Source of the DNA: Escherichia phage AV111 | Direction: 5' to 3' (one strand) | Sequence record: OR352941.1 | DNA: 64,000 bases | Shown here: positions 1 through 64,000 of the stretch, one piece after another | How positions within the stretch are numbered: position 1 is the first letter of the stretch | How the letters are laid out: each line of letters begins with the position of its first letter | Program-made: the position numbers and the translations under genes | The notes under the pieces: model-generated | What the model was told of the DNA's origin: nothing | The model's input: the letters and a program-made list of their open reading frames with translations, nothing else | Database searches by the model: none

Positions 1-292
1 ATTCTGAAGCACCAAATTCTGAATCATAGAACAAACAAATTGCATCTTTATATTTCTTCATATATGCTGCAACCATGGTCAGTCCAAACAACGTTTTAAA
101 GTGTTTAGAAGGAGCAGCAAAAATAGTCAAGCCTGATTGCAATCCTGCATTCAGAGCACCACCTAGTGCAATATTCAACATCGGAATACGAGTAGGGACT
201 TCATCACGATTATTAAACAGCTTAGACTTAGTCAAGTCTGCAGTCATTTTAGAAGTAGAAGCTTTAATCAGACGAGATTTTAAATCAGACAT
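1..292 (-). CDS. uvsX: UvsX recombinase (RecA-like), N-terminal part; gene continues past window start
   Basis: Reverse-complement translation from ATG at 290-292 reads MSDLKSRLIKASTSKMTADLTKSK...FYDSEFGASE, matching T4 UvsX N-terminus; absent from ORF track because truncated by window edge. Confidence 0.9.
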   Translation of the reverse strand, partial: MSDLKSRLIKASTSKMTADLTKSKLFNNRDEVPTRIPMLNIALGGALNAGLQSGLTIFAAPSKHFKTLFGLTMVAAYMKKYKDAICLFYDSEFGASE

Positions 293-390
293 TGTATTTT
301 TCCATAGGCATCATTATATTTTACTCATGTTTAAAAGATAAGATGATTATATACTAAGAGTTATACAGCATTTAAAACTTTAAATGGCTC

Positions 391-939
391 TTAACGAGCC
401 CATTTAATGATTTCTGTAATCAAATTATTACGTTCGCTTGCATTAAATCCTATAACTTTGTTAGAACCATCATGATTAAGTAATTGATACGTTTGGATTT
501 TGTTATGAATTGCAAACTCTTCAAAATGTGAAATGACTGTATTAAAACCGAATGAAGACAAAGTAATAAGGTCGTCTTCAAAACTTTCAGACATTTCGTT
601 ACGTGTTAAAATAATTGTGAACACATCATGGTTTTGGCAAAGACGAACATAATCCTGTTCATAAACGTCAAGAACCGAGTCCGCATCTTGTCGAATACGT
701 CCATAAACCCAGTTACTAATATATCCACGGTCTAACAGATAAATCTTAGTAGGGTCTAAATAATTCAACATCGTTTCGAAACAGCCAACTTCATTTCGAG
801 ACTTAACATCGAAACGTCCATCAACTGTTCGTTTAGGGAAATCAATCTTTACATATCTTTCACTAATTTCCATTATGTCATTAATGAAAGTTGTTTTACC
901 AGCATTATCTGGGCCATCTACTAAAATAATTTTAGCCAT
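391..939 (-). CDS. P-loop (Walker A GPDNAGKTT) nucleotide/nucleoside kinase-like protein, 182 aa
   Basis: ORF track; N-terminal MAKIILVDGPDNAGKTTF resembles dNMP/thymidylate-kinase-type P-loop; sits where T4 has beta-gt region genes. Confidence 0.6.
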   Translation of the reverse strand: MAKIILVDGPDNAGKTTFINDIMEISERYVKIDFPKRTVDGRFDVKSRNEVGCFETMLNYLDPTKIYLLDRGYISNWVYGRIRQDADSVLDVYEQDYVRLCQNHDVFTIILTRNEMSESFEDDLITLSSFGFNTVISHFEEFAIHNKIQTYQLLNHDGSNKVIGFNASERNNLITEIIKWAR

Positions 940-940
940 T

Positions 941-1840
941 TTATTCCTCGATTACGACATCTTCATATTTAGGTATATTATACGGCGAAGAAATTAAAGC
1001 GTTAAAGTAGATGAACTCACCAAGACCTGGATGGAATACTTCTTCAGGATTTTCGAAATATTGAATCTTCGGACGTCCTTTAAGAATTTGATAGTACTCA
1101 GTTTTAGTTGGATTAAAAATTCGAATCAGCGCTTCTTCAGGATACTTATTTCTGTCGAAACTATTATTTGGATCAGTTATATAAAGCGGTTGACCTAATT
1201 GAATTGCGCATTCAACCACTTGTTCAAAACGATAGCATGGGTCACTAATTCGAAATGGATGAAAAATACCATCTAGATGAATAGGAGCCAAATCACCTAC
1301 AAGACGCTGCATGACGGAAGGACGTATAACTTTCTGCGTTACGATAATCTTATTACCATCTGCACCTGCGTTAACCAGCACTTCTTTTTGACGTTCATTC
1401 AACACAGTAGTTTGAAGTGAACGATTAACAGACAACATGTCGGTTTTTAAGAATTCATCAATATAAAAACGTGGTTTATTAGGGTCTGCAGTGATATTGA
1501 AATTGAATTCTACATCAAAAGCGCCGTCATATCCAGTGATATCTGTGATTAGAAAATCGCAATCATAATAAGCAATTAATGAATCAACTACAAATTCATT
1601 TTCAGACCAGAAATATTTACGAGTGTTATACGCGTTATCTTTATACCATAATGGAACAAACTTAAATTCTGGAAAAAGACGTTCGCATTCTTTAATATCA
1701 GATGCATTACGTGGATATGTAATCACATCACCCGGATTAGCACGGTGCAAATGAAGTTGGAAGTTGCCATCCTTAAGGATAGCATACTGTCCAGTTTCAT
1801 AAGACCGCATACTCAAGATAGGTACGCGGAAAATAGCCAT
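941..1840 (-). CDS. hypothetical protein, 299 aa (occupies the T4 beta-gt position; function unknown, candidate transferase)
   Basis: ORF track; tightly packed between P-loop gene and 42-like gene (1-nt spacing/overlap); no recognisable motif by eye. Confidence 0.6.
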   Translation of the reverse strand: MAIFRVPILSMRSYETGQYAILKDGNFQLHLHRANPGDVITYPRNASDIKECERLFPEFKFVPLWYKDNAYNTRKYFWSENEFVVDSLIAYYDCDFLITDITGYDGAFDVEFNFNITADPNKPRFYIDEFLKTDMLSVNRSLQTTVLNERQKEVLVNAGADGNKIIVTQKVIRPSVMQRLVGDLAPIHLDGIFHPFRISDPCYRFEQVVECAIQLGQPLYITDPNNSFDRNKYPEEALIRIFNPTKTEYYQILKGRPKIQYFENPEEVFHPGLGEFIYFNALISSPYNIPKYEDVVIEE

Positions 1841-2556
1841 TAGTCAAGGAATCCTTTAACATAATCAAAATCACGTTCAAACACATGGGCACTTACCATG
1901 GTATGAGTATAATCACCAACTTCTACACCACATTCGTTAGCGATATAATGAAGTAATTTTCCTTGGAGATAAAAATCCAACTGCATAACAACAGCACAGT
2001 TCTGAGAACGCATATGACAGTGGGTATAAAGCTTACCATCACGAATATAATAAGTCACTGAGTCAGTACATGGATATTCAAGCGTTTCGTCTGAATCAAG
2101 CAAAGCCTGATCAGAACTTTCTAGAATTTGGAACACAACTCTTCGAGAGTTAGGCTTCTCTTTAAGTTCTTTTAGAAGAGCTGGTAATTGAGCCGCAATG
2201 CGAGGACCATAGAAAGTGTTGAAGTTCGCCGGCAAAACATCTGATTTTGGTTTAGAAATAAATTTAGCGACATTAGGATATGCCTTAAACGCTTCTTCTG
2301 CGTTGGTACCACCAGAAATCATAAACTTCCAGAAGTCTTCGGCATATTCATAAGAGATGCGGTTAATACGTGGGTCGGTCATTTTGAATGATGACGGAGT
2401 GTCAACAACTACTGTCATAGACCCAATTTCATTACAACGTCCAATACGAGAATCAGTTACGAATTCCGGGTTTTCTAAAATTTCACGATTGACTGCTTTA
2501 AATGCGGTTTGAAAATCTGCGGCTTTGATATATTTCATTGTGTTATGTTTTCCCAT
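1840..2556 (-). CDS. 42: thymidylate-synthase-family pyrimidine hydroxymethylase (gene 42 position, divergent dCMP hydroxymethylase homolog)
   Basis: Motifs PNSRRVVF, YPCTDSVTYYIRDGKL and HMRSQNCAVVMQLDF parallel the T4 gp42 PDSRRG / CTNTVQYLIRD / MRSNDVVFG blocks, but overall identity to T4 gp42 as I recall it is low. Confidence 0.7.
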   Translation of the reverse strand: MGKHNTMKYIKAADFQTAFKAVNREILENPEFVTDSRIGRCNEIGSMTVVVDTPSSFKMTDPRINRISYEYAEDFWKFMISGGTNAEEAFKAYPNVAKFISKPKSDVLPANFNTFYGPRIAAQLPALLKELKEKPNSRRVVFQILESSDQALLDSDETLEYPCTDSVTYYIRDGKLYTHCHMRSQNCAVVMQLDFYLQGKLLHYIANECGVEVGDYTHTMVSAHVFERDFDYVKGFLD

Positions 2557-2597
2557 GTTTACCTCAATACAATTATTATATACTCAATTCGTAAAGC

Positions 2598-2837
2598 TTA
2601 TTTGAATTTCTTGGCAGTGTTGATATAACGTAAAGCTTCAGCATCGATACTTCCAAGAACACTATGAAGAAATGCATCAGCGTAGTATTCCAATTGAACA
2701 GATTCTTTAATCACTTTAGCCGCTTTAGTTTCAAACAGGCCCATCAGGGCCTTTTTAAGAATTTGTTCATTAGTGTTCAGTTTCATAGTCAAAATCTCTT
2801 CATTAAGTTGGTGGTTAAAAGTTTTTCTAGAAATCAT
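2598..2837 (-). CDS. hypothetical protein, 79 aa
   Basis: ORF track; overlaps stop of upstream gene by 4 nt, operon-like packing. Confidence 0.45.
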   Translation of the reverse strand: MISRKTFNHQLNEEILTMKLNTNEQILKKALMGLFETKAAKVIKESVQLEYYADAFLHSVLGSIDAEALRYINTAKKFK

Positions 2838-3994
2838 TCCGGGTACCTCAAAGCGTCATCAGAGTTAGTTATATCAATAATAGATATAGAGTTTTCTGCT
2901 AACCCGTTTTTAGATAATTGACGTTTATAATATCTTTCACAATATGTACACGTCGTCCCGCAGATTTCATTAGCACAATCGAAATCTGGATGTCTGAACC
3001 ACCTTTTTTCTAAAAAGCCATCTAACAAAGAGGTTTCAATATTTACTGTATGTGAAAACTCAGTTTCGTTTTCAAGAGTGAAAATAGTCTCTAAAGGCTT
3101 CCACAGTTCTAACAAATTACCTTCAAACTTTTCAGAAGCGTATGCTTCAAGAACTTTCAAAATGTAGTCTGTGCTACCTGTACGTCCTGAAACTTTGAAT
3201 TGAGTGATACCAATATCATTATAAAGTTTCAAATCTTGAGGACGAACAAAACGAGTTCTCAACCAGTTAAATGGGTCTGTATCACGAGCTTTAATACAGT
3301 GCTGCATAGGATATCCGTTTAAGGATTTAGCATCATCAGCTGTAACATCAGTACTATGGAAAATATAGCAAGAGTCACGATAGCTACAATGTGTTGTATA
3401 CCCTTTACCAGCATTAGAACAGAACTCATTTACAAGAACTTCAAATATTATATTGTTCTTATTGCAAAACTCTGCTGCACGCTTCAGGAAAGAAACTGAA
3501 CGGTTCTTATGAATTCCACAGCAGACCTTTTTGATATTATATTGGTCATGCAAGTATTTGATTTGAGTTACAGCATCGACATGTAGAATTGTTGAAACTT
3601 CAATCTCAATGTCTTTATTGACTTCACGAACAATTTCCATAACAACAGGGTTAGCGATAGTAATACGCCATACGCCTATTGACCAAAGATACTGAACATA
3701 ATCCTGAATAGCTTTCTTCTTCCACTCAACTAGTTCTCTTTTTGAACCAGGATTTATCGTGTTGAGTGTATAGTTAAAGCAAATACCTAATTCGTTACAA
3801 CGTTTAACGTAATCTTCTAACATCTTTTTGTCAACGTCAGGAAGCCTAAAATCAGGTCTGGCTGCTACAAAAGCCATTTCTCTTGTAGAGCCGTATACTT
3901 CGTTTATCAAGCTATTAGGATAGGTTTTATTGAGCTCTACGATTTTATCAAGAAGAGCTAAATCAAAATTCGTTCCGATTTTAAAAGTATTCAT
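2834..3994 (-). CDS. cysteine-rich hypothetical protein, 386 aa (possible metal/Fe-S binding; modification-island gene)
   Basis: ORF track; C-terminal FDCANEICGTTCTYCERYY (Cx4Cx3Cx2C) plus other Cys clusters; no confident family assignment. Confidence 0.6.
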   Translation of the reverse strand: MNTFKIGTNFDLALLDKIVELNKTYPNSLINEVYGSTREMAFVAARPDFRLPDVDKKMLEDYVKRCNELGICFNYTLNTINPGSKRELVEWKKKAIQDYVQYLWSIGVWRITIANPVVMEIVREVNKDIEIEVSTILHVDAVTQIKYLHDQYNIKKVCCGIHKNRSVSFLKRAAEFCNKNNIIFEVLVNEFCSNAGKGYTTHCSYRDSCYIFHSTDVTADDAKSLNGYPMQHCIKARDTDPFNWLRTRFVRPQDLKLYNDIGITQFKVSGRTGSTDYILKVLEAYASEKFEGNLLELWKPLETIFTLENETEFSHTVNIETSLLDGFLEKRWFRHPDFDCANEICGTTCTYCERYYKRQLSKNGLAENSISIIDITNSDDALRYPE

Positions 3995-4056
3995 TTTTTT
4001 TGCATCTCGCGTTAATTGATGCGATGGTTTTTTTTTTGCAGGTCTTACTTAAATTA

Positions 4057-4458
4057 TTATAGATTCGGTTTATATGATTTAAATGTTTCGAATTCGCCTT
4101 TATTCATAAGAGCTTTGAATTCATCAGGACGCATAGCTTTGTCGTCGATAATCCAATCATATACTGGTTTATGTGTTAGCAAATTATGGTACTTCAAACC
4201 AATGTTTTCCAAGTTCTGAATAAGACTTGGGAGAATGTCAATTGCTATACGACCAGGACCTACTGACTTCATACCACGAGCAGTGTAAAGCGTTATGGTA
4301 TGCCCTGCATCATACAGGGCATTAATGGCAGACACCATTTCGACGTCTGGTTTGAAGTTCACGTAATCACGATTGTTATTCCATTCCGTGATGCAATCAT
4401 CGACATCAAAACAAAGATTAAGCATGTTTTCTACACAGTGCATTAGATTCGTTCCCAT
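4057..4458 (-). CDS. HAD-superfamily sugar-phosphate phosphatase (KdsC/GmhB-like), 133 aa
   Basis: N-terminal FDVDDCIT = HAD motif I (DxD); small size typical of HAD IIIA phosphatases; overlaps upstream gene end. Confidence 0.65.
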   Translation of the reverse strand: MGTNLMHCVENMLNLCFDVDDCITEWNNNRDYVNFKPDVEMVSAINALYDAGHTITLYTARGMKSVGPGRIAIDILPSLIQNLENIGLKYHNLLTHKPVYDWIIDDKAMRPDEFKALMNKGEFETFKSYKPNL

Positions 4459-6128
4459 TGATGAGTGATATCGCCACCGATTGGACGATAAGAAACACCA
4501 GTTTCTTTATCAGTTAGTACCCATTTACCAGGATTTTTTGTAATCAGAGTAGCCGTTACAGGTTCTGCTACGTCATAACTAATAGAGCCGTCTTGAAGTA
4601 CACGGCCCATGTTACGTAATTGCTTAGTCAGAAGTTCCATACCTTTATAATATGCTGCTACCGCTTTAAGTGGATTATTCTTGAAATAACCACCTAATGC
4701 AATCCAGATAATTGCTACAGCCAAATGATGATACTCGTTAAACGAACTCATCTTTCCATATTTGTAAACTAATGGATTGATGTTAATAGTCACATTACAA
4801 GTTGTTTCATCAATAGTAAACTGTCCCCAGGCCGGATTAGCATTGAATTCATCATAACCTGAAACAGCATAAAGCACTTTAGCTTCATCATACAATTTTG
4901 GCCCGTAAATCTTGGTTTCGCCAAAATATCCACGAGGGTCGATAAACTTGACTTCGCCGTTATCAGTAATCATAGTATTACTGAAGTTCGGGTCACCATG
5001 AATAACAGAGTACTGTCCCTGAGAACGGTTATGATAACGAATAAGGTGTTCTAAAGCTTGTTTCAGCATTGGCTTCAGACGTCCAATCTTAGTGTAGTTC
5101 ACATGTGTGATTTTACCAAATGAATCAATCAATGGTTGAATACTTTCACAACGATCAATAACTTTCGTATAGAATTCTTTAGTGAAATCACGACGAACAG
5201 TTTCAGGACTTACAAAATAAGTGTCTGTGCTGAATTTCAGTGCATCTAAAATTGCATCAACAATTTGTGGACGAGCAAGACTTGATTTGGATTTAATATA
5301 TTCAAATGCCGGCTTACCTTTAATGCGTTCCATTTCAAAGTTATTTTCATTAACAGAAACTAACTGAGGAACTGAATCTGATTTCACTTTAAGATACCAC
5401 GAAATCTCATCTTTCTGAAGAGCTCGACCCTGTTCGGTTAATGCGAATTTAGTTACAGTTTCTTCACCAATTTCAACTGCATTAAAACTACGATTAAGTT
5501 CACGAACTTCATGAGCTTTTTCAAGTTTAGGCATATCACCTAAATCAATTAGATTCATAAGCTCTGATTTATTGAATGCGCTGCCGTAAAGGAATTCTAC
5601 GAAATCACGTCCTTTGCAGTATTCATGAATTTCCTCATCGGTAGAACCCATATAGAATTCCCAGTCTTTGAACTGATAAATTCCTACAACATTACCACCT
5701 GTTGAACCTACGTTAGTGATATTTTCACCGTCGAAATTATATCGACATTCATCACCCTTAACATAGATTGCGTTAACATTCCAAGACCATGAACCAAAAT
5801 CAGGAATAATATCACACCAGTTAACAATTACGTTATGGCCGTCTAAATCTTTGTGTAATTTAGCAAGAGCATAAGCAGAACCATACGCTTCATCAACTGT
5901 ACGAATAGTCACATTGAACCCTTCTTGCTCACAATAAGCTCGAACAGTTTCAGCAAATTTTGAATGAACTACTACAATAATTTCATCTGCGCCAAGGTCA
6001 GAATAAATTGTATACAAATTGCTCAGAATAGTGTCTTGTTTATAGTTAACAAGCACCTTAGGAATATGATGCGTTATTGGATACAAACGAGTTGCCAGTC
6101 CAGCACCAAGAATAACAGCTTTTTTCAT
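4443..6128 (-). CDS. bifunctional sugar-1-phosphate nucleotidyltransferase (N-terminal) / sugar anomeric kinase (C-terminal APH/ChoK-like), 561 aa
   Basis: N-terminus MKKAVILGAGLATRLYPITHHIPKVLV = GxGxRLxPxT pyrophosphorylase signature; C-terminus VIHGDPNFSNTMITDNGEVKFIDPRGYFG = HGDxxxxN catalytic loop of APH/choline-kinase fold. Confidence 0.75.
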   Translation of the reverse strand: MKKAVILGAGLATRLYPITHHIPKVLVNYKQDTILSNLYTIYSDLGADEIIVVVHSKFAETVRAYCEQEGFNVTIRTVDEAYGSAYALAKLHKDLDGHNVIVNWCDIIPDFGSWSWNVNAIYVKGDECRYNFDGENITNVGSTGGNVVGIYQFKDWEFYMGSTDEEIHEYCKGRDFVEFLYGSAFNKSELMNLIDLGDMPKLEKAHEVRELNRSFNAVEIGEETVTKFALTEQGRALQKDEISWYLKVKSDSVPQLVSVNENNFEMERIKGKPAFEYIKSKSSLARPQIVDAILDALKFSTDTYFVSPETVRRDFTKEFYTKVIDRCESIQPLIDSFGKITHVNYTKIGRLKPMLKQALEHLIRYHNRSQGQYSVIHGDPNFSNTMITDNGEVKFIDPRGYFGETKIYGPKLYDEAKVLYAVSGYDEFNANPAWGQFTIDETTCNVTININPLVYKYGKMSSFNEYHHLAVAIIWIALGGYFKNNPLKAVAAYYKGMELLTKQLRNMGRVLQDGSISYDVAEPVTATLITKNPGKWVLTDKETGVSYRPIGGDITHQWERI

Positions 6129-6169
6129 GTTGAAGTCCTCATTGGTAAGTAGGAGTATTGTACACTATT

Positions 6170-6313
6170 CTAGTTAAAGCATTCATACTTTGCTTGTAGT
6201 CCAATCATAATCCATCCAATTACAAGTGTTGGAATCATTACCGGAGCCGTTAAGCTCCAGTAGATAGTCATGACAAGCATCAATAGTAAAAGTCCTATTG
6301 TTATTGCTTTCAT
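6170..6313 (-). CDS. small hydrophobic membrane protein, 47 aa (not in ORF track; imm-region small protein)
   Basis: Own translation MKAITIGLLLLMLVMTIYWSLTAPVMIPTLVIGWIMIGLQAKYECFN; ATG overlaps stop of SIS gene (ATGA). Confidence 0.4.
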   Translation of the reverse strand: MKAITIGLLLLMLVMTIYWSLTAPVMIPTLVIGWIMIGLQAKYECFN

Positions 6314-6945
6314 TGTTCGCCTCGTAACATGGCACCTAGTGCACCGCCTGGATGGAACTTAAGGAAATCATTAGAGGTAAATCCACGTTCAGACGAAAGG
6401 TTGATAGCAAACGTATCGATAAGCGCTAACAACAATGTAGTGGACATTGTCGGAGCTAAAGAGTTCTCGTCAACTTCTACCGCGATACCGGTACAGAACG
6501 TATAATCAAAAAGAGCTTCGTATTCTTGTGGAATGTCAGGGTTACAATGTAACAGAATCTGTTTAACCTGAGGACGAATCATACGAAGATGTTTAGCAAC
6601 ACCTATCATTTCTTCAGTCTTACCAGAACGACTGATGTGAACTAATACATCATTAGGTGCAATAAATCCTGCGTCACCATGAGAATAATGCCCAGTGTTC
6701 AAGTACATACTCGGGATACCGAGTGAAGCAAATGTCTCAGAAGCTTTAGTTGCGATATTAGCATTCTTACCAACACCTGTAATAATTACCCGGCTTTCAT
6801 AATTGCTAAGTCCGGGGCGTCGAAGAGTTTCTAGAATAGCATTATAACGAGCAGGGTTTTGACTAATTACTTTGGCCATAGCGGCCAAAGAAGAAGCTTG
6901 TTTTATGATTGCGTCAATAGCGATAGTAATAGGAGTAGTTTTCAT
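6310..6945 (-). CDS. SIS-domain sugar-phosphate isomerase (KdsD/KpsF-type arabinose-5-phosphate isomerase-like, no CBS domains), 211 aa
   Basis: RVIITGVGKNANIATKASETFASLGIPS...HGDAG resembles the KdsD GxGKSxxIxxKxAATxASTGTP...HGDLG core rather than the GmhA GNGGS motif. Confidence 0.7.
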   Translation of the reverse strand: MKTTPITIAIDAIIKQASSLAAMAKVISQNPARYNAILETLRRPGLSNYESRVIITGVGKNANIATKASETFASLGIPSMYLNTGHYSHGDAGFIAPNDVLVHISRSGKTEEMIGVAKHLRMIRPQVKQILLHCNPDIPQEYEALFDYTFCTGIAVEVDENSLAPTMSTTLLLALIDTFAINLSSERGFTSNDFLKFHPGGALGAMLRGEQ

Positions 6946-6985
6946 ATTTCTCTCATTTAATTAGTTTACCGTCCATGACATTATA

Positions 6986-9697
6986 TCAAAAATCGAACAT
7001 ATCGAACAGAGATGCTTTCTTCTCATAATCGAGTTTCGCTGCTGATGTGAATCCTTCAAGTGGTTTAATAAATGTCTTCTCAAGGAGAACAGTGTAGTCC
7101 ATCCAATGAAGTACATCGTCTTTAATTAAATCTGTGATTTCAGTACCAGAAGGCCATGCGATACATTTATCACCGAATGGGTTTCCTTCACGTAAAGGCA
7201 GAACATATACTTTTTCACCTTCTACAACTTGCGGCGCATCAATATTACCTTTGATAGCTCGGTTATATGTCAGAATTCCACGAATATGGAACGGGCATTT
7301 GGGGCCAGGGAATCCACCGACATCATATTTAGCAATGTTATTCGCAGAAGATACCGACGCGATGCTAATATAATTCAATTGACGGAATTCTTTTTCAAAC
7401 TCTTTAAAATATTCTTGTAATGATTCTTCACCTTCTTGAAGCATACGACGAATACATTCTTTAAGAGCTTTCTGTACTGCTTTAGGGGTCGAAGATTTCT
7501 GAGTCTCTAGACCCATGATTTTGAGTTTAGGCTCAGCGTAACGAGTGCCTTCCATATCCCACACGTTTAATGCATAACGTTTCTTACCAGTCCAGAATCC
7601 ACCAATACCTTTAGAACCGAGCGGAGGGCCAGCAATAGCTTCTCGGTCCATGAACATCAAATGTTGCTTATTATTCATGTATTCACACATTTCACGGAAA
7701 CCTCTATCAATAGCTGGTTCCATACGTTCACGTGCAAACTTATCTAAGAAGTCTACCCAATGGTTGGTATCACGGAATTTAGATTCACCAACCTTATCAA
7801 TAATTTTATCTGCAGATACGTAAATGGAGTCTGTATCACCATATAGAACGAAAGCTTCGCCTTCTGTACCACAAACTTCATTCAGATATTCATTAACTTT
7901 ACGTTCAATCCACTGTAAAGCCATTTGCCCAAATGTTGTGATTGCAGTTGCATTACGCAAATCGTAATAACGGAACCAAACGTTTCCAAGTGCACCATAA
8001 AGTGAGTTGATAAGCAATTTACGGTTAATCTGTGCAGTCATACCTGCAACTTCAGTACGTTGAGCTCTAAACAACATTTCATTAAGAGATTTAGCAGACA
8101 ACTTTTTAATCTTTTCTTTAATCTCATCACTGAAGTCGAAACGATAATCAACATCTAATGGTTCGTCAACAGAAAGATTAGGATTATGCAATGCCTCTTT
8201 AATTATTTCGCCATTACGTTGAGCTGCAAGCATGTAACCTTTATGTTCTTTACGTTGATTAAAGACCTTAGTGATTTCAGTTGGAACTACACCATCACGG
8301 TCTTTATAATACATCATGCCGTTAGGAGAGCAACTGTACACATCTGAAGGACGTTCAGCGATTGCGTTAATATAATCATGCAGTGGAGCTACTTTAAACG
8401 TTCCTGCTATTGTTTCAGGGCTAATATTCACTTGGCGAATAATACTTGGATACAGAGATGTAAGGTCGAAACTCATTACATATTTGTATCGATTTGGAAT
8501 AGGTTCCTTAACAAAAGCGCCAGGATAAGGTTGAACCGGGTGAGAACGACCTTGTGGAATCACCTTGTTCTGCTCTTTAAGGCTATTAAAAATAATAGCA
8601 TCCCATGTTTTAATTGGACTGAACACAGATTGAATCTGAATTTTAGCATAATAACCCATGTCCAAGCTCAAGTTAATGAACTGGCGTTTAGCATCAATTT
8701 GCAATACACGATATACGTCGATAATGTTATAAGAAATATATCGTTGGTGATTGCTTTCACGAAGCTTAGAAATAGGGCCGTCATATTTCAGTTTACCAAC
8801 GTTCAATTCAAATTCTGAAATGTAATCCAGAGAATACGACGGTTGGTTCGTGAAAGAGAACTTTTTGTAAAGGTCAATGTAATCAAGAACAGAGATACCG
8901 AACAATGTAATGATTTCACGAGAACCATACATGTTTTCGATAACTTTAACACGAGTTTTACGATGTGGTGATAAACGTTTCGCAGTAGATTCGCCAAAAA
9001 TATTCTTGATTCGGTTATACACATATGGAATATCAAATGACTCAACGTTCCATCCAGTCAAAATGACAGGAGTTTTCTGTTGCCAGAAGTTGAGATATTC
9101 CATCAACAATTCTTTTTCGTTATCGAACGGCATATAAATGATTTTATCGATAATTTCGGATGGAACTTCATCACCGCCTTGTTCTTGAAGCTTAGCAGCG
9201 ATTTCAATAGACCATTCTTCTACATTACCATATGGAGAATTCAATAGATCAAATACGTAGAACCTGTCGTCAATTGAGTCATAATGGGTGATAGCATCAA
9301 TCGGATGTTTTGCTTGTGACGGCTCAGGGAACCCATCCGGAGATGTTACTTCGATGTCGAAGTTAGCCACACGAATTTTTGTATGGTCGTATTTGATTTC
9401 ATAGTTATAAGTGTCAGACAAATACGCCAATTTGAAATCGTCCATGCCAAGTGCTTCAAGTCCGATATCTTCCATGCGTTTAATCCATTGAGACGCATCG
9501 CGCATATTAGCGAACAACTTACGAGTACACGGCTTACCGTAGATATCGAAATATTTCGTAGCCTGACTTTCTGGACAATGAGCAAACAGTGATGGTTTAT
9601 ATTCTACTTCACGAGTACGTTCACGGCCATTAGAATCGATGTAACGTTCAAAAATTGAATCACCAATCTGTTCAACCGTTAAGTAAAATTCTTTCAT
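6986..9697 (-). CDS. 43: DNA polymerase gp43 (family B, with 3'-5' exonuclease)
   Basis: 903 aa; N-terminus MKEFYLTVEQIGDSIFERYIDSNGRERTREVEY and motifs DIEVT, YGDTDS match RB69/T4 gp43. Confidence 0.97.
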   Translation of the reverse strand: MKEFYLTVEQIGDSIFERYIDSNGRERTREVEYKPSLFAHCPESQATKYFDIYGKPCTRKLFANMRDASQWIKRMEDIGLEALGMDDFKLAYLSDTYNYEIKYDHTKIRVANFDIEVTSPDGFPEPSQAKHPIDAITHYDSIDDRFYVFDLLNSPYGNVEEWSIEIAAKLQEQGGDEVPSEIIDKIIYMPFDNEKELLMEYLNFWQQKTPVILTGWNVESFDIPYVYNRIKNIFGESTAKRLSPHRKTRVKVIENMYGSREIITLFGISVLDYIDLYKKFSFTNQPSYSLDYISEFELNVGKLKYDGPISKLRESNHQRYISYNIIDVYRVLQIDAKRQFINLSLDMGYYAKIQIQSVFSPIKTWDAIIFNSLKEQNKVIPQGRSHPVQPYPGAFVKEPIPNRYKYVMSFDLTSLYPSIIRQVNISPETIAGTFKVAPLHDYINAIAERPSDVYSCSPNGMMYYKDRDGVVPTEITKVFNQRKEHKGYMLAAQRNGEIIKEALHNPNLSVDEPLDVDYRFDFSDEIKEKIKKLSAKSLNEMLFRAQRTEVAGMTAQINRKLLINSLYGALGNVWFRYYDLRNATAITTFGQMALQWIERKVNEYLNEVCGTEGEAFVLYGDTDSIYVSADKIIDKVGESKFRDTNHWVDFLDKFARERMEPAIDRGFREMCEYMNNKQHLMFMDREAIAGPPLGSKGIGGFWTGKKRYALNVWDMEGTRYAEPKLKIMGLETQKSSTPKAVQKALKECIRRMLQEGEESLQEYFKEFEKEFRQLNYISIASVSSANNIAKYDVGGFPGPKCPFHIRGILTYNRAIKGNIDAPQVVEGEKVYVLPLREGNPFGDKCIAWPSGTEITDLIKDDVLHWMDYTVLLEKTFIKPLEGFTSAAKLDYEKKASLFDMFDF

Positions 9698-9755
9698 TTA
9701 ATTTCCTTTAGACGAGTTATTGTCTTTTGTTTGTTGATGAACTTATTATACTCCA

Positions 9756-9775
9756 AATGGGACCGAAGTCCCATT
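9756..9775 (-). promoter_or_regulatory. stable stem-loop (AATGGGAC-TTCG-GTCCCATT) between regA stop and gene 43 start; candidate regulatory/operator or processing hairpin
   Basis: Perfect 8-bp inverted repeat with TTCG tetraloop; followed on the minus strand by TATAAT-like hexamer, not by a U-tract. Confidence 0.4.
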
Positions 9776-9778
9776 GCT

Positions 9779-10156
9779 TTAATTACCAATTGTATATTTT
9801 GCTTTCAAAGTCCAGTCATCTTTCTGTTTAAAAGAGATAACACGGAAGTTATTAGTCAGGCCAAACAGATCTTCACGAGCAGAGTCTTCAATAACAATCA
9901 ATCCCCAGTCTTCAAGCAACTGGGCAATCGAATCACGTCGCTGATAGTCTTCACCGTCAATATCAACCTGACGTCCATCCATACGCAACATTTCTTTAAA
10001 GTGGACGATGTAGTATTTACCTTGCTTTTGGAGGATATGACAGGACTGATAAAGAACTTTATCCTTGTTATTAGCGATGCCCATACGGGTCAAAGTCTCT
10101 TTGACTTTCAGAAAATCTTCGGGGTTCTTCAATTTAATTTCAATCATTTTTACCAT
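9779..10156 (-). CDS. regA: RegA translational repressor
   Basis: 125 aa; [30 protein letters not shown] matches T4 RegA; conserved position after 62. Confidence 0.9.
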
Positions 10157-10713
10157 TCCAATGCTAATTTTTTAAATTGTTTTTGTTCTTTCACATTTTT
10201 TGTAACTTCTTTGAGAAACTCATCAGTGACCATGGCCTTCAGTTCTTTAAGGACTATTGGCAACTTGTTATTTTTTTCAAGGAGCCGCTTATACTCGGTA
10301 GCATCATTCATGTTGATTGTGTAACGTTTCATCAACAGTTTGATAACTAGTAACTCTGAAGTGTCTTCGACTAGTTTAGCCCATTTAGAGAATCGACGAC
10401 CACGTGGAATTGCCGCCATCATATAGTTGAAGTGCGCTTCATCACTTAATTCAGAACCGACTAAGTTCATCATGTAAACGGCTGGCATACATTCCGGGAA
10501 CTGGGATAATGAGTTCTCAACCATAAATTTTGAGTAGTCGACCTGAGCAATTGACATAGATTTCTTTTCATTAATAGCATTAATGATTTTAAAGAATTCA
10601 TTCTCAGGTTTTTCTTTAAACATGTCAGCACATTTTTGAATCGCATCAGCGTCATTAGACTTCCATGCAATTTGGTGCTCGTTAAGTTGGACGTCATCAT
10701 CAAATAAGTTCAT
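10150..10713 (-). CDS. 62: clamp loader small subunit gp62
   Basis: 187 aa, same length and position as T4 gp62, immediately downstream of gp44. Confidence 0.85.
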
Positions 10714-10714
10714 A

Positions 10715-11677
10715 TTATTTCCAAGTCAGTTCGCAGGTCAGTTGAAGAAGCATATACATAACATGTAATTCAATATTACTTGCTAATCCATGAAATTTAT
10801 TATTTTCGCCTGCGATTTCATAAAGCGAAATAATACTTTTACCAGGTGCAACTTGGTCATAACATTCTGAAACTAATTTATCGATGAACCATGAATAATC
10901 TGCGGCATATTTTGGAGCTAATGCACGAAGCTGTTTGATATCTTTGTTCTTCATTGCTTCGATAACATCATCTACCGTGCCACGATCATTGGTTACAATC
11001 GACAAAATACCTGCATCAAGAACACCTTTAGACGAGTACCTGTCTAATTGACCAATTGTACGTCGAAAGTCCGGGAAGTTCTTTTTAACCAGAGCTGCAA
11101 CAACTTTCATATCAGCGATTTCGATATTTTCGTTCTTACAGATTTCAACCATGCGATGAATCATTTTCTTCATCATTGAGATTTTATCTTCTTCGGTTGG
11201 ACGTCCGAATTCGATAACTCGACAACGACTACGTAATGGTTCAATAATTCCATCGATGTTGTTGGCAGTAATAATAATAGAACAGTTACTAGAGAATTCT
11301 TCCATGAATGTACGAAGGTGACGTTGTGATTCAGCGAGGCCACTACGGTCAAATTCATCGATAACAATAACTTTAGGCTTGCCTTCCATTGAGACTGAAC
11401 GAGCAAATGCAGTTAACGGACCGCGTACAAAATCAATTTTACAATCAGAACCGTTGACGAACATCATTTCAGCGTTGATATCGTTACATAGTGCTTTTGC
11501 CACGGTTGTTTTACCGGTACCAGGAGATGGAGAGTGTAAAATAATATGAGGAAGTTTTCCTTTAGATACTAAAGACTTGAATGTTTCATGGTCATACGCA
11601 GGCAGAATACATTCGTCAATGGAAGAAGGACGATATTTCTGTTCTAGAATGTGCTCTTTGGAATTGATAGTAATCAT
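10715..11677 (-). CDS. 44: clamp loader ATPase gp44 (AAA+)
   Basis: 320 aa; Walker [11 protein letters not shown], Walker B VIVIDEFD; T4 gp44-like. Confidence 0.92.
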
Positions 11678-11752
11678 GTAATTTTCCTCATTATCATTAA
11701 ACTGGAGGATTTCTCCTCCATAATCGTACTACATTAAACGTAAAGCTTTGAC

Positions 11753-12439
11753 TTAGAAGTCGTGAGTAGAATCGGCTTCCATTGCAATAACATAACTTAC
11801 TTGAGAGCTTTCAAACTTGGCTGCAACTTTATCACCAGCTCCCCACAACATTACTTTATAGTTACCTGGCTGGATTTTCATATTAGCCATATTGATTACG
11901 AAGTTAAAGTTGTTAGAACCATCATAATCGGTAAGAGTCAAAGAATACTTAGGACGAGTTAGTCCGGAATCTTCAACTTTATTATAGCCATTGATAACAA
12001 TTTTACCATCTTTATTTGTAATAGCAATTATATCAATCTGAAGACCACGTGAAACTCGAAGCAATTGTTGAAGGTCTTCAGCTTTAATTTCAGTAATCAC
12101 AGAAGCCACTGGGAATTGAATTGGCTTATTAGGAAAAACAATGGTGCTCTTGTCAGCGGCAGGCCAATAAACTGTGGAACGTGTATCTGCAATTTTAATA
12201 TTGCCATCGGTGTGCATTGAAATTTCAGCATCATCGGACACTAGACTCAAAATGCTTAAGAAGCTATTCAAATCATAAAGTGCTACGTCAAAATCAATTT
12301 CATCAGAGATATTTGCTTCCGCATAAGTGGTGCCATTAACTGCACGAGTCATAATAAATTTACCTTGACTAAGCAGAATGCCAGAGTTAATAGAAGCGAA
12401 GTTTTTCAGAATATTTACGGTTTCACGGCTAAGTTTCAT
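11753..12439 (-). CDS. 45: sliding clamp gp45
   Basis: 228 aa, T4 gp45 length and position. Confidence 0.9.
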   Translation of the reverse strand: MKLSRETVNILKNFASINSGILLSQGKFIMTRAVNGTTYAEANISDEIDFDVALYDLNSFLSILSLVSDDAEISMHTDGNIKIADTRSTVYWPAADKSTIVFPNKPIQFPVASVITEIKAEDLQQLLRVSRGLQIDIIAITNKDGKIVINGYNKVEDSGLTRPKYSLTLTDYDGSNNFNFVINMANMKIQPGNYKVMLWGAGDKVAAKFESSQVSYVIAMEADSTHDF

Positions 12440-12711
12440 TTAGGTTTCCTATTAGCATAATAATTTGTCCAAGACCGGATAGCACCTTGGTATGATTCAT
12501 CATTAAAACCATGCTGAATTGCATGTTTTCTAAATGTAATATAACTTGGTTTTCCTAAAGCAATCCACAATTCCTTTAATTTTTGTTCATGAAATATCCA
12601 TGTACCTCTAGCTTTAGATTTTCTGAATTTATCCTTAAATTCTTTGGTTGCATTTCTTTTCGAAGCTGCGATAGAGGCCTTTGCTCTATTTTCAGGTTTA
12701 GACCAATACAA
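12436..12711 (-). CDS. possible displaced C-terminal DNA-binding segment of the adjacent homing endonuclease (NUMOD3-like WSKPENRAKASIAASKRN plus HTH-like tail), in a different frame
   Basis: 91-aa ORF overlapping the last ~45 codons of 12576..13334 in another frame; AT-rich homopolymer runs near 12712-12740. Confidence 0.4.
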   Translation of the reverse strand: MYWSKPENRAKASIAASKRNATKEFKDKFRKSKARGTWIFHEQKLKELWIALGKPSYITFRKHAIQHGFNDESYQGAIRSWTNYYANRKPK

Positions 12712-13334
12712 TGTTTTAGATATTTTATTTTATCTTTAACATTAGGAGAATTCATTATATCTTTAAATTTTAAAGCAAAATCTCTATCGCTAAACATTTT
12801 TTTAGAACGAATAGAAACTTTCTCTCTTCGTTCTTTGGTCCAATATGTTTTTTGAAATTCTCTAATTGCGTTTAAATGATTCTCCGACAATTTGCAATTT
12901 TTTCTAACACCGACGTAATCTTCATTTATTTCGTTTTTAGAAAGTTTTACTATTTTGCCTGTTTTTAAATTTTTATACGGTGCATATCCTTTAGCTGATA
13001 TTCTAGACTTCTCGTTAGCATAAGCCTTATTAAAATATTTTTCATTTGAAACGGCTTTAACATTGAGTTGGAATAGTCTTTCTATTCTTCTAGGGTCTAA
13101 TGTGGTTTCGCCTAAAATTTTTACAGAATATTCGCCTTGGTCTATTAATCTGTTATATAAAGGAGAATACGAGGAATTAACACTACCGGTATATATTTTA
13201 CCGGTAGAATCTTCAATAATATCCTTTCCATTAAAATGACACGAAACTTTAGAACCTATATAATAACACGGGTATTCATTTTTAATCTCACGATTATAAA
13301 AGGTTATAAGATATATTAAATTCATAATTATCAA
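12576..13334 (-). CDS. GIY-YIG homing endonuclease-like protein (Seg-like), possibly frameshifted near its 3' end
   Basis: N-terminus NLIYLITFYNREIKNEYPCYYIGSK (GIY...YIG spacing) and NUMOD3-like YWTKERREKVSIRSKK; inserted between 45 and rpbA-like gene. Confidence 0.7.
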   Translation of the reverse strand: MIIMNLIYLITFYNREIKNEYPCYYIGSKVSCHFNGKDIIEDSTGKIYTGSVNSSYSPLYNRLIDQGEYSVKILGETTLDPRRIERLFQLNVKAVSNEKYFNKAYANEKSRISAKGYAPYKNLKTGKIVKLSKNEINEDYVGVRKNCKLSENHLNAIREFQKTYWTKERREKVSIRSKKMFSDRDFALKFKDIMNSPNVKDKIKYLKHCIGLNLKIEQRPLSQLRKEMQPKNLRINSENLKLEVHGYFMNKN

Positions 13335-13747
13335 GCAGCAACCATCTGCTTTTTAATAGCTTCAGGCAGTGATTCAATATATTCTGGAATTTTAGAAGCA
13401 ACAATTTCGCCAGCTGCAATTAGTTGTTCGTCGGCATCAACACAGTAAAAATCTTCAAGGCGTTCAGAACCGTCTTTATCAAGAACGATTTTAGCACCTG
13501 CTTCGATAGAATCTTTATAGTGCTTACGCATCAAATGAATCCACATATCAGACACATCGTTATCAATAAAACCATAAATCATAAAACGAGTTTCTTGTGG
13601 CAAAGATTGGAGTTTTTTAGCACTTGCGTCATCACAATGCAGGACCCATGCTTTACGAACACGATTATGGTTATGCGGGTTAGCGTCAGTACGGATAGAA
13701 GTAACTTTCAGATCAGCAGCGGTAAAACCTTTAGCAGTAGTAAACAT
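13331..13747 (-). CDS. rpbA: RpbA-like protein (positional assignment)
   Basis: 138 aa ORF between 45 and 46 where T4 has rpbA; no sequence verification possible. Confidence 0.45.
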   Translation of the reverse strand: MFTTAKGFTAADLKVTSIRTDANPHNHNRVRKAWVLHCDDASAKKLQSLPQETRFMIYGFIDNDVSDMWIHLMRKHYKDSIEAGAKIVLDKDGSERLEDFYCVDADEQLIAAGEIVASKIPEYIESLPEAIKKQMVAA

Positions 13748-13759
13748 ATTATTTCTCTC

Positions 13760-13960
13760 TTATTCGTAGAAGTCGGTAACTGTCCATGCGGAATTGCGAT
13801 TAGACATTATTTTATTATACTCATCTTTAAAAGCAGATTTGAGCATTTGTTCAGTGACAATATGTTCTTCACCTGAAAACGTATTGGTCAAAACATATTT
13901 TTTAATTTCAGGGACAACGAGAAGATGTTGTCCAGTTGAATACTCCATGTTGTTCTCCAT
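13760..13960 (-). CDS. hypothetical protein, 66 aa
   Basis: ORF track; between rpbA-like gene and 46. Confidence 0.4.
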   Translation of the reverse strand: MENNMEYSTGQHLLVVPEIKKYVLTNTFSGEEHIVTEQMLKSAFKDEYNKIMSNRNSAWTVTDFYE

Positions 13961-14002
13961 TTAATTTGATGTGGTCATTATAACCACATCGTGTTAAAGC
14001 GT

Positions 14003-15691
14003 TTATGAAACAGTCATTACAGTAAATCGTCCAACTTTGCTCATTTGCAAATGTTGTCCATAACGTTGAGGGTCATGGTCCCTATGAGAAATAATGAACA
14101 CGTTAGTATTTTGTAAACTTCCAAGAATGGTATCTATAGCCTTAACAGCTTCAGAATCAACTGCCCCATCAAAAACCTCATCAAGAATCAGAGTGTTGAT
14201 TTTAACACCAGAGACCTTTTCAGCAATATCTCGCCATGTAAACAACAACGCGATATCAATGCGTGCTTTTTCACCTTGACTAAATGAAGCATAACTAAAA
14301 TCTTCACGACCACGTGATTTTATAGATTCATTGAATTCTTCATCAATAGAAAACACGTAATCAGCTTCCATAATTTTAAGATAATGGTTAATCTGCTTGT
14401 TGAACAGAGGCACATATTTTTTAATGATAGCACCTTTAATACCAGAATCTTTTAACATATCTGTGATAATACCACGATGGTATTTTTCAAGAACGATATC
14501 CGATTTTGTTTTAATGATTTTATCAAGTTCTTTTTGAAGCAAAGCTATCTCATCGGCATGGTCGATAAATTCTGCTGAGGCTTGCTCTATTGCAGCTTTA
14601 ACTTTCTTAGCTTTATCAATAGTGGCAATCATTGCTTGTTTCTTGGTACGAATATCGGATGCAAGGTCCTGCTTAGTCTTAACATTAGCTCTATATTCGT
14701 CCACTAGGACACTCAGATTATCTCTGTGACAGGTAAGTTGCTCGAATGAGTGATTACATTCATGAAGCTTATCGGTAATCTTAGAGACAATAGGGTCACC
14801 CTGGTGCAATTGTGATGCACAAGTAGGACATGTGCCACCGTCATGATACATCTTAATAACTTTGTTATATGAGTCGATTTTAGATTTAATCAAGAATGCT
14901 TCTTGTCCTATCTTGTTGAATGCCTCAGTAGGGTCTTCATCAAGAACGATATTAAGTAGTCGCTCATTAGCTTCTTCGATTTCTGCTTTTAATGAACGAG
15001 CTTCTTTGGCTAGGTCGTCATACATATTCTGTAGACGCGCTACATTATCACCAGATAATTTCTTTTGACGTTCGATATTCTCGTTATAAATCTTAATTTG
15101 TTGGATAACACCATCTTTCTTGGCATCAAGAACTTGTCCCTGAGAATTAAGTTCGCGAACTTGAGACTTATTGATTTTATCCATTTCAGCGAGTGTGCCG
15201 ACTTCTAAAAGGTCTTCGACAAGTTTTCTACGAGCAGGGGTGCTAAGAGCCATGAAAGGGGTATACCCTGCCGTCCCAAGCACAACGATCTGTTTAAAAG
15301 ACGCGTATGACATTCCGATGCTACGTTCAAATTCTTCTTGGAAGTCACGACTGCTGGCAGATTCATCAAGACGAACACCGTCAACGGAGATTTCGAAAAT
15401 ATTGGGCTTTTGGCCTCGTTTAATGAAGTATTTTTTATCATCGAATTCCATCCAAAGCTCAACTAAGAGCTCTTTCTTGTTCGTGCTATTAATGATTTGT
15501 CCTTTCTTAACATCACGAAATGGTTTACCGAAAAGTCCGAAAGTAATGGCTTCTAACATCGTAGATTTACCACCGCCATTTTTACCGGTGATTAAGGTCT
15601 TTTGGACTTTATCTAATTGGATATCGATAGGATTCCCACCTACCGACATGATGTTTTGATAACGAACACGATTTAATTTAAATGATTTCAT
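14003..15691 (-). CDS. 46: recombination endonuclease subunit gp46 (Rad50/SbcC-like ATPase)
   Basis: 562 aa; Walker A GKNGGGKST, coiled-coil middle, zinc hook CPTC, C-terminal LILDEVFDG. Confidence 0.93.
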   Translation of the reverse strand: MKSFKLNRVRYQNIMSVGGNPIDIQLDKVQKTLITGKNGGGKSTMLEAITFGLFGKPFRDVKKGQIINSTNKKELLVELWMEFDDKKYFIKRGQKPNIFEISVDGVRLDESASSRDFQEEFERSIGMSYASFKQIVVLGTAGYTPFMALSTPARRKLVEDLLEVGTLAEMDKINKSQVRELNSQGQVLDAKKDGVIQQIKIYNENIERQKKLSGDNVARLQNMYDDLAKEARSLKAEIEEANERLLNIVLDEDPTEAFNKIGQEAFLIKSKIDSYNKVIKMYHDGGTCPTCASQLHQGDPIVSKITDKLHECNHSFEQLTCHRDNLSVLVDEYRANVKTKQDLASDIRTKKQAMIATIDKAKKVKAAIEQASAEFIDHADEIALLQKELDKIIKTKSDIVLEKYHRGIITDMLKDSGIKGAIIKKYVPLFNKQINHYLKIMEADYVFSIDEEFNESIKSRGREDFSYASFSQGEKARIDIALLFTWRDIAEKVSGVKINTLILDEVFDGAVDSEAVKAIDTILGSLQNTNVFIISHRDHDPQRYGQHLQMSKVGRFTVMTVS

Positions 15692-15942
15692 ATGTATTCT
15701 CTTCGAATGAAGTCCTCTACATATTTTAACATGTCATCTCTATCAGCAAAATATTCATCTAGTTCTGCATACATAACAACACCTGGTGCATACTCACAGG
15801 TAACATACATTGTTCCAAAGAAACGAGGAGTTGATTCCTCGTAATTCTCAGTCCATTCAACGATACCAATATAACCGTCACCAATACTAAATTCATGACG
15901 ATGGATTTCATAATCAGTCTTCGTCATTATACGCATCCTCAA
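15688..15942 (-). CDS. hypothetical protein, 84 aa (46.1-like)
   Basis: ORF track; overlaps 46 start by 4 nt. Confidence 0.5.
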   Translation of the reverse strand: MRMRIMTKTDYEIHRHEFSIGDGYIGIVEWTENYEESTPRFFGTMYVTCEYAPGVVMYAELDEYFADRDDMLKYVEDFIRREYI

Positions 15943-16171
15943 TACACGCTTCAGCCATTTTAAGAATAGAGCCGGGAGTATCGTTGTCCATTATATTAAA
16001 GCTAAATTCAATAGCCCAGTCGGTGCAGACATGAACTGCTTTAACTTCATTGCCTTCAACGCGTAATGGCTCAATCCAATACTTGATAGTGTTCTCGAAT
16101 CCATCATCGTCTTTAACGTCCATTTCAACTTCAAGTCCAAGCCCAGCATTATTAAATTCATCTAAAGTCAT
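15914..16171 (-). CDS. hypothetical protein, 85 aa (46.2-like)
   Basis: ORF track; overlaps 47 stop by 4 nt. Confidence 0.5.
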   Translation of the reverse strand: MTLDEFNNAGLGLEVEMDVKDDDGFENTIKYWIEPLRVEGNEVKAVHVCTDWAIEFSFNIMDNDTPGSILKMAEACIEDAYNDED

Positions 16172-17187
16172 TGTGTTGCCTCAATATAAAGTTCGTTGGA
16201 ATATTTGACCAGCGCTTCTCTGTCTTCGTCTGAGATATCTGGAATCGCGTCAATATATTCTTTAATGATATCTTGAAGTGATTTAATCTCGATTTCCTGG
16301 TCGTCATCAGATTCAACACTGTTATCAACTTTAGAAACCATGCGAAGAGAGTGAACTACTTTTTCAAGTTCAGATTCAAACTTAGTCAACTCTGAATCAA
16401 TTTCTGATACTATAACACGTAAGGCTAGATTAGTATAATCAGAATAATTGATTTTGCCTTTAAACGGATAAGTGATTCGTCGATGCCATGTTGTTTCATT
16501 AGGAATAAATTCCATACGTTCAACATCAGTGTCAAATACCCAGAATCCGCGCGGGTCATTCTCATCACCTGCAGTAAGGGTCCATGGTGTCCCAATATAT
16601 TTGACGTTAGCAGCTTCAGAGATTGTGTGGAAGTGGCCGGACCAGACTTGTTTATAGGTCTTTAAGAAATCAGGTTCAAGCCCATGAGACTTCATTCCTT
16701 TATAGAAATAAAAGCCGTTAAGTTCCCAGTGACCAACACAATACGCAGCAGAAGAAGTCTTGATGTGCTCTAAGATTTCACCTGTATTTTCTTCACACAT
16801 CCATGGAACGATATCAATCAGACATCCGTCAAAATCTACAGTAGTCGGATGCTCGTAAATAGTAAAGTTTTCAAATTGAGTTAACAATTCAGAAACAGTG
16901 TTAGGTGTTATTGTATTCTTAAACGCCATGTCATGGTTTCCTATCGTGACATGAACGTGAATGCCTGCTTTAGAAATCATATCAACGATTTCACGATTGA
17001 ATTCCATTGTACGATGTGTTATTGCTTTACGGACGTCAAACCAATCACCGTACTGAATCCAAGTTTTAATCCCGTGTTTCTTAGAGTATTCAATTGCTTG
17101 TTGAATACCATCACGTTGAATATCTTGAACCCATGGGTCGTCTTGTTTGACTCCGATATGGAAGTCGCCTAAGTGCAAAATTTTCAT
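16168..17187 (-). CDS. 47: recombination endonuclease subunit gp47 (Mre11/SbcD-like phosphoesterase)
   Basis: 339 aa; MKILHLGDFHIG, GNHD, GHWELNGF metallophosphatase motifs. Confidence 0.93.
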   Translation of the reverse strand: MKILHLGDFHIGVKQDDPWVQDIQRDGIQQAIEYSKKHGIKTWIQYGDWFDVRKAITHRTMEFNREIVDMISKAGIHVHVTIGNHDMAFKNTITPNTVSELLTQFENFTIYEHPTTVDFDGCLIDIVPWMCEENTGEILEHIKTSSAAYCVGHWELNGFYFYKGMKSHGLEPDFLKTYKQVWSGHFHTISEAANVKYIGTPWTLTAGDENDPRGFWVFDTDVERMEFIPNETTWHRRITYPFKGKINYSDYTNLALRVIVSEIDSELTKFESELEKVVHSLRMVSKVDNSVESDDDQEIEIKSLQDIIKEYIDAIPDISDEDREALVKYSNELYIEATQ

Positions 17188-17232
17188 ATTATTTCCTCAT
17201 TAGTTAATTCATTCTATCATCCGTTTATAAAG

Positions 17233-17257
17233 CAAAAAAGGAACTCCGAAGAGTTCC
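17233..17257 (-). terminator. rho-independent terminator (GGAACTC-TTCG-GAGTTCC + T6 on minus strand)
   Basis: Hairpin immediately after stop of small ORF 17257..17430, followed by TTTTTT. Confidence 0.7.
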
Positions 17258-17430
17258 TATCCACATAGTACACCGTACAGAGGCTCATTTGAACTTTTAA
17301 ATCGAATGGGCTTGTACGTAATAGTTCCTTCGGCTTTAGCTTTATCATAAGACTCTTTAAAACGTCTCATTCTTTCTGCTTTGCCTTTACGGATTTTATC
17401 GAAATTTTCAGAAGTCGGGATGTTCGTCAT
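17257..17430 (-). CDS. small basic protein, 57 aa (not in ORF track)
   Basis: Own translation MTNIPTSENFDKIRKGKAERMRRFKESYDKAKAEGTITYKPIRFKSSNEPLYGVLCG; terminator directly downstream. Confidence 0.45.
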   Translation of the reverse strand: MTNIPTSENFDKIRKGKAERMRRFKESYDKAKAEGTITYKPIRFKSSNEPLYGVLCG

Positions 17431-17469
17431 GCATAAGCACCTCTCAGAAAATGCCTAAATCGATTTCTC

Positions 17470-17691
17470 TCATCGTTTCCACCATTTCTTAACTTGAAAT
17501 GAATCAACCCACACGAGTTGTTTTGGGTCTGCCTTTACAATAGGCGGACAAATTTCTGTAATAGAACCGTCGTGATATTCCTTTTCAGAAATTTTAACAC
17601 AAAGAGGACCACCCAATTTAACGGTGAACCCTGCGTTCAGCTTCAGACGTTTAAACTTTGTTTGAACTAGCGCCATTAATGATGTCCTCAA
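17470..17691 (-). CDS. hypothetical protein, 73 aa
   Basis: ORF track; overlaps next ORF, true start may be internal. Confidence 0.4.
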   Translation of the reverse strand: MRTSLMALVQTKFKRLKLNAGFTVKLGGPLCVKISEKEYHDGSITEICPPIVKADPKQLVWVDSFQVKKWWKR

Positions 17692-17974
17692 TAGCCTGTC
17701 GAGTAGTAACCCATTGGATTTTAATTAACTTGTCATTGTATGGTTGTCGTAGAATATCCCGAGATTTCTTAATAGCATATTCGTAAGCTTCGAAGTTGTT
17801 TTTAATTGCTGCTTCTTGAGCATGGGCATAAAGACGGTTTAGTTCAAAACGATTCTTTTTAAGAATCTTTTCGGATTTTTTACGTGCTTCAGCTTCATTT
17901 TTCTTTTGGATTTCTTGTAGCATTTTAGCTACTGCATCTTCTGCTTCTTTATTTTCAATAATCTCGGTAGTCAT
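17651..17974 (-). CDS. hypothetical protein, 107 aa, lysine-rich/coiled-coil
   Basis: ORF track; lies in the interval where T4 has alpha-gt, but is far too small to be a glucosyltransferase. Confidence 0.5.
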   Translation of the reverse strand: MTTEIIENKEAEDAVAKMLQEIQKKNEAEARKKSEKILKKNRFELNRLYAHAQEAAIKNNFEAYEYAIKKSRDILRQPYNDKLIKIQWVTTRQAIEDIINGASSNKV

Positions 17975-17975
17975 A

Positions 17976-18185
17976 TTATCTCATTAAATTAAAATAAAAA
18001 CGTCCATCCTCTTCAATACAGAACTCATATTCAACTGGAGTCCCGTTTATCGAAAATGACACGTCATGTGGGTTCAAAGGGTCGATGTCAAAATTAATTT
18101 TAAATTCACGACCCAACAGTTTTACCAAATAAGGGATTGCTTCGTCAAAAGGTTCTTCTAAGTAGTTAGAGATGTCAATTGTCAT
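17976..18185 (-). CDS. hypothetical protein (~70 aa; start moved to internal Met to avoid overlap with 55)
   Basis: ORF track 17976..18269 overlaps gp55 3' end; internal [13 protein letters not shown] start abuts gp55 stop. Confidence 0.4.
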
Positions 18186-18750
18186 CCTCATATAAAAAAT
18201 CCAAACTAGGCGAATCGCTAACAACTTCCTTCTTTTCAGCCCCAGGAGCTTTATAAGCGGATTCTTCATAATGCGTCATTTTATCGTAGATGTCTTGAAT
18301 AAATGTTTCATCTACCAACGCTACCATATCATCGTCATGACTGTCGTAGACATTATGAACGAAGTAACTATATTTCTTTGCAACTTCCTTACGTTCTTTT
18401 TTGATACGTTGGACAAAAGCATTAAAACAAGCTCGAGTTATGTATGCATGTGGGTTATTGTACTTAGTTTCGTCGAAATTATGAAGTCCCTTAATAGAGG
18501 CTTCAATCCCATCTGCAATCATCTCCTGCTTCCAAGACTGGGTATATCCTGAAAAGTTGAAACGTTTGGACAGGCCTTCGGCGATAAGCATAATTGCTAA
18601 ACCGATGGTATCATTCTGACGAATAATTTTGTTTGGGTCTTTATTATTTAAGAGCTCCTTTTTCCACTCGATTATAGCGGCGAGAAGCTCTTTATTATTC
18701 ACATAGTTATTTTTAGGTTTTTGTTCAGTCATAAGTACCTCTTGGCTCAA
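18175..18750 (-). CDS. 55: late-transcription sigma factor gp55
   Basis: 191 aa; [23 protein letters not shown]...[35 protein letters not shown] matches T4 gp55. Confidence 0.93.
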
Positions 18751-18804
18751 TTCATAGGTCTATTATATCATAATATTTAGAGACCTATCTTAAAGCACGA
18801 GATA

Positions 18805-19074
18805 CTATCGGAGCAAACAATAAGCCTGAAACACTTTTTCCATTAAACGTTTGAACTCATGGATATCGATATAAAGCTCAGTAAGACCGGCATTATAAAG
18901 AAAATCTAAAAAGTTCTCATGTGTTTCGTTATAGACGCCTTCGTTTAATTGAGATACATGAGTTTCCCAAAAACCAACACCTTTAACGAATGGAAAATAC
19001 GTGACTTTCATGTATTCGTCAACATAAAATTCGCCCAGCTTTTCTTCAGTTATACTGATTCGAGTTAATTTCAT
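18805..19074 (-). CDS. hypothetical protein, 89 aa
   Basis: ORF track; early-gene cluster packing. Confidence 0.45.
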   Translation of the reverse strand: MKLTRISITEEKLGEFYVDEYMKVTYFPFVKGVGFWETHVSQLNEGVYNETHENFLDFLYNAGLTELYIDIHEFKRLMEKVFQAYCLLR

Positions 19075-19298
19075 TCTAGTTCCTTTGCTGCTTCAAGAGC
19101 AACATCCAGCGAATCAAATTGGTCAACGAAATCAATATTCAACGCATCGTCAACCGTAGCATATAACCACCATTGTTTGAATTCGTATTCTAGAATAAAT
19201 CCAGGACCTTCAATCTGAGGAAGACCTAGACTATTTGTACCAACTTCGTAACCAGCTAGACGCAGGTCATTAATCAAAGTTTCTGTTAATACGCTCAT
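19071..19298 (-). CDS. hypothetical protein, 75 aa
   Basis: ORF track; 4-nt overlaps with neighbours. Confidence 0.45.
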   Translation of the reverse strand: MSVLTETLINDLRLAGYEVGTNSLGLPQIEGPGFILEYEFKQWWLYATVDDALNIDFVDQFDSLDVALEAAKELE

Positions 19299-19627
19299 TT
19301 TACCGCCTTAACAATTTTAAGGTCAACGAATTTTTTCTTACGTTGATTTTTCATACGACGGATAGTCTTTTCAGAGATTTCATGTTTCTGATAAGCTTTA
19401 GATTCAACACCAAATGCAGCAACGTCAAATTCAGAAAGAATATATTGTACTAGAATTTCACGAATAGAATTACGTCCAATTTTCTGGTCGTGTTTTTGCA
19501 TGATTTCATAAAGACGGAATTCCCACGCATCAAGAACTTGAGGAGTAACAATATTGCCAGATTCCAGAAGAGCAACAACTTTATCGAAAGCGAAAGAATT
19601 AACTACGTTTTTGATTTTAGTAGACAT
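19295..19627 (-). CDS. hypothetical protein (~110 aa; start at internal MSTKIKNV with GAGGAAAA RBS)
   Basis: ORF track 19295..19675; listed start lies inside the upstream promoter element, internal Met has a good SD. Confidence 0.45.
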   Translation of the reverse strand: MSTKIKNVVNSFAFDKVVALLESGNIVTPQVLDAWEFRLYEIMQKHDQKIGRNSIREILVQYILSEFDVAAFGVESKAYQKHEISEKTIRRMKNQRKKKFVDLKIVKAVK

Positions 19628-19665
19628 ATTATTTTCCTCGGTTATTTTATTATCCAACGAGAGAA

Positions 19666-19694
19666 TTATACTCATCTCTCAAGAGTTTGTATAC
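19666..19694 (-). promoter_or_regulatory. early sigma70-like promoter (-35 TATACA / -10 TATAAT) inside an inverted repeat
   Basis: rc reads TATACAAACTCTTGAGAGATGAGTATAAT; near-identical copy at 49883..49910. Confidence 0.55.
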
Positions 19695-19933
19695 TATTTT
19701 TTAAGCATGAAAAGTAAGTAATTTGTATCACGTGGAGTAATATCAACACCCATATCAAAGATGCCTTTATAGATTGGGTATTTGTTTTCGGTTGTATCGA
19801 AGCTGAAACTATTTCCATCACAACTAACAGTAATAGCATCTGTTAAAATGTCATACTCAATCCTAACAATTGAATCCCCAATTTTAACGTCGAGGTGTTT
19901 TTTGAATTTGATAAAATCTAATTCTTGGGCCAT
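19694..19933 (-). CDS. hypothetical protein, 79 aa
   Basis: ORF track. Confidence 0.45.
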   Translation of the reverse strand: MAQELDFIKFKKHLDVKIGDSIVRIEYDILTDAITVSCDGNSFSFDTTENKYPIYKGIFDMGVDITPRDTNYLLFMLKK

Positions 19934-19996
19934 GATATTTTCCTCATTTTAAGACGATAGGAAGATAATAACATGTCTTCCTATCATTGTACATTA

Positions 19997-20197
19997 TTAA
20001 CCGAACTTTTTAGCGCCTTTCCAGCCTTCGTACATAACTGCACAAGTCAGTAGTACAGCTTGCTGGCATTCTTTGTATTTGTAAATCCAGAACCAGCGTA
20101 AGAAGTCTTCATCCTCAACGCCGTTGAGTTTCATATTGGCAAAGAATTCGGCACGTTCTTCACGAAGCTTTTGCGATAACATAGATTCAGGATTCAT
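19997..20197 (-). CDS. hypothetical protein, 66 aa
   Basis: ORF track. Confidence 0.4.
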   Translation of the reverse strand: MNPESMLSQKLREERAEFFANMKLNGVEDEDFLRWFWIYKYKECQQAVLLTCAVMYEGWKGAKKFG

Positions 20198-20331
20198 TTT
20201 GTGTTCCAGGCCCCATTTTCATCGATGAACTTAATCCAGTCATTTACAGACCATTTAGTTGTATCACCCTTTGGATTAACATTTAAAGTATATAATCCCT
20301 GCTTAAAAAGCATTCGTTTGATATTCATAAT
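20194..20331 (-). CDS. hypothetical protein (~45 aa from internal MNIKRMLF start with GAGGAAA RBS)
   Basis: ORF track 20194..20421 overlaps upstream ORF; internal Met abuts it. Confidence 0.35.
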   Translation of the reverse strand: MMNIKRMLFKQGLYTLNVNPKGDTTKWSVNDWIKFIDENGAWNTK

Positions 20332-20335
20332 TTCC

Positions 20336-20656
20336 TCAACTGTAACGATAACATTCGTTAGCTTTACGTTTGGCTTCAGTATGAGAAGTATTATAATCAT
20401 ACTCTTCTTTACTGTAAACATCTTTTTTCAACTTATGAACTTCTTTGCGGAGTTGTCGATTCATTTCATTCTTGACTTCAGAATCAACGCCTTTCATACG
20501 TTTCCATTTATCTGAGCGGAAAATGTTTTCAACCATGTCTTTGTGGCTAACACCGTCAGGAGCTTTACGCTTACCAAAATAGTCATAATCGCGAACTTTC
20601 AAATCTTTACGACGATACGTTTTACCCATAAGTACCTCAGAGGTTGATTGATACAA
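20336..20656 (-). CDS. hypothetical basic protein, 106 aa
   Basis: ORF track. Confidence 0.45.
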   Translation of the reverse strand: MYQSTSEVLMGKTYRRKDLKVRDYDYFGKRKAPDGVSHKDMVENIFRSDKWKRMKGVDSEVKNEMNRQLRKEVHKLKKDVYSKEEYDYNTSHTEAKRKANECYRYS

Positions 20657-20885
20657 CGCGTTTGATAAAATTCACTTCACTTACTGAAAGGTCTTTAAGA
20701 CCGATTGATTCTAAACGCTGAGTAAGCGTCAACATCGGGATATAATCCCAATGAGTTTTAGTTGCTTGATAAGTACGAACTCCATTAGCAATTTCAACGT
20801 TCAAATCGGAAATGGTAATGAATATCGGACGTTCGTTATTTACATTAAGAGATAGAACAACTTTCTTTGAATCTAAACTAATCAT
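20637..20885 (-). CDS. hypothetical protein, 82 aa
   Basis: ORF track. Confidence 0.4.
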   Translation of the reverse strand: MISLDSKKVVLSLNVNNERPIFITISDLNVEIANGVRTYQATKTHWDYIPMLTLTQRLESIGLKDLSVSEVNFIKRVVSINL

Positions 20886-21064
20886 GGCTTAATTTCCTTC
20901 GCAATTGAACAGAAGATACCACGGTCACAAAGCATTTCACCAATTTCTGGATATTTGATTGAACGGTACCAAACATCCAGGCTTGAAACTCTGGTTATCT
21001 GTACGGCATTACCATTGACAGAATAGTACTGGTCAACCTTAATTTCTTTATCTTCAATTGTCAT
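20882..21064 (-). CDS. hypothetical protein (~60 aa from internal MTIEDKEIKV start with GAGGAAAA RBS)
   Basis: ORF track 20882..21226; upstream part lacks coding character, internal Met has SD. Confidence 0.4.
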   Translation of the reverse strand: MTIEDKEIKVDQYYSVNGNAVQITRVSSLDVWYRSIKYPEIGEMLCDRGIFCSIAKEIKP

Positions 21065-21230
21065 TTTATTTTCCTCTATAGCAGATGGTTTAATCTTAAC
21101 ACATCTATTGAGGATGTAAACTGTTTTATGAAAATATTTTTTGATTTGAGAGGGGCACAAGGAGATAGTGAAGTGAAGATTCCAATGGATTATATTAGAA
21201 ATGAGATAAAGAAGACCAGGCGGCACCTGG

Positions 21231-21554
21231 TCAATCTTCTATGATATCAGAGTCATATCCTAATGAAATCAAGGACTTTTTAAACTCTGCAATATTCTTT
21301 TGTTTCTTATCATTTAAAAATATGACAGGATAACGAATATTAAGTGAAGTGAATCCTGCACGTTTAGCAAGAGATACGATTAAAGGACGGTCATATTCAA
21401 TCTTACCATTATTAGTGAGGACTTTATAAAATGTATAAGGAGCATTGAGCTCCTTTAAAAGTTTTGTAACAGTATAACATCCTGGACAACGTCCAACTTC
21501 TTCAGGGATGCCATAAATTTCAATCTTGTTCTTTAAGTTCGAGTTTTGTTCCAC
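21231..21554 (-). CDS. nrdH: NrdH-like glutaredoxin (CPGC redox motif); probable GTG start
   Basis: KIEIYGIPEEVGRCPGCYTV...; ATG-initiated ORF would overlap upstream gene by 160 nt, whereas in-frame GTG at 21552-21554 is preceded by AAGGA. Confidence 0.6.
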   Translation of the reverse strand: MEQNSNLKNKIEIYGIPEEVGRCPGCYTVTKLLKELNAPYTFYKVLTNNGKIEYDRPLIVSLAKRAGFTSLNIRYPVIFLNDKKQKNIAEFKKSLISLGYDSDIIED

Positions 21555-21837
21555 GAGAAATAATTCCTTGGTAAGCCCAATAAGGAGGATTAACAGAATC
21601 CTCACCAGAGTTTTCTTCAGGAAAATAAACCTGGATAACGAAGCCGGATTCATCAAAGGTAAAATAAACCGTAGGCAGTTCACCTAACAAATCGGCACGA
21701 GCGTTGATTTCTTCGAGGTCTTGTTCACGTCCAGCCCAGAAGCTTGGGTTCAGACTACATTCATAGAAATAATAGTCATTACCGAACATATCAAAACCAT
21801 TCCAACTCTCTACTACATACCGCTCAAAACTAATCAT
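21520..21837 (-). CDS. hypothetical protein, 105 aa
   Basis: ORF track. Confidence 0.5.
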   Translation of the reverse strand: MISFERYVVESWNGFDMFGNDYYFYECSLNPSFWAGREQDLEEINARADLLGELPTVYFTFDESGFVIQVYFPEENSGEDSVNPPYWAYQGIISRGTKLELKEQD

Positions 21838-21839
21838 AA

Positions 21840-22055
21840 TTAAGCCTTTTTATCAAGAACAGAATTCAGTTTATTAGTAATTTTGTCCAAACGTTCATTG
21901 AATTCGCTGGAGGATAAACCCTTTTCTGGAGAAATTAAACTAATCACGAAAAATACACCAGTAAAAGGAATAAGAAAAATAGCTCCAACTGCCATAAACA
22001 AAAAGAACGTTACAGTTGTAAGAAAATCAGCTAAACCTTTACGAAATTTGTACAT
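21840..22055 (-). CDS. small membrane protein, 71 aa
   Basis: ORF track; hydrophobic core TVTFFLFMAVGAIFLIPFTGVFFVISLI. Confidence 0.5.
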   Translation of the reverse strand: MYKFRKGLADFLTTVTFFLFMAVGAIFLIPFTGVFFVISLISPEKGLSSSEFNERLDKITNKLNSVLDKKA

Positions 22056-22165
22056 ATTTACCCTTAATTAACTAAGCATTGATAATCATTAAACTATATT
22101 GCGAATAAAATTCTGGACCAAAACGAAAAATCATATCATTTATAGTATCCATAATGTAATTCAAT

Positions 22166-22636
22166 TTAATCATGTTTCCACACCCCATCGGTATTTGACC
22201 AAAGTCGCTGATTATCTGATCCTCGCCACAGCTTTTTAGTCGGAAGATTTTTCTCATACTTCCCATCAATAATAACATCAACATATTTAAGCATTTCTAG
22301 TTGTTTAATATCTTCAAACTTATATCCTGTCCACAACCAAATGCTTTTATTGGGATAAAGATTTTTTACTGTTTGAACAATGCAATGAATAACATCTCGA
22401 TTATCAGGATAGAGAGGGTCTCCTCCGGTTATAGTCAATCCTTCTATATAATCGTTATTCAAACATTCAATTAATTGTTCTAGTGTTTCACCAGTGAATG
22501 GAATACCATTTCTAGCATTCCATGTTGATTTATTATAGCACCCTTCACATTTATGCAAACAACCTGTAACGAAAAGAACGACCCTGCATCCAGGGCCATT
22601 CACAAAATCGCAAGGATAAAATCTATCATAATTCAT
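22166..22636 (-). CDS. nrdG: anaerobic ribonucleotide reductase activating protein (radical SAM)
   Basis: 156 aa; CDFVNGPGCRVVLFVTGCLHKCEGCYN. Confidence 0.92.
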   Translation of the reverse strand: MNYDRFYPCDFVNGPGCRVVLFVTGCLHKCEGCYNKSTWNARNGIPFTGETLEQLIECLNNDYIEGLTITGGDPLYPDNRDVIHCIVQTVKNLYPNKSIWLWTGYKFEDIKQLEMLKYVDVIIDGKYEKNLPTKKLWRGSDNQRLWSNTDGVWKHD

Positions 22637-24450
22637 TGGTGTTTAACCCTATGCATGATTTCTTTATTTTTGCCGAGATTAAATCCGCGTTCGTTCGGGT
22701 TTCCCAAATAACCGCATGTTCTTCTTATGGTGTTCATCTTTTTAGGATCAGTTTCTCCGCAAACTGAACAAACAAATCCGTTTTCAGTAGGAGTCATTTC
22801 ATGGGTACTTCCACATGTAAAACATTTATCTACTGGCATATTAACACCAAAATAATCTAAATGTTGTGCAGCATAATCCCACACGGCCTCAAGTCCTTTT
22901 AAGTTATTTTTCATATCAGGAAGTTCAACATAAGAAATGTGACCACCTGTCGCAATGAAATGATATGGCGCTTCACGAGAAATCTTTTCAAACGGAGTAA
23001 TATTTTCTTCTACTGAAACGTGGAAACTGTTAGTGTACCAGCCTTTATCGGTAACATCTTTTACACTTCCATATTTTTCTGTATCGAGTTTACAGAAGCG
23101 ATAACAAAGGTTTTCAGCAGGAGTAGAATACAAACTAAAAGCAAAACCAGTTCTTTCAGTCCACTGCTTAAGATGAGCATTCATTTTAGTTAAAATTTCT
23201 TGCCCAATATCACGGCCGACAAGAATATTCAATTCGTGAATACCAATGTATCCTAAAGACACTGAACTTCTACCGTTTTTAAATAACTCAATTATGTCGT
23301 CATCAGGTTTAAGACGAACCCCGAATGCACCTTCTTGGTAAAGAATAGGAGCTACAGTTGCTTTAACTCCTTTTAAGGAACTAATTCTACACATCAAAGC
23401 TTCAAAACACAGGTCCATTCGTTCGTTAAATAGCTCAACAAATTTCTGTTCATTGAACTGTGTTCCAATATAAGAATCTAACGCAATACGAGGAAGATTC
23501 AGTGTTACAACACCAAGATTATTACGTCCATCAAGAATTTCATTACCAGTCGAATCTTTCCATACGCTCAAGAAACTACGGCAACCCATTGGAGAAACTG
23601 GAACTGAAGAACCGGTAATAGCTTTATTATTCTTAACCGAAATAATGTCAGGATACATTCTTTTGCTTGCACATTCTAACGCAAGTTGTTTAATATCATA
23701 GTTTGGATCATCTTTATAAAGATTAACACCTTCTTCAACAAACATAACAAGTTTAGGAAAAATAGGAGTTATTCCATCACGACCAAGACCTTTAATGCGG
23801 TTTTTAAGAATTGCCTTCTGAATCATTCGTTCAGTCCAATCGGTTCCCGTACCAAATGTAATTGTTACAAAAGGAGTTTGTCCGTTTGAACTAAAGAGAG
23901 TGTTTACTTCATATTCATAAGCTTGGAATGCATCGTATACGTCTTTTTCTGTTTTAGATTGAGCATAATTCAACGCGTCAGCGATTTGCCATTTTTCTGC
24001 ATCTTCAACATGTTTAGCGTATGTACGTTTAACATAAGGAGAAAGAACTTTATCGACATTCGCAAAAGTCGTTCCGCCGTATTGGTGTGAAGCAACTTGT
24101 GCAGTAATTTGTGCCATAATTGCAGTAGCAACACCAATCGATTTAGGCGTTTCAATTTGAGCATTGCCTAATTTAAATCCGTTCTCAAGCATCCCTTTTA
24201 AATCTACTAAACAACAATTAGTAAAAGGCAATGATATACTGTAATCTAAATCATGAAAATGAATTAACCCGGCATTATGAGCATTTACAATATGGCTTGG
24301 AAGAATACTGCAAGCGATATGTTTAGAAACAATACCGGCCATTAAATCTCTTTTTGTTGGAAAGACACGAGAATCTTTGTTGGCGTTTTCGGTATTTAAT
24401 TCTTTATCTTTATTTGAAATAAAATTTAAAACATCTTTCTCTAAAGACAT
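22633..24450 (-). CDS. nrdD: anaerobic ribonucleotide reductase large subunit (glycyl radical enzyme), uninterrupted (no intron)
   Basis: 605 aa continuous ORF; C-terminal CFTCGSTHE...CSVCG zinc site and RRTCGYLG glycyl-radical motif. Confidence 0.95.
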   Translation of the reverse strand: MSLEKDVLNFISNKDKELNTENANKDSRVFPTKRDLMAGIVSKHIACSILPSHIVNAHNAGLIHFHDLDYSISLPFTNCCLVDLKGMLENGFKLGNAQIETPKSIGVATAIMAQITAQVASHQYGGTTFANVDKVLSPYVKRTYAKHVEDAEKWQIADALNYAQSKTEKDVYDAFQAYEYEVNTLFSSNGQTPFVTITFGTGTDWTERMIQKAILKNRIKGLGRDGITPIFPKLVMFVEEGVNLYKDDPNYDIKQLALECASKRMYPDIISVKNNKAITGSSVPVSPMGCRSFLSVWKDSTGNEILDGRNNLGVVTLNLPRIALDSYIGTQFNEQKFVELFNERMDLCFEALMCRISSLKGVKATVAPILYQEGAFGVRLKPDDDIIELFKNGRSSVSLGYIGIHELNILVGRDIGQEILTKMNAHLKQWTERTGFAFSLYSTPAENLCYRFCKLDTEKYGSVKDVTDKGWYTNSFHVSVEENITPFEKISREAPYHFIATGGHISYVELPDMKNNLKGLEAVWDYAAQHLDYFGVNMPVDKCFTCGSTHEMTPTENGFVCSVCGETDPKKMNTIRRTCGYLGNPNERGFNLGKNKEIMHRVKHQ

Positions 24451-25262
24451 AATTCTAATTTATCCTTTTGAAATTCTTCGTCTAAATATGGGTTCCAACC
24501 CATTTTAAACCTTTTGATGAAATTATCAATTCTAAATTTCGGTAAGTTTAAATCCGCAAAAATAGATGATTTACTTTTAAAATCTGGACCTAAATAATCA
24601 TATAAAATTTCTGCGTATTTTAACCATAATATATAAGTACCAGATTTAATTGCTCTCGGAGTTTTCCAAGGTTTTACACCATACATCGGATTTCCACTTC
24701 CTTTATGCCTGATAGAAGATGAAATTCCAATTTTAATTTTAGCTTCCTCTGTATGCGAAAATCCATGATGTGGATTTTCTTTCCAGTATTTTTTAGAAGC
24801 TTCTGATATTTTCTTTCTGGCTAAATTAGTATGATGCTTTCCATAAAATCCATGATTTTTACCTTTATTACGATTTCTTTTAATCATGGTTATTGATTGC
24901 TTTTTTCTAGTTTCTTTAGAAGGAGAAACACCATACGTTGTAAATTGACCATTAGCATATGCTAAATTAAAATACTCTTTATTCCATATATCTTTTTCTA
25001 TATTCTTTTGAAATTCAGCTTCAATGCTAGTTATTTGCTCATCTCCGACTAATTGAAAATATAATATTTCAACTTTCGGCGTTTCTTTCAACAGGGCTTT
25101 TTGAAATTCGGAAGATGACGAAGACGAATAATAAAATTTACCATTTTTATCAATAATATTCGTTCCGTCAAAAGTGCAATTAGTTTTACTTCCAATGTAA
25201 TAATATGGCGGGGTTTTAGCATTAATTCTATTAATAAATGATAGTTTATATACTACATTCAT
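24441..25262 (-). CDS. GIY-YIG homing endonuclease-like protein (Seg-like), free-standing between 49 and nrdD
   Basis: N-terminus VVYKLSFINRINAKTPPYYYIGSK; NUMOD3-like ISEASKKYWKENPHHGFSHTEEAKIKIG; overlaps nrdD start by 10 nt and 49 stop by 4 nt. Confidence 0.75.
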   Translation of the reverse strand: MNVVYKLSFINRINAKTPPYYYIGSKTNCTFDGTNIIDKNGKFYYSSSSSSEFQKALLKETPKVEILYFQLVGDEQITSIEAEFQKNIEKDIWNKEYFNLAYANGQFTTYGVSPSKETRKKQSITMIKRNRNKGKNHGFYGKHHTNLARKKISEASKKYWKENPHHGFSHTEEAKIKIGISSSIRHKGSGNPMYGVKPWKTPRAIKSGTYILWLKYAEILYDYLGPDFKSKSSIFADLNLPKFRIDNFIKRFKMGWNPYLDEEFQKDKLELCL

Positions 25263-25732
25263 TTTAAACTCTTTCTAAGCTGCTTTTTGAATGAAGCTAT
25301 TAATTGTGTTTTAGTATCAGATTCATTATATTCAAATCCTCTTTGAAGCATCTCAGCCATCATTTCCTCTTTGCCTAGTCTTGAGAACTCTTTAGTTTTG
25401 TCTGGAACAAAATTAGGATGGATATTATTATCAGAATAATCTTGTTTCAAATAAGCAAGAAGAGCTTCAAGCCATTCGAGGTAGTCAACATCACGTCCTT
25501 TAAGACCGGAACGATTGAACTTATGCTTCATTTGGCCTTCTGCTGCGTTGCACAGAGAACAGAGTAACCCACGAACTCTACCGGCTTTTGGCCCGTTTAA
25601 TTCGTGGTCGTGGTCAAGATGGTTACCTTGAACATCAGGGTCTAATTCACGGTGGCAAATAGGACACTTACCATTCTGTGCATCATAAAATTTTTGTTTT
25701 TCTTCTTTGTATAATTTGCCAGATAATAACAT
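25259..25732 (-). CDS. 49: endonuclease VII (Holliday junction resolvase) gp49
   Basis: 157 aa; CPICHRELDPDVQGNHLDHDHELNGPKAGRVRGLLCSLCNAAEG matches T4 gp49. Confidence 0.93.
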   Translation of the reverse strand: MLLSGKLYKEEKQKFYDAQNGKCPICHRELDPDVQGNHLDHDHELNGPKAGRVRGLLCSLCNAAEGQMKHKFNRSGLKGRDVDYLEWLEALLAYLKQDYSDNNIHPNFVPDKTKEFSRLGKEEMMAEMLQRGFEYNESDTKTQLIASFKKQLRKSLK

Positions 25733-25762
25733 AATAAACCCTTACCATATATAAGATAAGGG

Positions 25763-25770
25763 TATTTATA
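25763..25770 (-). promoter_or_regulatory. T4-type late promoter TATAAATA upstream of gene 49
   Basis: rc of tatttata at 25763-25770 gives TATAAATA about 30 nt upstream of the gene 49 start codon. Confidence 0.55.
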
Positions 25771-25961
25771 ATTTAGTAAACGTTATAAAAGTCTCGATGA
25801 AAACGTTTATACTGTCGAATCATTCTTTTAGTAGGACGTGTTACCGAAATGATTGAAGTCCTCATGTTCGGATTGTTTGGAGCCCCAATCATAATAAATT
25901 TCCAGGATTTTTGGCCGTTTGTTCTTTCGCCATAAAATAGTTCAGTTTTCATAATAAACCT

Positions 25962-26513
25962 TTAACTTAAACGTCTTTCTAAATATTCAATGTATTCCGC
26001 TGCGGCTTGCATCAGATTACCTTCATAACCGTCATTATTTTCTTGGGCGGCTAATTTAGCTAAAGCATAAGAAATACGTTCACCTTCGAATTCGCCAAGT
26101 CCACCATCACAAACTACTTGGTCAATTTCTTCGAGTTCATCTATTGAATGGGATTCCCAGAAGCACCAAAGAGAAGTATCACGGTCATAGATGCAAAGTT
26201 TCTCACCTGTGTTCAACATCACTTCAATAATGCCATGGTCGCCATAACCATCTTCGGTAGTAGTGCCAATTACCTTGATGATTGTTCCTTTCTTTAATTC
26301 AGGAAACTTATCTTGGAGTTCTTCGTCATCTTTAACAATCTTGAACCACTTACCACGTGTGTCAGAAATATTCATATCAATATCCTCTATAAAAGTTGCG
26401 ATGCGTGCGTTTCGCTTTGCGAAGCTGACGTTTAGTTGGTCGAACCGTAAATGGTCGTCCGGAGAAAAAATTCGGATCGGTTTTAATAAGCAAATACCAA
26501 TCATGCTTGCCAT
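25962..26513 (-). CDS. hypothetical protein, up to 183 aa (pin/49.x region)
   Basis: ORF track; true start may be an internal Met. Confidence 0.45.
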   Translation of the reverse strand: MASMIGICLLKPIRIFSPDDHLRFDQLNVSFAKRNARIATFIEDIDMNISDTRGKWFKIVKDDEELQDKFPELKKGTIIKVIGTTTEDGYGDHGIIEVMLNTGEKLCIYDRDTSLWCFWESHSIDELEEIDQVVCDGGLGEFEGERISYALAKLAAQENNDGYEGNLMQAAAEYIEYLERRLS

Positions 26514-26675
26514 TTTTTAATAAACGGTACAATAATTTAACTTGCATAATAATCTCTTCCCATCTCCATATCAATTAATTCATTTATTGAAGGTTCATCA
26601 TAACACGTTTCTTCGTCGTTGTAAACTGTTTCGACGTCTGGCTCGACTGTCTCCCATCGAGCCGAATACCATGGC

Positions 26676-27032
26676 TTAACCCCGGAGTTTATTGAGCTCT
26701 TCATAATCAATCCAGGATTCTAGCCCTGACGGCAGGTCACATTCAATGTTCCACAGAAGCTCTTCAATGGCTTGCAGGCGATTATATTCTTCAACGGTAA
26801 TGGTAACCATTGGTGCAACCGGTTCTGCCTTTTTAACCATCATGTCGTTCATCAGGACGTAAAGGTCATCACGAACGACAGTGTCGTTCCATCCCCATGA
26901 TTTGGCTTCGTAAGCTAATGATGAAGGGAGCACATTTAAAACTTCAATAATAGTTGGAGCATCAGGACCAAGTTCATTGGCACAAACTTCGTATACATCT
27001 TGGAAATCTTTAAGATTTAATGAATATGTCAT
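26676..27032 (-). CDS. hypothetical protein, 118 aa
   Basis: ORF track. Confidence 0.5.
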   Translation of the reverse strand: MTYSLNLKDFQDVYEVCANELGPDAPTIIEVLNVLPSSLAYEAKSWGWNDTVVRDDLYVLMNDMMVKKAEPVAPMVTITVEEYNRLQAIEELLWNIECDLPSGLESWIDYEELNKLRG

Positions 27033-27050
27033 TTAAAATTTTCTCGCAGG

Positions 27051-27347
27051 TTATTGTTCTACCCATGAACAAGAGACTTCAAAATCAGGACCACCGTATT
27101 CCCAGTGATATTCACCAACAGGAATCCAGTCACCGTGCTCGTTTTCTTCATAGTCCTCAGGCTCAAGGCCAACGAATCGCCATTGGACACCGATGATTCG
27201 ATTACCCATCATTACTCGAAATTCGCCCCATGGATTATCGATAGCATACTGAATATCGTTCTTGGCACGAGAGCACATTTCTTGATATAATAAAGCTTCT
27301 AATTCACCCTGGTCATAAGGGCCAGGGAAAGTTAAATCAATACTCAT
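27051..27347 (-). CDS. hypothetical protein, 98 aa
   Basis: ORF track. Confidence 0.5.
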   Translation of the reverse strand: MSIDLTFPGPYDQGELEALLYQEMCSRAKNDIQYAIDNPWGEFRVMMGNRIIGVQWRFVGLEPEDYEENEHGDWIPVGEYHWEYGGPDFEVSCSWVEQ

Positions 27348-27622
27348 TTAAAATATTCTCGCAGTTGATCAAATCCGCCAATGTGACTTCCGTCAGGAGC
27401 AAACACTTGAGGCATAGTCAATCCAACTTGTGATTCACGTCCAAGCTTAACCAGAAGCTCAGTAATTTTCTCATCATCGAACACACCTTTTTCTGGCATA
27501 ACATTAATGAATTCGAATGGCTGTTTCTTAACAGTCAGCAATCGTTTCGCATTATCACAATAAATGCATTTATGAATAGTAGAGTCATAACCGTACACTT
27601 TAAACATTATTTTTCCTTTCAT
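27344..27622 (-). CDS. nrdC: thioredoxin/glutaredoxin NrdC
   Basis: 92 aa; KVYGYDSTIHKCIYCDNAKRLL...MPQVFAPDGSHIGGFDQLREYFK matches T4 NrdC. Confidence 0.92.
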   Translation of the reverse strand: MKGKIMFKVYGYDSTIHKCIYCDNAKRLLTVKKQPFEFINVMPEKGVFDDEKITELLVKLGRESQVGLTMPQVFAPDGSHIGGFDQLREYFK

Positions 27623-28013
27623 CGATTAAATATGCAACACCAAATACAATACATGTAATAAAACCTGTGATACCGATAGAGAACATCAACACTGTACCAA
27701 AGAACCAAATCAAGTTATCTTTGGTAGTTTGTTTGATATCCATCTCACGAATTTCTATAGCTATCGTATCACCTTTATTCAGAAGCGTATAAAACGATGG
27801 CGATACACGCCTGTCAAAAACTCGTCCTTGTTCATCTTTATAAACTGCAATAAATTCCAGTTTAGAATATTTTCCTGTAGATTGGCCTGAGATTAATTCT
27901 ACTACCTCCACAGGAATTACTTTAGTTTCCATGTAAGTATTCTGGCTGTTCCAAATGAATGGAATGATGGCAAAAACTAAAGCTGCAATAAAACAACGAA
28001 GGCTATATCTCAT
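27600..28013 (-). CDS. membrane protein, 137 aa (two TM segments)
   Basis: ORF track; hydrophobic N- and C-terminal segments. Confidence 0.5.
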   Translation of the reverse strand: MRYSLRCFIAALVFAIIPFIWNSQNTYMETKVIPVEVVELISGQSTGKYSKLEFIAVYKDEQGRVFDRRVSPSFYTLLNKGDTIAIEIREMDIKQTTKDNLIWFFGTVLMFSIGITGFITCIVFGVAYLIDERKNNV

Positions 28014-28318
28014 TATAATGTTCTCTCAAATTTGTGGAAGCATTTACGGCATTTCAATTTCAAGTTATCAGTGGTCCAGTTAACCAGTTGGACTTGGATA
28101 GTTCCACATTCCGGGCATGGATGTTTTGCTGCCGATTTGGCAGCATTTTCACGTCGTTCAACCATTTTCATTATTTCGTTCCATGCCGGAGGAACGAACT
28201 CTTCTTCACCGTGGATTTTATCTCGCTGAACAAATTCAATCTTTGAACTATCGTCAATAAACTTAACCAAGCCATGATTAGTGCTCATATCAATATCCTC
28301 TAAAAGACGTAGTTTCAT
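28013..28318 (-). CDS. zinc-ribbon protein, 101 aa
   Basis: ORF track; CPECG...CRKC pair. Confidence 0.5.
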   Translation of the reverse strand: MKLRLLEDIDMSTNHGLVKFIDDSSKIEFVQRDKIHGEEEFVPPAWNEIMKMVERRENAAKSAAKHPCPECGTIQVQLVNWTTDNLKLKCRKCFHKFERTL

Positions 28319-29268
28319 TATAACACCTCAATGGCATTTCGTAAACCGTCCGCTTTCGCATTCAGAGCTTTTAACGATTTAGTTTGTTCTGCAATCTGGG
28401 CTTCGACTTCTTTCAGACGAGATTTGAGGTACTCACGTTCTTCGCTCAAGTTGTCAACTTTTTCTACTTTAGGTTCTTTAATAGTCTTAAGTTTATACTC
28501 GTTAGGGTTCTTCAACTTAATTCGGGTACGAGAACTATATAACATTGAACCGTTATCTTCGGATTCGTCGAACGTTTCAACAACATCCATAGTCTCTAAC
28601 AATGTAATAAGTTTATAAGACAACGAACGAATAGTTTTGTTGTGCTTATTAATTTCTTCGGCTTTCATAGTACCGAGATTACGTGAGTAGTAATAAGGAA
28701 CCTGGATATCAATTGACAATGATGCGTTACCATTACCAGTTGGTTTGAATACTGCAGTAACCCAATCTTTAACATGAACTTTATTTGTACGGCCATCACC
28801 GCCAGTGAATAATTTACGAGAATGTTTAAAAAGCATATTCACTTGTTTATTGAATTCACAAGCAAATTTATCAGCAAATTTAGTTTCAGGAATGGTAGAT
28901 AACCAATCAGCCAAATGAGTCTTTTTAACATCATTAACAATAGTGAATTCAACCAAATCGGTTTTAGATGTCACAGATTTAATAAAGCTCGGTTTCATAA
29001 AGTTTTTAATGTTATCGCGAGCTACAGTAGAAGATAATAAACGAGAACGTTTGAACCATTGAAGCAGCGTCCCTAGTGAATGAGAATATGCATTTTGAGT
29101 ATCTTTACAGATATGATTTTCTTGGCCTGTGTATGTACCAAAATCGCGAAGAATACCACTTACTACATCTCGGTGTGGAACATCAAATCCTAGTGCACCA
29201 ACAGCGCGCTGGGCACGAACGTTAGCGATAAGACCGGCAAAGTATTCAATGTAATGTGAACGTGTCAT
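28318..29268 (-). CDS. hypothetical protein with C-terminal coiled coil, 316 aa
   Basis: ORF track; own early promoter upstream. Confidence 0.55.
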   Translation of the reverse strand: MTRSHYIEYFAGLIANVRAQRAVGALGFDVPHRDVVSGILRDFGTYTGQENHICKDTQNAYSHSLGTLLQWFKRSRLLSSTVARDNIKNFMKPSFIKSVTSKTDLVEFTIVNDVKKTHLADWLSTIPETKFADKFACEFNKQVNMLFKHSRKLFTGGDGRTNKVHVKDWVTAVFKPTGNGNASLSIDIQVPYYYSRNLGTMKAEEINKHNKTIRSLSYKLITLLETMDVVETFDESEDNGSMLYSSRTRIKLKNPNEYKLKTIKEPKVEKVDNLSEEREYLKSRLKEVEAQIAEQTKSLKALNAKADGLRNAIEVL

Positions 29269-29296
29269 AATATTTTCCTCTCGTTAAGATAGATTC

Positions 29297-29326
29297 ATTA
29301 TACTCCAACCATCCTTGGTTGTAAAC
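29297..29326 (-). promoter_or_regulatory. early sigma70-like promoter (-35 GTTTAC, -10 TATAAT)
   Basis: rc GTTTACAACCAAGGATGGTTGGAGTATAAT; near-identical element at 30314..30343. Confidence 0.6.
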
Positions 29327-29330
29327 CGTT

Positions 29331-30287
29331 TTATGATTTTAATGCATTCATTGCGTTAAAAAGTTTAGAATACTGCAACTGGAGATTCGTTACAACACTT
29401 TGAGCATCACGAAGCTTAGCTTGTGCTTTGTCAAGTTCAACGGACAGTTGGTCTACAGTAGCCTTGATTTGGTTGTAATAATAATCTTCGGCCGGAAGAA
29501 GGTCATTAGAAACATTTAGTTTTACTGCCGACAGTTTGCACACATTTGGCAAACCTTTAAACATATCGGGTTGTGCCGGAGAATATGCGCTTAGAACCTC
29601 TGCATTACCGACTGGTGTTGCTGTGATATTGCCTTCGAACGTTGCATTTTCCTTTTTAAGATTTTGATAGTATTCAGAGTCTTTGTGCCACCATGGCGCA
29701 GGAACCTTTTTACCAATAGATACACGAGCCTGGATAGCGATATGGCCCTTATTCTTGATAATGTCGATAATATTAAGCTCACGAGAATAAATCGCTTTAA
29801 TCTGGTGGATATTATCACCTAAAACTTCCAACGCTTGGTGGAATACACGAGCAACGTTATCATTCTTAGGTTTATACGTAAGAGTGAACTCATTCTCACT
29901 GATAACCATGATTTCCAACTTATCGTAAGTATATTTCAAATGTTTCATGTTAATTGCTTGAGGACGAATACGAGAAGCAATGGCCATCAAATTGTTAAGG
30001 TTATTTCTGAACTGTTTAGCAAAATATTGTCCGGTGCCGCCGATACAAAAATTACGAAGTTTCTGTTTGGCTAATAAACGGCTGAACTCACCATTTTTAA
30101 TGAACTCTTTAACGGGTGTGTTGGTAACGCATTCAAATTGAGTAAACTTACGAGAAGTAATCCCATAATATGAACAGATTTCCTCAATCTCTTCAGGAGT
30201 CTTTACAGGCATACGGATAGGATTAGGTCCTGGAGTATATGCGTTCGAGGTAAATTCTTTAATAAGTTCTCTACGTGTAATAGCCAT
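29331..30287 (-). CDS. hypothetical protein with C-terminal coiled coil, 318 aa
   Basis: ORF track; own early promoter upstream. Confidence 0.55.
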   Translation of the reverse strand: MAITRRELIKEFTSNAYTPGPNPIRMPVKTPEEIEEICSYYGITSRKFTQFECVTNTPVKEFIKNGEFSRLLAKQKLRNFCIGGTGQYFAKQFRNNLNNLMAIASRIRPQAINMKHLKYTYDKLEIMVISENEFTLTYKPKNDNVARVFHQALEVLGDNIHQIKAIYSRELNIIDIIKNKGHIAIQARVSIGKKVPAPWWHKDSEYYQNLKKENATFEGNITATPVGNAEVLSAYSPAQPDMFKGLPNVCKLSAVKLNVSNDLLPAEDYYYNQIKATVDQLSVELDKAQAKLRDAQSVVTNLQLQYSKLFNAMNALKS

Positions 30288-30313
30288 TTTATATTCCTCA
30301 TGTTGAAAAATTT

Positions 30314-30343
30314 ATTATACTCCAACCATCCTTGGTTGTACAT
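30314..30343 (-). promoter_or_regulatory. early sigma70-like promoter (-35 TGTACA, -10 TATAAT)
   Basis: Duplicate of the 29297..29326 element (ttattatactccaaccatccttggttgta). Confidence 0.55.
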
Positions 30344-31338
30344 CATTCCTTAAGAAGTTTTACTACCTGAATAAGATTAGCTCGTTCTGTTTTATTTTTA
30401 CCGTTTAAGCCTGCTAATCGTGAGATTTCATCGTCAGTCTGCTGAATAGTTACATTAAGTTCGTTAATCAAAGCTTCAAAGTATTTGATTTGCTCAGCAT
30501 GTTTTGATTCAAATTTCTGAACCGGAATAACGTCTTGGTTTAGTTCATCAATAAGGTCTTTAAGAGCATCTTCTTGGTTGATATCATATTCAACTTCTTT
30601 TATTTCTTCAACGAGCTCGTCTTTATATCTAACGTCTTTTAGTCCTGGTGCGGGTCCCGAAATCTCTTCTTTAAGAGTACAAACATATCCAATACGATAT
30701 CCAATGCCATCTCGCTTGATATCAACTTCGTCGATAAATCCACAATGTTTAAGTCCAGAGCCGATTATGTCAAAATATCCTTGACGTCGCCCTTCAAACG
30801 TTACACGAACTACTAAGACGGTTTTACCTGCAACCTTTTGAAGCTCACATTTATAAAAGTCAGTTGAACCTGAATAACGTGGATGAGTTTTAAAGTTCAT
30901 CTGACGATCTAGGCCCATTTGTAAACGTGCTGATACAGCCAGAAAACGTGTTTGGTTCTCGTTAAGATGAGCAACAATCTGTTTCAAAGGCATTTTACCC
31001 TGTTCACGACCGAACAAATCGGTACGTCCTAAATTACGCAGGATATTGTTAGAGTTAATCATCGACAGAACGTTAAGTTTATTCAGCGCGCTGAAGATTC
31101 CATCAGCCATTGATTTTCCATAACCTTTACACGCTTTAATAAGTGCTCGCGGCAGATTAGTATAAATTTCAGACGGCATATGAAAATCAAATTTTCTAAC
31201 CAATAATTGATGAACTTGGATAGCAATTTGCTCATAATTAAGTGCTCTGCGATCGTTATGGTCTTTAAACCACACTTTAATCTGTGAAGCACATAAACCG
31301 TTAATTTCATGTTTTACCGCATCAGATGTAATGCTCAT
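30343..31338 (-). CDS. hypothetical protein with C-terminal coiled coil, 331 aa
   Basis: ORF track. Confidence 0.55.
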   Translation of the reverse strand: MSITSDAVKHEINGLCASQIKVWFKDHNDRRALNYEQIAIQVHQLLVRKFDFHMPSEIYTNLPRALIKACKGYGKSMADGIFSALNKLNVLSMINSNNILRNLGRTDLFGREQGKMPLKQIVAHLNENQTRFLAVSARLQMGLDRQMNFKTHPRYSGSTDFYKCELQKVAGKTVLVVRVTFEGRRQGYFDIIGSGLKHCGFIDEVDIKRDGIGYRIGYVCTLKEEISGPAPGLKDVRYKDELVEEIKEVEYDINQEDALKDLIDELNQDVIPVQKFESKHAEQIKYFEALINELNVTIQQTDDEISRLAGLNGKNKTERANLIQVVKLLKE

Positions 31339-31400
31339 AACTATTTCCTCAGATTGAATTGGAACTCAAAACCATTATAACCCGTCCTTGGGTAAAGCGT

Positions 31401-31928
31401 TTATGCGTGAACCGTCTTTAAACGTTCTTCAAATTTCCGAAGAGTACTAATACGTTCTGCTTTCTGTTTTGTATAGTTTGCAATACGTTCTGAAGTGAGA
31501 GCGTATCGTTCGTTTACTGTTTCTTTCATGAAGTCAGGGATTTCACGAGAAGCTTTAATTTCATCAAACTTATCGAGTACCGCCTGGTCTTCAGCGATTA
31601 AATTTTCGTACATCTCGATATCTTTCTTGATAAACTCGATATCTTCCTGGGTTACTTTGGATAAACGAGATGCTTTATCCTTTTTGTACTGATCGTTAGT
31701 TTCACGAGACCAGAATAATGTACGTTTTTTGTTAGTGTTTTTGTAGACTTCCACAATTCCAACTGAATCGATGATAGCAATCCAATTCCAGCGAGATTTG
31801 AAAATCTGACCTCCGTCCACGGTAATCTCGTTACCATAAGCAATGTCATTAAAGAACTTACTTTGTGCTTCAGATTTAAATTTACCGTCGTTATAATTTA
31901 CCAGGTTGAAAATATCTTTAGCGTTCAT
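31401..31928 (-). CDS. hypothetical protein, 175 aa
   Basis: ORF track; early promoter 31956..31984 upstream. Confidence 0.55.
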   Translation of the reverse strand: MNAKDIFNLVNYNDGKFKSEAQSKFFNDIAYGNEITVDGGQIFKSRWNWIAIIDSVGIVEVYKNTNKKRTLFWSRETNDQYKKDKASRLSKVTQEDIEFIKKDIEMYENLIAEDQAVLDKFDEIKASREIPDFMKETVNERYALTSERIANYTKQKAERISTLRKFEERLKTVHA

Positions 31929-31955
31929 GTTTTACCTCCAGTAGTTGATAGGTCT

Positions 31956-31984
31956 ATAATAACATAACCATAGACCTTGTAAAC
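31956..31984 (-). promoter_or_regulatory. early promoter (-35 GTTTAC, -10 TATTAT) within inverted repeat ATAGGTCTAT/ATAGACCT
   Basis: rc GTTTACAAGGTCTATGGTTATGTTATTATAGACC. Confidence 0.55.
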
Positions 31985-31986
31985 AA

Positions 31987-32274
31987 CTAAAAGAAACTTT
32001 TTTCGGTATTTTTTCCACTGAACCAAACAGACTTCGGGATTTTTTGTAATTTTTCAGATTTAAGTTTCTCTTCCTGTTCTTTCTTATATACACCCTTGTC
32101 GTACTGGAGCATCTCTATGGCATTCTTTTGCAAACGATCTAAGGTAATTAAGGCTTTAGTTTTTCCTTTCAAGGAAGAGTCCTGGCGAACCTCCTCGCTA
32201 TATTGCATTGTAGAACTAACCATACGATGAGCATAGAGTTCGACTGCGGCTTTAATTTTTTGCATAAAATCCAT
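31987..32274 (-). CDS. hypothetical protein, 95 aa
   Basis: ORF track. Confidence 0.4.
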   Translation of the reverse strand: MDFMQKIKAAVELYAHRMVSSTMQYSEEVRQDSSLKGKTKALITLDRLQKNAIEMLQYDKGVYKKEQEEKLKSEKLQKIPKSVWFSGKNTEKSFF

Positions 32275-32412
32275 AACATATCCTCTTTGATTTGTACATC
32301 ATTATTTTTAAATATTTCTATGCCCTCAGTAGGTTCCTGGTGTCCTTCTTTGAGGTAAGCCATATGATTATTCATCTTTATGGCTTTTGTTACCTCAGAA
32401 CTTCCTATAAGC

Positions 32413-33414
32413 TTATTTCAGTAAAGTTACTTCAGAGATTTCCTCCCAACCATCTTTATCAGTTGAAATAAAATCTGCTACATAAAGAGCCGTACGTAAT
32501 GATACATTGCGAAGACGAGATACGTTAGCCTTCATCCAGGACAATGCTTTATACGTTTCTGCATCCGTCAGACCACGTTTCTGCATCATGTCAGTAGATA
32601 ATATTACATCTTCAACTCGAACCATAATCTCTTCATTAGAGTGTACTCCAAGGTCGAGATACACTGAACGAGATACTAAAGCTTGAAGGTGTGGAGCAAG
32701 TTTCGAACCCCGTTCTAACTCTTTATCGATATCAACGTTTGTAATGAAAACGATAGTACCTTCAAACTCAAATTCTTTATCAATACCCTTATCCTCGAGA
32801 TAAGATGACGCAGTGCTCCAACAAACTTTGCGTTTATCTCCGGTATCTAATGCTGCTTTAAGAAGGTTCAGGATGTCCATATCTGAGAATACGTCAACGT
32901 CATCGATTAAGAGAACGCTGTCTGCATCACGGTTGAGCCAAAGTTGTTCGTAAAGGCCAATACCAGAGATTTTACCATTAATGCTTTTGTATTTGATGAA
33001 ACCATTATCATTAGCATTATTAAGTGCTTTATCCAGAGAATACGTCTTACCAATACCAGCTGCACCTGAAATAATGAGTGAACGAATTTTGCCATCGATA
33101 ATGCCATTCGTCATCATGTTCATTACTTTAAAGCGTTTGTTGATACGAGTTTTCATATCTTCAGTGCTTTCAACAACTGCAACTGGTGATGTCTCAACTC
33201 CTTCCATTACGATGTCTGATTTGAAGACCCATACTCCACGTTCAGAACCATCAATCATAACGAAAATTTTACCATCACCTAAGTGTGAACATTCAGGATT
33301 AAGCTTTGCCGGGAACCATGTCTTTGTGGCAACATAAGAACCAGAGATTTCGTTATTACGATAGATACCTTTTTTGATTTGAACGTTGAACATTTTATTC
33401 TCCAATTTACTCAT
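32413..33414 (-). CDS. P-loop NTPase with N-terminal extra domain, 333 aa
   Basis: Walker A SGAAGIGKTYS and Walker B VLLIDDVD. Confidence 0.6.
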   Translation of the reverse strand: MSKLENKMFNVQIKKGIYRNNEISGSYVATKTWFPAKLNPECSHLGDGKIFVMIDGSERGVWVFKSDIVMEGVETSPVAVVESTEDMKTRINKRFKVMNMMTNGIIDGKIRSLIISGAAGIGKTYSLDKALNNANDNGFIKYKSINGKISGIGLYEQLWLNRDADSVLLIDDVDVFSDMDILNLLKAALDTGDKRKVCWSTASSYLEDKGIDKEFEFEGTIVFITNVDIDKELERGSKLAPHLQALVSRSVYLDLGVHSNEEIMVRVEDVILSTDMMQKRGLTDAETYKALSWMKANVSRLRNVSLRTALYVADFISTDKDGWEEISEVTLLK

Positions 33415-33431
33415 TTCGTTTCGATAGGTCT

Positions 33432-33459
33432 ATAATAACATATCCTAAAAGCATGTACA
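33432..33459 (-). promoter_or_regulatory. early promoter (-35 TGTACA, -10 TATTAT)
   Basis: rc GTGTACATGCTTTTAGGATATGTTATTATAGACC. Confidence 0.45.
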
Positions 33460-33507
33460 CCACTTTTTAAAAATATTTTATCCCCCTAAAGGGCCTTCAG
33501 GCCCTTA

Positions 33508-34497
33508 TCATTTATAGTACGAATTGTGGTTTTCTAAGTAAACTTGCTCAAGGAAATCATCCCAGAAACTCATATCTACTTTTTGTTGCATACCGTTCTT
33601 AGCGGCTTGTTCTGATGCTTGTTCTACCTGGTCAACGATATCTTCTAGGAATTCTTGCACAGTTTTAAACGTATGTTTACCAAGCTTAACATCGAGAATA
33701 AATGGAGCATCCTGAAGTGGGTAAACCAGGTCACCGGTTTTGTAAATTTCCAATAGTTGAAGTCCACCACGACATGCATGACTCAATGCTTTCCAGTCAA
33801 TACCTTCGTTGGCTTCTGCCTTACGAGCACGTTCACCATAGTTCTCTTCCAGTTTAACCAGGATGGCATTGAACTCTTTATTGGTTAACGTGTCTTGGAA
33901 TTTACGGTCTAACAGATTATAGAATGTTTGCTTACCTGTTTTCTCGTTTTCGGTTTCAACCCACGAAGCAAATTCACCTACGGGCAGAACATTCTTCATA
34001 TGTGATAAACGAATTACTGCACCATTATCAAAGTATTGTCCCCATTCATTAGAACGTTTAAGGGCTTGACGAAGAACGGCCAGTCGAGAACCCTTGACAC
34101 CATATTTAGAAGCTTGCTTACGGACATACCCTAAATAAGATTTCATGTTAGTGGTATAGAAACGAGACCTGTTATCTTGAATATACTTCCATACATCAGG
34201 CAAATCAGATTTAACTACTAGACTTGGTGGAGTGTGAAGCATATCTAATGCGACGGTTTCACCATCCGCAGCCAGTTTAAAGAAATATTTGAGACTATAT
34301 AACTCATGGTCCACGTCGTCTTTTGTGTTCTTAGAAGATGTGTTATTCGTGTTCTTGCTCATGTGTTCTTTAACGTTACCGGTCAAGATATCACGAGCAT
34401 GAGGGACATAAATTTCTTTAAAATCGACGTCAGATTCAGGAGTAGACGTTCCATAAAGGTGGCTACCAAAGTAGCCTTTCATAATTGTTTTCATCAT
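33508..34497 (-). CDS. Pol-beta-superfamily nucleotidyltransferase, 329 aa
   Basis: N-terminal GYFGSHLYGTSTPESDVDF = hG[GS]x9-13[DE]h[DE]h minimal nucleotidyltransferase signature. Confidence 0.6.
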   Translation of the reverse strand: MMKTIMKGYFGSHLYGTSTPESDVDFKEIYVPHARDILTGNVKEHMSKNTNNTSSKNTKDDVDHELYSLKYFFKLAADGETVALDMLHTPPSLVVKSDLPDVWKYIQDNRSRFYTTNMKSYLGYVRKQASKYGVKGSRLAVLRQALKRSNEWGQYFDNGAVIRLSHMKNVLPVGEFASWVETENEKTGKQTFYNLLDRKFQDTLTNKEFNAILVKLEENYGERARKAEANEGIDWKALSHACRGGLQLLEIYKTGDLVYPLQDAPFILDVKLGKHTFKTVQEFLEDIVDQVEQASEQAAKNGMQQKVDMSFWDDFLEQVYLENHNSYYK

Positions 34498-34967
34498 TTA
34501 GCCTTATATTCAAGAGTAGGACAGACTTTTTCTTTACGAGCTTTAAGGTATTCGCCTATTAATGATTTCTTACGTTCAATAGGCTCAAGTCCATTTTTAA
34601 TTCGTTCTTGGTTTTGCGCAATGAGCTCAATTTCTTTATAATATTTTCTGTCGTTATATTTGTCTAACAACCAAGACGGAACAATTACCAACCCGGTAGA
34701 AATAAAAGCCATGACTGCTACCATTGAAATGCCTACGCCAATTGAGGCTGGAACTAATGTCCATAGACTGCTAAAAACAAAGAATTTAGTTAAAATTTCA
34801 TGGCCAACGATTGTGACTGCTGCTAAAATCGCAAATCCAATAATTGAAACAGACAATACCGGAATTAACGTTTTCCAAAAATAAGCACACAACGTTTTCG
34901 GGCGATTCCATGTACTATTGAACGCGGCATAAATTTTAAAGTGCCAAGAGTTTTCATTGATAATCAT
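34494..34967 (-). CDS. membrane protein, 157 aa
   Basis: ORF track; several hydrophobic helices. Confidence 0.5.
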   Translation of the reverse strand: MIINENSWHFKIYAAFNSTWNRPKTLCAYFWKTLIPVLSVSIIGFAILAAVTIVGHEILTKFFVFSSLWTLVPASIGVGISMVAVMAFISTGLVIVPSWLLDKYNDRKYYKEIELIAQNQERIKNGLEPIERKKSLIGEYLKARKEKVCPTLEYKAK

Positions 34968-34976
34968 AATAATTCC

Positions 34977-35519
34977 TTATTTCAAAGTCGGGATAATAGA
35001 ATCAAGATAAGCTTTAAGAGCAACTGCTTCATCTTTGTCTAATGTAACGATATGTTGACGAAGGTCATCAATTTGGCGAATAACTACGACATCACCATCT
35101 TCATAAGAAGGATTAACGCCTAGGACTGTTGTATAGTCAGGGCGGTCCTGATTTGTAATAAAAGCATTACGGCATTTAGCCCATTGAAGTTTGGCCTTTT
35201 TGGCTGTTTCAGATTCCATTAATTCTTTCACCTTATTGACAAATGTTTTCCAATTATTAATAGAAAAACATTCGTCTTCAGTTTCGATATTAACCCCACT
35301 ATAAAGTCCGTGATAAAAACGAACTTGAAGGTCTTCATCAATGTTAATTACAGATGCATGGCCGGGTGGATTGAGTTTCAAAATCTTGTCCAGTTCCATA
35401 GGAAGAATAGTAGCAGCATCATCTTCTTGTGTCAGAACATACACATAACCACGTTTTTCGATACATAAATCACCAAACAACTCGGTTGTTTCAATTACAG
35501 TTTTCATATTATTCACCAA
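34977..35519 (-). CDS. hypothetical protein, 180 aa
   Basis: ORF track. Confidence 0.55.
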   Translation of the reverse strand: MVNNMKTVIETTELFGDLCIEKRGYVYVLTQEDDAATILPMELDKILKLNPPGHASVINIDEDLQVRFYHGLYSGVNIETEDECFSINNWKTFVNKVKELMESETAKKAKLQWAKCRNAFITNQDRPDYTTVLGVNPSYEDGDVVVIRQIDDLRQHIVTLDKDEAVALKAYLDSIIPTLK

Positions 35520-35823
35520 TTAAAGTTTCAACAAAATTCACCAAATCATTCAGACAAGCATCAACCTGTTTTTCATAAAAGTCTTCGTTATCATTTACTG
35601 CATGATAAGCTACATCATTCAAATCTGAATCGGCTTCACGTAAGTCACGGATAAGGTCCATCAATTTATTAGCTTGTTCACGGGTCATTTTACCATACTC
35701 GTTTCAATAAGATTCATTATGCCGTTTACCATGTTATAAGTAAACATTGGATAATTGTATTGTACCACAACATAAGCGATAAGCAAAAGTTTCATTTTGT
35801 TCTCCGTTTGTTTTGATAGGACT

Positions 35824-35853
35824 ACTATAACATAGTCCTACCAAGATGTAAAC
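35824..35853 (-). promoter_or_regulatory. early promoter (-35 GTTTAC, 18 nt, -10 TATAGT) inside palindrome GATAGGACTA...TAGTCCTA
   Basis: One of four near-identical copies (also 45790, 47085, 54505). Confidence 0.6.
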
Positions 35854-36113
35854 TACCGATTGTGTTTTAAATGTTGATAAAGTTCTTCAACTTGTTTTGG
35901 GTCCAAAACAATTAGGTCATTTTCTTGACGAAGATAAATCCATCCCTTATCCCCAGGACCATTTTTACAAAACATCACCGTCGTCATATCATCATCTTCA
36001 GCGCTTTCAGGTAAAAGTTCAAGTACACCGTCTTCAGATTTTCCAGTATAATCGTAAAGCATAATATCCTCACATAATCTCGTTAACATACATTTGCAAT
36101 TCGGTGTGGGCAT
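35853..36113 (-). CDS. hypothetical protein, 86 aa
   Basis: ORF track. Confidence 0.45.
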   Translation of the reverse strand: MPTPNCKCMLTRLCEDIMLYDYTGKSEDGVLELLPESAEDDDMTTVMFCKNGPGDKGWIYLRQENDLIVLDPKQVEELYQHLKHNR

Positions 36114-36249
36114 CGGCCATCTTTTTCATAGCTCTGTTAATGTCGATGTCTCCATCTTCGCAACCATGAGCATTTTCCCAATCAGATACCGCATTAGCGT
36201 ACTCTTCAATCAAAAACATTAACTTAGAAATTTTTTCTTTACGTGACAT
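36070..36249 (-). CDS. hypothetical protein (~59 aa from internal MSRKEKISKL start)
   Basis: ORF track 36070..36318; listed start lies upstream of the predicted promoter 36268..36295, so internal Met used. Confidence 0.4.
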   Translation of the reverse strand: MSRKEKISKLMFLIEEYANAVSDWENAHGCEDGDIDINRAMKKMADAHTELQMYVNEIM

Positions 36250-36267
36250 AACGTTCTCCTCTAGTAA

Positions 36268-36295
36268 GTAAGGTTTACTATAACACAACCTGAGG
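36268..36295 (-). promoter_or_regulatory. early promoter (-35 GTTTAC, -10 TATAGT) inside inverted repeat CTCCTCAGG/CTAGAGGAG
   Basis: rc GTTTACTTCTCCTCAGGTTGTGTTATAGT. Confidence 0.55.
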
Positions 36296-36314
36296 AGAAG
36301 TAAACTGATAGATG

Positions 36315-36344
36315 CCAAAAAGCCCCAACCATAAGGAAGGGGCT
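36315..36344 (-). terminator. rho-independent terminator (AGCCCC-ttccttatggtt-GGGGCT + U-tract), repeat family member
   Basis: Hairpin then TTTTTGG on minus strand just after stop of 36351..36653; related copies at 50829 and 51373. Confidence 0.6.
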
Positions 36345-36350
36345 AGTAAA

Positions 36351-36653
36351 TTAGATAGATGTAGGCTCTAATTTTATTTTCATGAACTCGGCAAATTGTC
36401 TGGCAGTTTTTATGCCTTGTTCATGACATTCAAATGCATCATCACAGGGACTATTTTTGTAATGCTTTGCCATATACTTATAGAATTTTTCAGAATTCTC
36501 GACATTTTGAATTTCAAACAAAGTATATACGTTTTTAATCCCTGATTCCATAAAGTTATCAAAATATGGGTCGATATGTGCAATACCAACGATAGGAGTT
36601 GTTGCTGCAAAAAACCCCAGCATCGCTATGACAGCTATCGCTCTTAAGGCCAT
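36351..36653 (-). CDS. secreted/periplasmic protein with signal peptide, 100 aa
   Basis: N-terminus MALRAIAVIAMLGFFAATTPIVGIAH. Confidence 0.55.
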   Translation of the reverse strand: MALRAIAVIAMLGFFAATTPIVGIAHIDPYFDNFMESGIKNVYTLFEIQNVENSEKFYKYMAKHYKNSPCDDAFECHEQGIKTARQFAEFMKIKLEPTSI

Positions 36654-36665
36654 ATAGGCCTCCTG

Positions 36666-36878
36666 TTAATTTTGGCCAGTATTTATTTTTCGCCTTTGGA
36701 CGGCCTTAACATCTGCGAGGTATTTTTCCAGCTTGCGCTTGCGTGTATAATCAGCTTTAGAACCAGTTTGACGGATATCCTCGTTTAAATGAGAAATAGA
36801 ATGTCCTAATTCTCTTCGGATTTCATCCAATTGGGTTACAGTAAGATTACGAAGTTGTCTTTCGTTTAATTGCTGCAT
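36666..36878 (-). CDS. hypothetical protein, 70 aa
   Basis: ORF track. Confidence 0.45.
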
Positions 36879-36905
36879 ATATACCTCTTGGTTAGATATT
36901 AGTAT

Positions 36906-37487
36906 TTATAACAACCCTGTCAAATCGTTCCAATGCTTCCGGCATAATGACACATATCTATCGGTATCACCAATTTCAATTTGACTGCCATCTGTAATTG
37001 GAAGTCCGTCTTCCGTGACTCTAGCTACCATTGTGGCCTTTTTACCACAATGACAGACACCTTTAAGTTCAACAAGCTTATCGGCAATAGCCATTAATGC
37101 TTGAGAACCTTCAAATAGATTACCTTTAAAATCTGTTCGTAGTCCATATGCCATTACCGGCACATTGTATACGTCAACAATACGACTAAGTTGATACACC
37201 TTTTCAGTAGTTAAGAACTGAGCTTCGTCAACAAATACGCAGTGAATATCCTTTTGTGCTGCAGCCCATTTATAGAATTCAAAGATATCCATGTCTTTTG
37301 TAATTATATTGGCGTCCTGACGAATACCAATACGAGAGACTATTTCACCTTTTGAATCGCGAGTATCAATAGCCGGTTTAAGAACTAATACACCCATGCC
37401 ACGTTCTTTATAGTTATGTGCGGCAGTAAGTAATGAAGCAGACTTACCAGCGTTCATAGCGGCATAGGTAAAAATTAAACTAGCCAT
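36906..37487 (-). CDS. tk: thymidine kinase
   Basis: 193 aa; AAMNAGKSASLL P-loop, CHCGKKATMVARV...CRKH zinc site; T4 Tk-like. Confidence 0.93.
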   Translation of the reverse strand: MASLIFTYAAMNAGKSASLLTAAHNYKERGMGVLVLKPAIDTRDSKGEIVSRIGIRQDANIITKDMDIFEFYKWAAAQKDIHCVFVDEAQFLTTEKVYQLSRIVDVYNVPVMAYGLRTDFKGNLFEGSQALMAIADKLVELKGVCHCGKKATMVARVTEDGLPITDGSQIEIGDTDRYVSLCRKHWNDLTGLL

Positions 37488-37496
37488 AAGAGTCCC

Positions 37497-37679
37497 TTAT
37501 AGTGAATTCACGTAGTCAATGAGTTCTTGTTCTTTCCTGTCAAATGATTCCAACAATGCTTGATATTCTTCGTCCGTCAAAGGAGCATATTCATCATACG
37601 CATTGGTGGCTGCTTGCTCATCCAATAGGTCATGGATAAGTTCAAACAGTTTAGTTTTCTCTTCTTTAGTCAATTTCAT
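37497..37679 (-). CDS. hypothetical protein, 60 aa
   Basis: ORF track. Confidence 0.4.
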   Translation of the reverse strand: MKLTKEEKTKLFELIHDLLDEQAATNAYDEYAPLTDEEYQALLESFDRKEQELIDYVNSL

Positions 37680-37903
37680 TTAGGTTCACCTTCTTTAACG
37701 AAATCTGGGTAAGGGTAAAATCCTGAGTAAAACCCTTCACCTTTATGATTGCTACAACCTTTGTTCGAACAGTAACACCAATAATCAAAATCACAAGCCA
37801 TTTCGTCATTGCATAAAGCAAAAACTACAGGCCATTCGCATTTTTCGCATTTAGCACCTGTAAGAATTTTTGTTTGACTCATAGCCATGTCACCTTTAAG
37901 CAA
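37676..37903 (-). CDS. cysteine-rich small protein, 75 aa
   Basis: ORF track; CEKCEW...CYCSNKGC. Confidence 0.45.
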   Translation of the reverse strand: MLKGDMAMSQTKILTGAKCEKCEWPVVFALCNDEMACDFDYWCYCSNKGCSNHKGEGFYSGFYPYPDFVKEGEPK

Positions 37904-38106
37904 TATTCTTCTACATGTTGTTTACGGCCTTTCTTATCAATAAAGGTATATTCAACGAATGTTCCGATGTAGTCTTTATCTACATCATGTGGACTATTAA
38001 TTGGACATTTAGTACGACAAATGCGTTCCCATTGACGAATAATTACTGCCTTATTCTTTGGATCATATGGATGTGGATAATGTATATTCATAATAACGGT
38101 TCCCAA
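37879..38106 (-). CDS. hypothetical protein, 75 aa
   Basis: ORF track. Confidence 0.4.
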   Translation of the reverse strand: MGTVIMNIHYPHPYDPKNKAVIIRQWERICRTKCPINSPHDVDKDYIGTFVEYTFIDKKGRKQHVEEYCLKVTWL

Positions 38107-38585
38107 TCAACAATCACAATTTCTAGTTTAGTGGAATACGTATCTAAAATCTCTTCGATGACATCCCAGTTTCCACCGCCAATACCTGCACCAATTCTTG
38201 GCATATAAATTACAGGCTTTGTTATCTTATTCTTTCCAAATTCATTTAATTCTATTATACAATTCATTAAAGCAGAGTACTCAAAATTAGGTCCCGGCTC
38301 AAACTGTGTATAAAGATTAAAGCAATAAGCTTTATGGGTCTTAAAATATTTTTCATAAACCGAATAAGTCCCGAGTTTAGACTTGTCTCCGAATTCGGTT
38401 TGAAGTTTATCGGCTTCTAAAATTTTTGGATAAGCCTTTGCTAATTGGCCTGCTACACCGGCGCCCATTGTATGAAAACAATTACACCCATGAGCAATAT
38501 TATTACCTTTAGAAAACAGGGCGACAATATCGCCCTTGATATAGTTTTTAATCACTTGCTGCAAGTCCTCTATTATAAGAGTCAA
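38088..38585 (-). CDS. macro-domain-like protein (ADP-ribose binding/processing fold), 165 aa
   Basis: GNNIAHGCNCFHTMGAGVAGQLAKAYP and IGAGIGGGNWDVI resemble macro-domain glycine-rich loops; by-eye call. Confidence 0.45.
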   Translation of the reverse strand: MTLIIEDLQQVIKNYIKGDIVALFSKGNNIAHGCNCFHTMGAGVAGQLAKAYPKILEADKLQTEFGDKSKLGTYSVYEKYFKTHKAYCFNLYTQFEPGPNFEYSALMNCIIELNEFGKNKITKPVIYMPRIGAGIGGGNWDVIEEILDTYSTKLEIVIVDWEPLL

Positions 38586-38895
38586 CTAGACGGTCCACCA
38601 TAGAATTGCATGCTGCCTTATCTTTAGGTTCCGCCACCGAGCATTCTAATATTTGCCATTTTTTATAGTATCTTTTAATTAAGGTAGACGCCTTGAACCT
38701 ACTAGACGCCCCATCTTTTTCTCCGTCTTTATACGCGTATAACAATTTTTGTGAAAAATCTACTTTACACTCTTGACTTTTACCACAATAATCAGACGCC
38801 GTTCTGTTTGTATACTCCGTTACATCAGTATATGTAGTATTAGCAAGAGCGTTAAATGAAACCAAGCTAACTATTAAAGCCAACATTTTGGTCAT
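38548..38895 (-). CDS. secreted protein with signal peptide, ~112 aa
   Basis: MLALIVSLVSFNALANT signal-like N-terminus, several Cys. Confidence 0.5.
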   Translation of the reverse strand: MTKMLALIVSLVSFNALANTTYTDVTEYTNRTASDYCGKSQECKVDFSQKLLYAYKDGEKDGASSRFKASTLIKRYYKKWQILECSVAEPKDKAACNSMVDRLVDSYNRGLAASD

Positions 38896-39434
38896 TCTTT
38901 TATTTCCAGTAGTTTATTTGATTTAAGGTAATTAGCCTTTTCTAGGACTTCAGAAGCATATTTACTTCCGGCACTTGTCTTCCATCCCGCATTATATGAG
39001 GATATAGCTTTTCTTATATCCCCGTTATGTATATTTAACCAATAAGAAAATTCGATATAAGCCCATCTGGCTGAATTAGACCGCTTAGATAGCATTTTCT
39101 TAATTTGGGCATCAGTCATATTATAACCAAGCTGGTTAATTCTTGCCCTCATTGTCGGTAGATAATTTTGGAACATTCCATACGCATGGTGACCTTTCTT
39201 ATCTTTAAGATTAATACCGGCAGATGATTCCTGCCATAGTATTGCGGCCATTATGTATCCAAGTCCTTTCTTATGCATATTTTCATGCGTTTTAAATTTT
39301 CCATCCTTAGAAAACTGTTCCCCAAACTGATAAGCATAATTCAAGTTATCGAGTTGGACATTACTAAAAGTATGCTCGGAGCTATGTGCTGATAATGAAA
39401 GAGCAAATAGACCAGCGAGTAGTGCTTTTCTCAT
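38892..39434 (-). CDS. secreted soluble lytic transglycosylase-like protein (SLT domain) with signal peptide, 180 aa
   Basis: Signal MRKALLAGLFALSLSAHS; AILWQESSAG ... GMFQ ... YNAG resemble SLT catalytic-Glu, GLMQ and YNAG motifs. Confidence 0.55.
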   Translation of the reverse strand: MRKALLAGLFALSLSAHSSEHTFSNVQLDNLNYAYQFGEQFSKDGKFKTHENMHKKGLGYIMAAILWQESSAGINLKDKKGHHAYGMFQNYLPTMRARINQLGYNMTDAQIKKMLSKRSNSARWAYIEFSYWLNIHNGDIRKAISSYNAGWKTSAGSKYASEVLEKANYLKSNKLLEIKE

Positions 39435-39442
39435 GTTTACCT

Positions 39443-39901
39443 CTAGATTTTAATCACTGCTTTAGAAGCTTTTCCTGGTAGTCGTTTACTGTTAATAATA
39501 GCCATTCTGCATTGAAGAGTCTTCATTTTGAATGCTGGATTTTCGCGACAAACTGTAAGTCCTAACCAAAGATTTCCGTCAGTTATTTCTAAACGGCCTG
39601 GGCGATATTCGACACCTTCGACAAAATCTTCATCAACATCTGGACGGGCCGGCATTGATAAAAATTCTGCAACTTCTTTAACATGATTTTTTACTTTACG
39701 AAATAATTCAAAAACGTAATTCTCATCTATTTCTCTCTGGATGGCACGATCTAAGAGATGTTGAGAATACTTGATATGAAAGCCCGGTAGTCCAAGAGAC
39801 TTTGCAGCATCTTTTATACCGGCATTTATTTTGCGGAACTCCGTTTCAAAGATTCGACGGAGTTTATTACGGCGGATAAAAACGTCTGAATTGATAGTCA
39901 T
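39443..39901 (-). CDS. regB: RegB site-specific endoribonuclease
   Basis: 152 aa; MTINSDVFIRRNKLRR...YSQHLLDRAIQREIDE...RLPGKASKAVIK matches T4 RegB. Confidence 0.93.
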   Translation of the reverse strand: MTINSDVFIRRNKLRRIFETEFRKINAGIKDAAKSLGLPGFHIKYSQHLLDRAIQREIDENYVFELFRKVKNHVKEVAEFLSMPARPDVDEDFVEGVEYRPGRLEITDGNLWLGLTVCRENPAFKMKTLQCRMAIINSKRLPGKASKAVIKI

Positions 39902-39929
39902 TTTGATTTCTCCTCTAGTTGACAGGTCT

Positions 39930-39958
39930 ATAGTAACACAACTAGAGGAGAAGTAAAC
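39930..39958 (-). promoter_or_regulatory. early promoter (-35 GTTTAC, -10 TACTAT) inside inverted repeat
   Basis: rc GTTTACTTCTCCTCTAGTTGTGTTACTAT upstream of regB. Confidence 0.55.
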
Positions 39959-39962
39959 TACT

Positions 39963-40178
39963 TTATTGATAAAATGGAGTTAAAGCCCAAGATTCTTTAG
40001 ATACCATATTGGCGAAATGCCTCATCTCTTCGATTTGGCGTCGACGCTGGTCAGCATAGTCTTCTTCGCCTTCTTCCTTACAATCTTCAAGGTCTTCTTC
40101 AAGATACTTTAAGTATTCACTACAAATTTTGTTGACCTTTTCTTGAAAGTCCAATAACCCAGTAATAGTAGAAGCCAT
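39963..40178 (-). CDS. hypothetical acidic protein, 71 aa
   Basis: ORF track. Confidence 0.45.
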   Translation of the reverse strand: MASTITGLLDFQEKVNKICSEYLKYLEEDLEDCKEEGEEDYADQRRRQIEEMRHFANMVSKESWALTPFYQ

Positions 40179-40441
40179 TAGTATTTTTCCTCAGGTCGAA
40201 ATACTGCACGACATGCCCACATGCTGGCTTCTTTTAGATGTTGCTTAGCATACTTAAGAGCCTGCACTGCATCCATATCTTCTTTGGTTTGTTGCTCTGT
40301 TTCATTTTCTTTCAAGATATATGCTTCTTCAATCAGAGCATCAAACATCAATCCAAGACGGACTTCTGCATCTTTAATAGCGTTCACTTTACCGATTTTA
40401 TCGTCGGTATGTGGCTTGTAGCCTTTGATGTCTTCAATCAT
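40178..40441 (-). CDS. hypothetical protein, 87 aa
   Basis: ORF track. Confidence 0.45.
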   Translation of the reverse strand: MIEDIKGYKPHTDDKIGKVNAIKDAEVRLGLMFDALIEEAYILKENETEQQTKEDMDAVQALKYAKQHLKEASMWACRAVFRPEEKY

Positions 40442-40671
40442 TTCACTTCCTCGCCGGTTGCGATATCATATTCTACCAAACTAAGTCCGTCGGTCCAACC
40501 CTGAACGGAGATATAAGTGCTAGGATAAACCAGTTCTTTACCGTTCCACTGACCACCGTCCCAACATTCCATAAAGTCCTGTTCGCCTTGACCGTGGAAC
40601 CAGTCAACAAACATCTTCAGAGCTTCTTCAGAACCTTCAATAGTCAATTTAGACATATTTTTTCCAGTCAC
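40438..40671 (-). CDS. hypothetical protein, 77 aa
   Basis: ORF track. Confidence 0.45.
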   Translation of the reverse strand: MTGKNMSKLTIEGSEEALKMFVDWFHGQGEQDFMECWDGGQWNGKELVYPSTYISVQGWTDGLSLVEYDIATGEEVK

Positions 40672-40945
40672 TAATTAATCGCACATCCTGGTCATATGTC
40701 AGGAGGCTACGAGTTATAATACCCTTACATGGTCCAGAAATAAATTCCAAAGTAAAGTAAGGAACCAACTTCATCAAGCGAATACTCGGAGCAGTGCAAC
40801 GAAATCTGGACCCAATAAAAGGTCCAGACAAAAACACGTACTCAAAGAAATTTGCTTTATTAAAGATTTCAAAATTCTTTACGAAATCTTCAGACCTAAC
40901 CTTTGGAATAAAATAGATTTGGTCAAAAAGCTCTTCATGAGTCAT
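40649..40945 (-). CDS. hypothetical protein, 98 aa
   Basis: ORF track. Confidence 0.45.
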   Translation of the reverse strand: MTHEELFDQIYFIPKVRSEDFVKNFEIFNKANFFEYVFLSGPFIGSRFRCTAPSIRLMKLVPYFTLEFISGPCKGIITRSLLTYDQDVRLISDWKKYV

Positions 40946-41526
40946 TATTGCATTCCAATCACAAAAAATTGAGGACGAACTGTTCCACCCGTTTTAAAAC
41001 AATGAGCATGACAGCAGTGTTGTACAGTTTTCATATGGATATCGTAAATCTTGTCCATATCAGGAGCTTTAATAGGTTCATCAATTATATACAATACGCG
41101 TGAAAGCGCAAGGCCACGGAATTTAGAACCTTCATTACCGATAAAGCTACGTAATGAATCATGGAAAAGCTGGTAACGAATATCTTCCGCGCTAAAACGA
41201 ATAAAATCATTTTTGATAGAATCGGATGAAATTCTTGCATAAGCAGAGGTATTAGACAGGACAATTACTGTACCTCCGTCATAAATCCAGTTAGCGGCAA
41301 AATTAGTTACTGCAGTAGATTTACCTGATTGTCGCCCGCCATCCATACGGAGTGTGCAGTATTCTTTGAGCAAGACTTCCATTGGAGGAATATAACAATC
41401 GGTCTTACAAAGTTCTTCTATTCGAGCATCAGAATGGTGGGTAAAAGCATTCATCAGGGATAGATAAGGTCCAGTTAAAAATGTTCTCATATTATTTCTC
41501 TTAAGGTTTGGGCCATTCCGTGGCAC
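40945..41526 (-). CDS. P-loop-containing hypothetical protein, 193 aa
   Basis: GGRQSGKST Walker-A-like motif. Confidence 0.5.
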   Translation of the reverse strand: MPRNGPNLKRNNMRTFLTGPYLSLMNAFTHHSDARIEELCKTDCYIPPMEVLLKEYCTLRMDGGRQSGKSTAVTNFAANWIYDGGTVIVLSNTSAYARISSDSIKNDFIRFSAEDIRYQLFHDSLRSFIGNEGSKFRGLALSRVLYIIDEPIKAPDMDKIYDIHMKTVQHCCHAHCFKTGGTVRPQFFVIGMQ

Positions 41527-41662
41527 ATGTTAGGTCCTTCGACTCGCTATGTAAACCCATTACCGCATTGCGCTCGACCTTATTACAGGTTGGAAAAGGT
41601 ACATCACTCAGAGGACTCGACGTTCATAAGGAGAGGTTGCGTTTCCCTTTATTAGGCAAGAA

Positions 41663-41992
41663 TTATACTCGAGGCTTTTGAGCTTGTTTGGTATTGGATT
41701 CCCATGCAGCTTTGGTAATTTTGTTAGCGGCATAACCAAAGGCATTAGATAGAACACCTTTAGAGTTGAATACATCCAATCCAATAAGTACACCGGCTGC
41801 GTTAAATTTAGGAGCAAAGTATGCATTAGTTTTAGAAAGAGCTTTTTTCAATTCAGGGTCTTGAACCAAACCATCAAAAACGCCTTTACTATTTACTTTA
41901 TATGTTACTTTGGGATTTTTACCTTCTTCGATAGCAGCTTTCTGTTCCGCAGATAATGTAACTTCAGTGATAAACTCTTGATACGTTTTCAT
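41663..41992 (-). CDS. internal head protein with capsid-targeting leader (MKTYQEFITEV)
   Basis: N-terminal CTS consensus shared with T4 IPI/IPII/IPIII. Confidence 0.7.
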   Translation of the reverse strand: MKTYQEFITEVTLSAEQKAAIEEGKNPKVTYKVNSKGVFDGLVQDPELKKALSKTNAYFAPKFNAAGVLIGLDVFNSKGVLSNAFGYAANKITKAAWESNTKQAQKPRV

Positions 41993-42055
41993 TTTTGTTT
42001 CCTTGTTTATTTTGATAGAGTAATTATACCATATTAATACTTAAGCGTAAACAAT

Positions 42056-42316
42056 TTAAGCTTTACCGCCAGAAATAATTCCGAAGTTGTTAAAATCGTA
42101 TCCAATATCGTCAACATCTACTTTAGGGCTTGCTACAACATAAGCAATTTCACTACGTTTTGCATAGGTGTTGATTTCTTTACCATCGCCACCTAAGAAA
42201 GAATACCCATTACGTTTTAATGAGCCAAAGTCTTCCGCATCACCAATGAAAGCTTTAACTTTAAATTTAGGACCTTTGGCATCTGCTTCAATGATAAATT
42301 CTTGATACATTTTCAT
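42056..42316 (-). CDS. internal head protein with capsid-targeting leader (MKMYQEFIIEA)
   Basis: CTS-like N-terminus. Confidence 0.7.
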   Translation of the reverse strand: MKMYQEFIIEADAKGPKFKVKAFIGDAEDFGSLKRNGYSFLGGDGKEINTYAKRSEIAYVVASPKVDVDDIGYDFNNFGIISGGKA

Positions 42317-42322
42317 TTTTCC

Positions 42323-42736
42323 TTAGTAAATTGATTTGCCATAATATTTATACCAAGACGGCCGTTGAGCAATTTTTTCATCTAAGCGTGCTTGACTTAT
42401 CGCAATGGACGCTTCGGACGGGTCATAATTATTACGAAATTCGGCAGGGATGTCGGAAATATCCTGGACTGTCGTGTCCTTGATTTTGAAACCACGTTTC
42501 AAGCATTCAGCGATTAGCTCGATTTGACGTAAACGTAAAAATTCGAGTTTGTCGTAAAAGAATGTTACGTGACCTGTGCCTAAGATAAATGTTGGAGAGA
42601 TTTTAAAATCCTTTACACGTTTACCGTTTTGAACATGTTTACGGACTGCACCAAATACGCGTGGTAATTCACGATACTCAGCCATAAGATGTTGGTCGGA
42701 CAGTTCAGAAACAAGTGTTAAATTGATACGAGTCAT
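42323..42736 (-). CDS. denV: endonuclease V (pyrimidine-dimer DNA glycosylase) DenV
   Basis: [35 protein letters not shown]... matches T4 DenV; start taken at MTRINL. Confidence 0.93.
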
Positions 42737-42763
42737 AATTTCCTCCAAGTAGTTGATGAATGT

Positions 42764-42793
42764 ATAGTATCAAAACCCTTGGAGGAAGTAAAC
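42764..42793 (-). promoter_or_regulatory. early promoter (-35 GTTTAC, -10 TACTAT) inside inverted repeat
   Basis: rc GTTTACTTCCTCCAAGGGTTTTGATACTAT upstream of denV. Confidence 0.55.
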
Positions 42794-42794
42794 A

Positions 42795-43076
42795 CTATTT
42801 TTCTGAAGCGCCTGAAATATATTTTTCAAGACGTTGTTTCATTAGCGAGCCGTTCTTAGCGATTTCTTCCGGTTTATCGCACATACGTAACAAGGCTTCA
42901 AGCTTAGCGATATCGCTGGTACGTTCAAATTTGCGAGTATCTATCTTACTAGCAAGTTCAGAAATACGTGCTAATAGACTTTCGGCTTCAACCAAAGCTG
43001 CACCTAGCTTAGTTGCAAATGTGTCAGTAGCTTCGTTAAGAATAGATTCTGATAAAAATTCACTATATGTTTTCAT
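42795..43076 (-). CDS. internal head protein with capsid-targeting leader ([10 protein letters not shown])
   Basis: CTS-like N-terminus from internal Met; abuts lysozyme stop. Confidence 0.65.
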
Positions 43077-43561
43077 ATATACGCTTTCCAAGTTCCTGTT
43101 TTAAATGTTGAGATTACGCGTTTCGCGCGATTAGGTGTCTGACGATACCATTTAGATTGGGCTAGATTTACTGCCGCTTCATCCCAACGTTTCTGTTGAA
43201 GCATACGAAGAGAATTAGTAAAACCGGCGACGCCTGATATACCCATTTGGAAGACCATATTGACCAATGCACACCGACGAACCGCATCTAAAGAATCATA
43301 TACCGGTTTAAGTTTAGCATTACCCAAGATTCCGCGAACGGCTTTATCAACGTCTTCATTAAATAGCTTTTCAGCCTCATCAAGGGTAATTGTACCGTTG
43401 CATTTACGTCCGATCATTCTGTCAAGTTCAGCTTTAGCTACGGCTAAAGACGGATTCTTTGTTACTAAATGGCCAATGCCAATAGTCCAAAAGCCTTCGG
43501 TGTCTTTGTATAAAATCAGTCTAAGACCTTCGTCATTACGAAGCATTTCAAATATATTCAT
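43073..43561 (-). CDS. e: lysozyme (endolysin) e
   Basis: [31 protein letters not shown]... roughly 80% identical to T4 lysozyme; catalytic E11/D20/T26 present. Confidence 0.95.
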
Positions 43562-43595
43562 AATACCTCCCACGTTTATAGGAGGTATTTATTAC

Positions 43596-44054
43596 TTATA
43601 GGAGTGTAGTGAGCACCTTATATAATGATTTGCCCATTACATATTCCCATTGAGAAGGTTTAATTAAAGCGAATGCATCAAATTCAGGAATCTGTCGTCC
43701 GTCTGGGAATGTATGATAGGAATTACAAACACTGTTTCTGAATTGCTCGTGCTCTACAGGGATGGTATATAGGAACAGATGAATATTCTTATTGTCTGAG
43801 TAATGATGTTCACCTAGGTCTTTCAGGAAGGCAGGGTCATATTGTGTAAACCCGGTTTCTTCTTCGCATTCACGAATAGCGGCTTCAATAGGAGATTCGC
43901 CAGGTTCGACACGGCCTTTAGGAATATCCCACCGATGAGCTAAAGAACCTTTAGGACGAGAACCAGTTACACGCCCCATGAATAATTCTTTATCTTCGGT
44001 AAGGAAAATAATACCGGCTGATAGTTCTTTCACTTTATTTTTCTTACTCATCAT
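43596..44054 (-). CDS. nudE: Nudix hydrolase NudE
   Basis: Nudix box GRVEPGESPIEAAIRECEEETG. Confidence 0.85.
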   Translation of the reverse strand: MMSKKNKVKELSAGIIFLTEDKELFMGRVTGSRPKGSLAHRWDIPKGRVEPGESPIEAAIRECEEETGFTQYDPAFLKDLGEHHYSDNKNIHLFLYTIPVEHEQFRNSVCNSYHTFPDGRQIPEFDAFALIKPSQWEYVMGKSLYKVLTTLL

Positions 44055-44280
44055 CTCGGTCCCATGATTTGGCCATTAATTCGGACATAAATTCTTCAAT
44101 GCGCGTTTCTTTAGATGGACTTTCACTATTAGAGACCGCAAGTTTGTAATCTGCAATAGGACAGAACATATCAAGGTCCATATTAAGGTCGTCTTTGATT
44201 TTTTCTTCTGACACATCTTTATCGTATGTGTACAGATAACTATCACATGATTCTGATTTAATGTAAATTGCTATACTCAT
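44044..44280 (-). CDS. hypothetical acidic protein (~78 aa)
   Basis: ORF track 44044..44295; internal Met start avoids overlap. Confidence 0.4.
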   Translation of the reverse strand: MSIAIYIKSESCDSYLYTYDKDVSEEKIKDDLNMDLDMFCPIADYKLAVSNSESPSKETRIEEFMSELMAKSWDRDDE

Positions 44281-44768
44281 CTCAAATTCCTGCATTCGGT
44301 AATAAAACGTTCAACTTCATTATTCTTGGCCTTTATCTTGTCTTTACGTTCCTGTAAACTACTTTTAACAAGATTAATAATGATGCCTACAGTACCGCCG
44401 CCAATGATGCCACCAACAACACTTATGATAATAGATGCTAATAAGATAGCAATAATATCAACAAAACCGAAAGAACTCACCTTAGTACTAAAAAACCATA
44501 CCGATGGTACAAATATAATCCATCCTGCTATCCATTGGCACTTATTGAAAAACTTTTCAAGATCAGCTTGAGTTGTTCGTATTACTTCATCGATAGGTTG
44601 ATAACCGTTAATGTATCTGTTCACGATAATACCTGCTGGCTGGTCGATTTTAAATTCTTGGCAAATACGTTTAACTAAGTAGGATGGACATCCTGTCCAA
44701 TCTACTGAATAGTATGAAATACCTTCGTTGCCATCGTCTATATTAGACCAATATGTTTTGTTAATCAT
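44277..44768 (-). CDS. membrane protein, 163 aa
   Basis: ORF track; two TM helices and glycine-zipper region. Confidence 0.5.
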   Translation of the reverse strand: MINKTYWSNIDDGNEGISYYSVDWTGCPSYLVKRICQEFKIDQPAGIIVNRYINGYQPIDEVIRTTQADLEKFFNKCQWIAGWIIFVPSVWFFSTKVSSFGFVDIIAILLASIIISVVGGIIGGGTVGIIINLVKSSLQERKDKIKAKNNEVERFITECRNLR

Positions 44769-45454
44769 TACCAGCCTTCCATAGGGAATTCCAGATAAAC
44801 TTGAGCGTTGACACGAATTTCATTGGTAATCTTTTTAACTCGGTCTGTATTACGAGATACACGTCCGAACCAACGCCATCCATTACTAATTGCACGAGAA
44901 CCAGTGTGCCATGTTTGCCAATCAAACTGAAGAAGAGTACGGTCTGGAGCTTCCCATTTCTCTAGTTCACCTTTTTCAATTTTTTCGAGGACTTCTTTGT
45001 GCCACTGGCGATAGATAAGTTCACCATCAGGAATCTGACTGAACTCTGCAGTTCCTGTTGCAAAATGAGTAGGACACACATCAGCGTTAACAAGACCAAG
45101 AATATGTTCAGATAAATAGCGAGGATTGTCATAATCAGGTTGTCCTGCAGTAATAAAGTGTTGACCAACTGGAATATCAGGGCGTGGTACGTCATCATGG
45201 TGATAACCTGGGATAGCAGGGTACCAACCGGGCATCAGCATATGAACCCGAGAATCAAATACAACATGTTGATTAGTCCAATCAATTGGGAGATTGGCAA
45301 TAAAGCTACGAGTGATTGAGCCACCATTATCCCAAGCAAAACCCAAATCACAATTAAAGAACATTGGTTCATTTTTGATTCGGTCATTTTGTACGTTATG
45401 TGCAAAACTACCAACTGCACGAGCTTGACTATTAAACACTTTAGAACTATTCAT
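44768..45454 (-). CDS. hypothetical protein, 228 aa
   Basis: ORF track. Confidence 0.55.
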   Translation of the reverse strand: MNSSKVFNSQARAVGSFAHNVQNDRIKNEPMFFNCDLGFAWDNGGSITRSFIANLPIDWTNQHVVFDSRVHMLMPGWYPAIPGYHHDDVPRPDIPVGQHFITAGQPDYDNPRYLSEHILGLVNADVCPTHFATGTAEFSQIPDGELIYRQWHKEVLEKIEKGELEKWEAPDRTLLQFDWQTWHTGSRAISNGWRWFGRVSRNTDRVKKITNEIRVNAQVYLEFPMEGW

Positions 45455-45455
45455 A

Positions 45456-45761
45456 TTATTTTCCTCGACATTCTTTAATGAAATTTTCTAGATTGGTAGA
45501 TTCAATAGCTTTTTTACGAGCTTCTGCGTGTTCTTCTTCAGACAATTTACATTTATAATTGACCCAGACGTTATGGTCGAAACTAGTCGTGGCATATAAT
45601 AACAATGCTCCAACGAATAGCAAAAACGGCGATAAGAATACAAAACCAGGAACACCATCCATACTGTAAGCCTTTTGTAATACTGCAACAGAAAGAGTTG
45701 CGTAAAAAGGTGATGCAAGTATTGTTAAAAGACCAATTCGATTGGTTTCTGTTAATTTCAT
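45456..45761 (-). CDS. membrane protein, 101 aa
   Basis: ORF track. Confidence 0.5.
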   Translation of the reverse strand: MKLTETNRIGLLTILASPFYATLSVAVLQKAYSMDGVPGFVFLSPFLLFVGALLLYATTSFDHNVWVNYKCKLSEEEHAEARKKAIESTNLENFIKECRGK

Positions 45762-45789
45762 AATATTCTCCTCATGTTTTAATAGGACT

Positions 45790-45819
45790 ACTATAACATA
45801 GTCCTATAATTGTGTAAAC
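45790..45819 (-). promoter_or_regulatory. early promoter copy (GTTTAC-18-TATAGT) in palindrome ATAGGACTA...TAGTCCTAT
   Basis: Repeat family with 35824, 47085, 54505. Confidence 0.6.
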
Positions 45820-45831
45820 AGTTTTGTGAAG

Positions 45832-46788
45832 TTATTTGAAAGGTTTTACCATATGGAAATTTTGTTTGAAACGTTTGACGTAATCGTCATGTCCTAAGCT
45901 TTGGTACATACTTACTACTTTGCTGTAGTTTTCCCAGGCGTATTCACGGAACCAACCGGAGGTGATGCTTGTGCAGACTTTTTCCAATGCCATTATGAAA
46001 CTGGCTTCAGGGTTAATTTCAAAGTTATTAGGAATCTGAGAACGTTCTAATGCTAGTACACATGATTCTTCATATACACCGGCCAATTTGACCATTTCTG
46101 GTAATGATTCGAACTTCTCGCGTGAGGTCATGACTTCAGAACCATCTTTCATGTAAAATGTATACGCTGGACGGTCAGTTAGTGCAATGGCTTCATGGAT
46201 AGTATCATGGTCATATGTATAGATGTCATCTTTAAAGAACGCACTTTTAGAAGTGTCAAGAACTGGGTGAGCATAATTCAAGGTTTCTTTCTGGCGTTTC
46301 AGCATAATTTCAGTAAGTTCATCGTTCAGTGTAACACCTTTACCACGAAGATACTGAATATGGTTCATAGTCTTTAAAAAGAATGGATTATTTTTCTTGA
46401 AACGATGAGACATCTTAATTGCAAGACATATCTCAGGAGTTGCCCAGTAAAACCCGTTCAAACGGTCTTTAGTCAAATTTTTCTTGGCGTATTTTAAAAG
46501 GTCATAAGAAGACGTGAAATCTTCAGGAGTGAGTTCACCGACTAATTCACGGACATTAGTGATTGCCGGAACAATATATGCTTCAAAATGAGTTTCGCGT
46601 CCATTATGGAAGCATTTGAAAACTTGGACATCAGGGTTATCTTGGTGAACATATACACCCATCATTTGATTTTTGAATGCATTCCAAGAACATTGGTCCG
46701 CAATAAAGTCCCAATCACTATTTTTAATAGCGCTAGAATCAATAAGACCGTGATAGTGAAGTGCACGAGAACCAATAACTAACATCAT
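45832..46788 (-). CDS. hypothetical protein, 318 aa
   Basis: ORF track. Confidence 0.55.
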   Translation of the reverse strand: MMLVIGSRALHYHGLIDSSAIKNSDWDFIADQCSWNAFKNQMMGVYVHQDNPDVQVFKCFHNGRETHFEAYIVPAITNVRELVGELTPEDFTSSYDLLKYAKKNLTKDRLNGFYWATPEICLAIKMSHRFKKNNPFFLKTMNHIQYLRGKGVTLNDELTEIMLKRQKETLNYAHPVLDTSKSAFFKDDIYTYDHDTIHEAIALTDRPAYTFYMKDGSEVMTSREKFESLPEMVKLAGVYEESCVLALERSQIPNNFEINPEASFIMALEKVCTSITSGWFREYAWENYSKVVSMYQSLGHDDYVKRFKQNFHMVKPFK

Positions 46789-46816
46789 AATATTTTCCTC
46801 GGATTAATTCATTAAC

Positions 46817-47068
46817 TTAAATTTCACGACATGCGATATTATATTCATCCCAGAGGTCATCATGTGAAGCCTCTACCAATGGAACGATTGTACCGTTTAT
46901 GTCTTCATTATAAGGGCAAATTGTACAGTGCGCATCTTCGAATCGGATGCCTTTGTGTTCAGATTTTTTATAACGCATATCGAATATCTTTGCAAACTTT
47001 TCACGAGTAATGGTTTTAGCAACTACTTTGGTTCCGATACTTTCGTAATAAATCATTGTGGACTCCAT
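46817..47068 (-). CDS. hypothetical protein, 83 aa
   Basis: ORF track; start codon immediately downstream of promoter copy. Confidence 0.5.
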   Translation of the reverse strand: MESTMIYYESIGTKVVAKTITREKFAKIFDMRYKKSEHKGIRFEDAHCTICPYNEDINGTIVPLVEASHDDLWDEYNIACREI

Positions 47069-47084
47069 TTGTTTTGATAGGACT

Positions 47085-47114
47085 ACTATAACATAGCCCT
47101 ATCTTGTTGTAAAC
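47085..47114 (-). promoter_or_regulatory. early promoter copy (GTTTAC-18-TATAGT) in palindrome
   Basis: rc GTTTACAACAAGATAGGGCTATGTTATAGTAGTCCTATC. Confidence 0.6.
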
Positions 47115-47118
47115 TGTT

Positions 47119-47316
47119 TTAGCAAGAATAACTAGATGATACCCAGCCTTGAACAGTGATACTATTGTGGGATAATGAGATCGCGTCCTGGAGATTCAGA
47201 CCTGCGTTATCTTCAATCCATAATGTAACTTCTTCGCGTTCTTCTGTTGCAATTTGGAACAGGTTTTCCAGAGCAGCTACTGCCGTACGTACAGCACAAT
47301 CTAATTCACGAGACAT
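47119..47316 (-). CDS. small protein, paralog family member (C-terminal GWVSSSYSC)
   Basis: Shares C-terminal GWV[AS]SS..C with the next two ORFs. Confidence 0.5.
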   Translation of the reverse strand: MSRELDCAVRTAVAALENLFQIATEEREEVTLWIEDNAGLNLQDAISLSHNSITVQGWVSSSYSC

Positions 47317-47325
47317 ATGGTTTCC

Positions 47326-47598
47326 TTAGCAAGTGTGAGAAGATGCGACCCAGCCGCCATCTTCAAGGCTCAGGTTGTAGTCGTATTGGTAAACGTCAGC
47401 CCATTCAGCCTGGCCGTTTTTTGTACAACGTTCAAGATCGGCTTTAAGATGTCCGGGTGAATGATAGGTTCCACCCATACCATAAGCTGGATACAAGTTG
47501 AACGTTGTGTTTTGTTTATCAGCAATTTCTTTGGCAGCCTCAATAGCTGCATAGATTTTTGCTACAGCTTCAGCCAGTTCGGTTTGTTCTTTAGACAT
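47326..47598 (-). CDS. small protein, paralog family member (C-terminal GGWVASSHTC)
   Basis: Tandem paralog. Confidence 0.55.
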   Translation of the reverse strand: MSKEQTELAEAVAKIYAAIEAAKEIADKQNTTFNLYPAYGMGGTYHSPGHLKADLERCTKNGQAEWADVYQYDYNLSLEDGGWVASSHTC

Positions 47599-47607
47599 AA
47601 TGATTCC

Positions 47608-47913
47608 TTAGCACAACGCAGAAGACGAAACCCAAGCACCTTCAGTAATAACGTAACCATTACCTTCACGCTTAACATCGCCACCATTATTTTCAATTTC
47701 ATCTTTCATCCACTGGGATACGATTTCACCCTTAGGATAATAAGTACGGCCGCTACCATAATCACCTACAGAAAATGATACGGCATATTGGTCTGCGATC
47801 TTTGTTGCTTCTTCTTCGATACGTTCAGCTTGATTCAGAAGTTTATAAATTGCATCTGAAGCGGATTTGGCATCATTAAACTCTGGTACTTTAATTTCAA
47901 TAATCTTACTCAT
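47608..47913 (-). CDS. small protein, paralog family member (C-terminal GAWVSSSALC)
   Basis: Tandem paralog. Confidence 0.55.
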   Translation of the reverse strand: MSKIIEIKVPEFNDAKSASDAIYKLLNQAERIEEEATKIADQYAVSFSVGDYGSGRTYYPKGEIVSQWMKDEIENNGGDVKREGNGYVITEGAWVSSSALC

Positions 47914-48269
47914 TTTCTACATTCCTTAATAAAGTTTTCGATTGTTTCATTTTCACGTTTAGCTAGAAGTTCATTATAACTAATCATTTGAGAAGCGTAA
48001 ATATTTTTATTTTTCTTGTTATGGTTTATAAAATCGTAGTAAAAATAGACTACGGTACAAAAGGATGCGATGGATGCAAAGGCTTGGGTATACCGTAAGT
48101 CCTGCCATTGGTCTGTGAATCCACCAGTGTTCCCTATAAATCCTAACACAACGCCGTCAATAAGAAATCCAACTAATCCAAAGGCAAATCCCATGCCAAT
48201 ACTCATAATAAAAATTAGAATGTTCTCACCAAGAGAAGGCCATACGGTTAAGAGTTGAGGCTTTTGCAT
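47910..48269 (-). CDS. membrane protein, 119 aa
   Basis: ORF track. Confidence 0.5.
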   Translation of the reverse strand: MQKPQLLTVWPSLGENILIFIMSIGMGFAFGLVGFLIDGVVLGFIGNTGGFTDQWQDLRYTQAFASIASFCTVVYFYYDFINHNKKNKNIYASQMISYNELLAKRENETIENFIKECRK

Positions 48270-48673
48270 CTTATTTCCTTAACGAATTCCATAGCTTCTT
48301 CATATTCATACTTTTTAACAGCTTCATCATACTGAGCTTTGGCTTTTGCGCACTGAACTTTCCATTCACGAACTCGAGCTCTGTGATGACGGCCTTGGTA
48401 CCAATATCCCACCCAGTTAATAGGCATTAATAAAAATGGCACAATAAACGGCCCGGCTATAACAAGTAAAAACACTGCATCAGACGATATAACTTCACTA
48501 GAATCTAAAACAGCTCCTATAATCATAAAGATTAAAAATGCTAAAGCTAAAATAGGGCCAAATAGTACTTCGTTTGGGATTAATTTACGTTTGTATTCGT
48601 ATGCCCAGGGCTTACTTGGCATGTATAGGGTTGGCTTTGACATATTCTCTACATTCCATAATAAATTGCTCAA
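48248..48673 (-). CDS. membrane protein, 141 aa
   Basis: ORF track. Confidence 0.5.
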   Translation of the reverse strand: MSNLLWNVENMSKPTLYMPSKPWAYEYKRKLIPNEVLFGPILALAFLIFMIIGAVLDSSEVISSDAVFLLVIAGPFIVPFLLMPINWVGYWYQGRHHRARVREWKVQCAKAKAQYDEAVKKYEYEEAMEFVKEIRCKSLNS

Positions 48674-49214
48674 GGATTAAATTGTTAGTGAAATTAGGAC
48701 TAACAACCATAGTTTCATAAAGCGCGTCAATAGCACTTAAAGCATCAACTCTTTTAAGCAAAGGCTTGCCTTCATACATAGTTTCAGAATCGATGATTAA
48801 CGTAAAGTAATATTTTTTATTATCGACTAGAACTTCTGTATCGATATAAAACATATTAGACCTCAGAAGCTTATCTCTAAAACCATAATAATCTTCTGAA
48901 CGTTCACTGATATATTCCAATTCGGTGTTTAAACAACAAACAGACCACGTAGGAGCAACGAAATCAGTGAATCTAATATCATGGTCTGCAACTAGTTTAG
49001 CAATAGCTCCGATATCATGAATCATAATACCTGGGGCTAATAAAGATTTTCTGCTATGGCTAGCCGTTTTCTCGGTGGTCTCATAAGAAGACGACCAGTA
49101 CCATTTACGTCCGGTTGCAACATATCGTAATGAATCAACTAAAGACGTAGGTGGATTTACCTTATCTCGGAACTCTTCGAACATTGAGTCAATATCATTA
49201 TTTTGGTTTCGCAT
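48612..49214 (-). CDS. hypothetical protein (~200 aa)
   Basis: ORF track 48612..49235; internal MRNQNNDID start after terminator. Confidence 0.5.
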   Translation of the reverse strand: MRNQNNDIDSMFEEFRDKVNPPTSLVDSLRYVATGRKWYWSSSYETTEKTASHSRKSLLAPGIMIHDIGAIAKLVADHDIRFTDFVAPTWSVCCLNTELEYISERSEDYYGFRDKLLRSNMFYIDTEVLVDNKKYYFTLIIDSETMYEGKPLLKRVDALSAIDALYETMVVSPNFTNNLILEQFIMECREYVKANPIHAK

Positions 49215-49231
49215 GTTAACTCCTTTATTAT

Positions 49232-49255
49232 CCAAAAGGAGGACCGGAGTCCTCC
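49232..49255 (-). terminator. rho-independent terminator (GGAGGAC-TCCG-GTCCTCC + TTTTGG)
   Basis: Hairpin just downstream of the stop of 49264..49872. Confidence 0.6.
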
Positions 49256-49263
49256 GTATTATT

Positions 49264-49872
49264 TTATTTCAAAGAGTTAATATATTCTTGTACATCAGCA
49301 GAAGTGGTTTCAACACCAGCTGGAGTGCCATTGAACGTTTCAACACGAGTCAGAGTATCTTCGATATCAACCTTAGTCAGTGCAGCGATTTCAATTACAT
49401 CATCGGCCGTAGAGATACCAAGGGCATTAGCTGCTCGAGTTTCACGAATGTATTCGAGTTTGATTGCCAGATTCTGACGAGCATCATCAAGTTCAACCAC
49501 CTTACGAGCAATTTCAATTCGCATAGCGGCATACCCATCAGCTTTTGTATTAAGTTGTTCGGCAGTTCGACGATACAGAAGACCAAGCTTAGCATGCATA
49601 GTAACATCTTGTCCTTCAGCCAGGAGCTTACGAATTTCACGTTCCTTAGAAGCGGCTTGCTTGTTCTTTTCATTAACAAGTTCGCGAATACGTTTTTCTT
49701 CATTAATAGATTTAACAGAAGCCGTTTTTAGTTCTTTGATTTGGGTAATCAACTTATCTGCAGCTGCGTTATACTGTTCTTCGACAGTCAGATTTTTAGC
49801 CATAGCAGTACCCAGTTTAGTGCGGATGAATTCAACAAGTTTCTTCAGTGTGTTCATATTATTACCTTTCAA
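49264..49872 (-). CDS. coiled-coil protein, 202 aa
   Basis: ORF track. Confidence 0.55.
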
Positions 49873-49882
49873 TTGGTGGTTT

Positions 49883-49910
49883 ATTATCCAACGAGAGCAT
49901 TATACTCTGC
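49883..49910 (-). promoter_or_regulatory. early promoter (-35 TTTACA, -10 TATAAT) inside inverted repeat
   Basis: Duplicate of the 19666..19694 element. Confidence 0.55.
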
Positions 49911-49927
49911 TCTCAAGAGTTTGTAAA

Positions 49928-50155
49928 TTATTTTTTAATCAAATTGACATAAAACTTGGCGTCTTCGGGGTGCATGCCTTCGCAGTATTCTTCAACCATG
50001 AACTTCTTAACAGCTTCATAAGGACCACTCAGATTAAGCTCAGTTGTCCAGAACTTGGAATCTTGGGCTGAATCGATACGAACTTCAGGGTGTCGGTTGC
50101 GAATAACTTCTTCGGTGTATTCATAATCAACGACATCAATACTAACTTTAGCCAT
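49928..50155 (-). CDS. hypothetical protein, 75 aa
   Basis: ORF track. Confidence 0.45.
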   Translation of the reverse strand: MAKVSIDVVDYEYTEEVIRNRHPEVRIDSAQDSKFWTTELNLSGPYEAVKKFMVEEYCEGMHPEDAKFYVNLIKK

Positions 50156-50202
50156 TTTGTTTCTCCTCTTGATTTGATGTGATTACTATAACATAAACGT
50201 AC

Positions 50203-50367
50203 TTAGATGTAAATTATTTCAACGTCACCTTTAGCTGCTTTATAACCTTCAGCCCAAGATACAACAGAGTTTTTATCTGAGGATTCAAATTCAGGCATTG
50301 GACTTTCACCAATATTCACACAGTATGTTTCTTCATTTTCATCAAACCAAATAATTAAAGTAGTCAT
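50203..50367 (-). CDS. small protein, 54 aa (not in ORF track)
   Basis: Own translation MTTLIIWFDENEETYCVNIGESPMPEFESS...; GGAG RBS; promoter 50398..50425 upstream. Confidence 0.35.
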   Translation of the reverse strand: MTTLIIWFDENEETYCVNIGESPMPEFESSDKNSVVSWAEGYKAAKGDVEIIYI

Positions 50368-50434
50368 TTTGTTTACTCCTCTGTAGTTGATAAGTCTATA
50401 GTATCACCATCCTTGGGGCTTGTACATCATTATT

Positions 50435-50740
50435 TTATTTTTTCCAACTCAACAACTTGTAGTGCCCTTCATTCGTACGAGGTTTATCCCAAGAAATACT
50501 AATATATGATTCGCTGTCAATAGAAGTCGCCGGGTTTTTCTCTACCGTAAGACCTTCACTTTCCAGCCACTCAATAGTATTTGCGCATAAATCTGAAGAA
50601 CACCTAATCGGAAACCGGCAAGATTTTTCACCTTTAGCTGCAGCGTTATACATCTTTTCTAAAATACGCTTTTGCACGTTTTTAAAAATAGTTTCAGCAG
50701 ATTCTTCAGATTTTTTATTCAGTTCAGTGTAAAGACTCAT
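50435..50740 (-). CDS. hypothetical protein, 101 aa
   Basis: ORF track; promoter 50769..50797 upstream. Confidence 0.5.
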   Translation of the reverse strand: MSLYTELNKKSEESAETIFKNVQKRILEKMYNAAAKGEKSCRFPIRCSSDLCANTIEWLESEGLTVEKNPATSIDSESYISISWDKPRTNEGHYKLLSWKK

Positions 50741-50768
50741 AACATTTTCCTCTGTGGTTGATAAGTCT

Positions 50769-50797
50769 ATAGTATCATGTCCTTAGAAGAAGTAAAC
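50769..50797 (-). promoter_or_regulatory. early promoter (-35 GTTTAC, -10 TACTAT)
   Basis: rc GTTTACTTCTTCTAAGGACATGATACTAT, directly downstream of terminator 50829..50857. Confidence 0.55.
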
Positions 50798-50828
50798 ATC
50801 TTTATGAAATATTTTTATGCCCTAGATA

Positions 50829-50857
50829 CCAAAAAGCCCCAACCTTTCGGAAGGGGC
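50829..50857 (-). terminator. rho-independent terminator (GCCCC-ttccgaaaggtt-GGGGC + U-tract), repeat family
   Basis: Nearly identical to 51373..51402. Confidence 0.6.
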
Positions 50858-50863
50858 ATTCTA

Positions 50864-51127
50864 TTATTTAATTTGTTTAGCAGACCAGATACGGTCTTTA
50901 ATAAGTTTTTGGATATCTTCAACATACTCAAGGCTATGAGCGTGAGGATTATCTTTGAAGCTATGTGCTCGTGCCAGTTTCTGGCCTTCTGTTTTGATTA
51001 CTAAAAGCTCTTTAAGAATTGCTTCATACTTAGAAATAATTCCTTTGGCGATATTTTTTTTCTTGAGCTGCTTTAGGGTCCGCTTTTGGCGCAGGTGCTT
51101 TACCTGTAGCTTTCTGGAACAATTCAC
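50864..51127 (-). CDS. hypothetical lysine-rich protein, 87 aa (overlaps 3' end of next gene)
   Basis: ORF track; 98-nt out-of-frame overlap with 51030..51329 makes one of the two starts doubtful. Confidence 0.35.
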   Translation of the reverse strand: MNCSRKLQVKHLRQKRTLKQLKKKNIAKGIISKYEAILKELLVIKTEGQKLARAHSFKDNPHAHSLEYVEDIQKLIKDRIWSAKQIK

Positions 51128-51329
51128 CTGATGCAGCTAGGCTTTTAAAAACTCGGCTAACAGTATTAGCATTAGTAAAACCTTCGGCTTTAAAATCTCT
51201 AATAAAACGGAAACGTTCTTCATCAGAGGCGTCTTTGTAAGAATATTTACCTGCTTGAATTGCTGCAATCGCAGCGGCTTTTACATCTGAACTAGATTGT
51301 TCAGTCAAAAATTCAGCGTATGATTTCAT
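51030..51329 (-). CDS. internal head protein with capsid-targeting leader (MKSYAEFLTEQ)
   Basis: CTS-like N-terminus. Confidence 0.6.
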   Translation of the reverse strand: MKSYAEFLTEQSSSDVKAAAIAAIQAGKYSYKDASDEERFRFIRDFKAEGFTNANTVSRVFKSLAASGELFQKATGKAPAPKADPKAAQEKKYRQRNYF

Positions 51330-51372
51330 GTTGCTTTTCCTAAGTTAATTAACTTATCTATTTATTATTATG

Positions 51373-51402
51373 CCAAAAAGCCCCGACCTTTCGGAAGGGG
51401 CT
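51373..51402 (-). terminator. rho-independent terminator (AGCCCC-ttccgaaaggtc-GGGGCT + TTTTTGG)
   Basis: Hairpin plus U-tract at the downstream end of the structured RNA region. Confidence 0.6.
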
Positions 51403-51712
51403 AAGCCTTGCGGCAACCTTGTCGGGGTTCCACCTGCTAAGGCAAGTGTTTGTACGAAACGCCGGGATTCGAACCCGGTTATTAAGTAGTTGACGCTACT
51501 CAATATTTTTAAAAGGCCATATCTCGACCATATCCGAACGTTCCGTCAAAAACGCTACTCGGCTTACGGCAAAGATATTTCCTCGAATCGATAATTCGGT
51601 GCGCCGTTTCTGCTGTGATGTAAGGGGATATTAACGAATCATAAAGATTTATTAAGACCAGTCCTTACTCAGGGAACATCAGTCCGACGACTTACCGGTA
51701 GCGACCCGGCTT
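51403..51712 (-). ncRNA. non-coding structured RNA region with a canonical tRNA-like T-arm (CCGGGTTCGAATCCCGG at 51461-51477); possible small stable RNAs or degenerate tRNA
   Basis: No ORF of 60 aa or more; T-arm consensus on minus strand; I could not fold a complete cloverleaf by hand. Confidence 0.3.
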
Positions 51713-51713
51713 C

Positions 51714-52058
51714 TTATTTTGGCATATCATCAATTTGCTCTCGACGCCGACGCCATAGATTAATCGCTTCATTGGCACATTCTGCGTTTGGTATATGACG
51801 GCAATAATATAATGATTCGCGTTTCTGGAACCGATGTTGTAATGGGATTTCGTTTAAAAGGTCTTTACGGTCAAAGTATTCAAAACTAGTTAACCCGGAA
51901 CGGTTTTTAATGAACTTCCAATGTCCAAATTCATTTTGAACATAGATGTAATCGGCATGTTGGTATAACAAATTAATCAATCGGTCTGAAATAACTGTAT
52001 CATGTTCGTTAAAATAAAACGTTAAATCATGAACTACCAGATAAATATTGCCTTTCAT
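51714..52058 (-). CDS. hypothetical protein (~114 aa; start at internal MKGNIYLVV)
   Basis: ORF track 51714..52109; the listed N-terminus overlaps tRNA-Arg, so the internal Met is used. Confidence 0.5.
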   Translation of the reverse strand: MKGNIYLVVHDLTFYFNEHDTVISDRLINLLYQHADYIYVQNEFGHWKFIKNRSGLTSFEYFDRKDLLNEIPLQHRFQKRESLYYCRHIPNAECANEAINLWRRRREQIDDMPK

Positions 52059-52076
52059 ATTTTCCTCACTTAAAGT

Positions 52077-52152
52077 TGGTGCCTCTAGAAAGATTTGAAC
52101 TCTCACCATTAACCTTAGAATGATTATATGCTATCCATTACACTATAGAGGC
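52077..52152 (-). tRNA. tRNA-Arg (anticodon UCU), 76 nt with encoded CCA
   Basis: Hand-folded cloverleaf: acceptor GCCTCTA/TAGAGGC, D-arm with GG, anticodon loop ATTCTAA, T-arm GAGAG-TTCAAAT-CTTTC, ACCA end. Confidence 0.75.
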
Positions 52153-52809
52153 AATTAAATTATTTACAATATCTTCTTTATAAACTTCAGCATAATGAAG
52201 TTCATATATTTCCCATCCTAATGATTTTATAATATCATGGCGTTCTTTATAATAAGGGGCCAAAATCTTTTTCTTAGGATTGGAGTAATGTTGGTTTCCA
52301 TTAACTTCAATAATAATCTTTTTATCTATTAAAGCAATATCCGTGCAATACGCTCGGTTTTTAACCGGTTGGTATTCTTCAATAAATGAAATTCCATTTT
52401 CTATTAATTTAGATTTCAAAAATTCACAAGGCACAGATTTAAATTTTGTATTTTTCTTCCAAGGATGTTTATCGGGGTTTTCATTCAACCATTTTTTCCG
52501 AGCATTAGATATTTTTATTCTAGCTTCCTCAGAGTGTTCTCTACCTAATGAAGCGGCTGACAATTTTTGTCTAGTCTCTTCCGAAATTACTACAGGAACA
52601 CCAGTCTTTTTAGATACAACATACTGGTTTAAATTACCTGAAGCTATACGTGCTTTATTCATTGCTGCAATGGCTGATTTAGAACTTTCTTTATACAATT
52701 CCAATTTAGGGTTGGATTTACACCATCTAGTGTGGTTAGCCATCCATCCTTTAGGTTTATTAGAAATATCAAATTCCATATTACAATGTTTACAAATGCT
52801 CATTACCAA
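52138..52809 (-). CDS. homing endonuclease-like protein: N-terminal zinc finger, NUMOD3-like motif, C-terminal Vsr/DUF559-like PD-(D/E)xK nuclease domain
   Basis: CKHCN...WCKSNPK; SEETRQKLSAASLGREHSEEARIKIS; YCTDIALIDKKIIIEVNGNQHYS; last 5 codons overlap tRNA-Arg 5' end. Confidence 0.65.
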   Translation of the reverse strand: MVMSICKHCNMEFDISNKPKGWMANHTRWCKSNPKLELYKESSKSAIAAMNKARIASGNLNQYVVSKKTGVPVVISEETRQKLSAASLGREHSEEARIKISNARKKWLNENPDKHPWKKNTKFKSVPCEFLKSKLIENGISFIEEYQPVKNRAYCTDIALIDKKIIIEVNGNQHYSNPKKKILAPYYKERHDIIKSLGWEIYELHYAEVYKEDIVNNLIASIV

Positions 52810-52877
52810 TTATCTCCTATAAAATATAGGAGTATTTATTATTTGGATAGAGCACTTAATTTACTTCGTTTAAATTA

Positions 52878-52949
52878 CTGGCGCACTTTGACTCGAACCA
52901 AGATAAAGGAGTTAACAGCTCCCCGTAATAACCTTTATACGATGCACCA
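52878..52949 (-). tRNA. tRNA-Asn (anticodon GUU), CCA not encoded
   Basis: Acceptor TGGTGCA/TGCGCCA, anticodon loop CTGTTAA, T-loop TTCGAGT; T-stem has one mismatch. Confidence 0.6.
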
Positions 52950-52955
52950 TTTGTT

Positions 52956-53030
52956 TGGTGACCCTGGCTGGTTTCGATCCAGCTACCTATCAGTTATGAG
53001 CTGACAGCTCTCCCATTGAGCTACAGGGCC
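52956..53030 (-). tRNA. tRNA with CAU anticodon (Ile2/lysidine-type or elongator Met), 75 nt with encoded CCA
   Basis: Acceptor GGCCCTG/CAGGGTC with C4-G69 and C5-G68, D-stem GCTC/GAGC, anticodon loop CTCATAA, T-arm GCTGG-ATCGAAA-CCAGC. Confidence 0.75.
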
Positions 53031-53109
53031 TAAATAACTTTCTATTATGAAAGGCACTTTAGAGCACCTTTGGTAATAGAGGGTATTAATTAATAATAAC
53101 ACATAATTC

Positions 53110-53625
53110 TTAAAGCAAATCAATCATTTTAACAGTTGGCAAAACGATTTCTTCTTCAATATAAGCAAATTCAACACATTCAACTACACGCAAGAAATCA
53201 TAATCATAATATTCAGAAGCATGACCAAGAATATCAATGAGACCTTCTGATACCAAATATCCATTCTCACGGAACAGGTCGAATACACGCGATTCGTCTT
53301 CTTCAGATTTATTACCAAGGTCGACTTCAATATCAAAGACCTTTTTAATGAATTCTGGATAAAGCTGGTCCGAGAACAGTCCTTCAACTAAGTATTCATA
53401 GATTAAAAGTGAGCAATCACTGAATGGTGTATTACCACAGTAACGTTCAGCTTTAGTGCTGGAATGACGACTCTTAAATTTCTTCAAAAGATATTTAAAC
53501 TGTTGGAGCTCATGCTCTTCCACACCAAATAACGTTTTGGTTTTATAGTTGTCGCCGTCATTTTCCCAAGTAGTGACATCAATTACGTAACCCTTAGGAA
53601 TTGTACTGCCTAAACAAATATTCAT
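53110..53625 (-). CDS. hypothetical acidic protein, 171 aa
   Basis: ORF track. Confidence 0.55.
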   Translation of the reverse strand: MNICLGSTIPKGYVIDVTTWENDGDNYKTKTLFGVEEHELQQFKYLLKKFKSRHSSTKAERYCGNTPFSDCSLLIYEYLVEGLFSDQLYPEFIKKVFDIEVDLGNKSEEDESRVFDLFRENGYLVSEGLIDILGHASEYYDYDFLRVVECVEFAYIEEEIVLPTVKMIDLL

Positions 53626-53629
53626 TTAC

Positions 53630-53920
53630 TCACCGTACCATATTAATGTAATTATATTCAATGCAACGTAATTTCAAAGGATTCTTGAAAATATCATATT
53701 CAAGAGGACCTTTTTCTGTTTCAATAAAGAAATCAAAGTTCACACTATTAAATTTGCGGTCTTCCCAAAGTAATTTAACCTGTGAAGATGAACGGTCGAC
53801 GTAAACCTTTTCAACTTCAAAGTGGGTCAAAATACCATAGTAATCGACTAGTGCTTTAGCTGCACGTTGATCGCTCTCATATCCGTTCTCGACAGATTTT
53901 ACTTTAGCATAAAGAATCAT
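53630..53920 (-). CDS. hypothetical protein, 96 aa
   Basis: ORF track. Confidence 0.5.
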   Translation of the reverse strand: MILYAKVKSVENGYESDQRAAKALVDYYGILTHFEVEKVYVDRSSSQVKLLWEDRKFNSVNFDFFIETEKGPLEYDIFKNPLKLRCIEYNYINMVR

Positions 53921-54288
53921 GAATGTTCCACCATTTCAAAGGTATGAGCATCAACAATATGATACCAGTCAAAATTTTCTTCCGCGTTTTTATAAATTTC
54001 GCGAAGAGCCTCAACAGTTTTTCCTGTAGCAACAAGGTCGTCAATACCACCAAGAGGATAACAGTCATAACCAGCAAACAGAAGGAAATTAATAGTTTCT
54101 GTAGGTTCTGGATGCAGTGTACCGTTGTCATCGACTACTTCAAAGAAAGTGTAAGAAGGAGTACAAGTTTTAATCCAAGCCCATGCTTGAGCTGCCGAAT
54201 CAAATGGTCTGCGTATTAAACGACAATCAGGGTCTTTAGAAGGATTTGCTTCAAAATCCGCATATACGTGATATTTCATTTTACTCAC
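53917..54288 (-). CDS. hypothetical protein, 123 aa
   Basis: ORF track. Confidence 0.5.
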   Translation of the reverse strand: MSKMKYHVYADFEANPSKDPDCRLIRRPFDSAAQAWAWIKTCTPSYTFFEVVDDNGTLHPEPTETINFLLFAGYDCYPLGGIDDLVATGKTVEALREIYKNAEENFDWYHIVDAHTFEMVEHS

Positions 54289-54488
54289 CTTTTTGCAATT
54301 TTATCCATAACGATAGCGATTAAACCGATTAGAAATGCTACTACCAATGAGATAGAATTTTCAGTTGTTGTCAGTAGTCCGCAAATGAATCCTACAAACA
54401 TCGAAAAACTAAAAGCCATTGAAGCAATTACTACAGCAACATTACGAATCAGTTCAGCGCGTTTCATTTTATTTCTCCATTTACTCAT
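54285..54488 (-). CDS. small membrane protein, 67 aa
   Basis: ORF track; hydrophobic. Confidence 0.5.
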   Translation of the reverse strand: MSKWRNKMKRAELIRNVAVVIASMAFSFSMFVGFICGLLTTTENSISLVVAFLIGLIAIVMDKIAKR

Positions 54489-54504
54489 TTGTTTTGATAG
54501 GACT

Positions 54505-54534
54505 ACTATAACATAATCCTATCAGCATGTAAAC
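54505..54534 (-). promoter_or_regulatory. early promoter copy (GTTTAC-18-TATAGT) in palindrome
   Basis: Repeat family; further related element with duplicated TGTAAACTGTTTTGTG at 54850..54905. Confidence 0.6.
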
Positions 54535-54537
54535 TAC

Positions 54538-54825
54538 TTACAGAAGAGTTTTTGCAATAATTTTAAGCTGAGCTACAGAAATATGCTTAGCTTTAAACAG
54601 TGCAGTCTCTTCAGCCGGAGAGATAACAATAGTAGCGCCGTCTTTCTTAGCAGACCATCCATCCCCTAAGTAAACAGTACCTTTTACTTCTTCGCCGTCA
54701 ACCAGACTAATCATTGGTTTACCCTCACGTCCTTTATTTGTTTTAATAACTTCGGAAGTAAGGGTTGCTTCGGTCAGAGTAGAAACGTTAGCATCAGGTG
54801 ATATAAATTCTTTATAGGTTTTCAT
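54538..54825 (-). CDS. internal head protein with capsid-targeting leader (MKTYKEFISP); ipI-like position next to 57B
   Basis: CTS-like N-terminus; location matches T4 ipI. Confidence 0.65.
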   Translation of the reverse strand: MKTYKEFISPDANVSTLTEATLTSEVIKTNKGREGKPMISLVDGEEVKGTVYLGDGWSAKKDGATIVISPAEETALFKAKHISVAQLKIIAKTLL

Positions 54826-54844
54826 TTTATTTCCTTGAGGTCGT

Positions 54845-55587
<743 letters not shown>

Positions 55588-55591
55588 TTTA

Positions 55592-56326
55592 TTACCTTAA
55601 GATTTTTTCAATTTTAGAATAAAGCTCTTCTAAAGAGCCGTCGTTTGTAATAACTAAATCGCCTTCTTCAATAGGCAACCCAGCTTCTGTAATATGTTTA
55701 TCAGTGGATTCCGTACCAGAGCGAACCACATGAATAACTGTAGCACCCATCGCTCTAGCGGTTTCCATTTCATGGACTTGGCGTGTATCGGTCACAACGT
55801 AGTAATCGAAATCACTTCCAATATAATCCATATAGTTTAATGCAAAAAGCTTAACCCAATACATACGGTCAAATAAATTAACGACAACATCCGTACCGAG
55901 GGCTTGCATAAGACGGCGGATCGACCACGTGTCGTTGATATTATTTATAGCTTCACGCAGGGCTTCGTACGGTTTAATATCTAGATATGAGTATCCACCT
56001 TCTAAGGATGATAATACTTTAACATTATTAATTGGTAAATATTGACTTTGTAAATAAATTAGCGCTTCTTCCATTAATTCAATAACATCCAACTTATTGA
56101 TATTTAATGGTGTTTCACGGTCATATCCGACACCTTCAAAGTATTCGTATTTCAACTCCGTGAATACATCAGGGTTTTCAGCATGTTTACGCCCCCAGGC
56201 TATTGCTAGAGCGTCTTTAATCGGATATGCCAATTGATATTTTACGGATTTAAAGTTTGAATTGATGTAATCAGCAGTAGTGTCTTTACCACTACGTTTG
56301 ATGCCGCTTAAAAAGATTAGCTCCAT
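55592..56326 (-). CDS. 1: deoxynucleoside monophosphate kinase gp1
   Basis: 244 aa; LSGIKRSGKDTTADY P-loop; matches T4 gp1. Confidence 0.92.
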   Translation of the reverse strand: MELIFLSGIKRSGKDTTADYINSNFKSVKYQLAYPIKDALAIAWGRKHAENPDVFTELKYEYFEGVGYDRETPLNINKLDVIELMEEALIYLQSQYLPINNVKVLSSLEGGYSYLDIKPYEALREAINNINDTWSIRRLMQALGTDVVVNLFDRMYWVKLFALNYMDYIGSDFDYYVVTDTRQVHEMETARAMGATVIHVVRSGTESTDKHITEAGLPIEEGDLVITNDGSLEELYSKIEKILR

Positions 56327-56379
56327 AGGTTTTCCTCATATAATTTATGAATGATTATAACATACGGAGCTAGAAGCGA

Positions 56380-56970
56380 TTAACGCAAGGAAGGGTGTCT
56401 AGAAATGGATTTAGATTCGACCGCTTGACGTGGTTGTTGAGATACAATGACTTCACCATCCTTTTCTATCGTCATATACGCGTAGTGAATAGTTGCTACG
56501 CACGTAACGGCAGGGTCAGAGTCTTCAGTGTAACTAAATTCAATTTCACTCAAATCAGAAATCCATGGTTTATAGAAATTTGCCGTCAAAACTACTTCGG
56601 TCTTATTGTTGTTTAAAATGTGCAAAGTAACAAACTCAGGACCATCAGAGTGGGCCGTATTATGTCCTGTTATATAGTTATTAGTGCTGAGCATCCATTT
56701 ATACATGTTCATCCAGGACGTCATGTCTTCATCAACTATAAATCGTACAACAAAAGGGTCGTATTCAAATGTGGTGCCTGCACGCATTGCACGTCCTAAC
56801 CCCATTGTGCCTGTCACAGTTTCAACAACAGGAATTCTCACACCTGGTAATGGTGCCGTCTGGGCATTGAGCACAAAACCTGAAGTTCGTGTACTATCCG
56901 GGATATCCACAACAAAGTTTGTTATATTTGTTTGGTTAAAAATCTGTCTCGTTGGACGAGTCATAAGCAC
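56380..56970 (-). CDS. 3: tail completion / sheath stabiliser gp3
   Basis: Position between 1 and 2 as in T4; length similar. Confidence 0.75.
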   Translation of the reverse strand: MLMTRPTRQIFNQTNITNFVVDIPDSTRTSGFVLNAQTAPLPGVRIPVVETVTGTMGLGRAMRAGTTFEYDPFVVRFIVDEDMTSWMNMYKWMLSTNNYITGHNTAHSDGPEFVTLHILNNNKTEVVLTANFYKPWISDLSEIEFSYTEDSDPAVTCVATIHYAYMTIEKDGEVIVSQQPRQAVESKSISRHPSLR

Positions 56971-57066
56971 CTCAAAAACGCTTTAATAAAAATGCAGTAT
57001 AATGGTTTTAGGTCTCTTCCATTAATCCGGTTCAACAGAATATCAGAAGAACGGAAGAGAATAGAA

Positions 57067-57888
57067 TTAAGATTTCCAAACAGTATTCGCAGAGAAACGT
57101 TTTCCTTTTGACATAAACTGCTGAGTAGGTAACATGATTATGTTAGCCCAGTCTTTAGGAGCTATTTCTGTTATTGTTCCTCTAATGTGGCCTGGCAGGT
57201 ATGCTTTAATCATTTTGTCAGCACCTTGAAATCCTTTCACCTTGCTCCAGTCTATCTTCAACTTTGTGTTATTAGTAATAGTAGTTGTGCTAGCATATTG
57301 CTTCAGCAATTCTTCAAGAAACTGTTGACGTGCTTTAGGTGGGATATAGTGCAAGTTTAACCCGTACATCAAATTATGTTTACCTAATCCCAAATAAATA
57401 ATTAAAGGATATCGGTCCCAGTATGGCAGAGTATCTTTATGTTTAGCATCATACACGTAAGTATAAATTTTGCCTGGCGTAGGCTTGACTACTTTATGGC
57501 CTTTTACACTTTTCTTAATTGTTTCAACGAACCACTTAGATGATTTGTTGTTTACTGCTGCGCCTTCATTTCTAATCTTTTCTCGTATTGAACTGCGAAA
57601 CGAGTTTATCATCAGAAGTTGACGTTCTTGCTTATTGAGTTTATTTTTAGGTTTAGATTCAAGCGTTTCAATTTTCTGTGCAGTCTTAATAGATGATGCA
57701 TATCTAGACATTGCAGATGTAAACGACGAGTATTTTATTCCTTTTGATTCTGCAAATGCTTTTGCAGTGATTCCTTTCTCTTTAGCTTTCTTGTATTCTA
57801 ATCCTATCTCAATCCATTTTCTTTCATTCATAGACTGAGCAATCTTAGGGGCTTGTACGCCTTCAGATATAATTTGGAATATGCTCAT
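57067..57888 (-). CDS. 2: DNA end-protector protein gp2
   Basis: 273 aa, T4 gp2 length and position. Confidence 0.8.
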
Positions 57889-57890
57889 AA

Positions 57891-58340
57891 TTACCCCTTG
57901 TATCCGAGTTTCCTAAGTCCGTCTTCGGTTAGAACTCGAAATTTTATATTTCTCTTTTCAGCAACAGCTGAAGCAGCTTTCCATTTGTCACAGTTCACAG
58001 ACCAGGTGTATATTTCATTCATATAACGTTTCTTTGCTGCGGTAGTAAGATTTGCAGGCTTAATAGGTGGCTGAGTTTCTTTCTTTGGTTTTATTTCTAC
58101 AAAGAACTCTTGGCCTGATGCATCTTTCATCCATATGTCCATATAGTATCGACGTTTCTTGCCTTCAGCATTACAAAAATATGGAATTACTGCTGTTTCA
58201 CTACCCCATGCAATAATTTCTGGATTTTTATCCAACCATTCGAAAAAGAATTTTTCCCAGTTTGAACGATACGTTATTTTGGTATGGTCTCCACGGTATT
58301 TTTTTAAATTTTTCGGGACCCATTTACCAGAGTAGGCCAT
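57891..58340 (-). CDS. 4: head completion protein gp4
   Basis: From internal [37 protein letters not shown] matching T4 gp4 (150 aa). Confidence 0.88.
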
Positions 58341-58351
58341 GTTGTCCTCCT

Positions 58352-58359
58352 TATAAATA
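58352..58359 (+). promoter_or_regulatory. late promoter TATAAATA for gene 53
   Basis: Exact TATAAATA about 43 nt upstream of the 53 start codon. Confidence 0.6.
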
Positions 58360-58366
58360 GTATTAT

Positions 58367-58374
58367 TATTTATA
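58367..58374 (-). promoter_or_regulatory. late promoter TATAAATA (minus strand) for gene 4, divergent from the gene 53 promoter
   Basis: rc of tatttata gives TATAAATA about 27 nt upstream of gp4 start. Confidence 0.55.
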
Positions 58375-58401
58375 CCAATTTCATATTGGAAGGAGACTAT
58401 C

Positions 58402-58977
58402 TTGTTATTTACATTCTTCGACCCAATAGGATATAGTGCTAAAACAGTTAATAAGAATGCACCTACTATTCCTATGACAGACATATTTCGTAACTATAAA
58501 GAGTACTTTAAGCGTGTGGCTGCCAATTATAGATTACGTTCTTATTACATTAAAGGCTCTCCACGTCCTGAAGAACTAGCGAATATCATTTATGGCAACC
58601 CGCAATTATACTGGGTTCTTTTGATGTGCAACGATAACTACGACCCGTATTACGGTTGGATTACATCTCAGGAAGCAGCGTATCAAGCTTCTATTCAGAA
58701 ATATGCTAATGCAGGCGGCGACCAAGTTCTTTATCATATTAATGAAAATCGTGAGAAATTTTACAATTTGGTTTCATATCCTGACGAGCCTTTAGTGTGG
58801 TACGATAAAGGTGATGAAGCTCGTAAGTATCCGCAATATAAAGGACCTTTAGCTGCAGTAGATACTTATGAAGCGGCAGTATTAGATAATGAAAAACTTC
58901 GTAAAATAAAAATTGTTGCAAAAGAAGATATAAACTCGTTTATCACAGATTTGATTCGTGAGATGGAGATTGCATAA
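58402..58977 (+). CDS. 53: baseplate wedge protein gp53
   Basis: 191 aa; MLFTFFDPIGYSAKTVNKNAPTIPMTDIFRNYK matches T4 gp53. Confidence 0.92.
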   Translation: MLFTFFDPIGYSAKTVNKNAPTIPMTDIFRNYKEYFKRVAANYRLRSYYIKGSPRPEELANIIYGNPQLYWVLLMCNDNYDPYYGWITSQEAAYQASIQKYANAGGDQVLYHINENREKFYNLVSYPDEPLVWYDKGDEARKYPQYKGPLAAVDTYEAAVLDNEKLRKIKIVAKEDINSFITDLIREMEIA

Positions 58978-60710
58978 TGGAAATGATTAGCAGTAGCCTT
59001 AATTGGTTCGTTGGTGTTGTTGAAGACAGAATGGACCCATTAAAACAAGGGCGAGTTCGAGTTCGAGTCGTTGGCCTTCATCCGGCTCAGAGAACACAAG
59101 GTGATGTACAAGGTATTCCTACAGAAAAACTTCCATGGATGACTGTTATTCAACCTATTACGTCTGCATCAATGTCAGGTATCGGTGGTTCTGTTACAGG
59201 TCCTGTTGAAGGAACTCGAGTATATGGTCATTTCTTAGACAAATGGAAAACAAACGGGATTGTACTTGGTACATATGGCGGAATCGTACGTGAAAAGCCT
59301 AATAGACTTGAAGGTTTTTCAGACCCGACAGGCCAGTATCCGCGACGTTTAGGTAATGATACGAACGTATTAAACCAAGGTGGTGAAGCTGGTTATTATT
59401 CAAACTCTAACGTAATTCAAGATAACAACTTAGATTATGGTATAAACCCAGACGATACAGATTTAGCAAATATTCCAGAAGATGATGACCCTAATTTTAC
59501 AATAACAGAAATGTTACGTCGTGACGAAGGTCTTCGTGATAAAGTGTATTGGGACCATCTCGGATATCCTACCGTAGGTATTGGACACCTTATCGTAATG
59601 GAAAAGACCCGAGATATGTCTCGAATTAATAAATTGCTATCTGATCAAGTAGGGCGTGAAGTAACAGGAAATCCGGGAACTATTACATTAGAAGAAGCAA
59701 CAGCGTTATTTGAGAAAGACCTTGCTAAGATGCAGAAAGACATTCGTTCTAATTCTAAAGTAGGTCCTGTTTATGCTAAAATGAACAGATCTCGTCAAAT
59801 GGCATTAGAAAACATGTGCTTCCAAATGGGCGTTGGTGGTGTAGCAAAATTCAATACTATGCTTAAAGCAATGGCCGAAGGTGATTGGAAAACTGCATAC
59901 AAATCTGGGCGCGATTCATTATGGTTCCAACAGACTAAAGGACGCGCTTCACGTGTAACAACAATTATTTTAACCGGTAACATGGAATCATACGGTGTTC
60001 CTGTTAAAACACCGCCTTCACCAGGAGTTGGTGCCGATTTAGTTACTAGAAATACCGATTCAGAAGACCCGGCTGGTCCTCCTGTTCCATTAGATTCACG
60101 CATCCTTTTTAAAGAACCGGAATCAAGTTATCGTGGTGAGTACCCATATGTTCATGCTATGGAAACAGAAAGTGGTCATATCCAAGAATTTGACGATACT
60201 CCAGGTAATGAACGTTATCGCTTAGTTCATCCAACAGGTTCATATGAGGAAGTTTCTCCGTCTGGGCGTCGTACTCGTAAAACTGTAGAAGACCTTTTTG
60301 ACATCACTAATGGCGATGGGAACTTCTTGATTTCTGGCGATAAGCTTGTTAACGTTGGTGCTAATGAAATATATTATAACATGGCAGACCGCCTCCATCA
60401 AATAGACGGCAATGACACAATCTTTATTCGTGGTAACCAATCTAAAACTGTTGAAGGCGATGGAACTCTTTACGTTAAGGGTAATATCAAAATAGTTGTT
60501 GACGGAAATGCAGATATTCTTGTTAAAGGCGATGCTAAAACTCAGGTCGAAGGGAATCATGATTACACCGTCAACGGAAACGTTAAATGGACCGTTAATG
60601 GTAATGTTGATATGACTGTTGCCGGGGATTGGGCAGAAACAATGTCTACAATGAGCTCAGTAGCTTCAGGACAATACACTGTTGACGGATCTCGTATCGA
60701 TATTGGGTAA
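58977..60710 (+). CDS. 5: baseplate hub / tail lysozyme gp5
   Basis: 577 aa; MEMISSSLNWFVGVVEDRMDPLKQGRVRVRVVGLH N-terminus, central lysozyme domain (DEGLRDKVYWD...GIGHL), C-terminal VxGxxxxx beta-helix repeats. Confidence 0.95.
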   Translation: MEMISSSLNWFVGVVEDRMDPLKQGRVRVRVVGLHPAQRTQGDVQGIPTEKLPWMTVIQPITSASMSGIGGSVTGPVEGTRVYGHFLDKWKTNGIVLGTYGGIVREKPNRLEGFSDPTGQYPRRLGNDTNVLNQGGEAGYYSNSNVIQDNNLDYGINPDDTDLANIPEDDDPNFTITEMLRRDEGLRDKVYWDHLGYPTVGIGHLIVMEKTRDMSRINKLLSDQVGREVTGNPGTITLEEATALFEKDLAKMQKDIRSNSKVGPVYAKMNRSRQMALENMCFQMGVGGVAKFNTMLKAMAEGDWKTAYKSGRDSLWFQQTKGRASRVTTIILTGNMESYGVPVKTPPSPGVGADLVTRNTDSEDPAGPPVPLDSRILFKEPESSYRGEYPYVHAMETESGHIQEFDDTPGNERYRLVHPTGSYEEVSPSGRRTRKTVEDLFDITNGDGNFLISGDKLVNVGANEIYYNMADRLHQIDGNDTIFIRGNQSKTVEGDGTLYVKGNIKIVVDGNADILVKGDAKTQVEGNHDYTVNGNVKWTVNGNVDMTVAGDWAETMSTMSSVASGQYTVDGSRIDIG

Positions 60711-60713
60711 TAT

Positions 60714-61229
60714 ATGGCACAAATACTTCCTTTAAATACCGACTTAGGAGAAGACATGGAAGGGGCGTCTATTGACGTCCTTTTTACTCCACAGTTAGAA
60801 ACAACCGAAACTTTAGTGTCAATAAATATAACAGATTATGAACCGACACAAGGCATTACGGTAGATGGTAATCGTTTATATGGAACATATGAAAGTGTGT
60901 TTAGCTTTTCTTCGGACGCATTGAAATACCGATTAAATGATGATTTTGAAACCGCATCTTCATGGGATGATTTACCAAAAGATGAGTCCACACAGTTATA
61001 TTTGTGGAGAGCTCCTCAGAATCTTCGTAAAGTGTTTAGTTATACGGTTGAAATGATTTATAACTACCAAGAAGAAAGTTCATCAGGAGGTTCTAGAAGT
61101 GACTCTGGTACAGAACCTCCACCAGCTCCAGTACAAAAAACTCTTACTAAGGTTTATACAAAAACTATAGTAGGAAATTGGAGCAAATGGGCTCATCAAT
61201 TACGAAACTATGTTTATGTGAGGCCGTGA
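60714..61229 (+). CDS. 5.1: gp5.1-like baseplate-region protein
   Basis: 171 aa ORF directly after gene 5. Confidence 0.65.
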
Positions 61230-61231
61230 AA

Positions 61232-61525
61232 ATGTCTGGCTTAAGTTACGACAAGTGCGTTACAGCAGGTCATGAAGCATGGCCTCCTACTGTAATAAAT
61301 GCTTCCCAATCTAAAGTATTCACCGGCGGTATTCCTGTTCTTGTAGCAGGAGACCAAATAACACCTCATACAGAAATTAAAAAACCGTACGAGACTCATG
61401 GTGGTGTTACTGAACCTCGTACATCTAAAGTATACGTCACCGGTAAAAAGGCTGTTCAAATGGCTGACCCAATTTCATGCGGGGATACTGTTTCTCAGGC
61501 CTCGTCAAAAGTCTTTATAAAATAG
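61232..61525 (+). CDS. 5.4: gp5.4 PAAR-repeat spike-tip protein
   Basis: 97 aa from internal MSGLSYDKC; PAAR-like ITPH/GDT repeats; T4 gp5.4 size. Confidence 0.75.
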
Positions 61526-61530
61526 GAATT

Positions 61531-63504
61531 AAAATGGCAAACACTCCTGTAAATTATCAATTAACCCGAACAGCGAATGCTATTCCCGAGATTTTTATCG
61601 GGGGCACATTTGCCGAAATCAAACAGAACATTATCGAATGGCTCAACGGGCAGAATGAATTTCTTGATTATGATTTTGAAGGTTCACGTTTAAACGTATT
61701 GTGTGACCTTTTAGCATATAACACTCTTTACATCCAACAGTTCAGTAATAGTGCAGTGTATGAAAGTTTTATGCGTACTGCAAACTTGCGTAGTTCTGTT
61801 GTACAAGCGGCTCAAGATAACGGATATCTGCCTTCATCTAAATCAGCAGCACAAACAGAAATTATGCTCACGTGTACGGATGCATTAAATAGAAACTATA
61901 TCACCATTCCACGCGGCACTCGTTTCTTAGCATACGCTAAAGATACTTCTGTTAACCCGTATAACTTTGTTTCTACTGAAGATGTCATTGTAGTTAAAGA
62001 CAAAAATAACCAATATTTTCCACGTCTTCGATTAGCTCAAGGACGCATTGTTCGCACTGAATTAACATTTGATAGATTAAAACCTATCATTATTCGTGAT
62101 AAGAATATTGACCGTAATTTGGTTAAGTTGTATGTTGACGGAGCAGAATGGATTAACTGGACTCGTAAGTCGATGGTTCACGCTGGTTCTACGTCAACAA
62201 TCTATTATATGCGTGAAACAGTTGATGGGAACACCGAATTTTATTTTGGTGAAGGCGAAATCTCTATTAACACATCAGAAGGTGCGTTAACATCTAACTA
62301 TATTGGTGGCCTTAAACCTGTTCAGGGTTCTAAAATCGTAATTGAGTATATTTCTACTAATGGCGCAGATGCTAATGGTGCTGTAGGATTCTCTTATGCT
62401 GATACATTAGCTAATATCACAGTTATTGGAATTAATGAAAACCCAAGTAATAACCCTGACTTCGTTGGTGCGGATGGCGGTGGCGACCCTGAAGATATTG
62501 AACGTATCCGTGAATTAGGTACAATTAAACGCGAAACTCAACAACGATGTGTGACTGCGACTGATTACGACACATTCGTCTCTGAACGATTTGGTTCTAT
62601 TATTCAAGCGGTTCAGACATTTACGGATTCATCTAAGCCTGGGTACGCATTTATTGCTGCCAAACCTAAGTCTGGGTTATATTTGACTTCTGTCCAACGA
62701 GACGATATTAAAAATTATCTTAATGAGTATAACTTAGGGACGATAACTCCTGTTGTTATTTCTCCTGATTATTTGTTTATTAAAATGAATATTCGCGTTA
62801 CGTATGCATTGAACAAATTACAGGAATCTGAACAATGGTTAGAAGGCCAAATTATTAATAAAATCGACCGTTATTATATTGAAGACGTGGAAATTTTTAA
62901 CTCGTCATTCGCAAAATCTAAAATGTTAACGTATGTCGATGACGCAGATATTTCTATCATTGGTTCGTCTGCGACTATTCAAATGGTTCGCGAGGTACAG
63001 AACTTCTACAAAACACCTGAAACAGGTATTAAATACAATAACCAGATTAAAGATAGAACATTAGAATCTAACGTGTTTTCATTTGATAGTTTACGCGTTG
63101 ACCCTGAAACGGAAGCTACTATTAAATACGACGTTCGCATTGTAGGTTCAGATAGAAATGACCGCGGCATTGGACAAGTTATTATTGGCCCGTTTGCAGA
63201 TGGCGACGTTATAGAAAACGCTTATATTCAACCATATACTGGTGACGATTTTAATAAACTTCATGTTACGGACGGAAGAAACAAATATTACTCTATAGGT
63301 GAAGTAAATTATCCGGCTGATTCAATTTATTGGAATATAGCTAAAATTGATTTAACTTCTGATAGGTTTGAAGTTCAAACTATTGAACTCTATTCAGACC
63401 CAGCTGATGATGTTATCTTTACTAAAGACGGGTCGTTAATTGTATTTGAAAATGACTTACGTCCGCAATATTTAACCATAGATTTGGAGCCTATTTCACA
63501 ATGA
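61531..63504 (+). CDS. 6: baseplate wedge protein gp6
   Basis: Start at MANTPVNYQLTRTANAIPEIFIGGTF matching T4 gp6 N-terminus. Confidence 0.92.
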   Translation, partial: KMANTPVNYQLTRTANAIPEIFIGGTFAEIKQNIIEWLNGQNEFLDYDFEGSRLNVLCDLLAYNTLYIQQFSNSAVYESFMRTANLRSSVVQAAQDNGYLPSSKSAAQTEIMLTCTDALNRNYITIPRGTRFLAYAKDTSVNPYNFVSTEDVIVVKDKNNQYFPRLRLAQGRIVRTELTFDRLKPIIIRDKNIDRNLVKLYVDGAEWINWTRKSMVHAGSTSTIYYMRETVDGNTEFYFGEGEISINTSEGALTSNYIGGLKPVQGSKIVIEYISTNGADANGAVGFSYADTLANITVIGINENPSNNPDFVGADGGGDPEDIERIRELGTIKRETQQRCVTATDYDTFVSERFGSIIQAVQTFTDSSKPGYAFIAAKPKSGLYLTSVQRDDIKNYLNEYNLGTITPVVISPDYLFIKMNIRVTYALNKLQESEQWLEGQIINKIDRYYIEDVEIFNSSFAKSKMLTYVDDADISIIGSSATIQMVREVQNFYKTPETGIKYNNQIKDRTLESNVFSFDSLRVDPETEATIKYDVRIVGSDRNDRGIGQVIIGPFADGDVIENAYIQPYTGDDFNKLHVTDGRNKYYSIGEVNYPADSIYWNIAKIDLTSDRFEVQTIELYSDPADDVIFTKDGSLIVFENDLRPQYLTIDLEPISQ

Positions 63505-64000
63505 CAGTAAAAGCGCCAGCAGTCACGAGTCTCAGATTATCTAAATTGTCCGCAAACCAAGTTCAAATTCGCTGGGATGAGGTTGGCGCTAATTTCTACT
63601 ATTTTGTGGAAATAGCTGAGACCAAAACAGCTAATGGGGAAGAAATTCCCCGTAATAGTTATAGATGGACTAATTTAGGATATACCGCTGATAACAATTT
63701 CTTTGAGTCTGGTTTAAATTCATTAACAACATATATGATGCGTGTGGCTACAGCAGCGGAGGGATTTGAGCAGTCTGATTGGAGATACACCGAAGAGTTT
63801 GAAACATTTGAAATAAACGCTTACACATTCCAACATATGATTGAAATGCAATTAGCTAACGAGTTTATTTCTGAAAAATTTACAAAAAATAATACAAACT
63901 ACGTTGATTTTAATAATGACACGATCATGGCAGCACTGATGAGCGAGTCGTTCCAATTTAGTCCTGCATACACCGATGTGTCATCGATTAGAAATTTTAT
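63501..64000 (+). CDS. 7: baseplate wedge protein gp7, N-terminal part (runs off window end)
   Basis: ATGA overlap with gp6 stop; MTVKAPAVTSLRLSKLSANQVQIRWDEVGANFYY; position after gene 6. Confidence 0.85.
   Translation, partial: MTVKAPAVTSLRLSKLSANQVQIRWDEVGANFYYFVEIAETKTANGEEIPRNSYRWTNLGYTADNNFFESGLNSLTTYMMRVATAAEGFEQSDWRYTEEFETFEINAYTFQHMIEMQLANEFISEKFTKNNTNYVDFNNDTIMAALMSESFQFSPAYTDVSSIRNF

Follow-up and report, generated by a model that had tools for sequence, protein, structure and literature searches.

A Mosigvirus orthologue of the T4 anti-DarT factor gene tk.4/adfM with a predicted glutamine-type macrodomain active site

DarTG is a common anti-phage defence, and T-even phages stack AdfA, AdfN and AdfM against it. 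T4 lacking both adfA and adfN retains resistance to DarTG2, from which a further factor was predicted (PMC11825919). When a T4 transposon library was screened on a DarTG2-carrying E. coli host, tk.4 was the single significant match; a clean knockout of tk.4 rendered T4 sensitive to DarTG2, the gene was not needed on plain E. coli K-12, and it was renamed adfM (bioRxiv 10.1101/2025.11.20.689424, November 2025). This phenotype was obtained with one DarTG2 system under special conditions, i.e. M9 glucose at 30 C. It was proposed in the same preprint that the protein removes ADP-ribose from DNA, and Tk.4 was compared solely with DarG of M. tuberculosis (10.1101/2025.11.20.689424).

The macrodomain gp104 of phage PhiKZ, also called AdfM, strips the ADP-ribose made by DarT2 from thymidine in vitro, using a TNTC oligonucleotide (PMC13309987); with this activity, the macrodomain strategy is proven in phages. 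The name AdfM was given independently to these two macrodomains (PMC13309987; bioRxiv 10.1101/2025.11.20.689424), which belong to separate clades. The bacterial macrodomain SCO6735 is an efficient hydrolase of thymidine-linked ADP-ribose on DNA and guards cells against DarT (PMC9411070). Its Q85A mutant is inactive and its N27S mutant nearly so; the proposed mechanism involves an activated water, with the Gln positioning the distal ribose, and roles for H24 and N27 have been described (PMC9411070). One review and one survey of viral ADP-ribose systems hold nothing specific on Tk.4, and a paper on CmdTAC names macrodomains in its reference list alone.

Here, we analysed a stretch of 64,000 nucleotides from Escherichia phage AV111 (OR352941.1), which we refer to as the window and in which an initial annotation had placed a macro-domain-like protein between tk and regB. 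For T4, both the proposed function and the proposed test, infection of DarTG hosts by a deletion mutant, are already in the literature. The sole new point made here is mechanistic and concerns a Gln at the catalytic-Lys position of the Tk.4 family, which seems not to have been discussed before.

The tk.4 locus

The window derives from an RB69-like Mosigvirus and is 99.7% identical over 2 kb to vB_Eco_NicPhage and 99.6% identical to Shigella phage JK36. The minus-strand open reading frame (ORF) at 38088..38585 encodes 165 aa if counted from a TTG at 38585, and this length had been taken over in the initial annotation. Several observations instead place the start 30 nt further downstream. The annotated CDS of 468 nt in JK36 corresponds to 38088-38555; the GTG at 38555 lines up base for base with the ATG of the T4 orthologue; and the N termini of homologues read MI..YIKGD, which fits a protein of 155 aa. 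Moreover, GAGGA at 38566-38570, 10 nt upstream of this GTG, is a likely Shine-Dalgarno sequence of tk.4, and the extra 30 nt of the longer ORF belong to the 3' end of vs. Together, these observations make the GTG at 38555 the most probable start. The TTG at 38585 was rejected in view of the homologue N termini, the alignment with T4 and the public annotation, and the length was corrected to 155 aa.

The 155-aa product, referred to here as Tk.4, aligns with T4 Tk.4 over 155/155 residues with zero gaps, 84% identity and 94% positives. The gene order regB, vs.1, vs, tk.4, tk.3, tk.2, tk.1, tk, rI.1, rI is identical to that in T4, with all genes on the minus strand (Table 1). Judged by its sequence and position, the window gene is the Mosigvirus orthologue of T4 tk.4 (adfM, for anti-DarT factor, macrodomain). 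In near-identical and related records, the gene is annotated as 'macro domain protein', 'Poa1p-like' or 'phosphatase'.

The vs stop codon lies at 38548-38550, and the final 8 nt of vs overlap the tk.4 start (GTGATTAA); this overlap suggests that the translation of tk.4 is coupled to that of vs. At the other end of tk.4, the TGA stop codon and the ATG of tk.3 overlap as ATGA, and tk.1, tk.2 and tk.3 are likewise packed tightly with overlapping stop and start codons. The stop/start overlaps around tk.4 represent the compact arrangement that is usual in early gene clusters of T-even phages.

Table 1. Features of the tk.4 locus in the window
Feature	Position	Strand	Evidence or remark
tk.4 / adfM CDS, single macro domain, 155 aa, GTG start, TGA stop	38088..38555	-	JK36 CDS limits, T4 alignment, Pfam
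30 nt extra in the TTG-start ORF; 3' end of vs, outside tk.4	38556..38585	-	T4 alignment, JK36 annotation
Loop 1 of the predicted ADP-ribose pocket, H22-G-C-N25-C-F-H-T-M-G-A-G-V-A-G36	38448..38492	-	60-sequence alignment, hhalign
N80-L-Y-T-Q84 motif	38304..38318	-	60-sequence alignment
Loop 2, predicted diphosphate-binding, P119-R-I-G122-A-G124-I-G-G-G-N-W130	38166..38201	-	Alignments
vs, valyl-tRNA synthetase modifier, upstream neighbour	38548..38895	-	T4 synteny
vs.1, 180-aa product	38892-39434	-	
regB	39443-39901	-	
tk.3 (DUF7202), downstream neighbour	37879..38091	-	ATG overlaps the tk.4 TGA stop
tk.1, tk.2, tk.3, small genes	37497-38091	-	Downstream of tk.4
tk	36906-37487	-	

Several further features of the cluster were noted. 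The vs product is without a Pfam match; in a preprint on T4 HIDEN-SEQ, no gene was more strongly depleted than vs when minimal medium was compared with LB. The vs.1 product has a hydrophobic N terminus, and its match to the SLT lytic transglycosylase domain stays below the threshold (18.8 bits; cut-off, 21.3). JK36 has vs.1 labelled as 'endoribonuclease RegB', apparently a slip of annotation, since regB proper is the neighbouring gene. The small genes match recently created Pfam families, i.e. DUF7438 (tk.1), 'Phage zinc binding domain' (tk.2, Cys-rich) and DUF7202 (tk.3). Upstream of the regB cluster, a 193-aa ORF at 40945-41526 on the minus strand contains the Walker-A-like stretch GGRQSGKST.

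When positions 36500-40500 were scanned for promoters and terminators, the counts were not above those for shuffled sequence. Codons 7-13 of tk.4 (38518-38536, minus strand) contain an 8-bp GC-rich hairpin, AGGGCGAT-ATT-GTCGCCCT, followed by GUUUUCU, with an energy of about -13 kcal/mol and a z-score of -2.2 relative to shuffled sequences. The hairpin stem is 100% conserved in T4; because the stem also encodes the conserved KGDIVAL, constraint at the RNA level and constraint at the protein level are inseparable. In the record of Yersinia phage fPS-2, a terminator and a promoter are listed under the match to tk.4.

Macro fold and active-site residues

The Pfam Macro profile (PF01661) matched Tk.4 over profile positions 2-117 of 118 with a score of 28.2 bits, above its gathering cut-off of 22, and PHROG 335 matched with E 1e-66. 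In searches of the PDB by phmmer with the single sequence, the macrodomains BT1257, Poa1p, SCO6735, TARG1 and DarG were recovered; beyond macrodomains, the only matches were weak ones (E above 0.2), to serine hydrolases of computational design. A family profile built from 60 diverse homologues matched BT1257 (1.9e-17), TARG1 (1.7e-15), SCO6735 (7.9e-15), M. tuberculosis DarG (2.5e-13) and Poa1p (3.9e-13) in the PDB. The AlphaFold2 model based on the 60-sequence alignment had a mean pLDDT of 95 and a pTM of 0.90. With this model, Foldseek returned TARG1, Poa1p, BT1257 and DarG as the best solved structures (probability 1.00, TM 0.7-0.8), and the 50 PDB matches listed were all macrodomains or designed serine hydrolases with the same fold. 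In total, the similarity of Tk.4 to macro domains is confirmed to be far above chance, and the model confirms a predicted three-layer alpha/beta/alpha macro fold. Relatives were detected by tblastn in 2,800 phage records.

The macro domain proposed in the initial annotation was thus borne out by Pfam Macro, by sequence searches of the PDB, and by the AlphaFold2 model with Foldseek. Each profile and fold test that was run pointed to macro and none pointed to another fold, and therefore the assignment stands. The glycine-rich loops that had been picked out by eye are both present, as HGCNCFHTMGAGVAGQ (residues 22-37) and PRIGAGIGGGNW (residues 119-130) in the 155-aa numbering, and contain the glycine-rich stretches HTMGAGVAGQ and RIGAGIGGGNW. 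The two loops follow the pattern of macro-type ADP-ribose-binding loops, with an Asn and then GxG in the first (N25-x5-G31-A-G33) and a Gly-rich, predicted diphosphate loop as the second (I121-G-A-G-I-G-G-G128).

In loop 1 of the 60-sequence alignment, G23, N25, C26, G33 and A35 were present in 60/60 sequences and H22 in 58/60; N80, Y82, T83 and Q84 were invariant (60/60), as were D49, L61, G62, P119, I121, G122, G124 and W130. In the alignments with known macrodomains, Q84 stands where TARG1 and DarG have their catalytic Lys, K84 and K80, respectively, and G126 pairs with D125 of TARG1. Thus, the catalytic residues of TARG1 and of DarG are both absent from Tk.4, and a TARG1-type Lys/Asp mechanism was ruled out by the replacement of K84 by Q84 and of D125 by G126. 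By contrast, hhalign aligned Tk.4 and SCO6735 with a probability of 98.4%, pairing H22 with H24, N25 with N27, Q84 with Q85, G122 with G126 and G124 with G128. From these alignments, we infer that the Tk.4 active site is of the Gln type found in SCO6735 and not of the Lys type of DarG and TARG1. The type of site bears on the choice of mutants and on whether inhibitors directed against DarG reach Tk.4.

Tk.4 matched the NCBIfam DarG model (NF048014) with 31 bits vs a cut-off of 250 and at model positions 4-146 of 338. Membership of the DarG family was ruled out by this sub-threshold score, the single domain and the lack of the catalytic Lys. No DarT2 homologue was found in the window by tblastn with one DarT2 query.

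Two sets of observations run counter to a Gln hydrolase of the SCO6735 type. First, K34 and K89, the lysines that position DNA in SCO6735, are not kept in Tk.4: K34 aligns with A32, K89 falls in a gap between E86 and P87, and the segment F85-P89 is without lysine. Second, the PDB sequences nearest to Tk.4 include that of Poa1p, a phosphatase of ADP-ribose-1''-phosphate (single-sequence E 1.4e-8, profile E 3.9e-13, TM 0.80), the PHROGs label for PHROG 335 is 'phosphatase', and relatives are annotated as 'O-acetyl-ADP-ribose deacetylase'. Tk.4 would then be a Poa1p-like phosphatase or deacetylase that acts on ADP-ribose-1''-phosphate or O-acetyl-ADP-ribose and clears by-products of RNA repair or of sirtuins. 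However, these names are inherited and are not tests; in the phmmer alignment, Poa1p H23 aligns with H22 of Tk.4 but a Ser of Poa1p faces the invariant Q84; and an activity of this kind leaves the loss of tk.4 mutants on DarTG2 hosts unexplained. Moreover, no source of ADP-ribose-1''-phosphate is known in T4-infected E. coli. We regard a phosphatase or deacetylase as the least probable of all the functions weighed here.

Proposed protection against DarTG2

Within this analysis, the macro fold, the orthology and the active-site residues are established. With a probability of roughly 0.8, Mosigvirus AdfM would shield replicating DNA from DarTG2 as a Gln hydrolase of the SCO6735 type; the phenotype, the enzyme activity and the chemistry are all matters that we infer. 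The stand-alone 155-aa macrodomain would be made from the regB-tk cluster early in infection. The DarT2 toxin puts ADP-ribose on thymidine in single-stranded TNTC motifs and thereby blocks replication; the phage macrodomain would bind this ADP-ribose and hydrolyse its bond to the base, giving back normal thymidine. In the predicted pocket, Q84, kept in place by N25, would position the distal ribose, a water molecule would start the reaction and the loop with G122 and G124 would grip the diphosphate.

In the initial annotation, it had been suggested that a phage macro domain could reverse ADP-ribosylation by host toxins or degrade ADP-ribose-derived signals. The first suggestion gains support from the knockout of the T4 orthologue on a DarTG2 host and would extend to the gene described here; the second found no support. 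An intact adfM in this Mosigvirus would aid host-range prediction, e.g. in the choice of therapy phages.

The catalytically dead variants SCO6735 Q85A, DarG K80A and TARG1 K84A inhibit DarT in vitro, SCO6735 most strongly (PMC9411070). The inhibition by dead SCO6735 means that catalysis need not account for all of the protection, and the evidence on T4 tk.4 is genetic alone. Tk.4 might then mainly bind DarT2 or its DNA substrate, and hydrolysis would not be needed. However, the residues that serve hydrolysis in SCO6735 are conserved across the family (N25, Q84, G122 and G124 in all 60 members, H22 in 58/60), and they are kept even in bacterial members near which one DarT2 query found no match, which argues for selection on catalysis. 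Moreover, Tk.4 is without the C-terminal DarT-binding domain of DarG, having 155 aa vs the 338 positions of the DarG model. We therefore consider a block that is mainly non-catalytic to be improbable.

The bacterial members were collected in a scan of one genome per species, which gave 363 relatives, the best 80 of which were looked at. These 80 of 363 are 35-45% identical to Tk.4 and are encoded by stand-alone ORFs of about 150 aa. Their neighbours are recurrent and housekeeping-looking as judged by eye and not by profile, and examples resemble, again by eye, N-acetyl-gamma-glutamyl-phosphate reductase, an aminoacyl-tRNA synthetase and an RNA polymerase subunit. No DarT2 was found within 3 kb of the best 80 of 363 by tblastn (best E 0.6), a search that used one DarT2 query and is of limited sensitivity. 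The stand-alone position among housekeeping-looking genes and the lack of a match to this query speak against these relatives being antitoxins paired with DarT. The same observations fit descent of Tk.4 from stand-alone enzymes of the SCO6735/BT1257 kind and not from a DarG antitoxin, but this is only a lead, because a single DarT query was used and the neighbours were judged by eye.

The setting of the bacterial relatives among housekeeping-looking genes and not in toxin-antitoxin pairs (best 80 of 363, by eye) would also fit an enzyme that removes ADP-ribose from proteins or RNA, placed there by other host defences or by the phage enzymes Alt, ModA and ModB, in which case protection against DarTG2 would be a side activity. 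Alt, ModA and ModB, however, target arginine, and macrodomains of the Tk.4 class are not known to cleave arginine-linked ADP-ribose. SCO6735 and TARG1 de-modify proteins too (PMC9411070), and according to the literature T-even phages have three ADP-ribosyltransferases; on the other side, tk.4 was not required on plain E. coli K-12 and came up as the sole match on DarTG2 (10.1101/2025.11.20.689424). As the main role of Tk.4, this is in our judgement still more improbable than a non-catalytic block, and removal of protein- or RNA-linked ADP-ribose may be an extra activity of Tk.4.

A related but unlikely scenario is that AdfM proteins of the Tk.4 type are not DarG antitoxins taken over by phages but phage copies of a widespread, stand-alone bacterial macrodomain of the Gln type, similar to SCO6735 and BT1257 and located among housekeeping genes. 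If so, the water-based chemistry could widen the range beyond that of DarG to ADP-ribose linked to Glu/Asp of proteins or to RNA bases, and tk.4 would counter multiple ADP-ribosylating defences and not DarTG2 alone.

Comparison with known macrodomains

The closest counterpart of the window protein is T4 Tk.4, with which it shares the length of 155 aa, the position between vs and tk.3 and all family-invariant residues. The T4 gene starts with ATG and the window gene with GTG, the proteins differ by 25 substitutions, including K127 of T4 Tk.4 in loop 2, which is G127 in the window protein, and the DarTG2 phenotype was measured in T4 alone and not in this Mosigvirus.

Among solved structures, BT1257 of Bacteroides (PDB 2FG1/2AFC) is the closest by sequence, at about 26% identity to Tk.4, and has both the loop-2 motif and, as NMIGQ, the N-x-x-x-Q motif. 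Human TARG1/OARD1 (PDB 4J5R) is the best structural match (E 6e-10) and is also of single-domain size, whereas its catalytic pair K84/D125 corresponds to Q84/G126 in Tk.4. Yeast Poa1p (PDB 6LFR), again of single-domain size, matched the model with E 2e-9 and TM 0.80, whereas it has Ser at the Gln position and acts as a phosphatase of ADP-ribose-1''-phosphate.

The DarG macrodomain (PDB 5M3I, 5M31, 7OMU) resembles Tk.4 in fold (TM 0.73-0.76) and in the loop-1 Asn, and its substrate, the ADP-ribose that DarT2 links to thymidine, is the one proposed for Tk.4 as well. By contrast, DarG has its catalytic lysine, K80, in FPTK where Tk.4 has Q84 in NLYTQ; moreover, DarG has a second, C-terminal DarT-binding domain and an adjacent darT, whereas Tk.4 is a single domain of 155 aa.

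Like the proposed Tk.4 enzyme, PhiKZ gp104 is a phage stand-alone macrodomain directed against DarTG2, with activity on T-ADP-ribosylated DNA in vitro (PMC13309987). It differs in being close to DarG (E 9e-25 to M. tuberculosis DarG) and in keeping the FPTK lysine, and BLASTP between gp104 and the window protein aligned 23 residues and no more. Because gp104 is DarG-like with a Lys and Tk.4 has a Gln, the two proteins called AdfM represent different macrodomain branches and would differ in their catalytic residues.

SCO6735 of Streptomyces coelicolor (PDB 5E3B) is the stand-alone macrodomain, of the TARG1/DarG (ALC1-like) class, that has the Gln, the His, the Asn and the two loop Gly of Tk.4. 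It is encoded by a bacterial chromosomal gene and not by a phage, and its identity to Tk.4 is 23%.

Follow-up and report, generated by a model that had tools for sequence, protein, structure and literature searches.

The window analysed here, 64,000 nucleotides of Escherichia phage AV111 (OR352941.1), carries five genes that we read, with a probability of roughly 80%, as internal-protein (IP) genes of an RB69-like T-even phage (Mosigvirus), encoding capsid-targeted cargo that would be injected with the phage DNA. The window is ~96% identical to HY126 and F31 and shares its gene order with RB69 and T4 at the two classical IP loci, vs.8-denV-e and tRNA.4-57B. What we demonstrate is sequence identity, conservation of a leader motif, swap junctions between relatives and a frameshift. 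The five-gene finding is real but ordinary, and its interpretation as anti-defence cargo, although reasonable, has already been published. The features concerned, all on the minus strand, are:

391..6945, minus strand, cytosine hypermodification gene cluster (Pfam matches), beside the DNA polymerase gene (6986-9697)
1840-2556, minus strand, thymidylate-synthase homologue of the modification cluster (Pfam)
2834-3994, minus strand, U32-like gene of the modification cluster (Pfam)
4443-6128, minus strand, nucleotidyl transferase gene of the modification cluster (Pfam)
6310-6945, minus strand, SIS isomerase gene of the modification cluster (Pfam)
41663..41992, minus strand, RB69ORF123c-type internal-protein candidate, precursor 109 aa, leader MKTYQEFITE
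42056..42316, minus strand, RB69ORF125c-type internal head protein, precursor 86 aa, leader MKMYQEFIIE
42795..43076, minus strand, Ip5-family internal head protein (RB69ORF127c position), precursor 93 aa
50864..51329, minus strand, RB32ORF132c / PhAPEC2_134-type candidate ("gene 4" below), a 154-codon gene with a +1 A frameshift, leader MKSYAEFLTE
51054..51061, minus strand, A8 homopolymer (coding strand), the cause of the frameshift in gene 4
54538..54825, minus strand, ipI, internal protein I, precursor 95 aa, leader MKTYKEFISP...LTE19
54845..55357, minus strand, gene 57B = Acb1 (anti-CBASS), directly upstream of ipI (Pfam PF23474 Acb1, E 4.6e-58)

The pattern MK.Y.EF occurs exactly five times in a six-frame scan of the window, each time at the start of one of these five minus-strand ORFs. 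A looser leader pattern adds a single match, in a spurious 38-codon ORF, and 100 shuffles of the window gave a mean of 0.0 leader matches. The initial annotation had ascribed the leader MK(T/S/M)Y.EF(I/L).E to all five ORFs; its coordinates and the MK.Y.EF part hold in 5/5, but the fifth protein, IPI, has Pro and not Glu at position 10. Tyr4, Phe7 and Ile/Leu8 are kept in every leader and Glu10 in four, with LTE at residues 17–19 of IPI instead, so that each protein has an (I/L)-x-E protease site (ITE10 in the ORF123c type, IIE10 in the ORF125c type, LSE10 in the Ip5-like protein, LTE10 in gene 4 and LTE19 in IPI). Mutagenesis of the capsid-targeting sequence (CTS) has assigned residues 4 and 7 (Tyr4 and Phe7 in IPIII) to targeting and residues 8 and 10 to processing (PMC9026906). 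With Tyr4, Phe7 and the protease site present in all five and one of the genes a true IPI orthologue, the proposal that this leader is the T4 CTS is well founded. Two leaders in RB69 are degenerate (ORF127c begins MKTYMNFYQN, and residue 10 of ORF123c is Ala), showing that maintenance of the leader is not universal.

The ipI product is 92.7% identical to T4 ipI and matches Pfam PF11634 IPI_T4 over residues 20–95 (E 5.8e-50, 167.6 bits against a gathering cut-off of 25). Because these residues match residues 1–76 of the solved mature T4 IPI* (PDB 2JUB, E 2.3e-41, 71/76 residues identical, colinear), the cleavage site is placed at LTE, residues 17–19, giving a 19-residue leader, MKTYKEFISPDANVSTLTE, and a mature IPI* of 76 aa. 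The two proteins share their length (95 aa), their position beside 57B and a 19-residue propeptide that ends in (I/L)TE and is followed by ATLTSE. They differ by five substitutions in the mature part and in the propeptide, where T4 has MKTFKEFTSTTTPVSTITE. The DNA differs as well: T4 DNA contains glucosyl-hmC, whereas the window phage carries modification genes of the arabosylated 5-hydroxycytosine type. RB69 IPI, with four residue differences from T4 IPI, is reported to protect RB69 from GmrSD, an enzyme that cuts the arabinosylated DNA of this phage (PMC6024577). As an IPI orthologue, the mature product of 54538..54825 is predicted to be an inhibitor of GmrSD-type restriction. The modification cluster itself corresponds to RB69 gp45-55, the arabinosyl-5-hydroxycytosine pathway (PMC13326640). 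It had been described as neighbouring the cargo genes, but it occupies ~400–7000 and lies ~35 kb from them, so the two gene groups are in the same window without being adjacent.

Four of the five leader-bearing genes occupy the classical IP loci, in the surroundings of denV and e or beside 57B; gene 4 occupies a third site, flanked by the e.x genes on one side and the tRNA cluster on the other; it is ~3.2 kb from ipI and fits an IP locus only loosely. Two of the genes near e are related to annotated internal head proteins. The ORF125c type (predicted mature protein of 76 aa) matches phrog_2667 "internal head protein" (E 7e-21), is found in 217 phage records and bears that name in many RefSeq entries; its ATG is preceded, at a distance of 36 nt, by a perfect T4 late-promoter box (TATAAATA, 42352-42345). 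The Ip5-family gene, whose ATG overlaps the stop codon of the lysozyme gene e, matches phrog_3499 "internal head protein" over the complete profile (E 2e-46, positions 1-85 of 85). It is present in 496 phage records, and VR25, JK08 and PST list it as ip5 or ipV. Identity is 88% with VR25 ip5 and ~47% with PST ipV, JK08 ip5 and the T2 and T6 proteins; additional LxE sites occur at residues 15 and 30. The ORF123c-type protein (predicted mature length 99 aa) is 97% identical to RB69ORF123c and matches phrog_3966, a family of unknown function (E 1.5e-32), its matches to internal-protein PHROGs being leader-length only. The type is found in 90 phage records, with "hypothetical protein" as the annotation of nearly all matches listed, and an early-promoter-like site (TTTACG-17-TGnTATAAT) lies by this gene at 42051-42023. 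Its AlphaFold model is poor (pLDDT 57), and fold prediction yielded no functional clue for the proteins.

Polymorphic T-even IPs, including Ip4-Ip12, were detected by their signal sequence at hypervariable loci (Repoila et al. 1994 and Comeau et al. 2007, as cited in PMC12373910 and PMC2839356). The gene at 42795-43076 belongs to the Ip5 family of this set, and relatives carry Ip7 or Ip9 beside ipI; the ORF123c and RB32ORF132c types, in contrast, are "hypothetical" or unannotated in nearly all database rows examined. T4 IpII and IpIII resemble the window genes in their 10-residue leader of the type MKTYQEFI.E, their locus around denV and e, their small size and their unrelated bodies. BLASTP of the window bodies against these two proteins gave E values of 0.068 or worse, so we do not class any of them as an IpII or IpIII homologue, and a tblastn search of the complete window with T4 IpII and IpIII found nothing significant. 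That the bodies are also unrelated to each other, as previously suggested, is borne out by a leaderless all-against-all BLASTP without a significant pair (best E 1.0 among the window proteins).

Comparison with close relatives points to how such a set could arise. Shf125875 is identical to the window through the last leader codon, then has an IpII homologue in the exact slot of the ORF123c-type gene and rejoins at vs.8, and in ATK47 the ORF125c gene is gone via a leader-to-leader deletion. The 30-nt leader together with upstream expression signals therefore probably serves as the joint for recombinational swap, gain and loss of cargo genes. Cassette exchange at the leader would account both for unrelated bodies behind one leader and for repertoires that differ among close relatives. 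A count of five is nothing out of the ordinary: our scan found seven leader-bearing ORFs in RB69, six in Shf125875 and four in ATK47 plus an annotated Ip7, and more than 30 IP variants have been described (PMC2839356). Other head-packaged proteins delivered with DNA and often trimmed by the prohead protease, such as P22 gp7/16/20, the T7 core proteins, the N4 vRNAP and the phiKZ-like inner-body proteins, are mostly large, conserved and conduit-forming or transcriptional, whereas T4-type IPs are small, non-essential and interchangeable behind a portable 10-residue tag.

By homology with T4, we infer how the precursors would be packaged, cleaved and injected, and what four of the proteins target. 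Tyr4 and Phe7 in the N-terminal CTS of each precursor would bind the scaffolding core of the prohead, and the prohead protease gp21 would cut after the Glu of (I/L)-x-E, at residue 10 in four proteins and at residue 19 in IPI. Genes 21 and 22 are present in all Tevenvirinae and, by T4 gene order, presumably lie past the end of the window. The mature protein (76–144 aa) would remain in the head with the DNA and be co-injected with it, allowing it to act before any phage gene is expressed. The genes for the prohead protease gp21 and the scaffold gp22 are core genes (PMC9026906), and T-even IPs have been described as diverse injected defence proteins that share only a conserved CTS (PMC3012670). 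IPI* would block GmrSD-type modification-dependent nucleases, which also cut arabinosylated RB69 DNA, and the other four proteins most likely inhibit other modification-dependent restriction variants or other early-acting defences.

Each of T4 Ip1, Ip2 and Ip3 inhibits a distinct GmrSD, IpII and IpIII being CTS-bearing injected inhibitors of the enzymes from ECOR21 and ECOR17, respectively (Silas et al. 2025, PMC12373910). Against 15 GmrSD groups, Ip4-10 of T4-like phages gave no reproducible inhibition (PMC12373910), which leaves an anti-restriction role unproven for non-T4 IPs. The view of the five genes as a set of injected anti-defence effectors, put forward in the initial annotation, is thus partly sustained: it is the standard published view (PMC3012670, PMC2839356, PMC12373910) and an IPI orthologue is present, but the role is demonstrated only for IPI, IpII and IpIII, the last two are without homologues in the window and a frameshift interrupts one of the five. 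The papers found included no Mosigvirus virion proteome, and neither they nor our analysis gave direct evidence of virion presence or cleavage of the ORF123c, ORF125c, Ip5-like and RB32ORF132c-type proteins in Mosigvirus. The anti-CBASS gene acb1 abuts ipI, an arrangement that we counted in favour of the IP reading.

The frameshifted gene is gene 4. ORF 51030..51329, previously taken for a complete internal-protein gene, is a truncated 99-aa reading of the 5′ two-thirds of 50864-51329, because the A8 tract at 51054-51061 shifts the frame; the remainder is found in another frame (ORF 50864-51127). The type is present in 511 phage records, "hypothetical protein" or unannotated in all matches listed, and matches phrog_2280, of unknown function (E 2.6e-31, profile positions 1-92 of 178). 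In a model of the full-length protein (pLDDT 73.6), a three-helix N-terminal domain (residues 13-67) is joined by a disordered linker (72-84) to a helical hairpin (85-151); the tract sits where the C-terminal domain begins, just past the linker. The one-base expansion of the tract would thus cut the gene such that it yields, at best, the leader and the N-terminal domain.

Several explanations other than functional anti-defence cargo have to be weighed, and for gene 4 the most serious is that it is a pseudogene or an assembly error here, leaving four functional IP genes and a 99-aa ORF without a function of its own. The indel is visible in alignments with Shf125875 and RB18, and relatives (F31, O157tp3, SHSML-52-1 and KAW3E185) carry the gene intact as a 465-nt, 154-codon CDS. 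The tract reads A7, as against A8 in the window, in 70/70 GenBank phage records with this allele, since the matches span 79 of the 80 query bases, and homopolymers are a well-known source of sequencing error. On the other hand, the A8 allele and an identical 99-aa product recur in two Logan assemblies that share only 96% identity with the window in the flanks, and an A6 allele as well as another A8-type truncation, in a different allele lineage, are found in further independent assemblies; the variation in tract length therefore looks real and recurrent. The position of the truncation, just past the predicted linker, also leaves the leader and the whole three-helix domain intact, so packaging and activity of the short form would still be possible. 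We lean against a pseudogene or assembly error while taking it as a real possibility.

It is unlikely, in our estimate, that the proteins are packaged chiefly for a physical role, as small basic proteins that neutralise or organise condensed DNA or help its packaging or ejection, although this role and an anti-defence role are compatible and not exclusive. Strong basicity is predicted for three of the five mature proteins (pI 9.7 for the ORF123c type, 9.6-9.8 for gene 4 and 9.0 for IPI), solid-state NMR of T4 places IP lysines in contact with DNA phosphates, with ~1000 IP molecules within the DNA (PMC3012670), and the null result for Ip4-10 (PMC12373910) would fit as well. The other two proteins are near-neutral or acidic, however (pI 6.3-6.4, with 6.4 for the ORF125c type), bulk charge fails to explain the fast turnover of cassettes with unrelated bodies, and specific GmrSD targets are now assigned to all three T4 IPs (PMC12373910). 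Hardly credible is a reading of the shared 5′ end as a mobile expression cassette (promoter, ribosome-binding site and first codons) whose peptide has no capsid-targeting function in the non-annotated genes. The swap junctions do fall at the leader, PeSL-like elements, analogues of T4-type mobile regulatory cassettes, have been noted at IP loci (PMC2839356), and early-promoter-like and late-promoter boxes lie upstream of several of the genes. Yet conservation among the five genes is confined to the coding leader and does not extend into the DNA upstream; precisely those residues on which targeting and cleavage depend are kept, while codons and other positions vary. The leader also persists in distant homologues: P0013, 33% identical to the ORF123c type, begins MKTYQQFITE, and Tequatrovirus alleles of gene 4 retain it at ~62% identity (N-terminal 71 residues, tblastn). 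Moreover, a tag of ten CTS residues is sufficient for a foreign protein to be packaged in T4 heads (PMC9026906).

Within the preferred reading of the five genes as capsid-targeted cargo, one joint extension, which we regard as quite unlikely, would make the A-tract of gene 4 a contingency switch and the two "hypothetical" families, the ORF123c and RB32ORF132c types, unrecognised injected effectors. If so, slipped-strand mutation or transcriptional or ribosomal slippage would toggle gene 4 between a two-domain and an N-domain-only cargo, and the two families could target either early sensors other than GmrSD or defences directed specifically at arabinosylated 5-hydroxycytosine DNA. With A7 the context reads A_AAA_AAT, formally a −1 slippery heptamer, and the shifted product is the window's 99-aa protein.

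We used a six-frame regular-expression scan to locate the capsid-targeting sequence (CTS, or leader) found at the N terminus of T4-type internal proteins (IPs). The pattern MK.Y.EF matched five times in 64 kb, each time opening one of five ORFs, against a mean of 0.0 matches in 100 shuffles of the window; a looser leader pattern recovered one extra match only, in a 38-codon ORF on the opposite strand. This bears out the five leader-bearing ORFs of the initial annotation, all of which lie within 41.6-54.9 kb, a region transcribed on the minus strand, at the coordinates it assigned to them:

41663-41992, minus strand: RB69ORF123c type; phrog_3966 (unknown function), 90 records
42056-42316, minus strand: RB69ORF125c type; phrog_2667 'internal head protein', E 7e-21
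42795-43076, minus strand: Ip5 family; phrog_3499 'internal head protein', E 2e-46
51030-51329 (ORF), minus strand: gene 4, RB32ORF132c / PhAPEC2_134 type; phrog_2280 (unknown function)
54538-54825, minus strand: ipI; Pfam IPI_T4, E 5.8e-50 over residues 20-95

That the bodies are mutually unrelated also held at the sequence level, as all-against-all BLASTP of the five proteins gave no significant pair once the leaders were stripped. The predicted mature products are 76-99 aa long (144 aa if gene 4 is intact), with pI values from 6.3 to 9.8. The observation as a whole is confirmed with corrections. Tyr4, Phe7 and Ile/Leu8 are present in 5/5 leaders and the start is shared by all, but Glu10 is found in 4/5, position 10 of IPI being Pro and its equivalent cleavage site lying at residues 17-19 (LTE). 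Similarly, the coordinates are correct, but the fourth ORF is incomplete, being cut short by a frameshift in a 154-codon gene. Two degenerate leaders occur in the RB69 reference genome itself (locus L004; 12576-12857 and 14001-14330), where ORF127c starts MKTYMNFYQN and ORF123c has Ala rather than Glu at position 10; the window genes at these two positions have intact leaders, unlike RB69.

The 14-kb region has matches in 936 phage records. Escherichia phages HY126 and F31 come closest, with 93-95% of the query aligning to them at ~96% identity. Those annotated relatives that were inspected belong to Mosigvirus, the RB69 group of Tevenvirinae, and the five window genes are 96-100% identical to deposited genes of RB69-like phages. 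Gene order matches RB69 and T4, running vs.8, two leader ORFs, denV, one leader ORF, e, nudE and the e.x genes, followed by leader ORF 4, the tRNA cluster, tRNA.2-4, ipI, 57B, 57A and gene 1.

The window ipI is 92.7% identical to T4 ipI, and its residues 20-95 align with residues 1-76 of the solved mature protein IPI* (2JUB), with 71/76 identical. IPI was the sole family found in Pfam and NCBIfam, which gave no family match for the other four proteins; a PDB sequence search with these four gave no match below E 0.07, and there is no homologue of T4 IpII or IpIII in the window. The Ip5-family gene occurs in 496 phage records, is called ip5 or ipV in VR25, JK08 and PST, and is ~47% identical to the T2 and T6 copies; its ATG is overlapped by the stop codon of the lysozyme gene e. 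The ORF125c type (217 records) is an 'internal head protein' in many RefSeq entries and has a perfect late-promoter box, TATAAATA, 36 nt upstream. Sigma-70-type promoter sites showed no overall enrichment (56 versus 44 +/- 6), so that individual sites are only suggestive.

Nearly all entries among the matches listed for the 90 records of the ORF123c type read 'hypothetical protein', and those among the matches listed for the 511 records of the gene 4 family, many of them from Tequatrovirus, are all 'hypothetical' or unannotated. The presence of the leader on these two widespread families, unrecognised in database annotation, is a mildly new finding; as both carry it complete, they could be renamed putative internal head proteins. 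P0013, a homologue 33% identical to the ORF123c type, starts MKTYQQFITE, indicating that leader and body have been held together across a long divergence. When the ORF123c body was run with HMMER against 1.84 billion representatives, one distant phage homologue emerged. The homologue search found 2 relatives only, giving a shallow alignment, and the AlphaFold2 model (pLDDT 57) was too poor for a fold search. Two beta-hairpin motifs of YD/RHS- or MORN-like type (FNAAGVLIGLDVFNSKGVLSNAFGY) lie at residues ~58-87 and account for weak matches in the representative search to cadherin-like, MBG and RHS/MORN-like long repeat proteins; we rejected these as inflated by repeats of the short YD-like hairpin.

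Mutagenesis of T4 IPIII has shown that the first ten residues are enough for prohead loading, with residues 4 and 7 responsible for targeting and residues 8 and 10 for processing, and foreign proteins fused to the CTS are packaged and then delivered into the host (PMC9026906). By analogy, we infer that the window IPs would co-assemble with the scaffolding core, that their precursors would be cut by the prohead protease gp21, and that the cut proteins would stay with the DNA in the head and then be injected. Our literature search found no Mosigvirus virion proteome.

The proposal that the five proteins form a set of injected anti-defence effectors is partly supported and was already known: it matches the accepted model, and the role is proven for IPI and putative for the other four. 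GmrSD, a modification-dependent restriction enzyme, is reported to cut RB69 DNA, and RB69 IPI to prevent this restriction (Thomas et al. 2018, PMC6024577). T4 Ip1, Ip2 and Ip3 differ from one another in the GmrSD-type enzyme that they inhibit, and the authors of that work proposed that all Ip-locus genes target GmrSD-family variants (Silas et al. 2025, PMC12373910); in the same study Ip4-10 gave no reproducible inhibition across 15 GmrSD groups (PMC12373910). More than 30 IP variants at two highly variable IP loci had been described by Arbiol et al. (PMC2839356). It is established that CTS-tagged IPs exist, that they are hypervariable and that they counter restriction, and the five leader genes add little to the field. 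Basic IPs could possibly have a mainly physical, DNA-neutralising role, which would be compatible with an anti-defence one.

Comparison with relatives shows the leader serving as a recombination joint. Shf125875 and the window share identical sequence upstream of and throughout the 30-nt leader, diverge completely into the IpII body and the ORF123c body, respectively, and rejoin at the vs.8 start. In ATK47 the ORF123c-type gene immediately follows the sequence that elsewhere lies upstream of ORF125c, which means that ORF125c was lost by leader-to-leader deletion. Our scan of equivalent regions counted leader ORFs as 5 in the window, 7 in RB69, 6 in Shf125875 and 4 in ATK47 (which also has an annotated Ip7), and the window is without RB69ORF124c and the Ip7/Ip9-type gene found beside ipI in relatives. 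That the leader is solely a mobile expression cassette is unlikely, since conservation among the five genes extends to the functional residues of the leader peptide but not to the upstream DNA.

The initial annotation also placed the leader genes beside a non-canonical DNA modification. Modification genes are present, in a cluster that adjoins DNA polymerase:

first 7 kb of window: thymidylate-synthase homologue
first 7 kb of window: U32-like gene
first 7 kb of window: nucleotidyl transferase
first 7 kb of window: SIS isomerase

These four correspond to the RB69 gp45-55 cluster, which leads to arabinosylated 5-hydroxycytosine (PMC13326640), but they are ~35 kb distant from the leader genes rather than adjacent. 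Mosigvirus IPs are obvious candidates for inhibitors of enzymes attacking arabinosylated cytosine DNA; the testers in published screens were the glucosylated T2, T4 and T6. The anti-CBASS gene Acb1 (57B; 54845-55357, minus strand) adjoins ipI, which fits an anti-defence neighbourhood. Its product is 170 aa in the window versus 151 aa in RB69, Shf125875 and ATK47, and the C-terminal extension leaves no more than 19 nt before the ipI start.

The gene 4 ORF covers only positions 1-92 of 178 in the PHROG profile, and its orthologues in Shf125875, F31, O157 typing phage 3, SHSML-52-1 and KAW3E185 have 154 codons. Alignment revealed that the tract at 51054-51061 is one A longer in the window (A8) than in relatives (A7); the missing C-terminal 63 residues sit in another frame, in an ORF at 50864-51127, and the predicted 99-aa product ends in the frameshift tail peptide ...AAQEKKYRQRNYF. 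GenBank records with this allele have A7 in 70/70, and the window copy of gene 4 could be either a pseudogene or erroneous. A one-off sequencing error is, however, probably not the explanation, because two Logan assemblies, with flanks just 96% identical to those of the window and without its putative endonuclease insertion, encode exactly this 99-aa product; because an A6 allele (P0007) was recovered from an ENA metagenome contig (172,749 bases) as well as from a separate Logan assembly; and because P0008 has a comparable A8-type truncation in a different allele lineage. IMG/VR exact-pattern scans gave 0 matches for the A8 allele and 1 for A7, too few to inform. This recurrent A-tract length variation at a domain boundary is the other mildly new point, and the frameshifted gene should not simply be accepted as coding for a 99-aa protein. 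A6, A7 and A8 were all found in independent assemblies (loci L010, L011, L012 and L013), and every off-length allele ends the protein just past the linker between the domains. With A7, the sequence context A_AAA_AAT formally qualifies as a -1 slippery heptamer.

In the AlphaFold2 model of full-length gene 4 (mean pLDDT 73.6; shallow alignment of 9 relatives only), residues 13-67 form a three-helix N-terminal domain and residues 85-151 a C-terminal helical hairpin, while the Pro/Lys/Ala linker at 72-84 is disordered. With the frameshift immediately past the linker, the short product is predicted to retain the leader and the entire N-terminal domain. Foldseek searches of the model against PDB and BFVD recovered its own uncharacterised family only; ferritin and other helical matches had E above 1 and were discarded as generic. 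A weak MerR/GemA match in Pfam/NCBIfam (E 0.06-0.08) fell short of threshold and was disregarded. The gene 4 slot of RB69 (L004, 3789-4351) holds ORF149c, with the leader MKTYAEFLTE and a different body. The annotation splits it into two overlapping ORFs (149c and 148c), which hints at a frameshift or sequencing error in RB69 as well.

Inside the tRNA cluster, a 223-aa ORF (52138-52809, minus strand) with weak matches to DUF559/RAP (Vsr-like endonuclease) is flanked by tRNA-Arg (52077-52152) and tRNA-Asn (52878-52949). RB69, Shf125875, ATK47 and the Logan contig L010 have neither this ORF nor the tRNA-Asn, carrying only tRNA-Arg and tRNA-Met there; it resembles an insertion of the homing-endonuclease type, at the site occupied by segB in T4. 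Three tandem small ORFs of 65, 90 and 101 aa at 47119-47913 (minus strand; RB69ORF136c-139c region) share a C-terminal G-W-V-(S/A)-S-S-x-x-C and thus form a small paralogous family. Small predicted membrane proteins at 44277-44768, 45456-45761, 47910-48269 and 48248-48673 (minus strand) end in F-(I/V)-(K/T)-E-(C/I)-R, the codons of which contain an AAGGA(A) Shine-Dalgarno-like sequence in some cases, with the stop codon overlapping the start of the next gene; the motif may be partly imposed by the downstream translation-initiation region.

Follow-up and report, generated by a model that had tools for sequence, protein, structure and literature searches.

Three small tandem genes of Escherichia phage AV111 are real genes and anciently duplicated, true paralogues in an accessory block of the genome, and together with a nearby gene for a DUF7277-DUF7275 protein they form a conserved gene module of phages. 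All of these genes lie on the minus strand of the window, that is, the whole stretch of 64,000 nucleotides (sequence record OR352941.1) that was analyzed here. The link to the DUF7277-DUF7275 protein is new, and no annotation or paper was found that records either this link or the signature with a terminal cysteine that the three proteins share.

The three consecutive ORFs of 101, 90 and 65 aa that had been predicted from the sequence are found exactly at 47608-47913 (paralogue A), 47326-47598 (paralogue B) and 47119-47316 (paralogue C). Paralogue A is the intact form of RB69ORF139c and ends in GAWVSSSALC, paralogue B corresponds to RB69ORF137c (end GGWVASSHTC) and paralogue C to RB69ORF136c (end QGWVSSSYSC). 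The trio is already catalogued among phage "hypothetical proteins", with strong matches of A and B to phrog_899 (E 1.3e-22 and 5.3e-19) and of C to phrog_4882 (E 8e-37); PHROGs thus keeps the 65-aa branch apart and attaches no function to either family. Against our family HMM the E-values were 5e-22 for A, 5.6e-24 for B and 0.028 for C. The ATG of paralogue A overlaps the stop of the upstream e.3-like gene (47910-47913), and the A-B gap (47599-47607) and the B-C gap (47317-47325) measure 9 nt each. The stop codon of each upstream small gene is embedded in the Shine-Dalgarno sequence of the next (TGC TAA GGA...ATG); the stop codon and A-B spacer read TAAGGAATCATT ahead of the ATG, which points to translational coupling, and at the B-C spacer the ATG is preceded by TAAGGAAACCAT.

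All three proteins end in W-V-[S/A]-S-S-x-x-C, namely W-V-S-S-S-A-L-C in paralogue A (8 codons, 47611-47634, with the stop codon at 47608-47610), W-V-A-S-S-H-T-C in B (47329-47352) and W-V-S-S-S-Y-S-C in C (47122-47145). The near-identical tail described in the original prediction is therefore present in every copy, but its Cys is the last residue and does not stand two residues before the stop. Two further features that had been ascribed to all three hold for the longer proteins: the MSK N-terminus is shared by the 90-aa and 101-aa proteins, whereas the 65-aa protein begins MSR, and the central YG.G.TY block, which reads Y-G-S-G-R-T-Y-Y in A (residues 52-59, 47737-47760; the YGxGxTYY hairpin of the family) and Y-G-M-G-G-T-Y in B (residues 39-45, 47464-47484), is missing from paralogue C. 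The latter is a shortened member which has kept the N-terminal helix and the tail. In a six-frame translation of the whole window the tail motif occurs three times, only at the ends of these ORFs, while amino-acid composition predicts about 1e-4 such ORF ends in the window and 0.01 occurrences anywhere. The codons that encode the tail differ among the three copies, so that conservation acts at the protein level and a DNA-level repeat or recombination cassette is ruled out.

The paralogy of the three genes is borne out by direct comparison as well as by the motif statistics. Paralogue B matches A by BLASTP with E=9e-7 over 73 residues; the 65-aa protein matches A or B with E=1e-3 only, and across the tail, and a profile built from its orthologues can be aligned with the family profile from one end to the other (hhalign E=2.5e-6, probability 89%). 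One could read the weak matches of the 65-aa protein in pairwise BLASTP and in the HMM search as a sign that the resemblance is a matter of chance between short low-complexity ORFs, or that the ORFs are not genes, but this explanation is already refuted: the similarity exceeds chance both in the count of motif-bearing ORF ends and in the profile-profile comparison, homologues number in the hundreds, dN/dS values are 0.1-0.4 and the ribosome-binding sites are coupled. Purifying selection on the small genes is shown here by dN/dS of 0.12-0.40 relative to the orthologues of JS98 and F48, for which dS is saturated. Dhakavirus, Marfavirus and Karamvirus-type phages are among those that have orthologues of the whole 101/90/65 trio, and this distribution, like the dN/dS range, contradicts the proposal that the tandem diversification was a recent event. 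The assignment to a phage accessory region held, since in T4 e.2 directly abuts e.3 at the site of the block. A scan of the whole T4 genome found neither a member of the small family nor a homologue of the partner gene; the best T4 match to the family, tk.1 (E 0.005), runs through the helix only and has no tail, and it was rejected as a homologue.

The search for the motif in other T4-like genomes, which had been suggested at the outset, found the family there and far beyond the T4-like phages. A profile search of 1.84 billion representatives returned 579 matches at E<=1e-3 and 61 at E<=1e-10, nearly all of them 70-140 aa long and aligned up to the last residue. The terminal Cys is present in 136 of the 146 top new representatives, and in 8 more the Cys is followed by one residue; the 136 that end in Cys (C at 0) all have W at -7 and S at -4, and 133 of them have S at -3. 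Members of the family are composed of an N-terminal amphipathic helix (...EAExIADE...), a YGxGxTYY hairpin, which is lost from short members, and the invariant end W-x-[S/A/P]-S-S-x-x-Cys-COOH. A helix with the ...IAD... core followed by the hairpin is found in both the 101-aa and the 90-aa protein, and in the family alignment of the YGxGxTYY block G53 and G55 are invariant and Y52 and Y58 nearly so. The spacing between Ser-Ser and Cys varies in divergent paralogues (WHPSSC, WLSSNC, WYSSSMQNC). The net charge is about -6 to -7 in 65-101 residues (mean -7 among the top representatives). The family occurs commonly among the large virulent phages that infect Gram-negative bacteria, including T4-like phages of Escherichia, Klebsiella, Enterobacter, Aeromonas and Acinetobacter, rV5-like phages, Pseudomonas syringae phages, jumbo phages and Myxococcus Mx1, and the BASEL collection phage Bas47 encodes the 101-aa protein. 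Two pattern matches in bacterial genome contigs were inspected and neither was a family member. We are thus dealing with a large, phage-restricted family of small, strongly acidic cytoplasmic proteins.

In the AF2 model of paralogue A (pLDDT 89.6) a long N-terminal helix, residues 15-43, leads into a small beta sheet, in which a strand at residues 56-59 falls within the YGxGxTYY block and the tail is modelled as a beta strand and a short helical turn, not as a free arm. The three proteins and ten divergent family members match no Pfam, NCBIfam or PADLOC family, and a profile sequence search of the PDB gave helix-bias or chance matches only and no solved structure. Literature searches on the small proteins, their PHROGs and the DUFs of the partner returned no relevant paper. 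In all sources the clusters that hold these proteins are named "hypothetical protein", the exceptions being an automated "Ig-like domain" label on some 65-aa entries, which we regard as spurious, and a "DUF7275 domain-containing protein" label on one member of the cluster of the partner.

Linkage between the small genes and the partner gene was addressed in 24 IMG/VR loci for which the small-protein motif, as a back-translated YGMGGTYY DNA pattern, was the only seed. Of these, 17 had at least about 900 nt of downstream sequence, and in every one the partner was found beside the small genes on the same strand, at a distance of -85 to 843 nt (between stop-to-stop reading frames); the 17 loci include contigs of jumbo phages and of phages that are not T4-like. 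The same adjacency is seen in four further phage groups, represented by Acinetobacter phage AM101, Stenotrophomonas phage Mendera, Myxococcus phage Mx1 and, for the rV5-like phages, Phapecoctavirus BI-EHEC, and by tblastn coordinates in Aeromonas CC2, Pseudomonas PN09, Serratia 4S and Aeromonas avDM7. In the window the 65-aa gene and the partner downstream of it share a strand and are about 330 nt apart (annotated ORFs); across lineages the small genes are nearly always immediately upstream of the partner gene, Mendera, where they are downstream, being the exception. Each single partner gene is accompanied by one to five small paralogues. The small genes were never found without the partner gene, while the partner gene does occur alone: no small-protein neighbour was detectable beside its homologues in roseophage DSS3_VP1 and mycobacteriophage WXIN, which indicates that the enzyme does not strictly depend on the small proteins. 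The near-constant adjacency of the small genes and the enzyme-like gene suggests that both work together.

The sequences around the trio contain several candidate regulatory elements. Within the e.3-like gene upstream of the trio, at 47973-48001 on the minus strand, is a promoter-like site, TTTACG-17-TATAAT, recognised only by its match to the consensus; it may possibly be the start of a transcript spanning the trio. In a near-identical phage the e.3-like gene carries an annotated T4-type middle promoter. Just downstream of paralogue C, at 47076-47113 on the minus strand, a second promoter-like site (TTTACA-17-TATAGT) overlaps an 11-bp hairpin (fold -16 kcal/mol, z = -3.2), the hairpin 3' of paralogue C being annotated as a terminator in phage SA79RD. 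This element delimits the trio from the next two genes. The first of these encodes an 83-aa protein (RB69ORF135c, phrog_3723; 46817-47068, minus strand) and intervenes between the trio and the partner; its homologues were seen in T4-like loci only, which places it outside the widely conserved module. With a hairpin, a promoter-like site and an unrelated gene between them, the trio and the partner are not required to share a single transcript. Membrane proteins with F-I-x-E-C-R were likewise rejected as a third component of the module, as they occur only in T4-like loci. Among the genes neighbouring the trio Pfam gives only DUF7275, DUF7277 and sub-threshold matches, NCBIfam and PADLOC add no significant family, and the "sulfurtransferase" label of some records belongs to the e.4-like membrane protein and was discarded for want of Pfam support.

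The partner gene (RB69ORF134c; 45832-46788, minus strand) encodes a 318-aa protein whose N-terminal part matches DUF7277 and whose C-terminal part matches DUF7275 (Pfam E 1.3e-27 and 3.3e-78). A set of 13-14 diverse homologues preserves G6-S7 and D25-x-D27 without exception, an arrangement that agrees with the motif of Pol-beta-type nucleotidyltransferases, in which h-G-[GS] precedes h-[DE]-h-[DE]-h by about 10-20 residues. Because of this invariant G-S...D-x-D motif the partner is probably an enzyme of the Pol-beta-type nucleotidyltransferase fold, a reading made at motif level. The G-S/D-x-D residues align on the G-G...D-x-D head of CCA-adding enzymes, with an hhalign E of 0.031 against a single sequence and of 7e-4 against a profile of the head, the latter with a probability of only 26% over 35 columns; DUF6036 is matched weakly (E 0.25) in one of 13 members. 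Neither Pfam nor the PDB gave a nucleotidyltransferase match for the partner; in the PDB, profiles of the partner and of its N-domain drew helix-bias or chance matches only, and the single-sequence AF2 model (pLDDT 38) is unusable. The depositors of two Acinetobacter phages have called the gene "putative nucleotidyltransferase". A redundant CCA-adding enzyme is an unlikely identity for the partner: some phage groups that have the partner also have canonical Cca genes, the domain at its C terminus is unrelated, and a full-length hhalign comparison with E. coli Cca gave nothing.

Our preferred reading, which we hold tentatively and with slightly less than even confidence, is that the small proteins are clients or partners of the DUF7277-DUF7275 enzyme and that their tail is a docking or modification site. 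They would associate physically with the enzyme as clients, substrates or adaptor subunits. The helix and the tail, which are all that the 65-aa member retains, could be the common docking element, and the invariant Ser-Ser...Cys tail the site that is bound and possibly modified by the enzyme, for example by O- or S-nucleotidylylation; the variable middles of the one to five paralogues in a genome may then give each copy a different specificity. Both the physical interaction and any chemistry on the tail are inferred. Some observations weigh against this reading. The variable spacing of Ser-Ser and Cys in divergent paralogues argues against a rigid tail chemistry, the tail of the AF2 model is a strand and helical turn and not a free arm, and the homologues of DSS3_VP1 and WXIN exist without a small-protein neighbour; conserved synteny alone may equally reflect co-regulation.

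The order of the genes would also suit antitoxin-like regulators which bind the nucleotidyltransferase-like protein and inhibit or time it, for instance with the tail in the active site or by mimicry of the nucleic-acid substrate of the enzyme; they would then be comparable to the small partners in MenT/AbiEii or MNT-HEPN systems. Small acidic proteins encoded immediately upstream of the enzyme gene in nearly all lineages, and never without it although the enzyme gene is sometimes alone, are what such an arrangement would look like. One to five paralogues per enzyme gene are unusual for a one-to-one inhibitor, however, the small genes are downstream in Mendera, and there is no likeness to known antitoxins; we therefore consider this role quite improbable.

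The invariant Cys had been proposed in the original prediction to be a modification or a metal site. A metal site within one chain appears unlikely from the composition of the family, since most members have a single Cys and their invariant positions include no His or Cys cluster, while the constant DUF7277-DUF7275 enzyme-like neighbour makes a role in modification or docking more plausible. The proteins might instead carry a persulfide or another group on the terminal Cys, as thiol or sulfur carriers, or bind metal as oligomers. The C-terminal thiol is invariant, position 7 is a second invariant Cys in the 65-aa subfamily (orthologue alignment), and DsrC/TusE, whose active Cys is next to the C terminus, offer a precedent; against these points stand the lack of any fold or sequence likeness to DsrC/TusE or to any metalloprotein, the single Cys of most members with no conserved His or Cys partners and the absence of an encoded sulfurtransferase nearby, which together make such a carrier or metal binder very improbable.

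An explanation that dispenses with the enzyme is that the small proteins are stand-alone binders for host takeover or anti-defence, such as acidic decoys or nucleic-acid mimics that block host proteins, in which case the tail would be a structural or target-binding element and the DUF7277-DUF7275 gene would merely belong to the same accessory cassette. The strong negative charge of such short proteins fits this explanation, and so do the absence of the block from T4, transcription in the direction of early genes with early/middle promoter-like sites nearby, the restriction to phages, the variable copy number and the ability of the partner to exist without the small proteins. Yet simple decoys usually evolve fast, whereas eight terminal positions of this family hardly change even between very distant phages; hitch-hiking in a cassette does not easily account for linkage in 17 of 17 loci from phage groups with little else in common; and the small proteins have no sequence or fold similarity to characterised inhibitors (Ocr, ArdA, Arn, anti-CRISPRs), nor to any other known anti-defence protein or DNA mimic. 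We consider the stand-alone binder unlikely, but still a serious contender.

A more specific version of the client reading is that the module constitutes a previously unrecognised phage system of protein modification, in which the enzyme would use a nucleotide to modify the Ser-Ser-x-x-Cys tails of small acidic effectors. Ser-O- or Cys-S-nucleotidylylation would be possible, or else Ser might be activated and eliminated and then attacked by the terminal thiol, producing a lanthionine-like C-terminal ring. It would be the modified tail that arms the effectors against their targets in the host, and one enzyme would serve a set of different warheads, the one to five paralogues of a genome. This is speculative and, in our judgement, distinctly unlikely in its full form. 

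The combination of an almost frozen eight-residue tail ending in Cys, a fold with no solved relative and an obligatory enzyme-like neighbour is the signature of a dedicated biochemical mechanism and contrasts with that of a fast-evolving decoy. If it is true that the enzyme acts on the tail, this would be a new enzyme-client system in the biology of phage takeover, and it would provide functions for two Pfam DUFs and two PHROGs at once. Several of the phage groups that carry the family include isolates taken as therapy candidates.

Comparison with known systems returns partial resemblances. Like the trio, Ocr, ArdA and Arn are small, strongly acidic phage proteins from accessory regions, but there is no structural or sequence similarity and these mimics have neither an invariant terminal motif nor an obligatory enzyme neighbour. 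In the DsrC/TusE proteins of sulfur relay, which like the trio are small and have a strictly conserved Cys at or next to the C terminus, the DsrC fold presents a penultimate Cys on a flexible C-terminal arm, an architecture that the trio does not share. With the lanthipeptide/AviCys class the only resemblance is the spacing S-x-x-C-end, and a RiPP precursor of this type was rejected given the folded domain of 65-101 aa, the varying distance from Ser to Cys in divergent members and the absence of any Lan-type family among the neighbour genes (Pfam). CitD/CitX and MdcC/MdcG pair a small acidic protein of about 100 aa that has a conserved Ser with a dedicated nucleotidyl-type transferase. Their likeness to the small proteins and the partner is only a lead: no homology to the carriers of citrate lyase or malonate decarboxylase was detected, no metabolic partner genes lie nearby, and the conserved Ser residues of the phage proteins, unlike that of CitD/MdcC, are at the extreme C terminus together with the terminal Cys. 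MenT/MenA, AbiEii/AbiEi and MntA/HepT likewise place the gene of a G-[SG]...D-x-D enzyme beside that of a small partner, and in type VII toxin-antitoxin systems the nucleotidyltransferase modifies its protein partner. The phage module shows no sequence or fold similarity to these pairs and no PADLOC or Pfam match, and it differs from the MenT, AbiE and MNT pairs in that it resides in virulent phages and not in bacterial genomes and has up to five partner paralogues.

The three small genes lie on the minus strand exactly where the original prediction placed them, with ORF calling giving a 101-aa protein at 47608-47913, a 90-aa protein at 47326-47598 and a 65-aa protein at 47119-47316. The ATG of the 101-aa gene overlaps the stop of an e.3-like gene, and the 90-aa and 65-aa genes are each preceded by a 9-nt spacer, with the upstream stop codon sitting within the Shine-Dalgarno sequence (TGC-TAA-GGA...ATG), a classic translational-coupling arrangement. 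All three proteins end in W-V-[S/A]-S-S-x-x-C, a pattern found in the six-frame translation of the whole window at these three ORF ends only, against approximately 1e-4 such endings expected from composition. The tail is conserved at the protein level and is not a DNA repeat, because the codons differ between copies (GGT GCT TGG GTT TCG TCT TCT in the 101-aa, GGC GGC TGG GTC GCA TCT TCT in the 90-aa and CAA GGC TGG GTA TCA TCT AGT in the 65-aa copy). BLASTP aligned the 90-aa and 101-aa proteins over 73 residues (E=9e-7). Compared one to one, the 65-aa protein is a marginal match (E=1e-3), as it is to the family HMM (E=0.028). A profile built from its orthologues nevertheless matches the family profile from end to end (hhalign E=2.5e-6, probability 89%), and the protein is a shortened family member in which the N-terminal helix and the tail are kept. 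With these values, the likelihood that the resemblance within the trio is due to chance is negligible. The original observation thus holds, apart from small slips: the Cys is C-terminal instead of lying two residues before the stop, and the 65-aa protein begins with MSR in place of MSK and lacks the central YG.G.TY block said to be shared by all three. It should be noted that the 65-aa subfamily is far better conserved than the other two, with residues 1-21 (MSRELDCA.RTA.AALENLFQ) almost invariant across genera and a second invariant Cys at position 7, which suggests that this member may have a specific binding surface of its own.

The window phage belongs to the genus Mosigvirus, the RB69-like T4-type coliphages, and the 1.5 kb around the trio shares 98-99% identity with numerous phages of Escherichia and Shigella. 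The trio is part of a leftward-transcribed block with the lysozyme e and nudE genes on one side and tRNA genes on the other; in T4 e.2 directly abuts e.3, whereas here the additional genes RB69ORF133c to 139c take up approximately 3.4 kb between the two. Directly after the 65-aa gene, at 47076-47113 on the minus strand, there is a sigma-70-like promoter (TTTACA-17-TATAGT with an upstream TG) overlapping an 11-bp hairpin (-16 kcal/mol, z = -3.2) which is annotated as a terminator in a near-identical phage; in appearance this element is close to the promoter-early stem-loop elements known from T4-type phages. It is followed by an 83-aa ORF (46817-47068, minus strand; RB69ORF135c, phrog_3723) whose product has a C-T-I-C pair and, close to its C terminus, a third Cys, with homologues seen in T4-like loci only (L009 and L016 of the loci compared). 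The same block holds a second paralogous set, the predicted membrane proteins ORF133c, e.3, e.4, e.5 and also e.2 (45456-45761, 47910-48269, 48248-48673 and 48612-49235, all minus strand, with an e.2-like member at 1225-1674 of locus L001). These have variants of F-[IV]-x-E-[CI]-R near the C terminus (NFIKECRGK, NFIKECRK, EFVKEIRCK, QFIMECREY and RFITECRNLR), a motif seen in T4-like loci only and not in the other phage groups carrying the small-protein/enzyme module described below. The e.4-like protein is labeled sulfurtransferase in several deposited genomes (e.g., JK45_00138 of phage JK45, MK962757.1, the counterpart of window 48248-48673); with no Pfam match behind it, the label looks like an annotation artefact.

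The age of the trio was addressed by tblastn, in which each of the three genes formed a separate orthologue series across many T4-like genera. Dhakavirus JS98 carries all three in identical order together with a fourth member, and Klebsiella phage F48 carries five members of 100, 93, 84, 78, and 65 aa. Values of dN/dS against JS98 and F48 were 0.12-0.40 for all three genes, with dS saturated, which marks them as real genes under purifying selection. The triplication is older than the T4-like genera compared; the proposal of a recent tandem diversification does not survive, nor does the idea of a T4-like speciality, while that of paralogous accessory genes with an important terminal Cys does. 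In RB69 itself the RB69ORF139c protein (P0002) is a truncated 71-aa form ending in ...SQWYEK, which accounts for the gap in ORF numbering, four RB69 ORFs (136c-139c) corresponding to three genes. Truncated versions of the 101-aa and 90-aa genes with out-of-frame ends were also seen in mar005P1 and in a metagenome (P0018 and P0019, 75 aa and 65 aa); such deposited versions reflect either frameshifts introduced by sequencing or natural pseudogenization.

Searched with the family profile, 1.84 billion cluster representatives yielded 579 proteins at E<=1e-3, 61 of them at E<=1e-10, mostly of 70-140 aa and with alignments reaching the last residue. In the 146 top new representatives Cys is the last residue of 136 and the last but one of eight more; all 136 have Trp at -7 and Ser at -4, and 133 have Ser at -3. 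The [YWF]-G-x-G block occurs in 137/146, a single Cys in 90/146, and the mean net charge is -7. The consensus runs from a helix (...EAExIADExGxxFxF) through YGMGGTYYP and a variable acidic stretch with Trp to G-x-W-x-S-S-S-x-x-C. In the AF2 model of the 101-aa protein, which is a confident one (pLDDT 89.6), a long helix at residues 15-43 is followed by a small sheet, the tail forming the last strand and a short helical turn. The back-translated YGMGGTYY pattern matched 24 viral contigs, and in 185,579 species genomes gave two matches, neither of them a true family member. Scans of Pfam, NCBIfam, and PADLOC returned no match for any small protein examined, and the PHROGs entries of the trio (phrog_899 and phrog_4882) are of unknown function. 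The family defined by this analysis is large, phage-only and without fold relatives, with a frozen Cys-terminal signature. When checked for membership in DsrC/TusE, DNA mimics, RiPP precursors, and known anti-defence families, the small proteins were found to belong to none of these. A DsrC/TusE-like role in carrying a thiol, persulfide or metal would suit the terminal Cys and is considered very improbable. That they are stand-alone acidic decoys or anti-defence binders would accord with their charge, less so with the gene linkage that follows, and we regard it as unlikely.

When the neighboring proteins of the window were searched for in the retrieved loci, the 318-aa ORF at 45832-46788 (minus strand; RB69ORF134c), assigned by Pfam to DUF7277 and DUF7275, stood out. 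In all 17 of the IMG/VR loci that extend approximately 900 nt or more beyond the small genes, seven others ending too soon, a homologue is encoded on the same strand, in most cases directly downstream of the small gene(s). Taken between stop-to-stop reading frames, the distance varies from an overlap of 85 nt to a gap of 843 nt, and among the 17 are contigs of jumbo phages and contigs that are not related to T4. The reverse search from the partner (tblastn, 733 phage records) added four phages with small-protein members next to it. Acinetobacter phage AM101 has two by the family HMM (E<=1e-3) and a third adjacent ORF ending in WYNSSESC, all upstream of the partner; Stenotrophomonas phage Mendera has two by HMM and a possible third, all downstream; Myxococcus phage Mx1 has one, 21 nt upstream; and Phapecoctavirus BI-EHEC has two by HMM that flank a third ORF ending in WHSSSC, all upstream. 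Adjacency was also seen by tblastn coordinates in Aeromonas CC2, Pseudomonas PN09, Serratia 4S, and Aeromonas avDM7. A conserved module of two gene families in large virulent phages is firmly established. In T4 no family member was found and the partner is absent as well, and in roseophage DSS3_VP1 and mycobacteriophage WXIN a partner homologue is present with no detectable small protein. Since the partner occurs without small proteins and the reverse was not seen, the small proteins appear to depend on the partner and not the partner on them. Small proteins acting as antitoxin-like regulators of the enzyme would fit the adjacency and those phages with the enzyme alone, less readily the one to five paralogues per enzyme gene, and this seems rather improbable. 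In DSS3_VP1 (locus L036, 1-3391) the partner homologue lies three genes downstream of genes for RNA ligase 2 and a phosphoesterase, a possible hint at an RNA-end substrate for the enzyme family.

Across 13-14 diverse partner homologues an N-terminal h-h-h-h-G-S...(13-17)...D-x-D-h-h motif is kept, with an E-x-E strand further along in most, and the C-terminal domain is very strongly conserved, including KMSHRYLKNSPHFLKTM, YDHDSIHEA, VLALERSQIP, and KVCTSITSGWFREYAWENY. Pol-beta-type nucleotidyltransferases are characterized by G-[GS]...D-x-D, and hhalign aligns the partner motif exactly with the G-G...D-x-D found in CCA-adding enzymes (E 0.031 with E. coli Cca as a single sequence, 7e-4 with a profile built from eight Cca heads, over 35 columns only and with 26% probability). 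Depositors named the gene a putative nucleotidyltransferase in two Acinetobacter phages; Pfam and PDB searches with the partner gave no nucleotidyltransferase match. On these motifs the partner is probably a nucleotidyltransferase-like enzyme. It is unlikely to be just another CCA-adding enzyme, its C-terminal domain being unrelated and canonical Cca genes being present in related large phages.

We tentatively prefer a mechanism, taken as a whole at somewhat short of even chances, in which the small proteins would act by way of the enzyme, be it as clients, as substrates or as adaptor subunits. What never varies, and is all that the 65-aa member retains, is the helix and the W-x-S-S-S-x-x-C end; these would be a common handle recognized by the enzyme and possibly modified by it on Ser-OH or Cys-SH, while the acidic middle parts, which differ among the one to five paralogues, might give each copy its own target. 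Everything beyond the gene linkage and the conservation is what we infer from them. Against the client mechanism, the tail is structured in the AF2 model and not a free arm, the Ser-to-Cys spacing differs among divergent paralogues, some phages have the enzyme without small proteins, and in the window a hairpin/promoter-like site lies between the trio and the enzyme gene, as does an unrelated gene of 83 aa.

The three sequences had already been catalogued as hypothetical proteins (PHROGs; RB69 ORF numbers); what is new here is a large phage-only Cys-tailed family and its tight linkage to a probable nucleotidyltransferase. This overturns nothing yet, and offers a well-defined, directly testable candidate for a new enzyme-client mechanism, in a module common in large virulent phages of Gram-negative bacteria, among them groups that include phage-therapy candidates. 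As a system its nearest known kinds are MenAT, AbiE, and MntA-HepT, in which a nucleotidyltransferase is paired with a small partner, and CitD/CitX, a carrier protein with its transferase. The likeness is one of architecture and head motif only: there is no homology, those systems are bacterial and this one belongs to phages, and the copy number of the partner, the terminal-Cys signature and the fold all set the present module apart.
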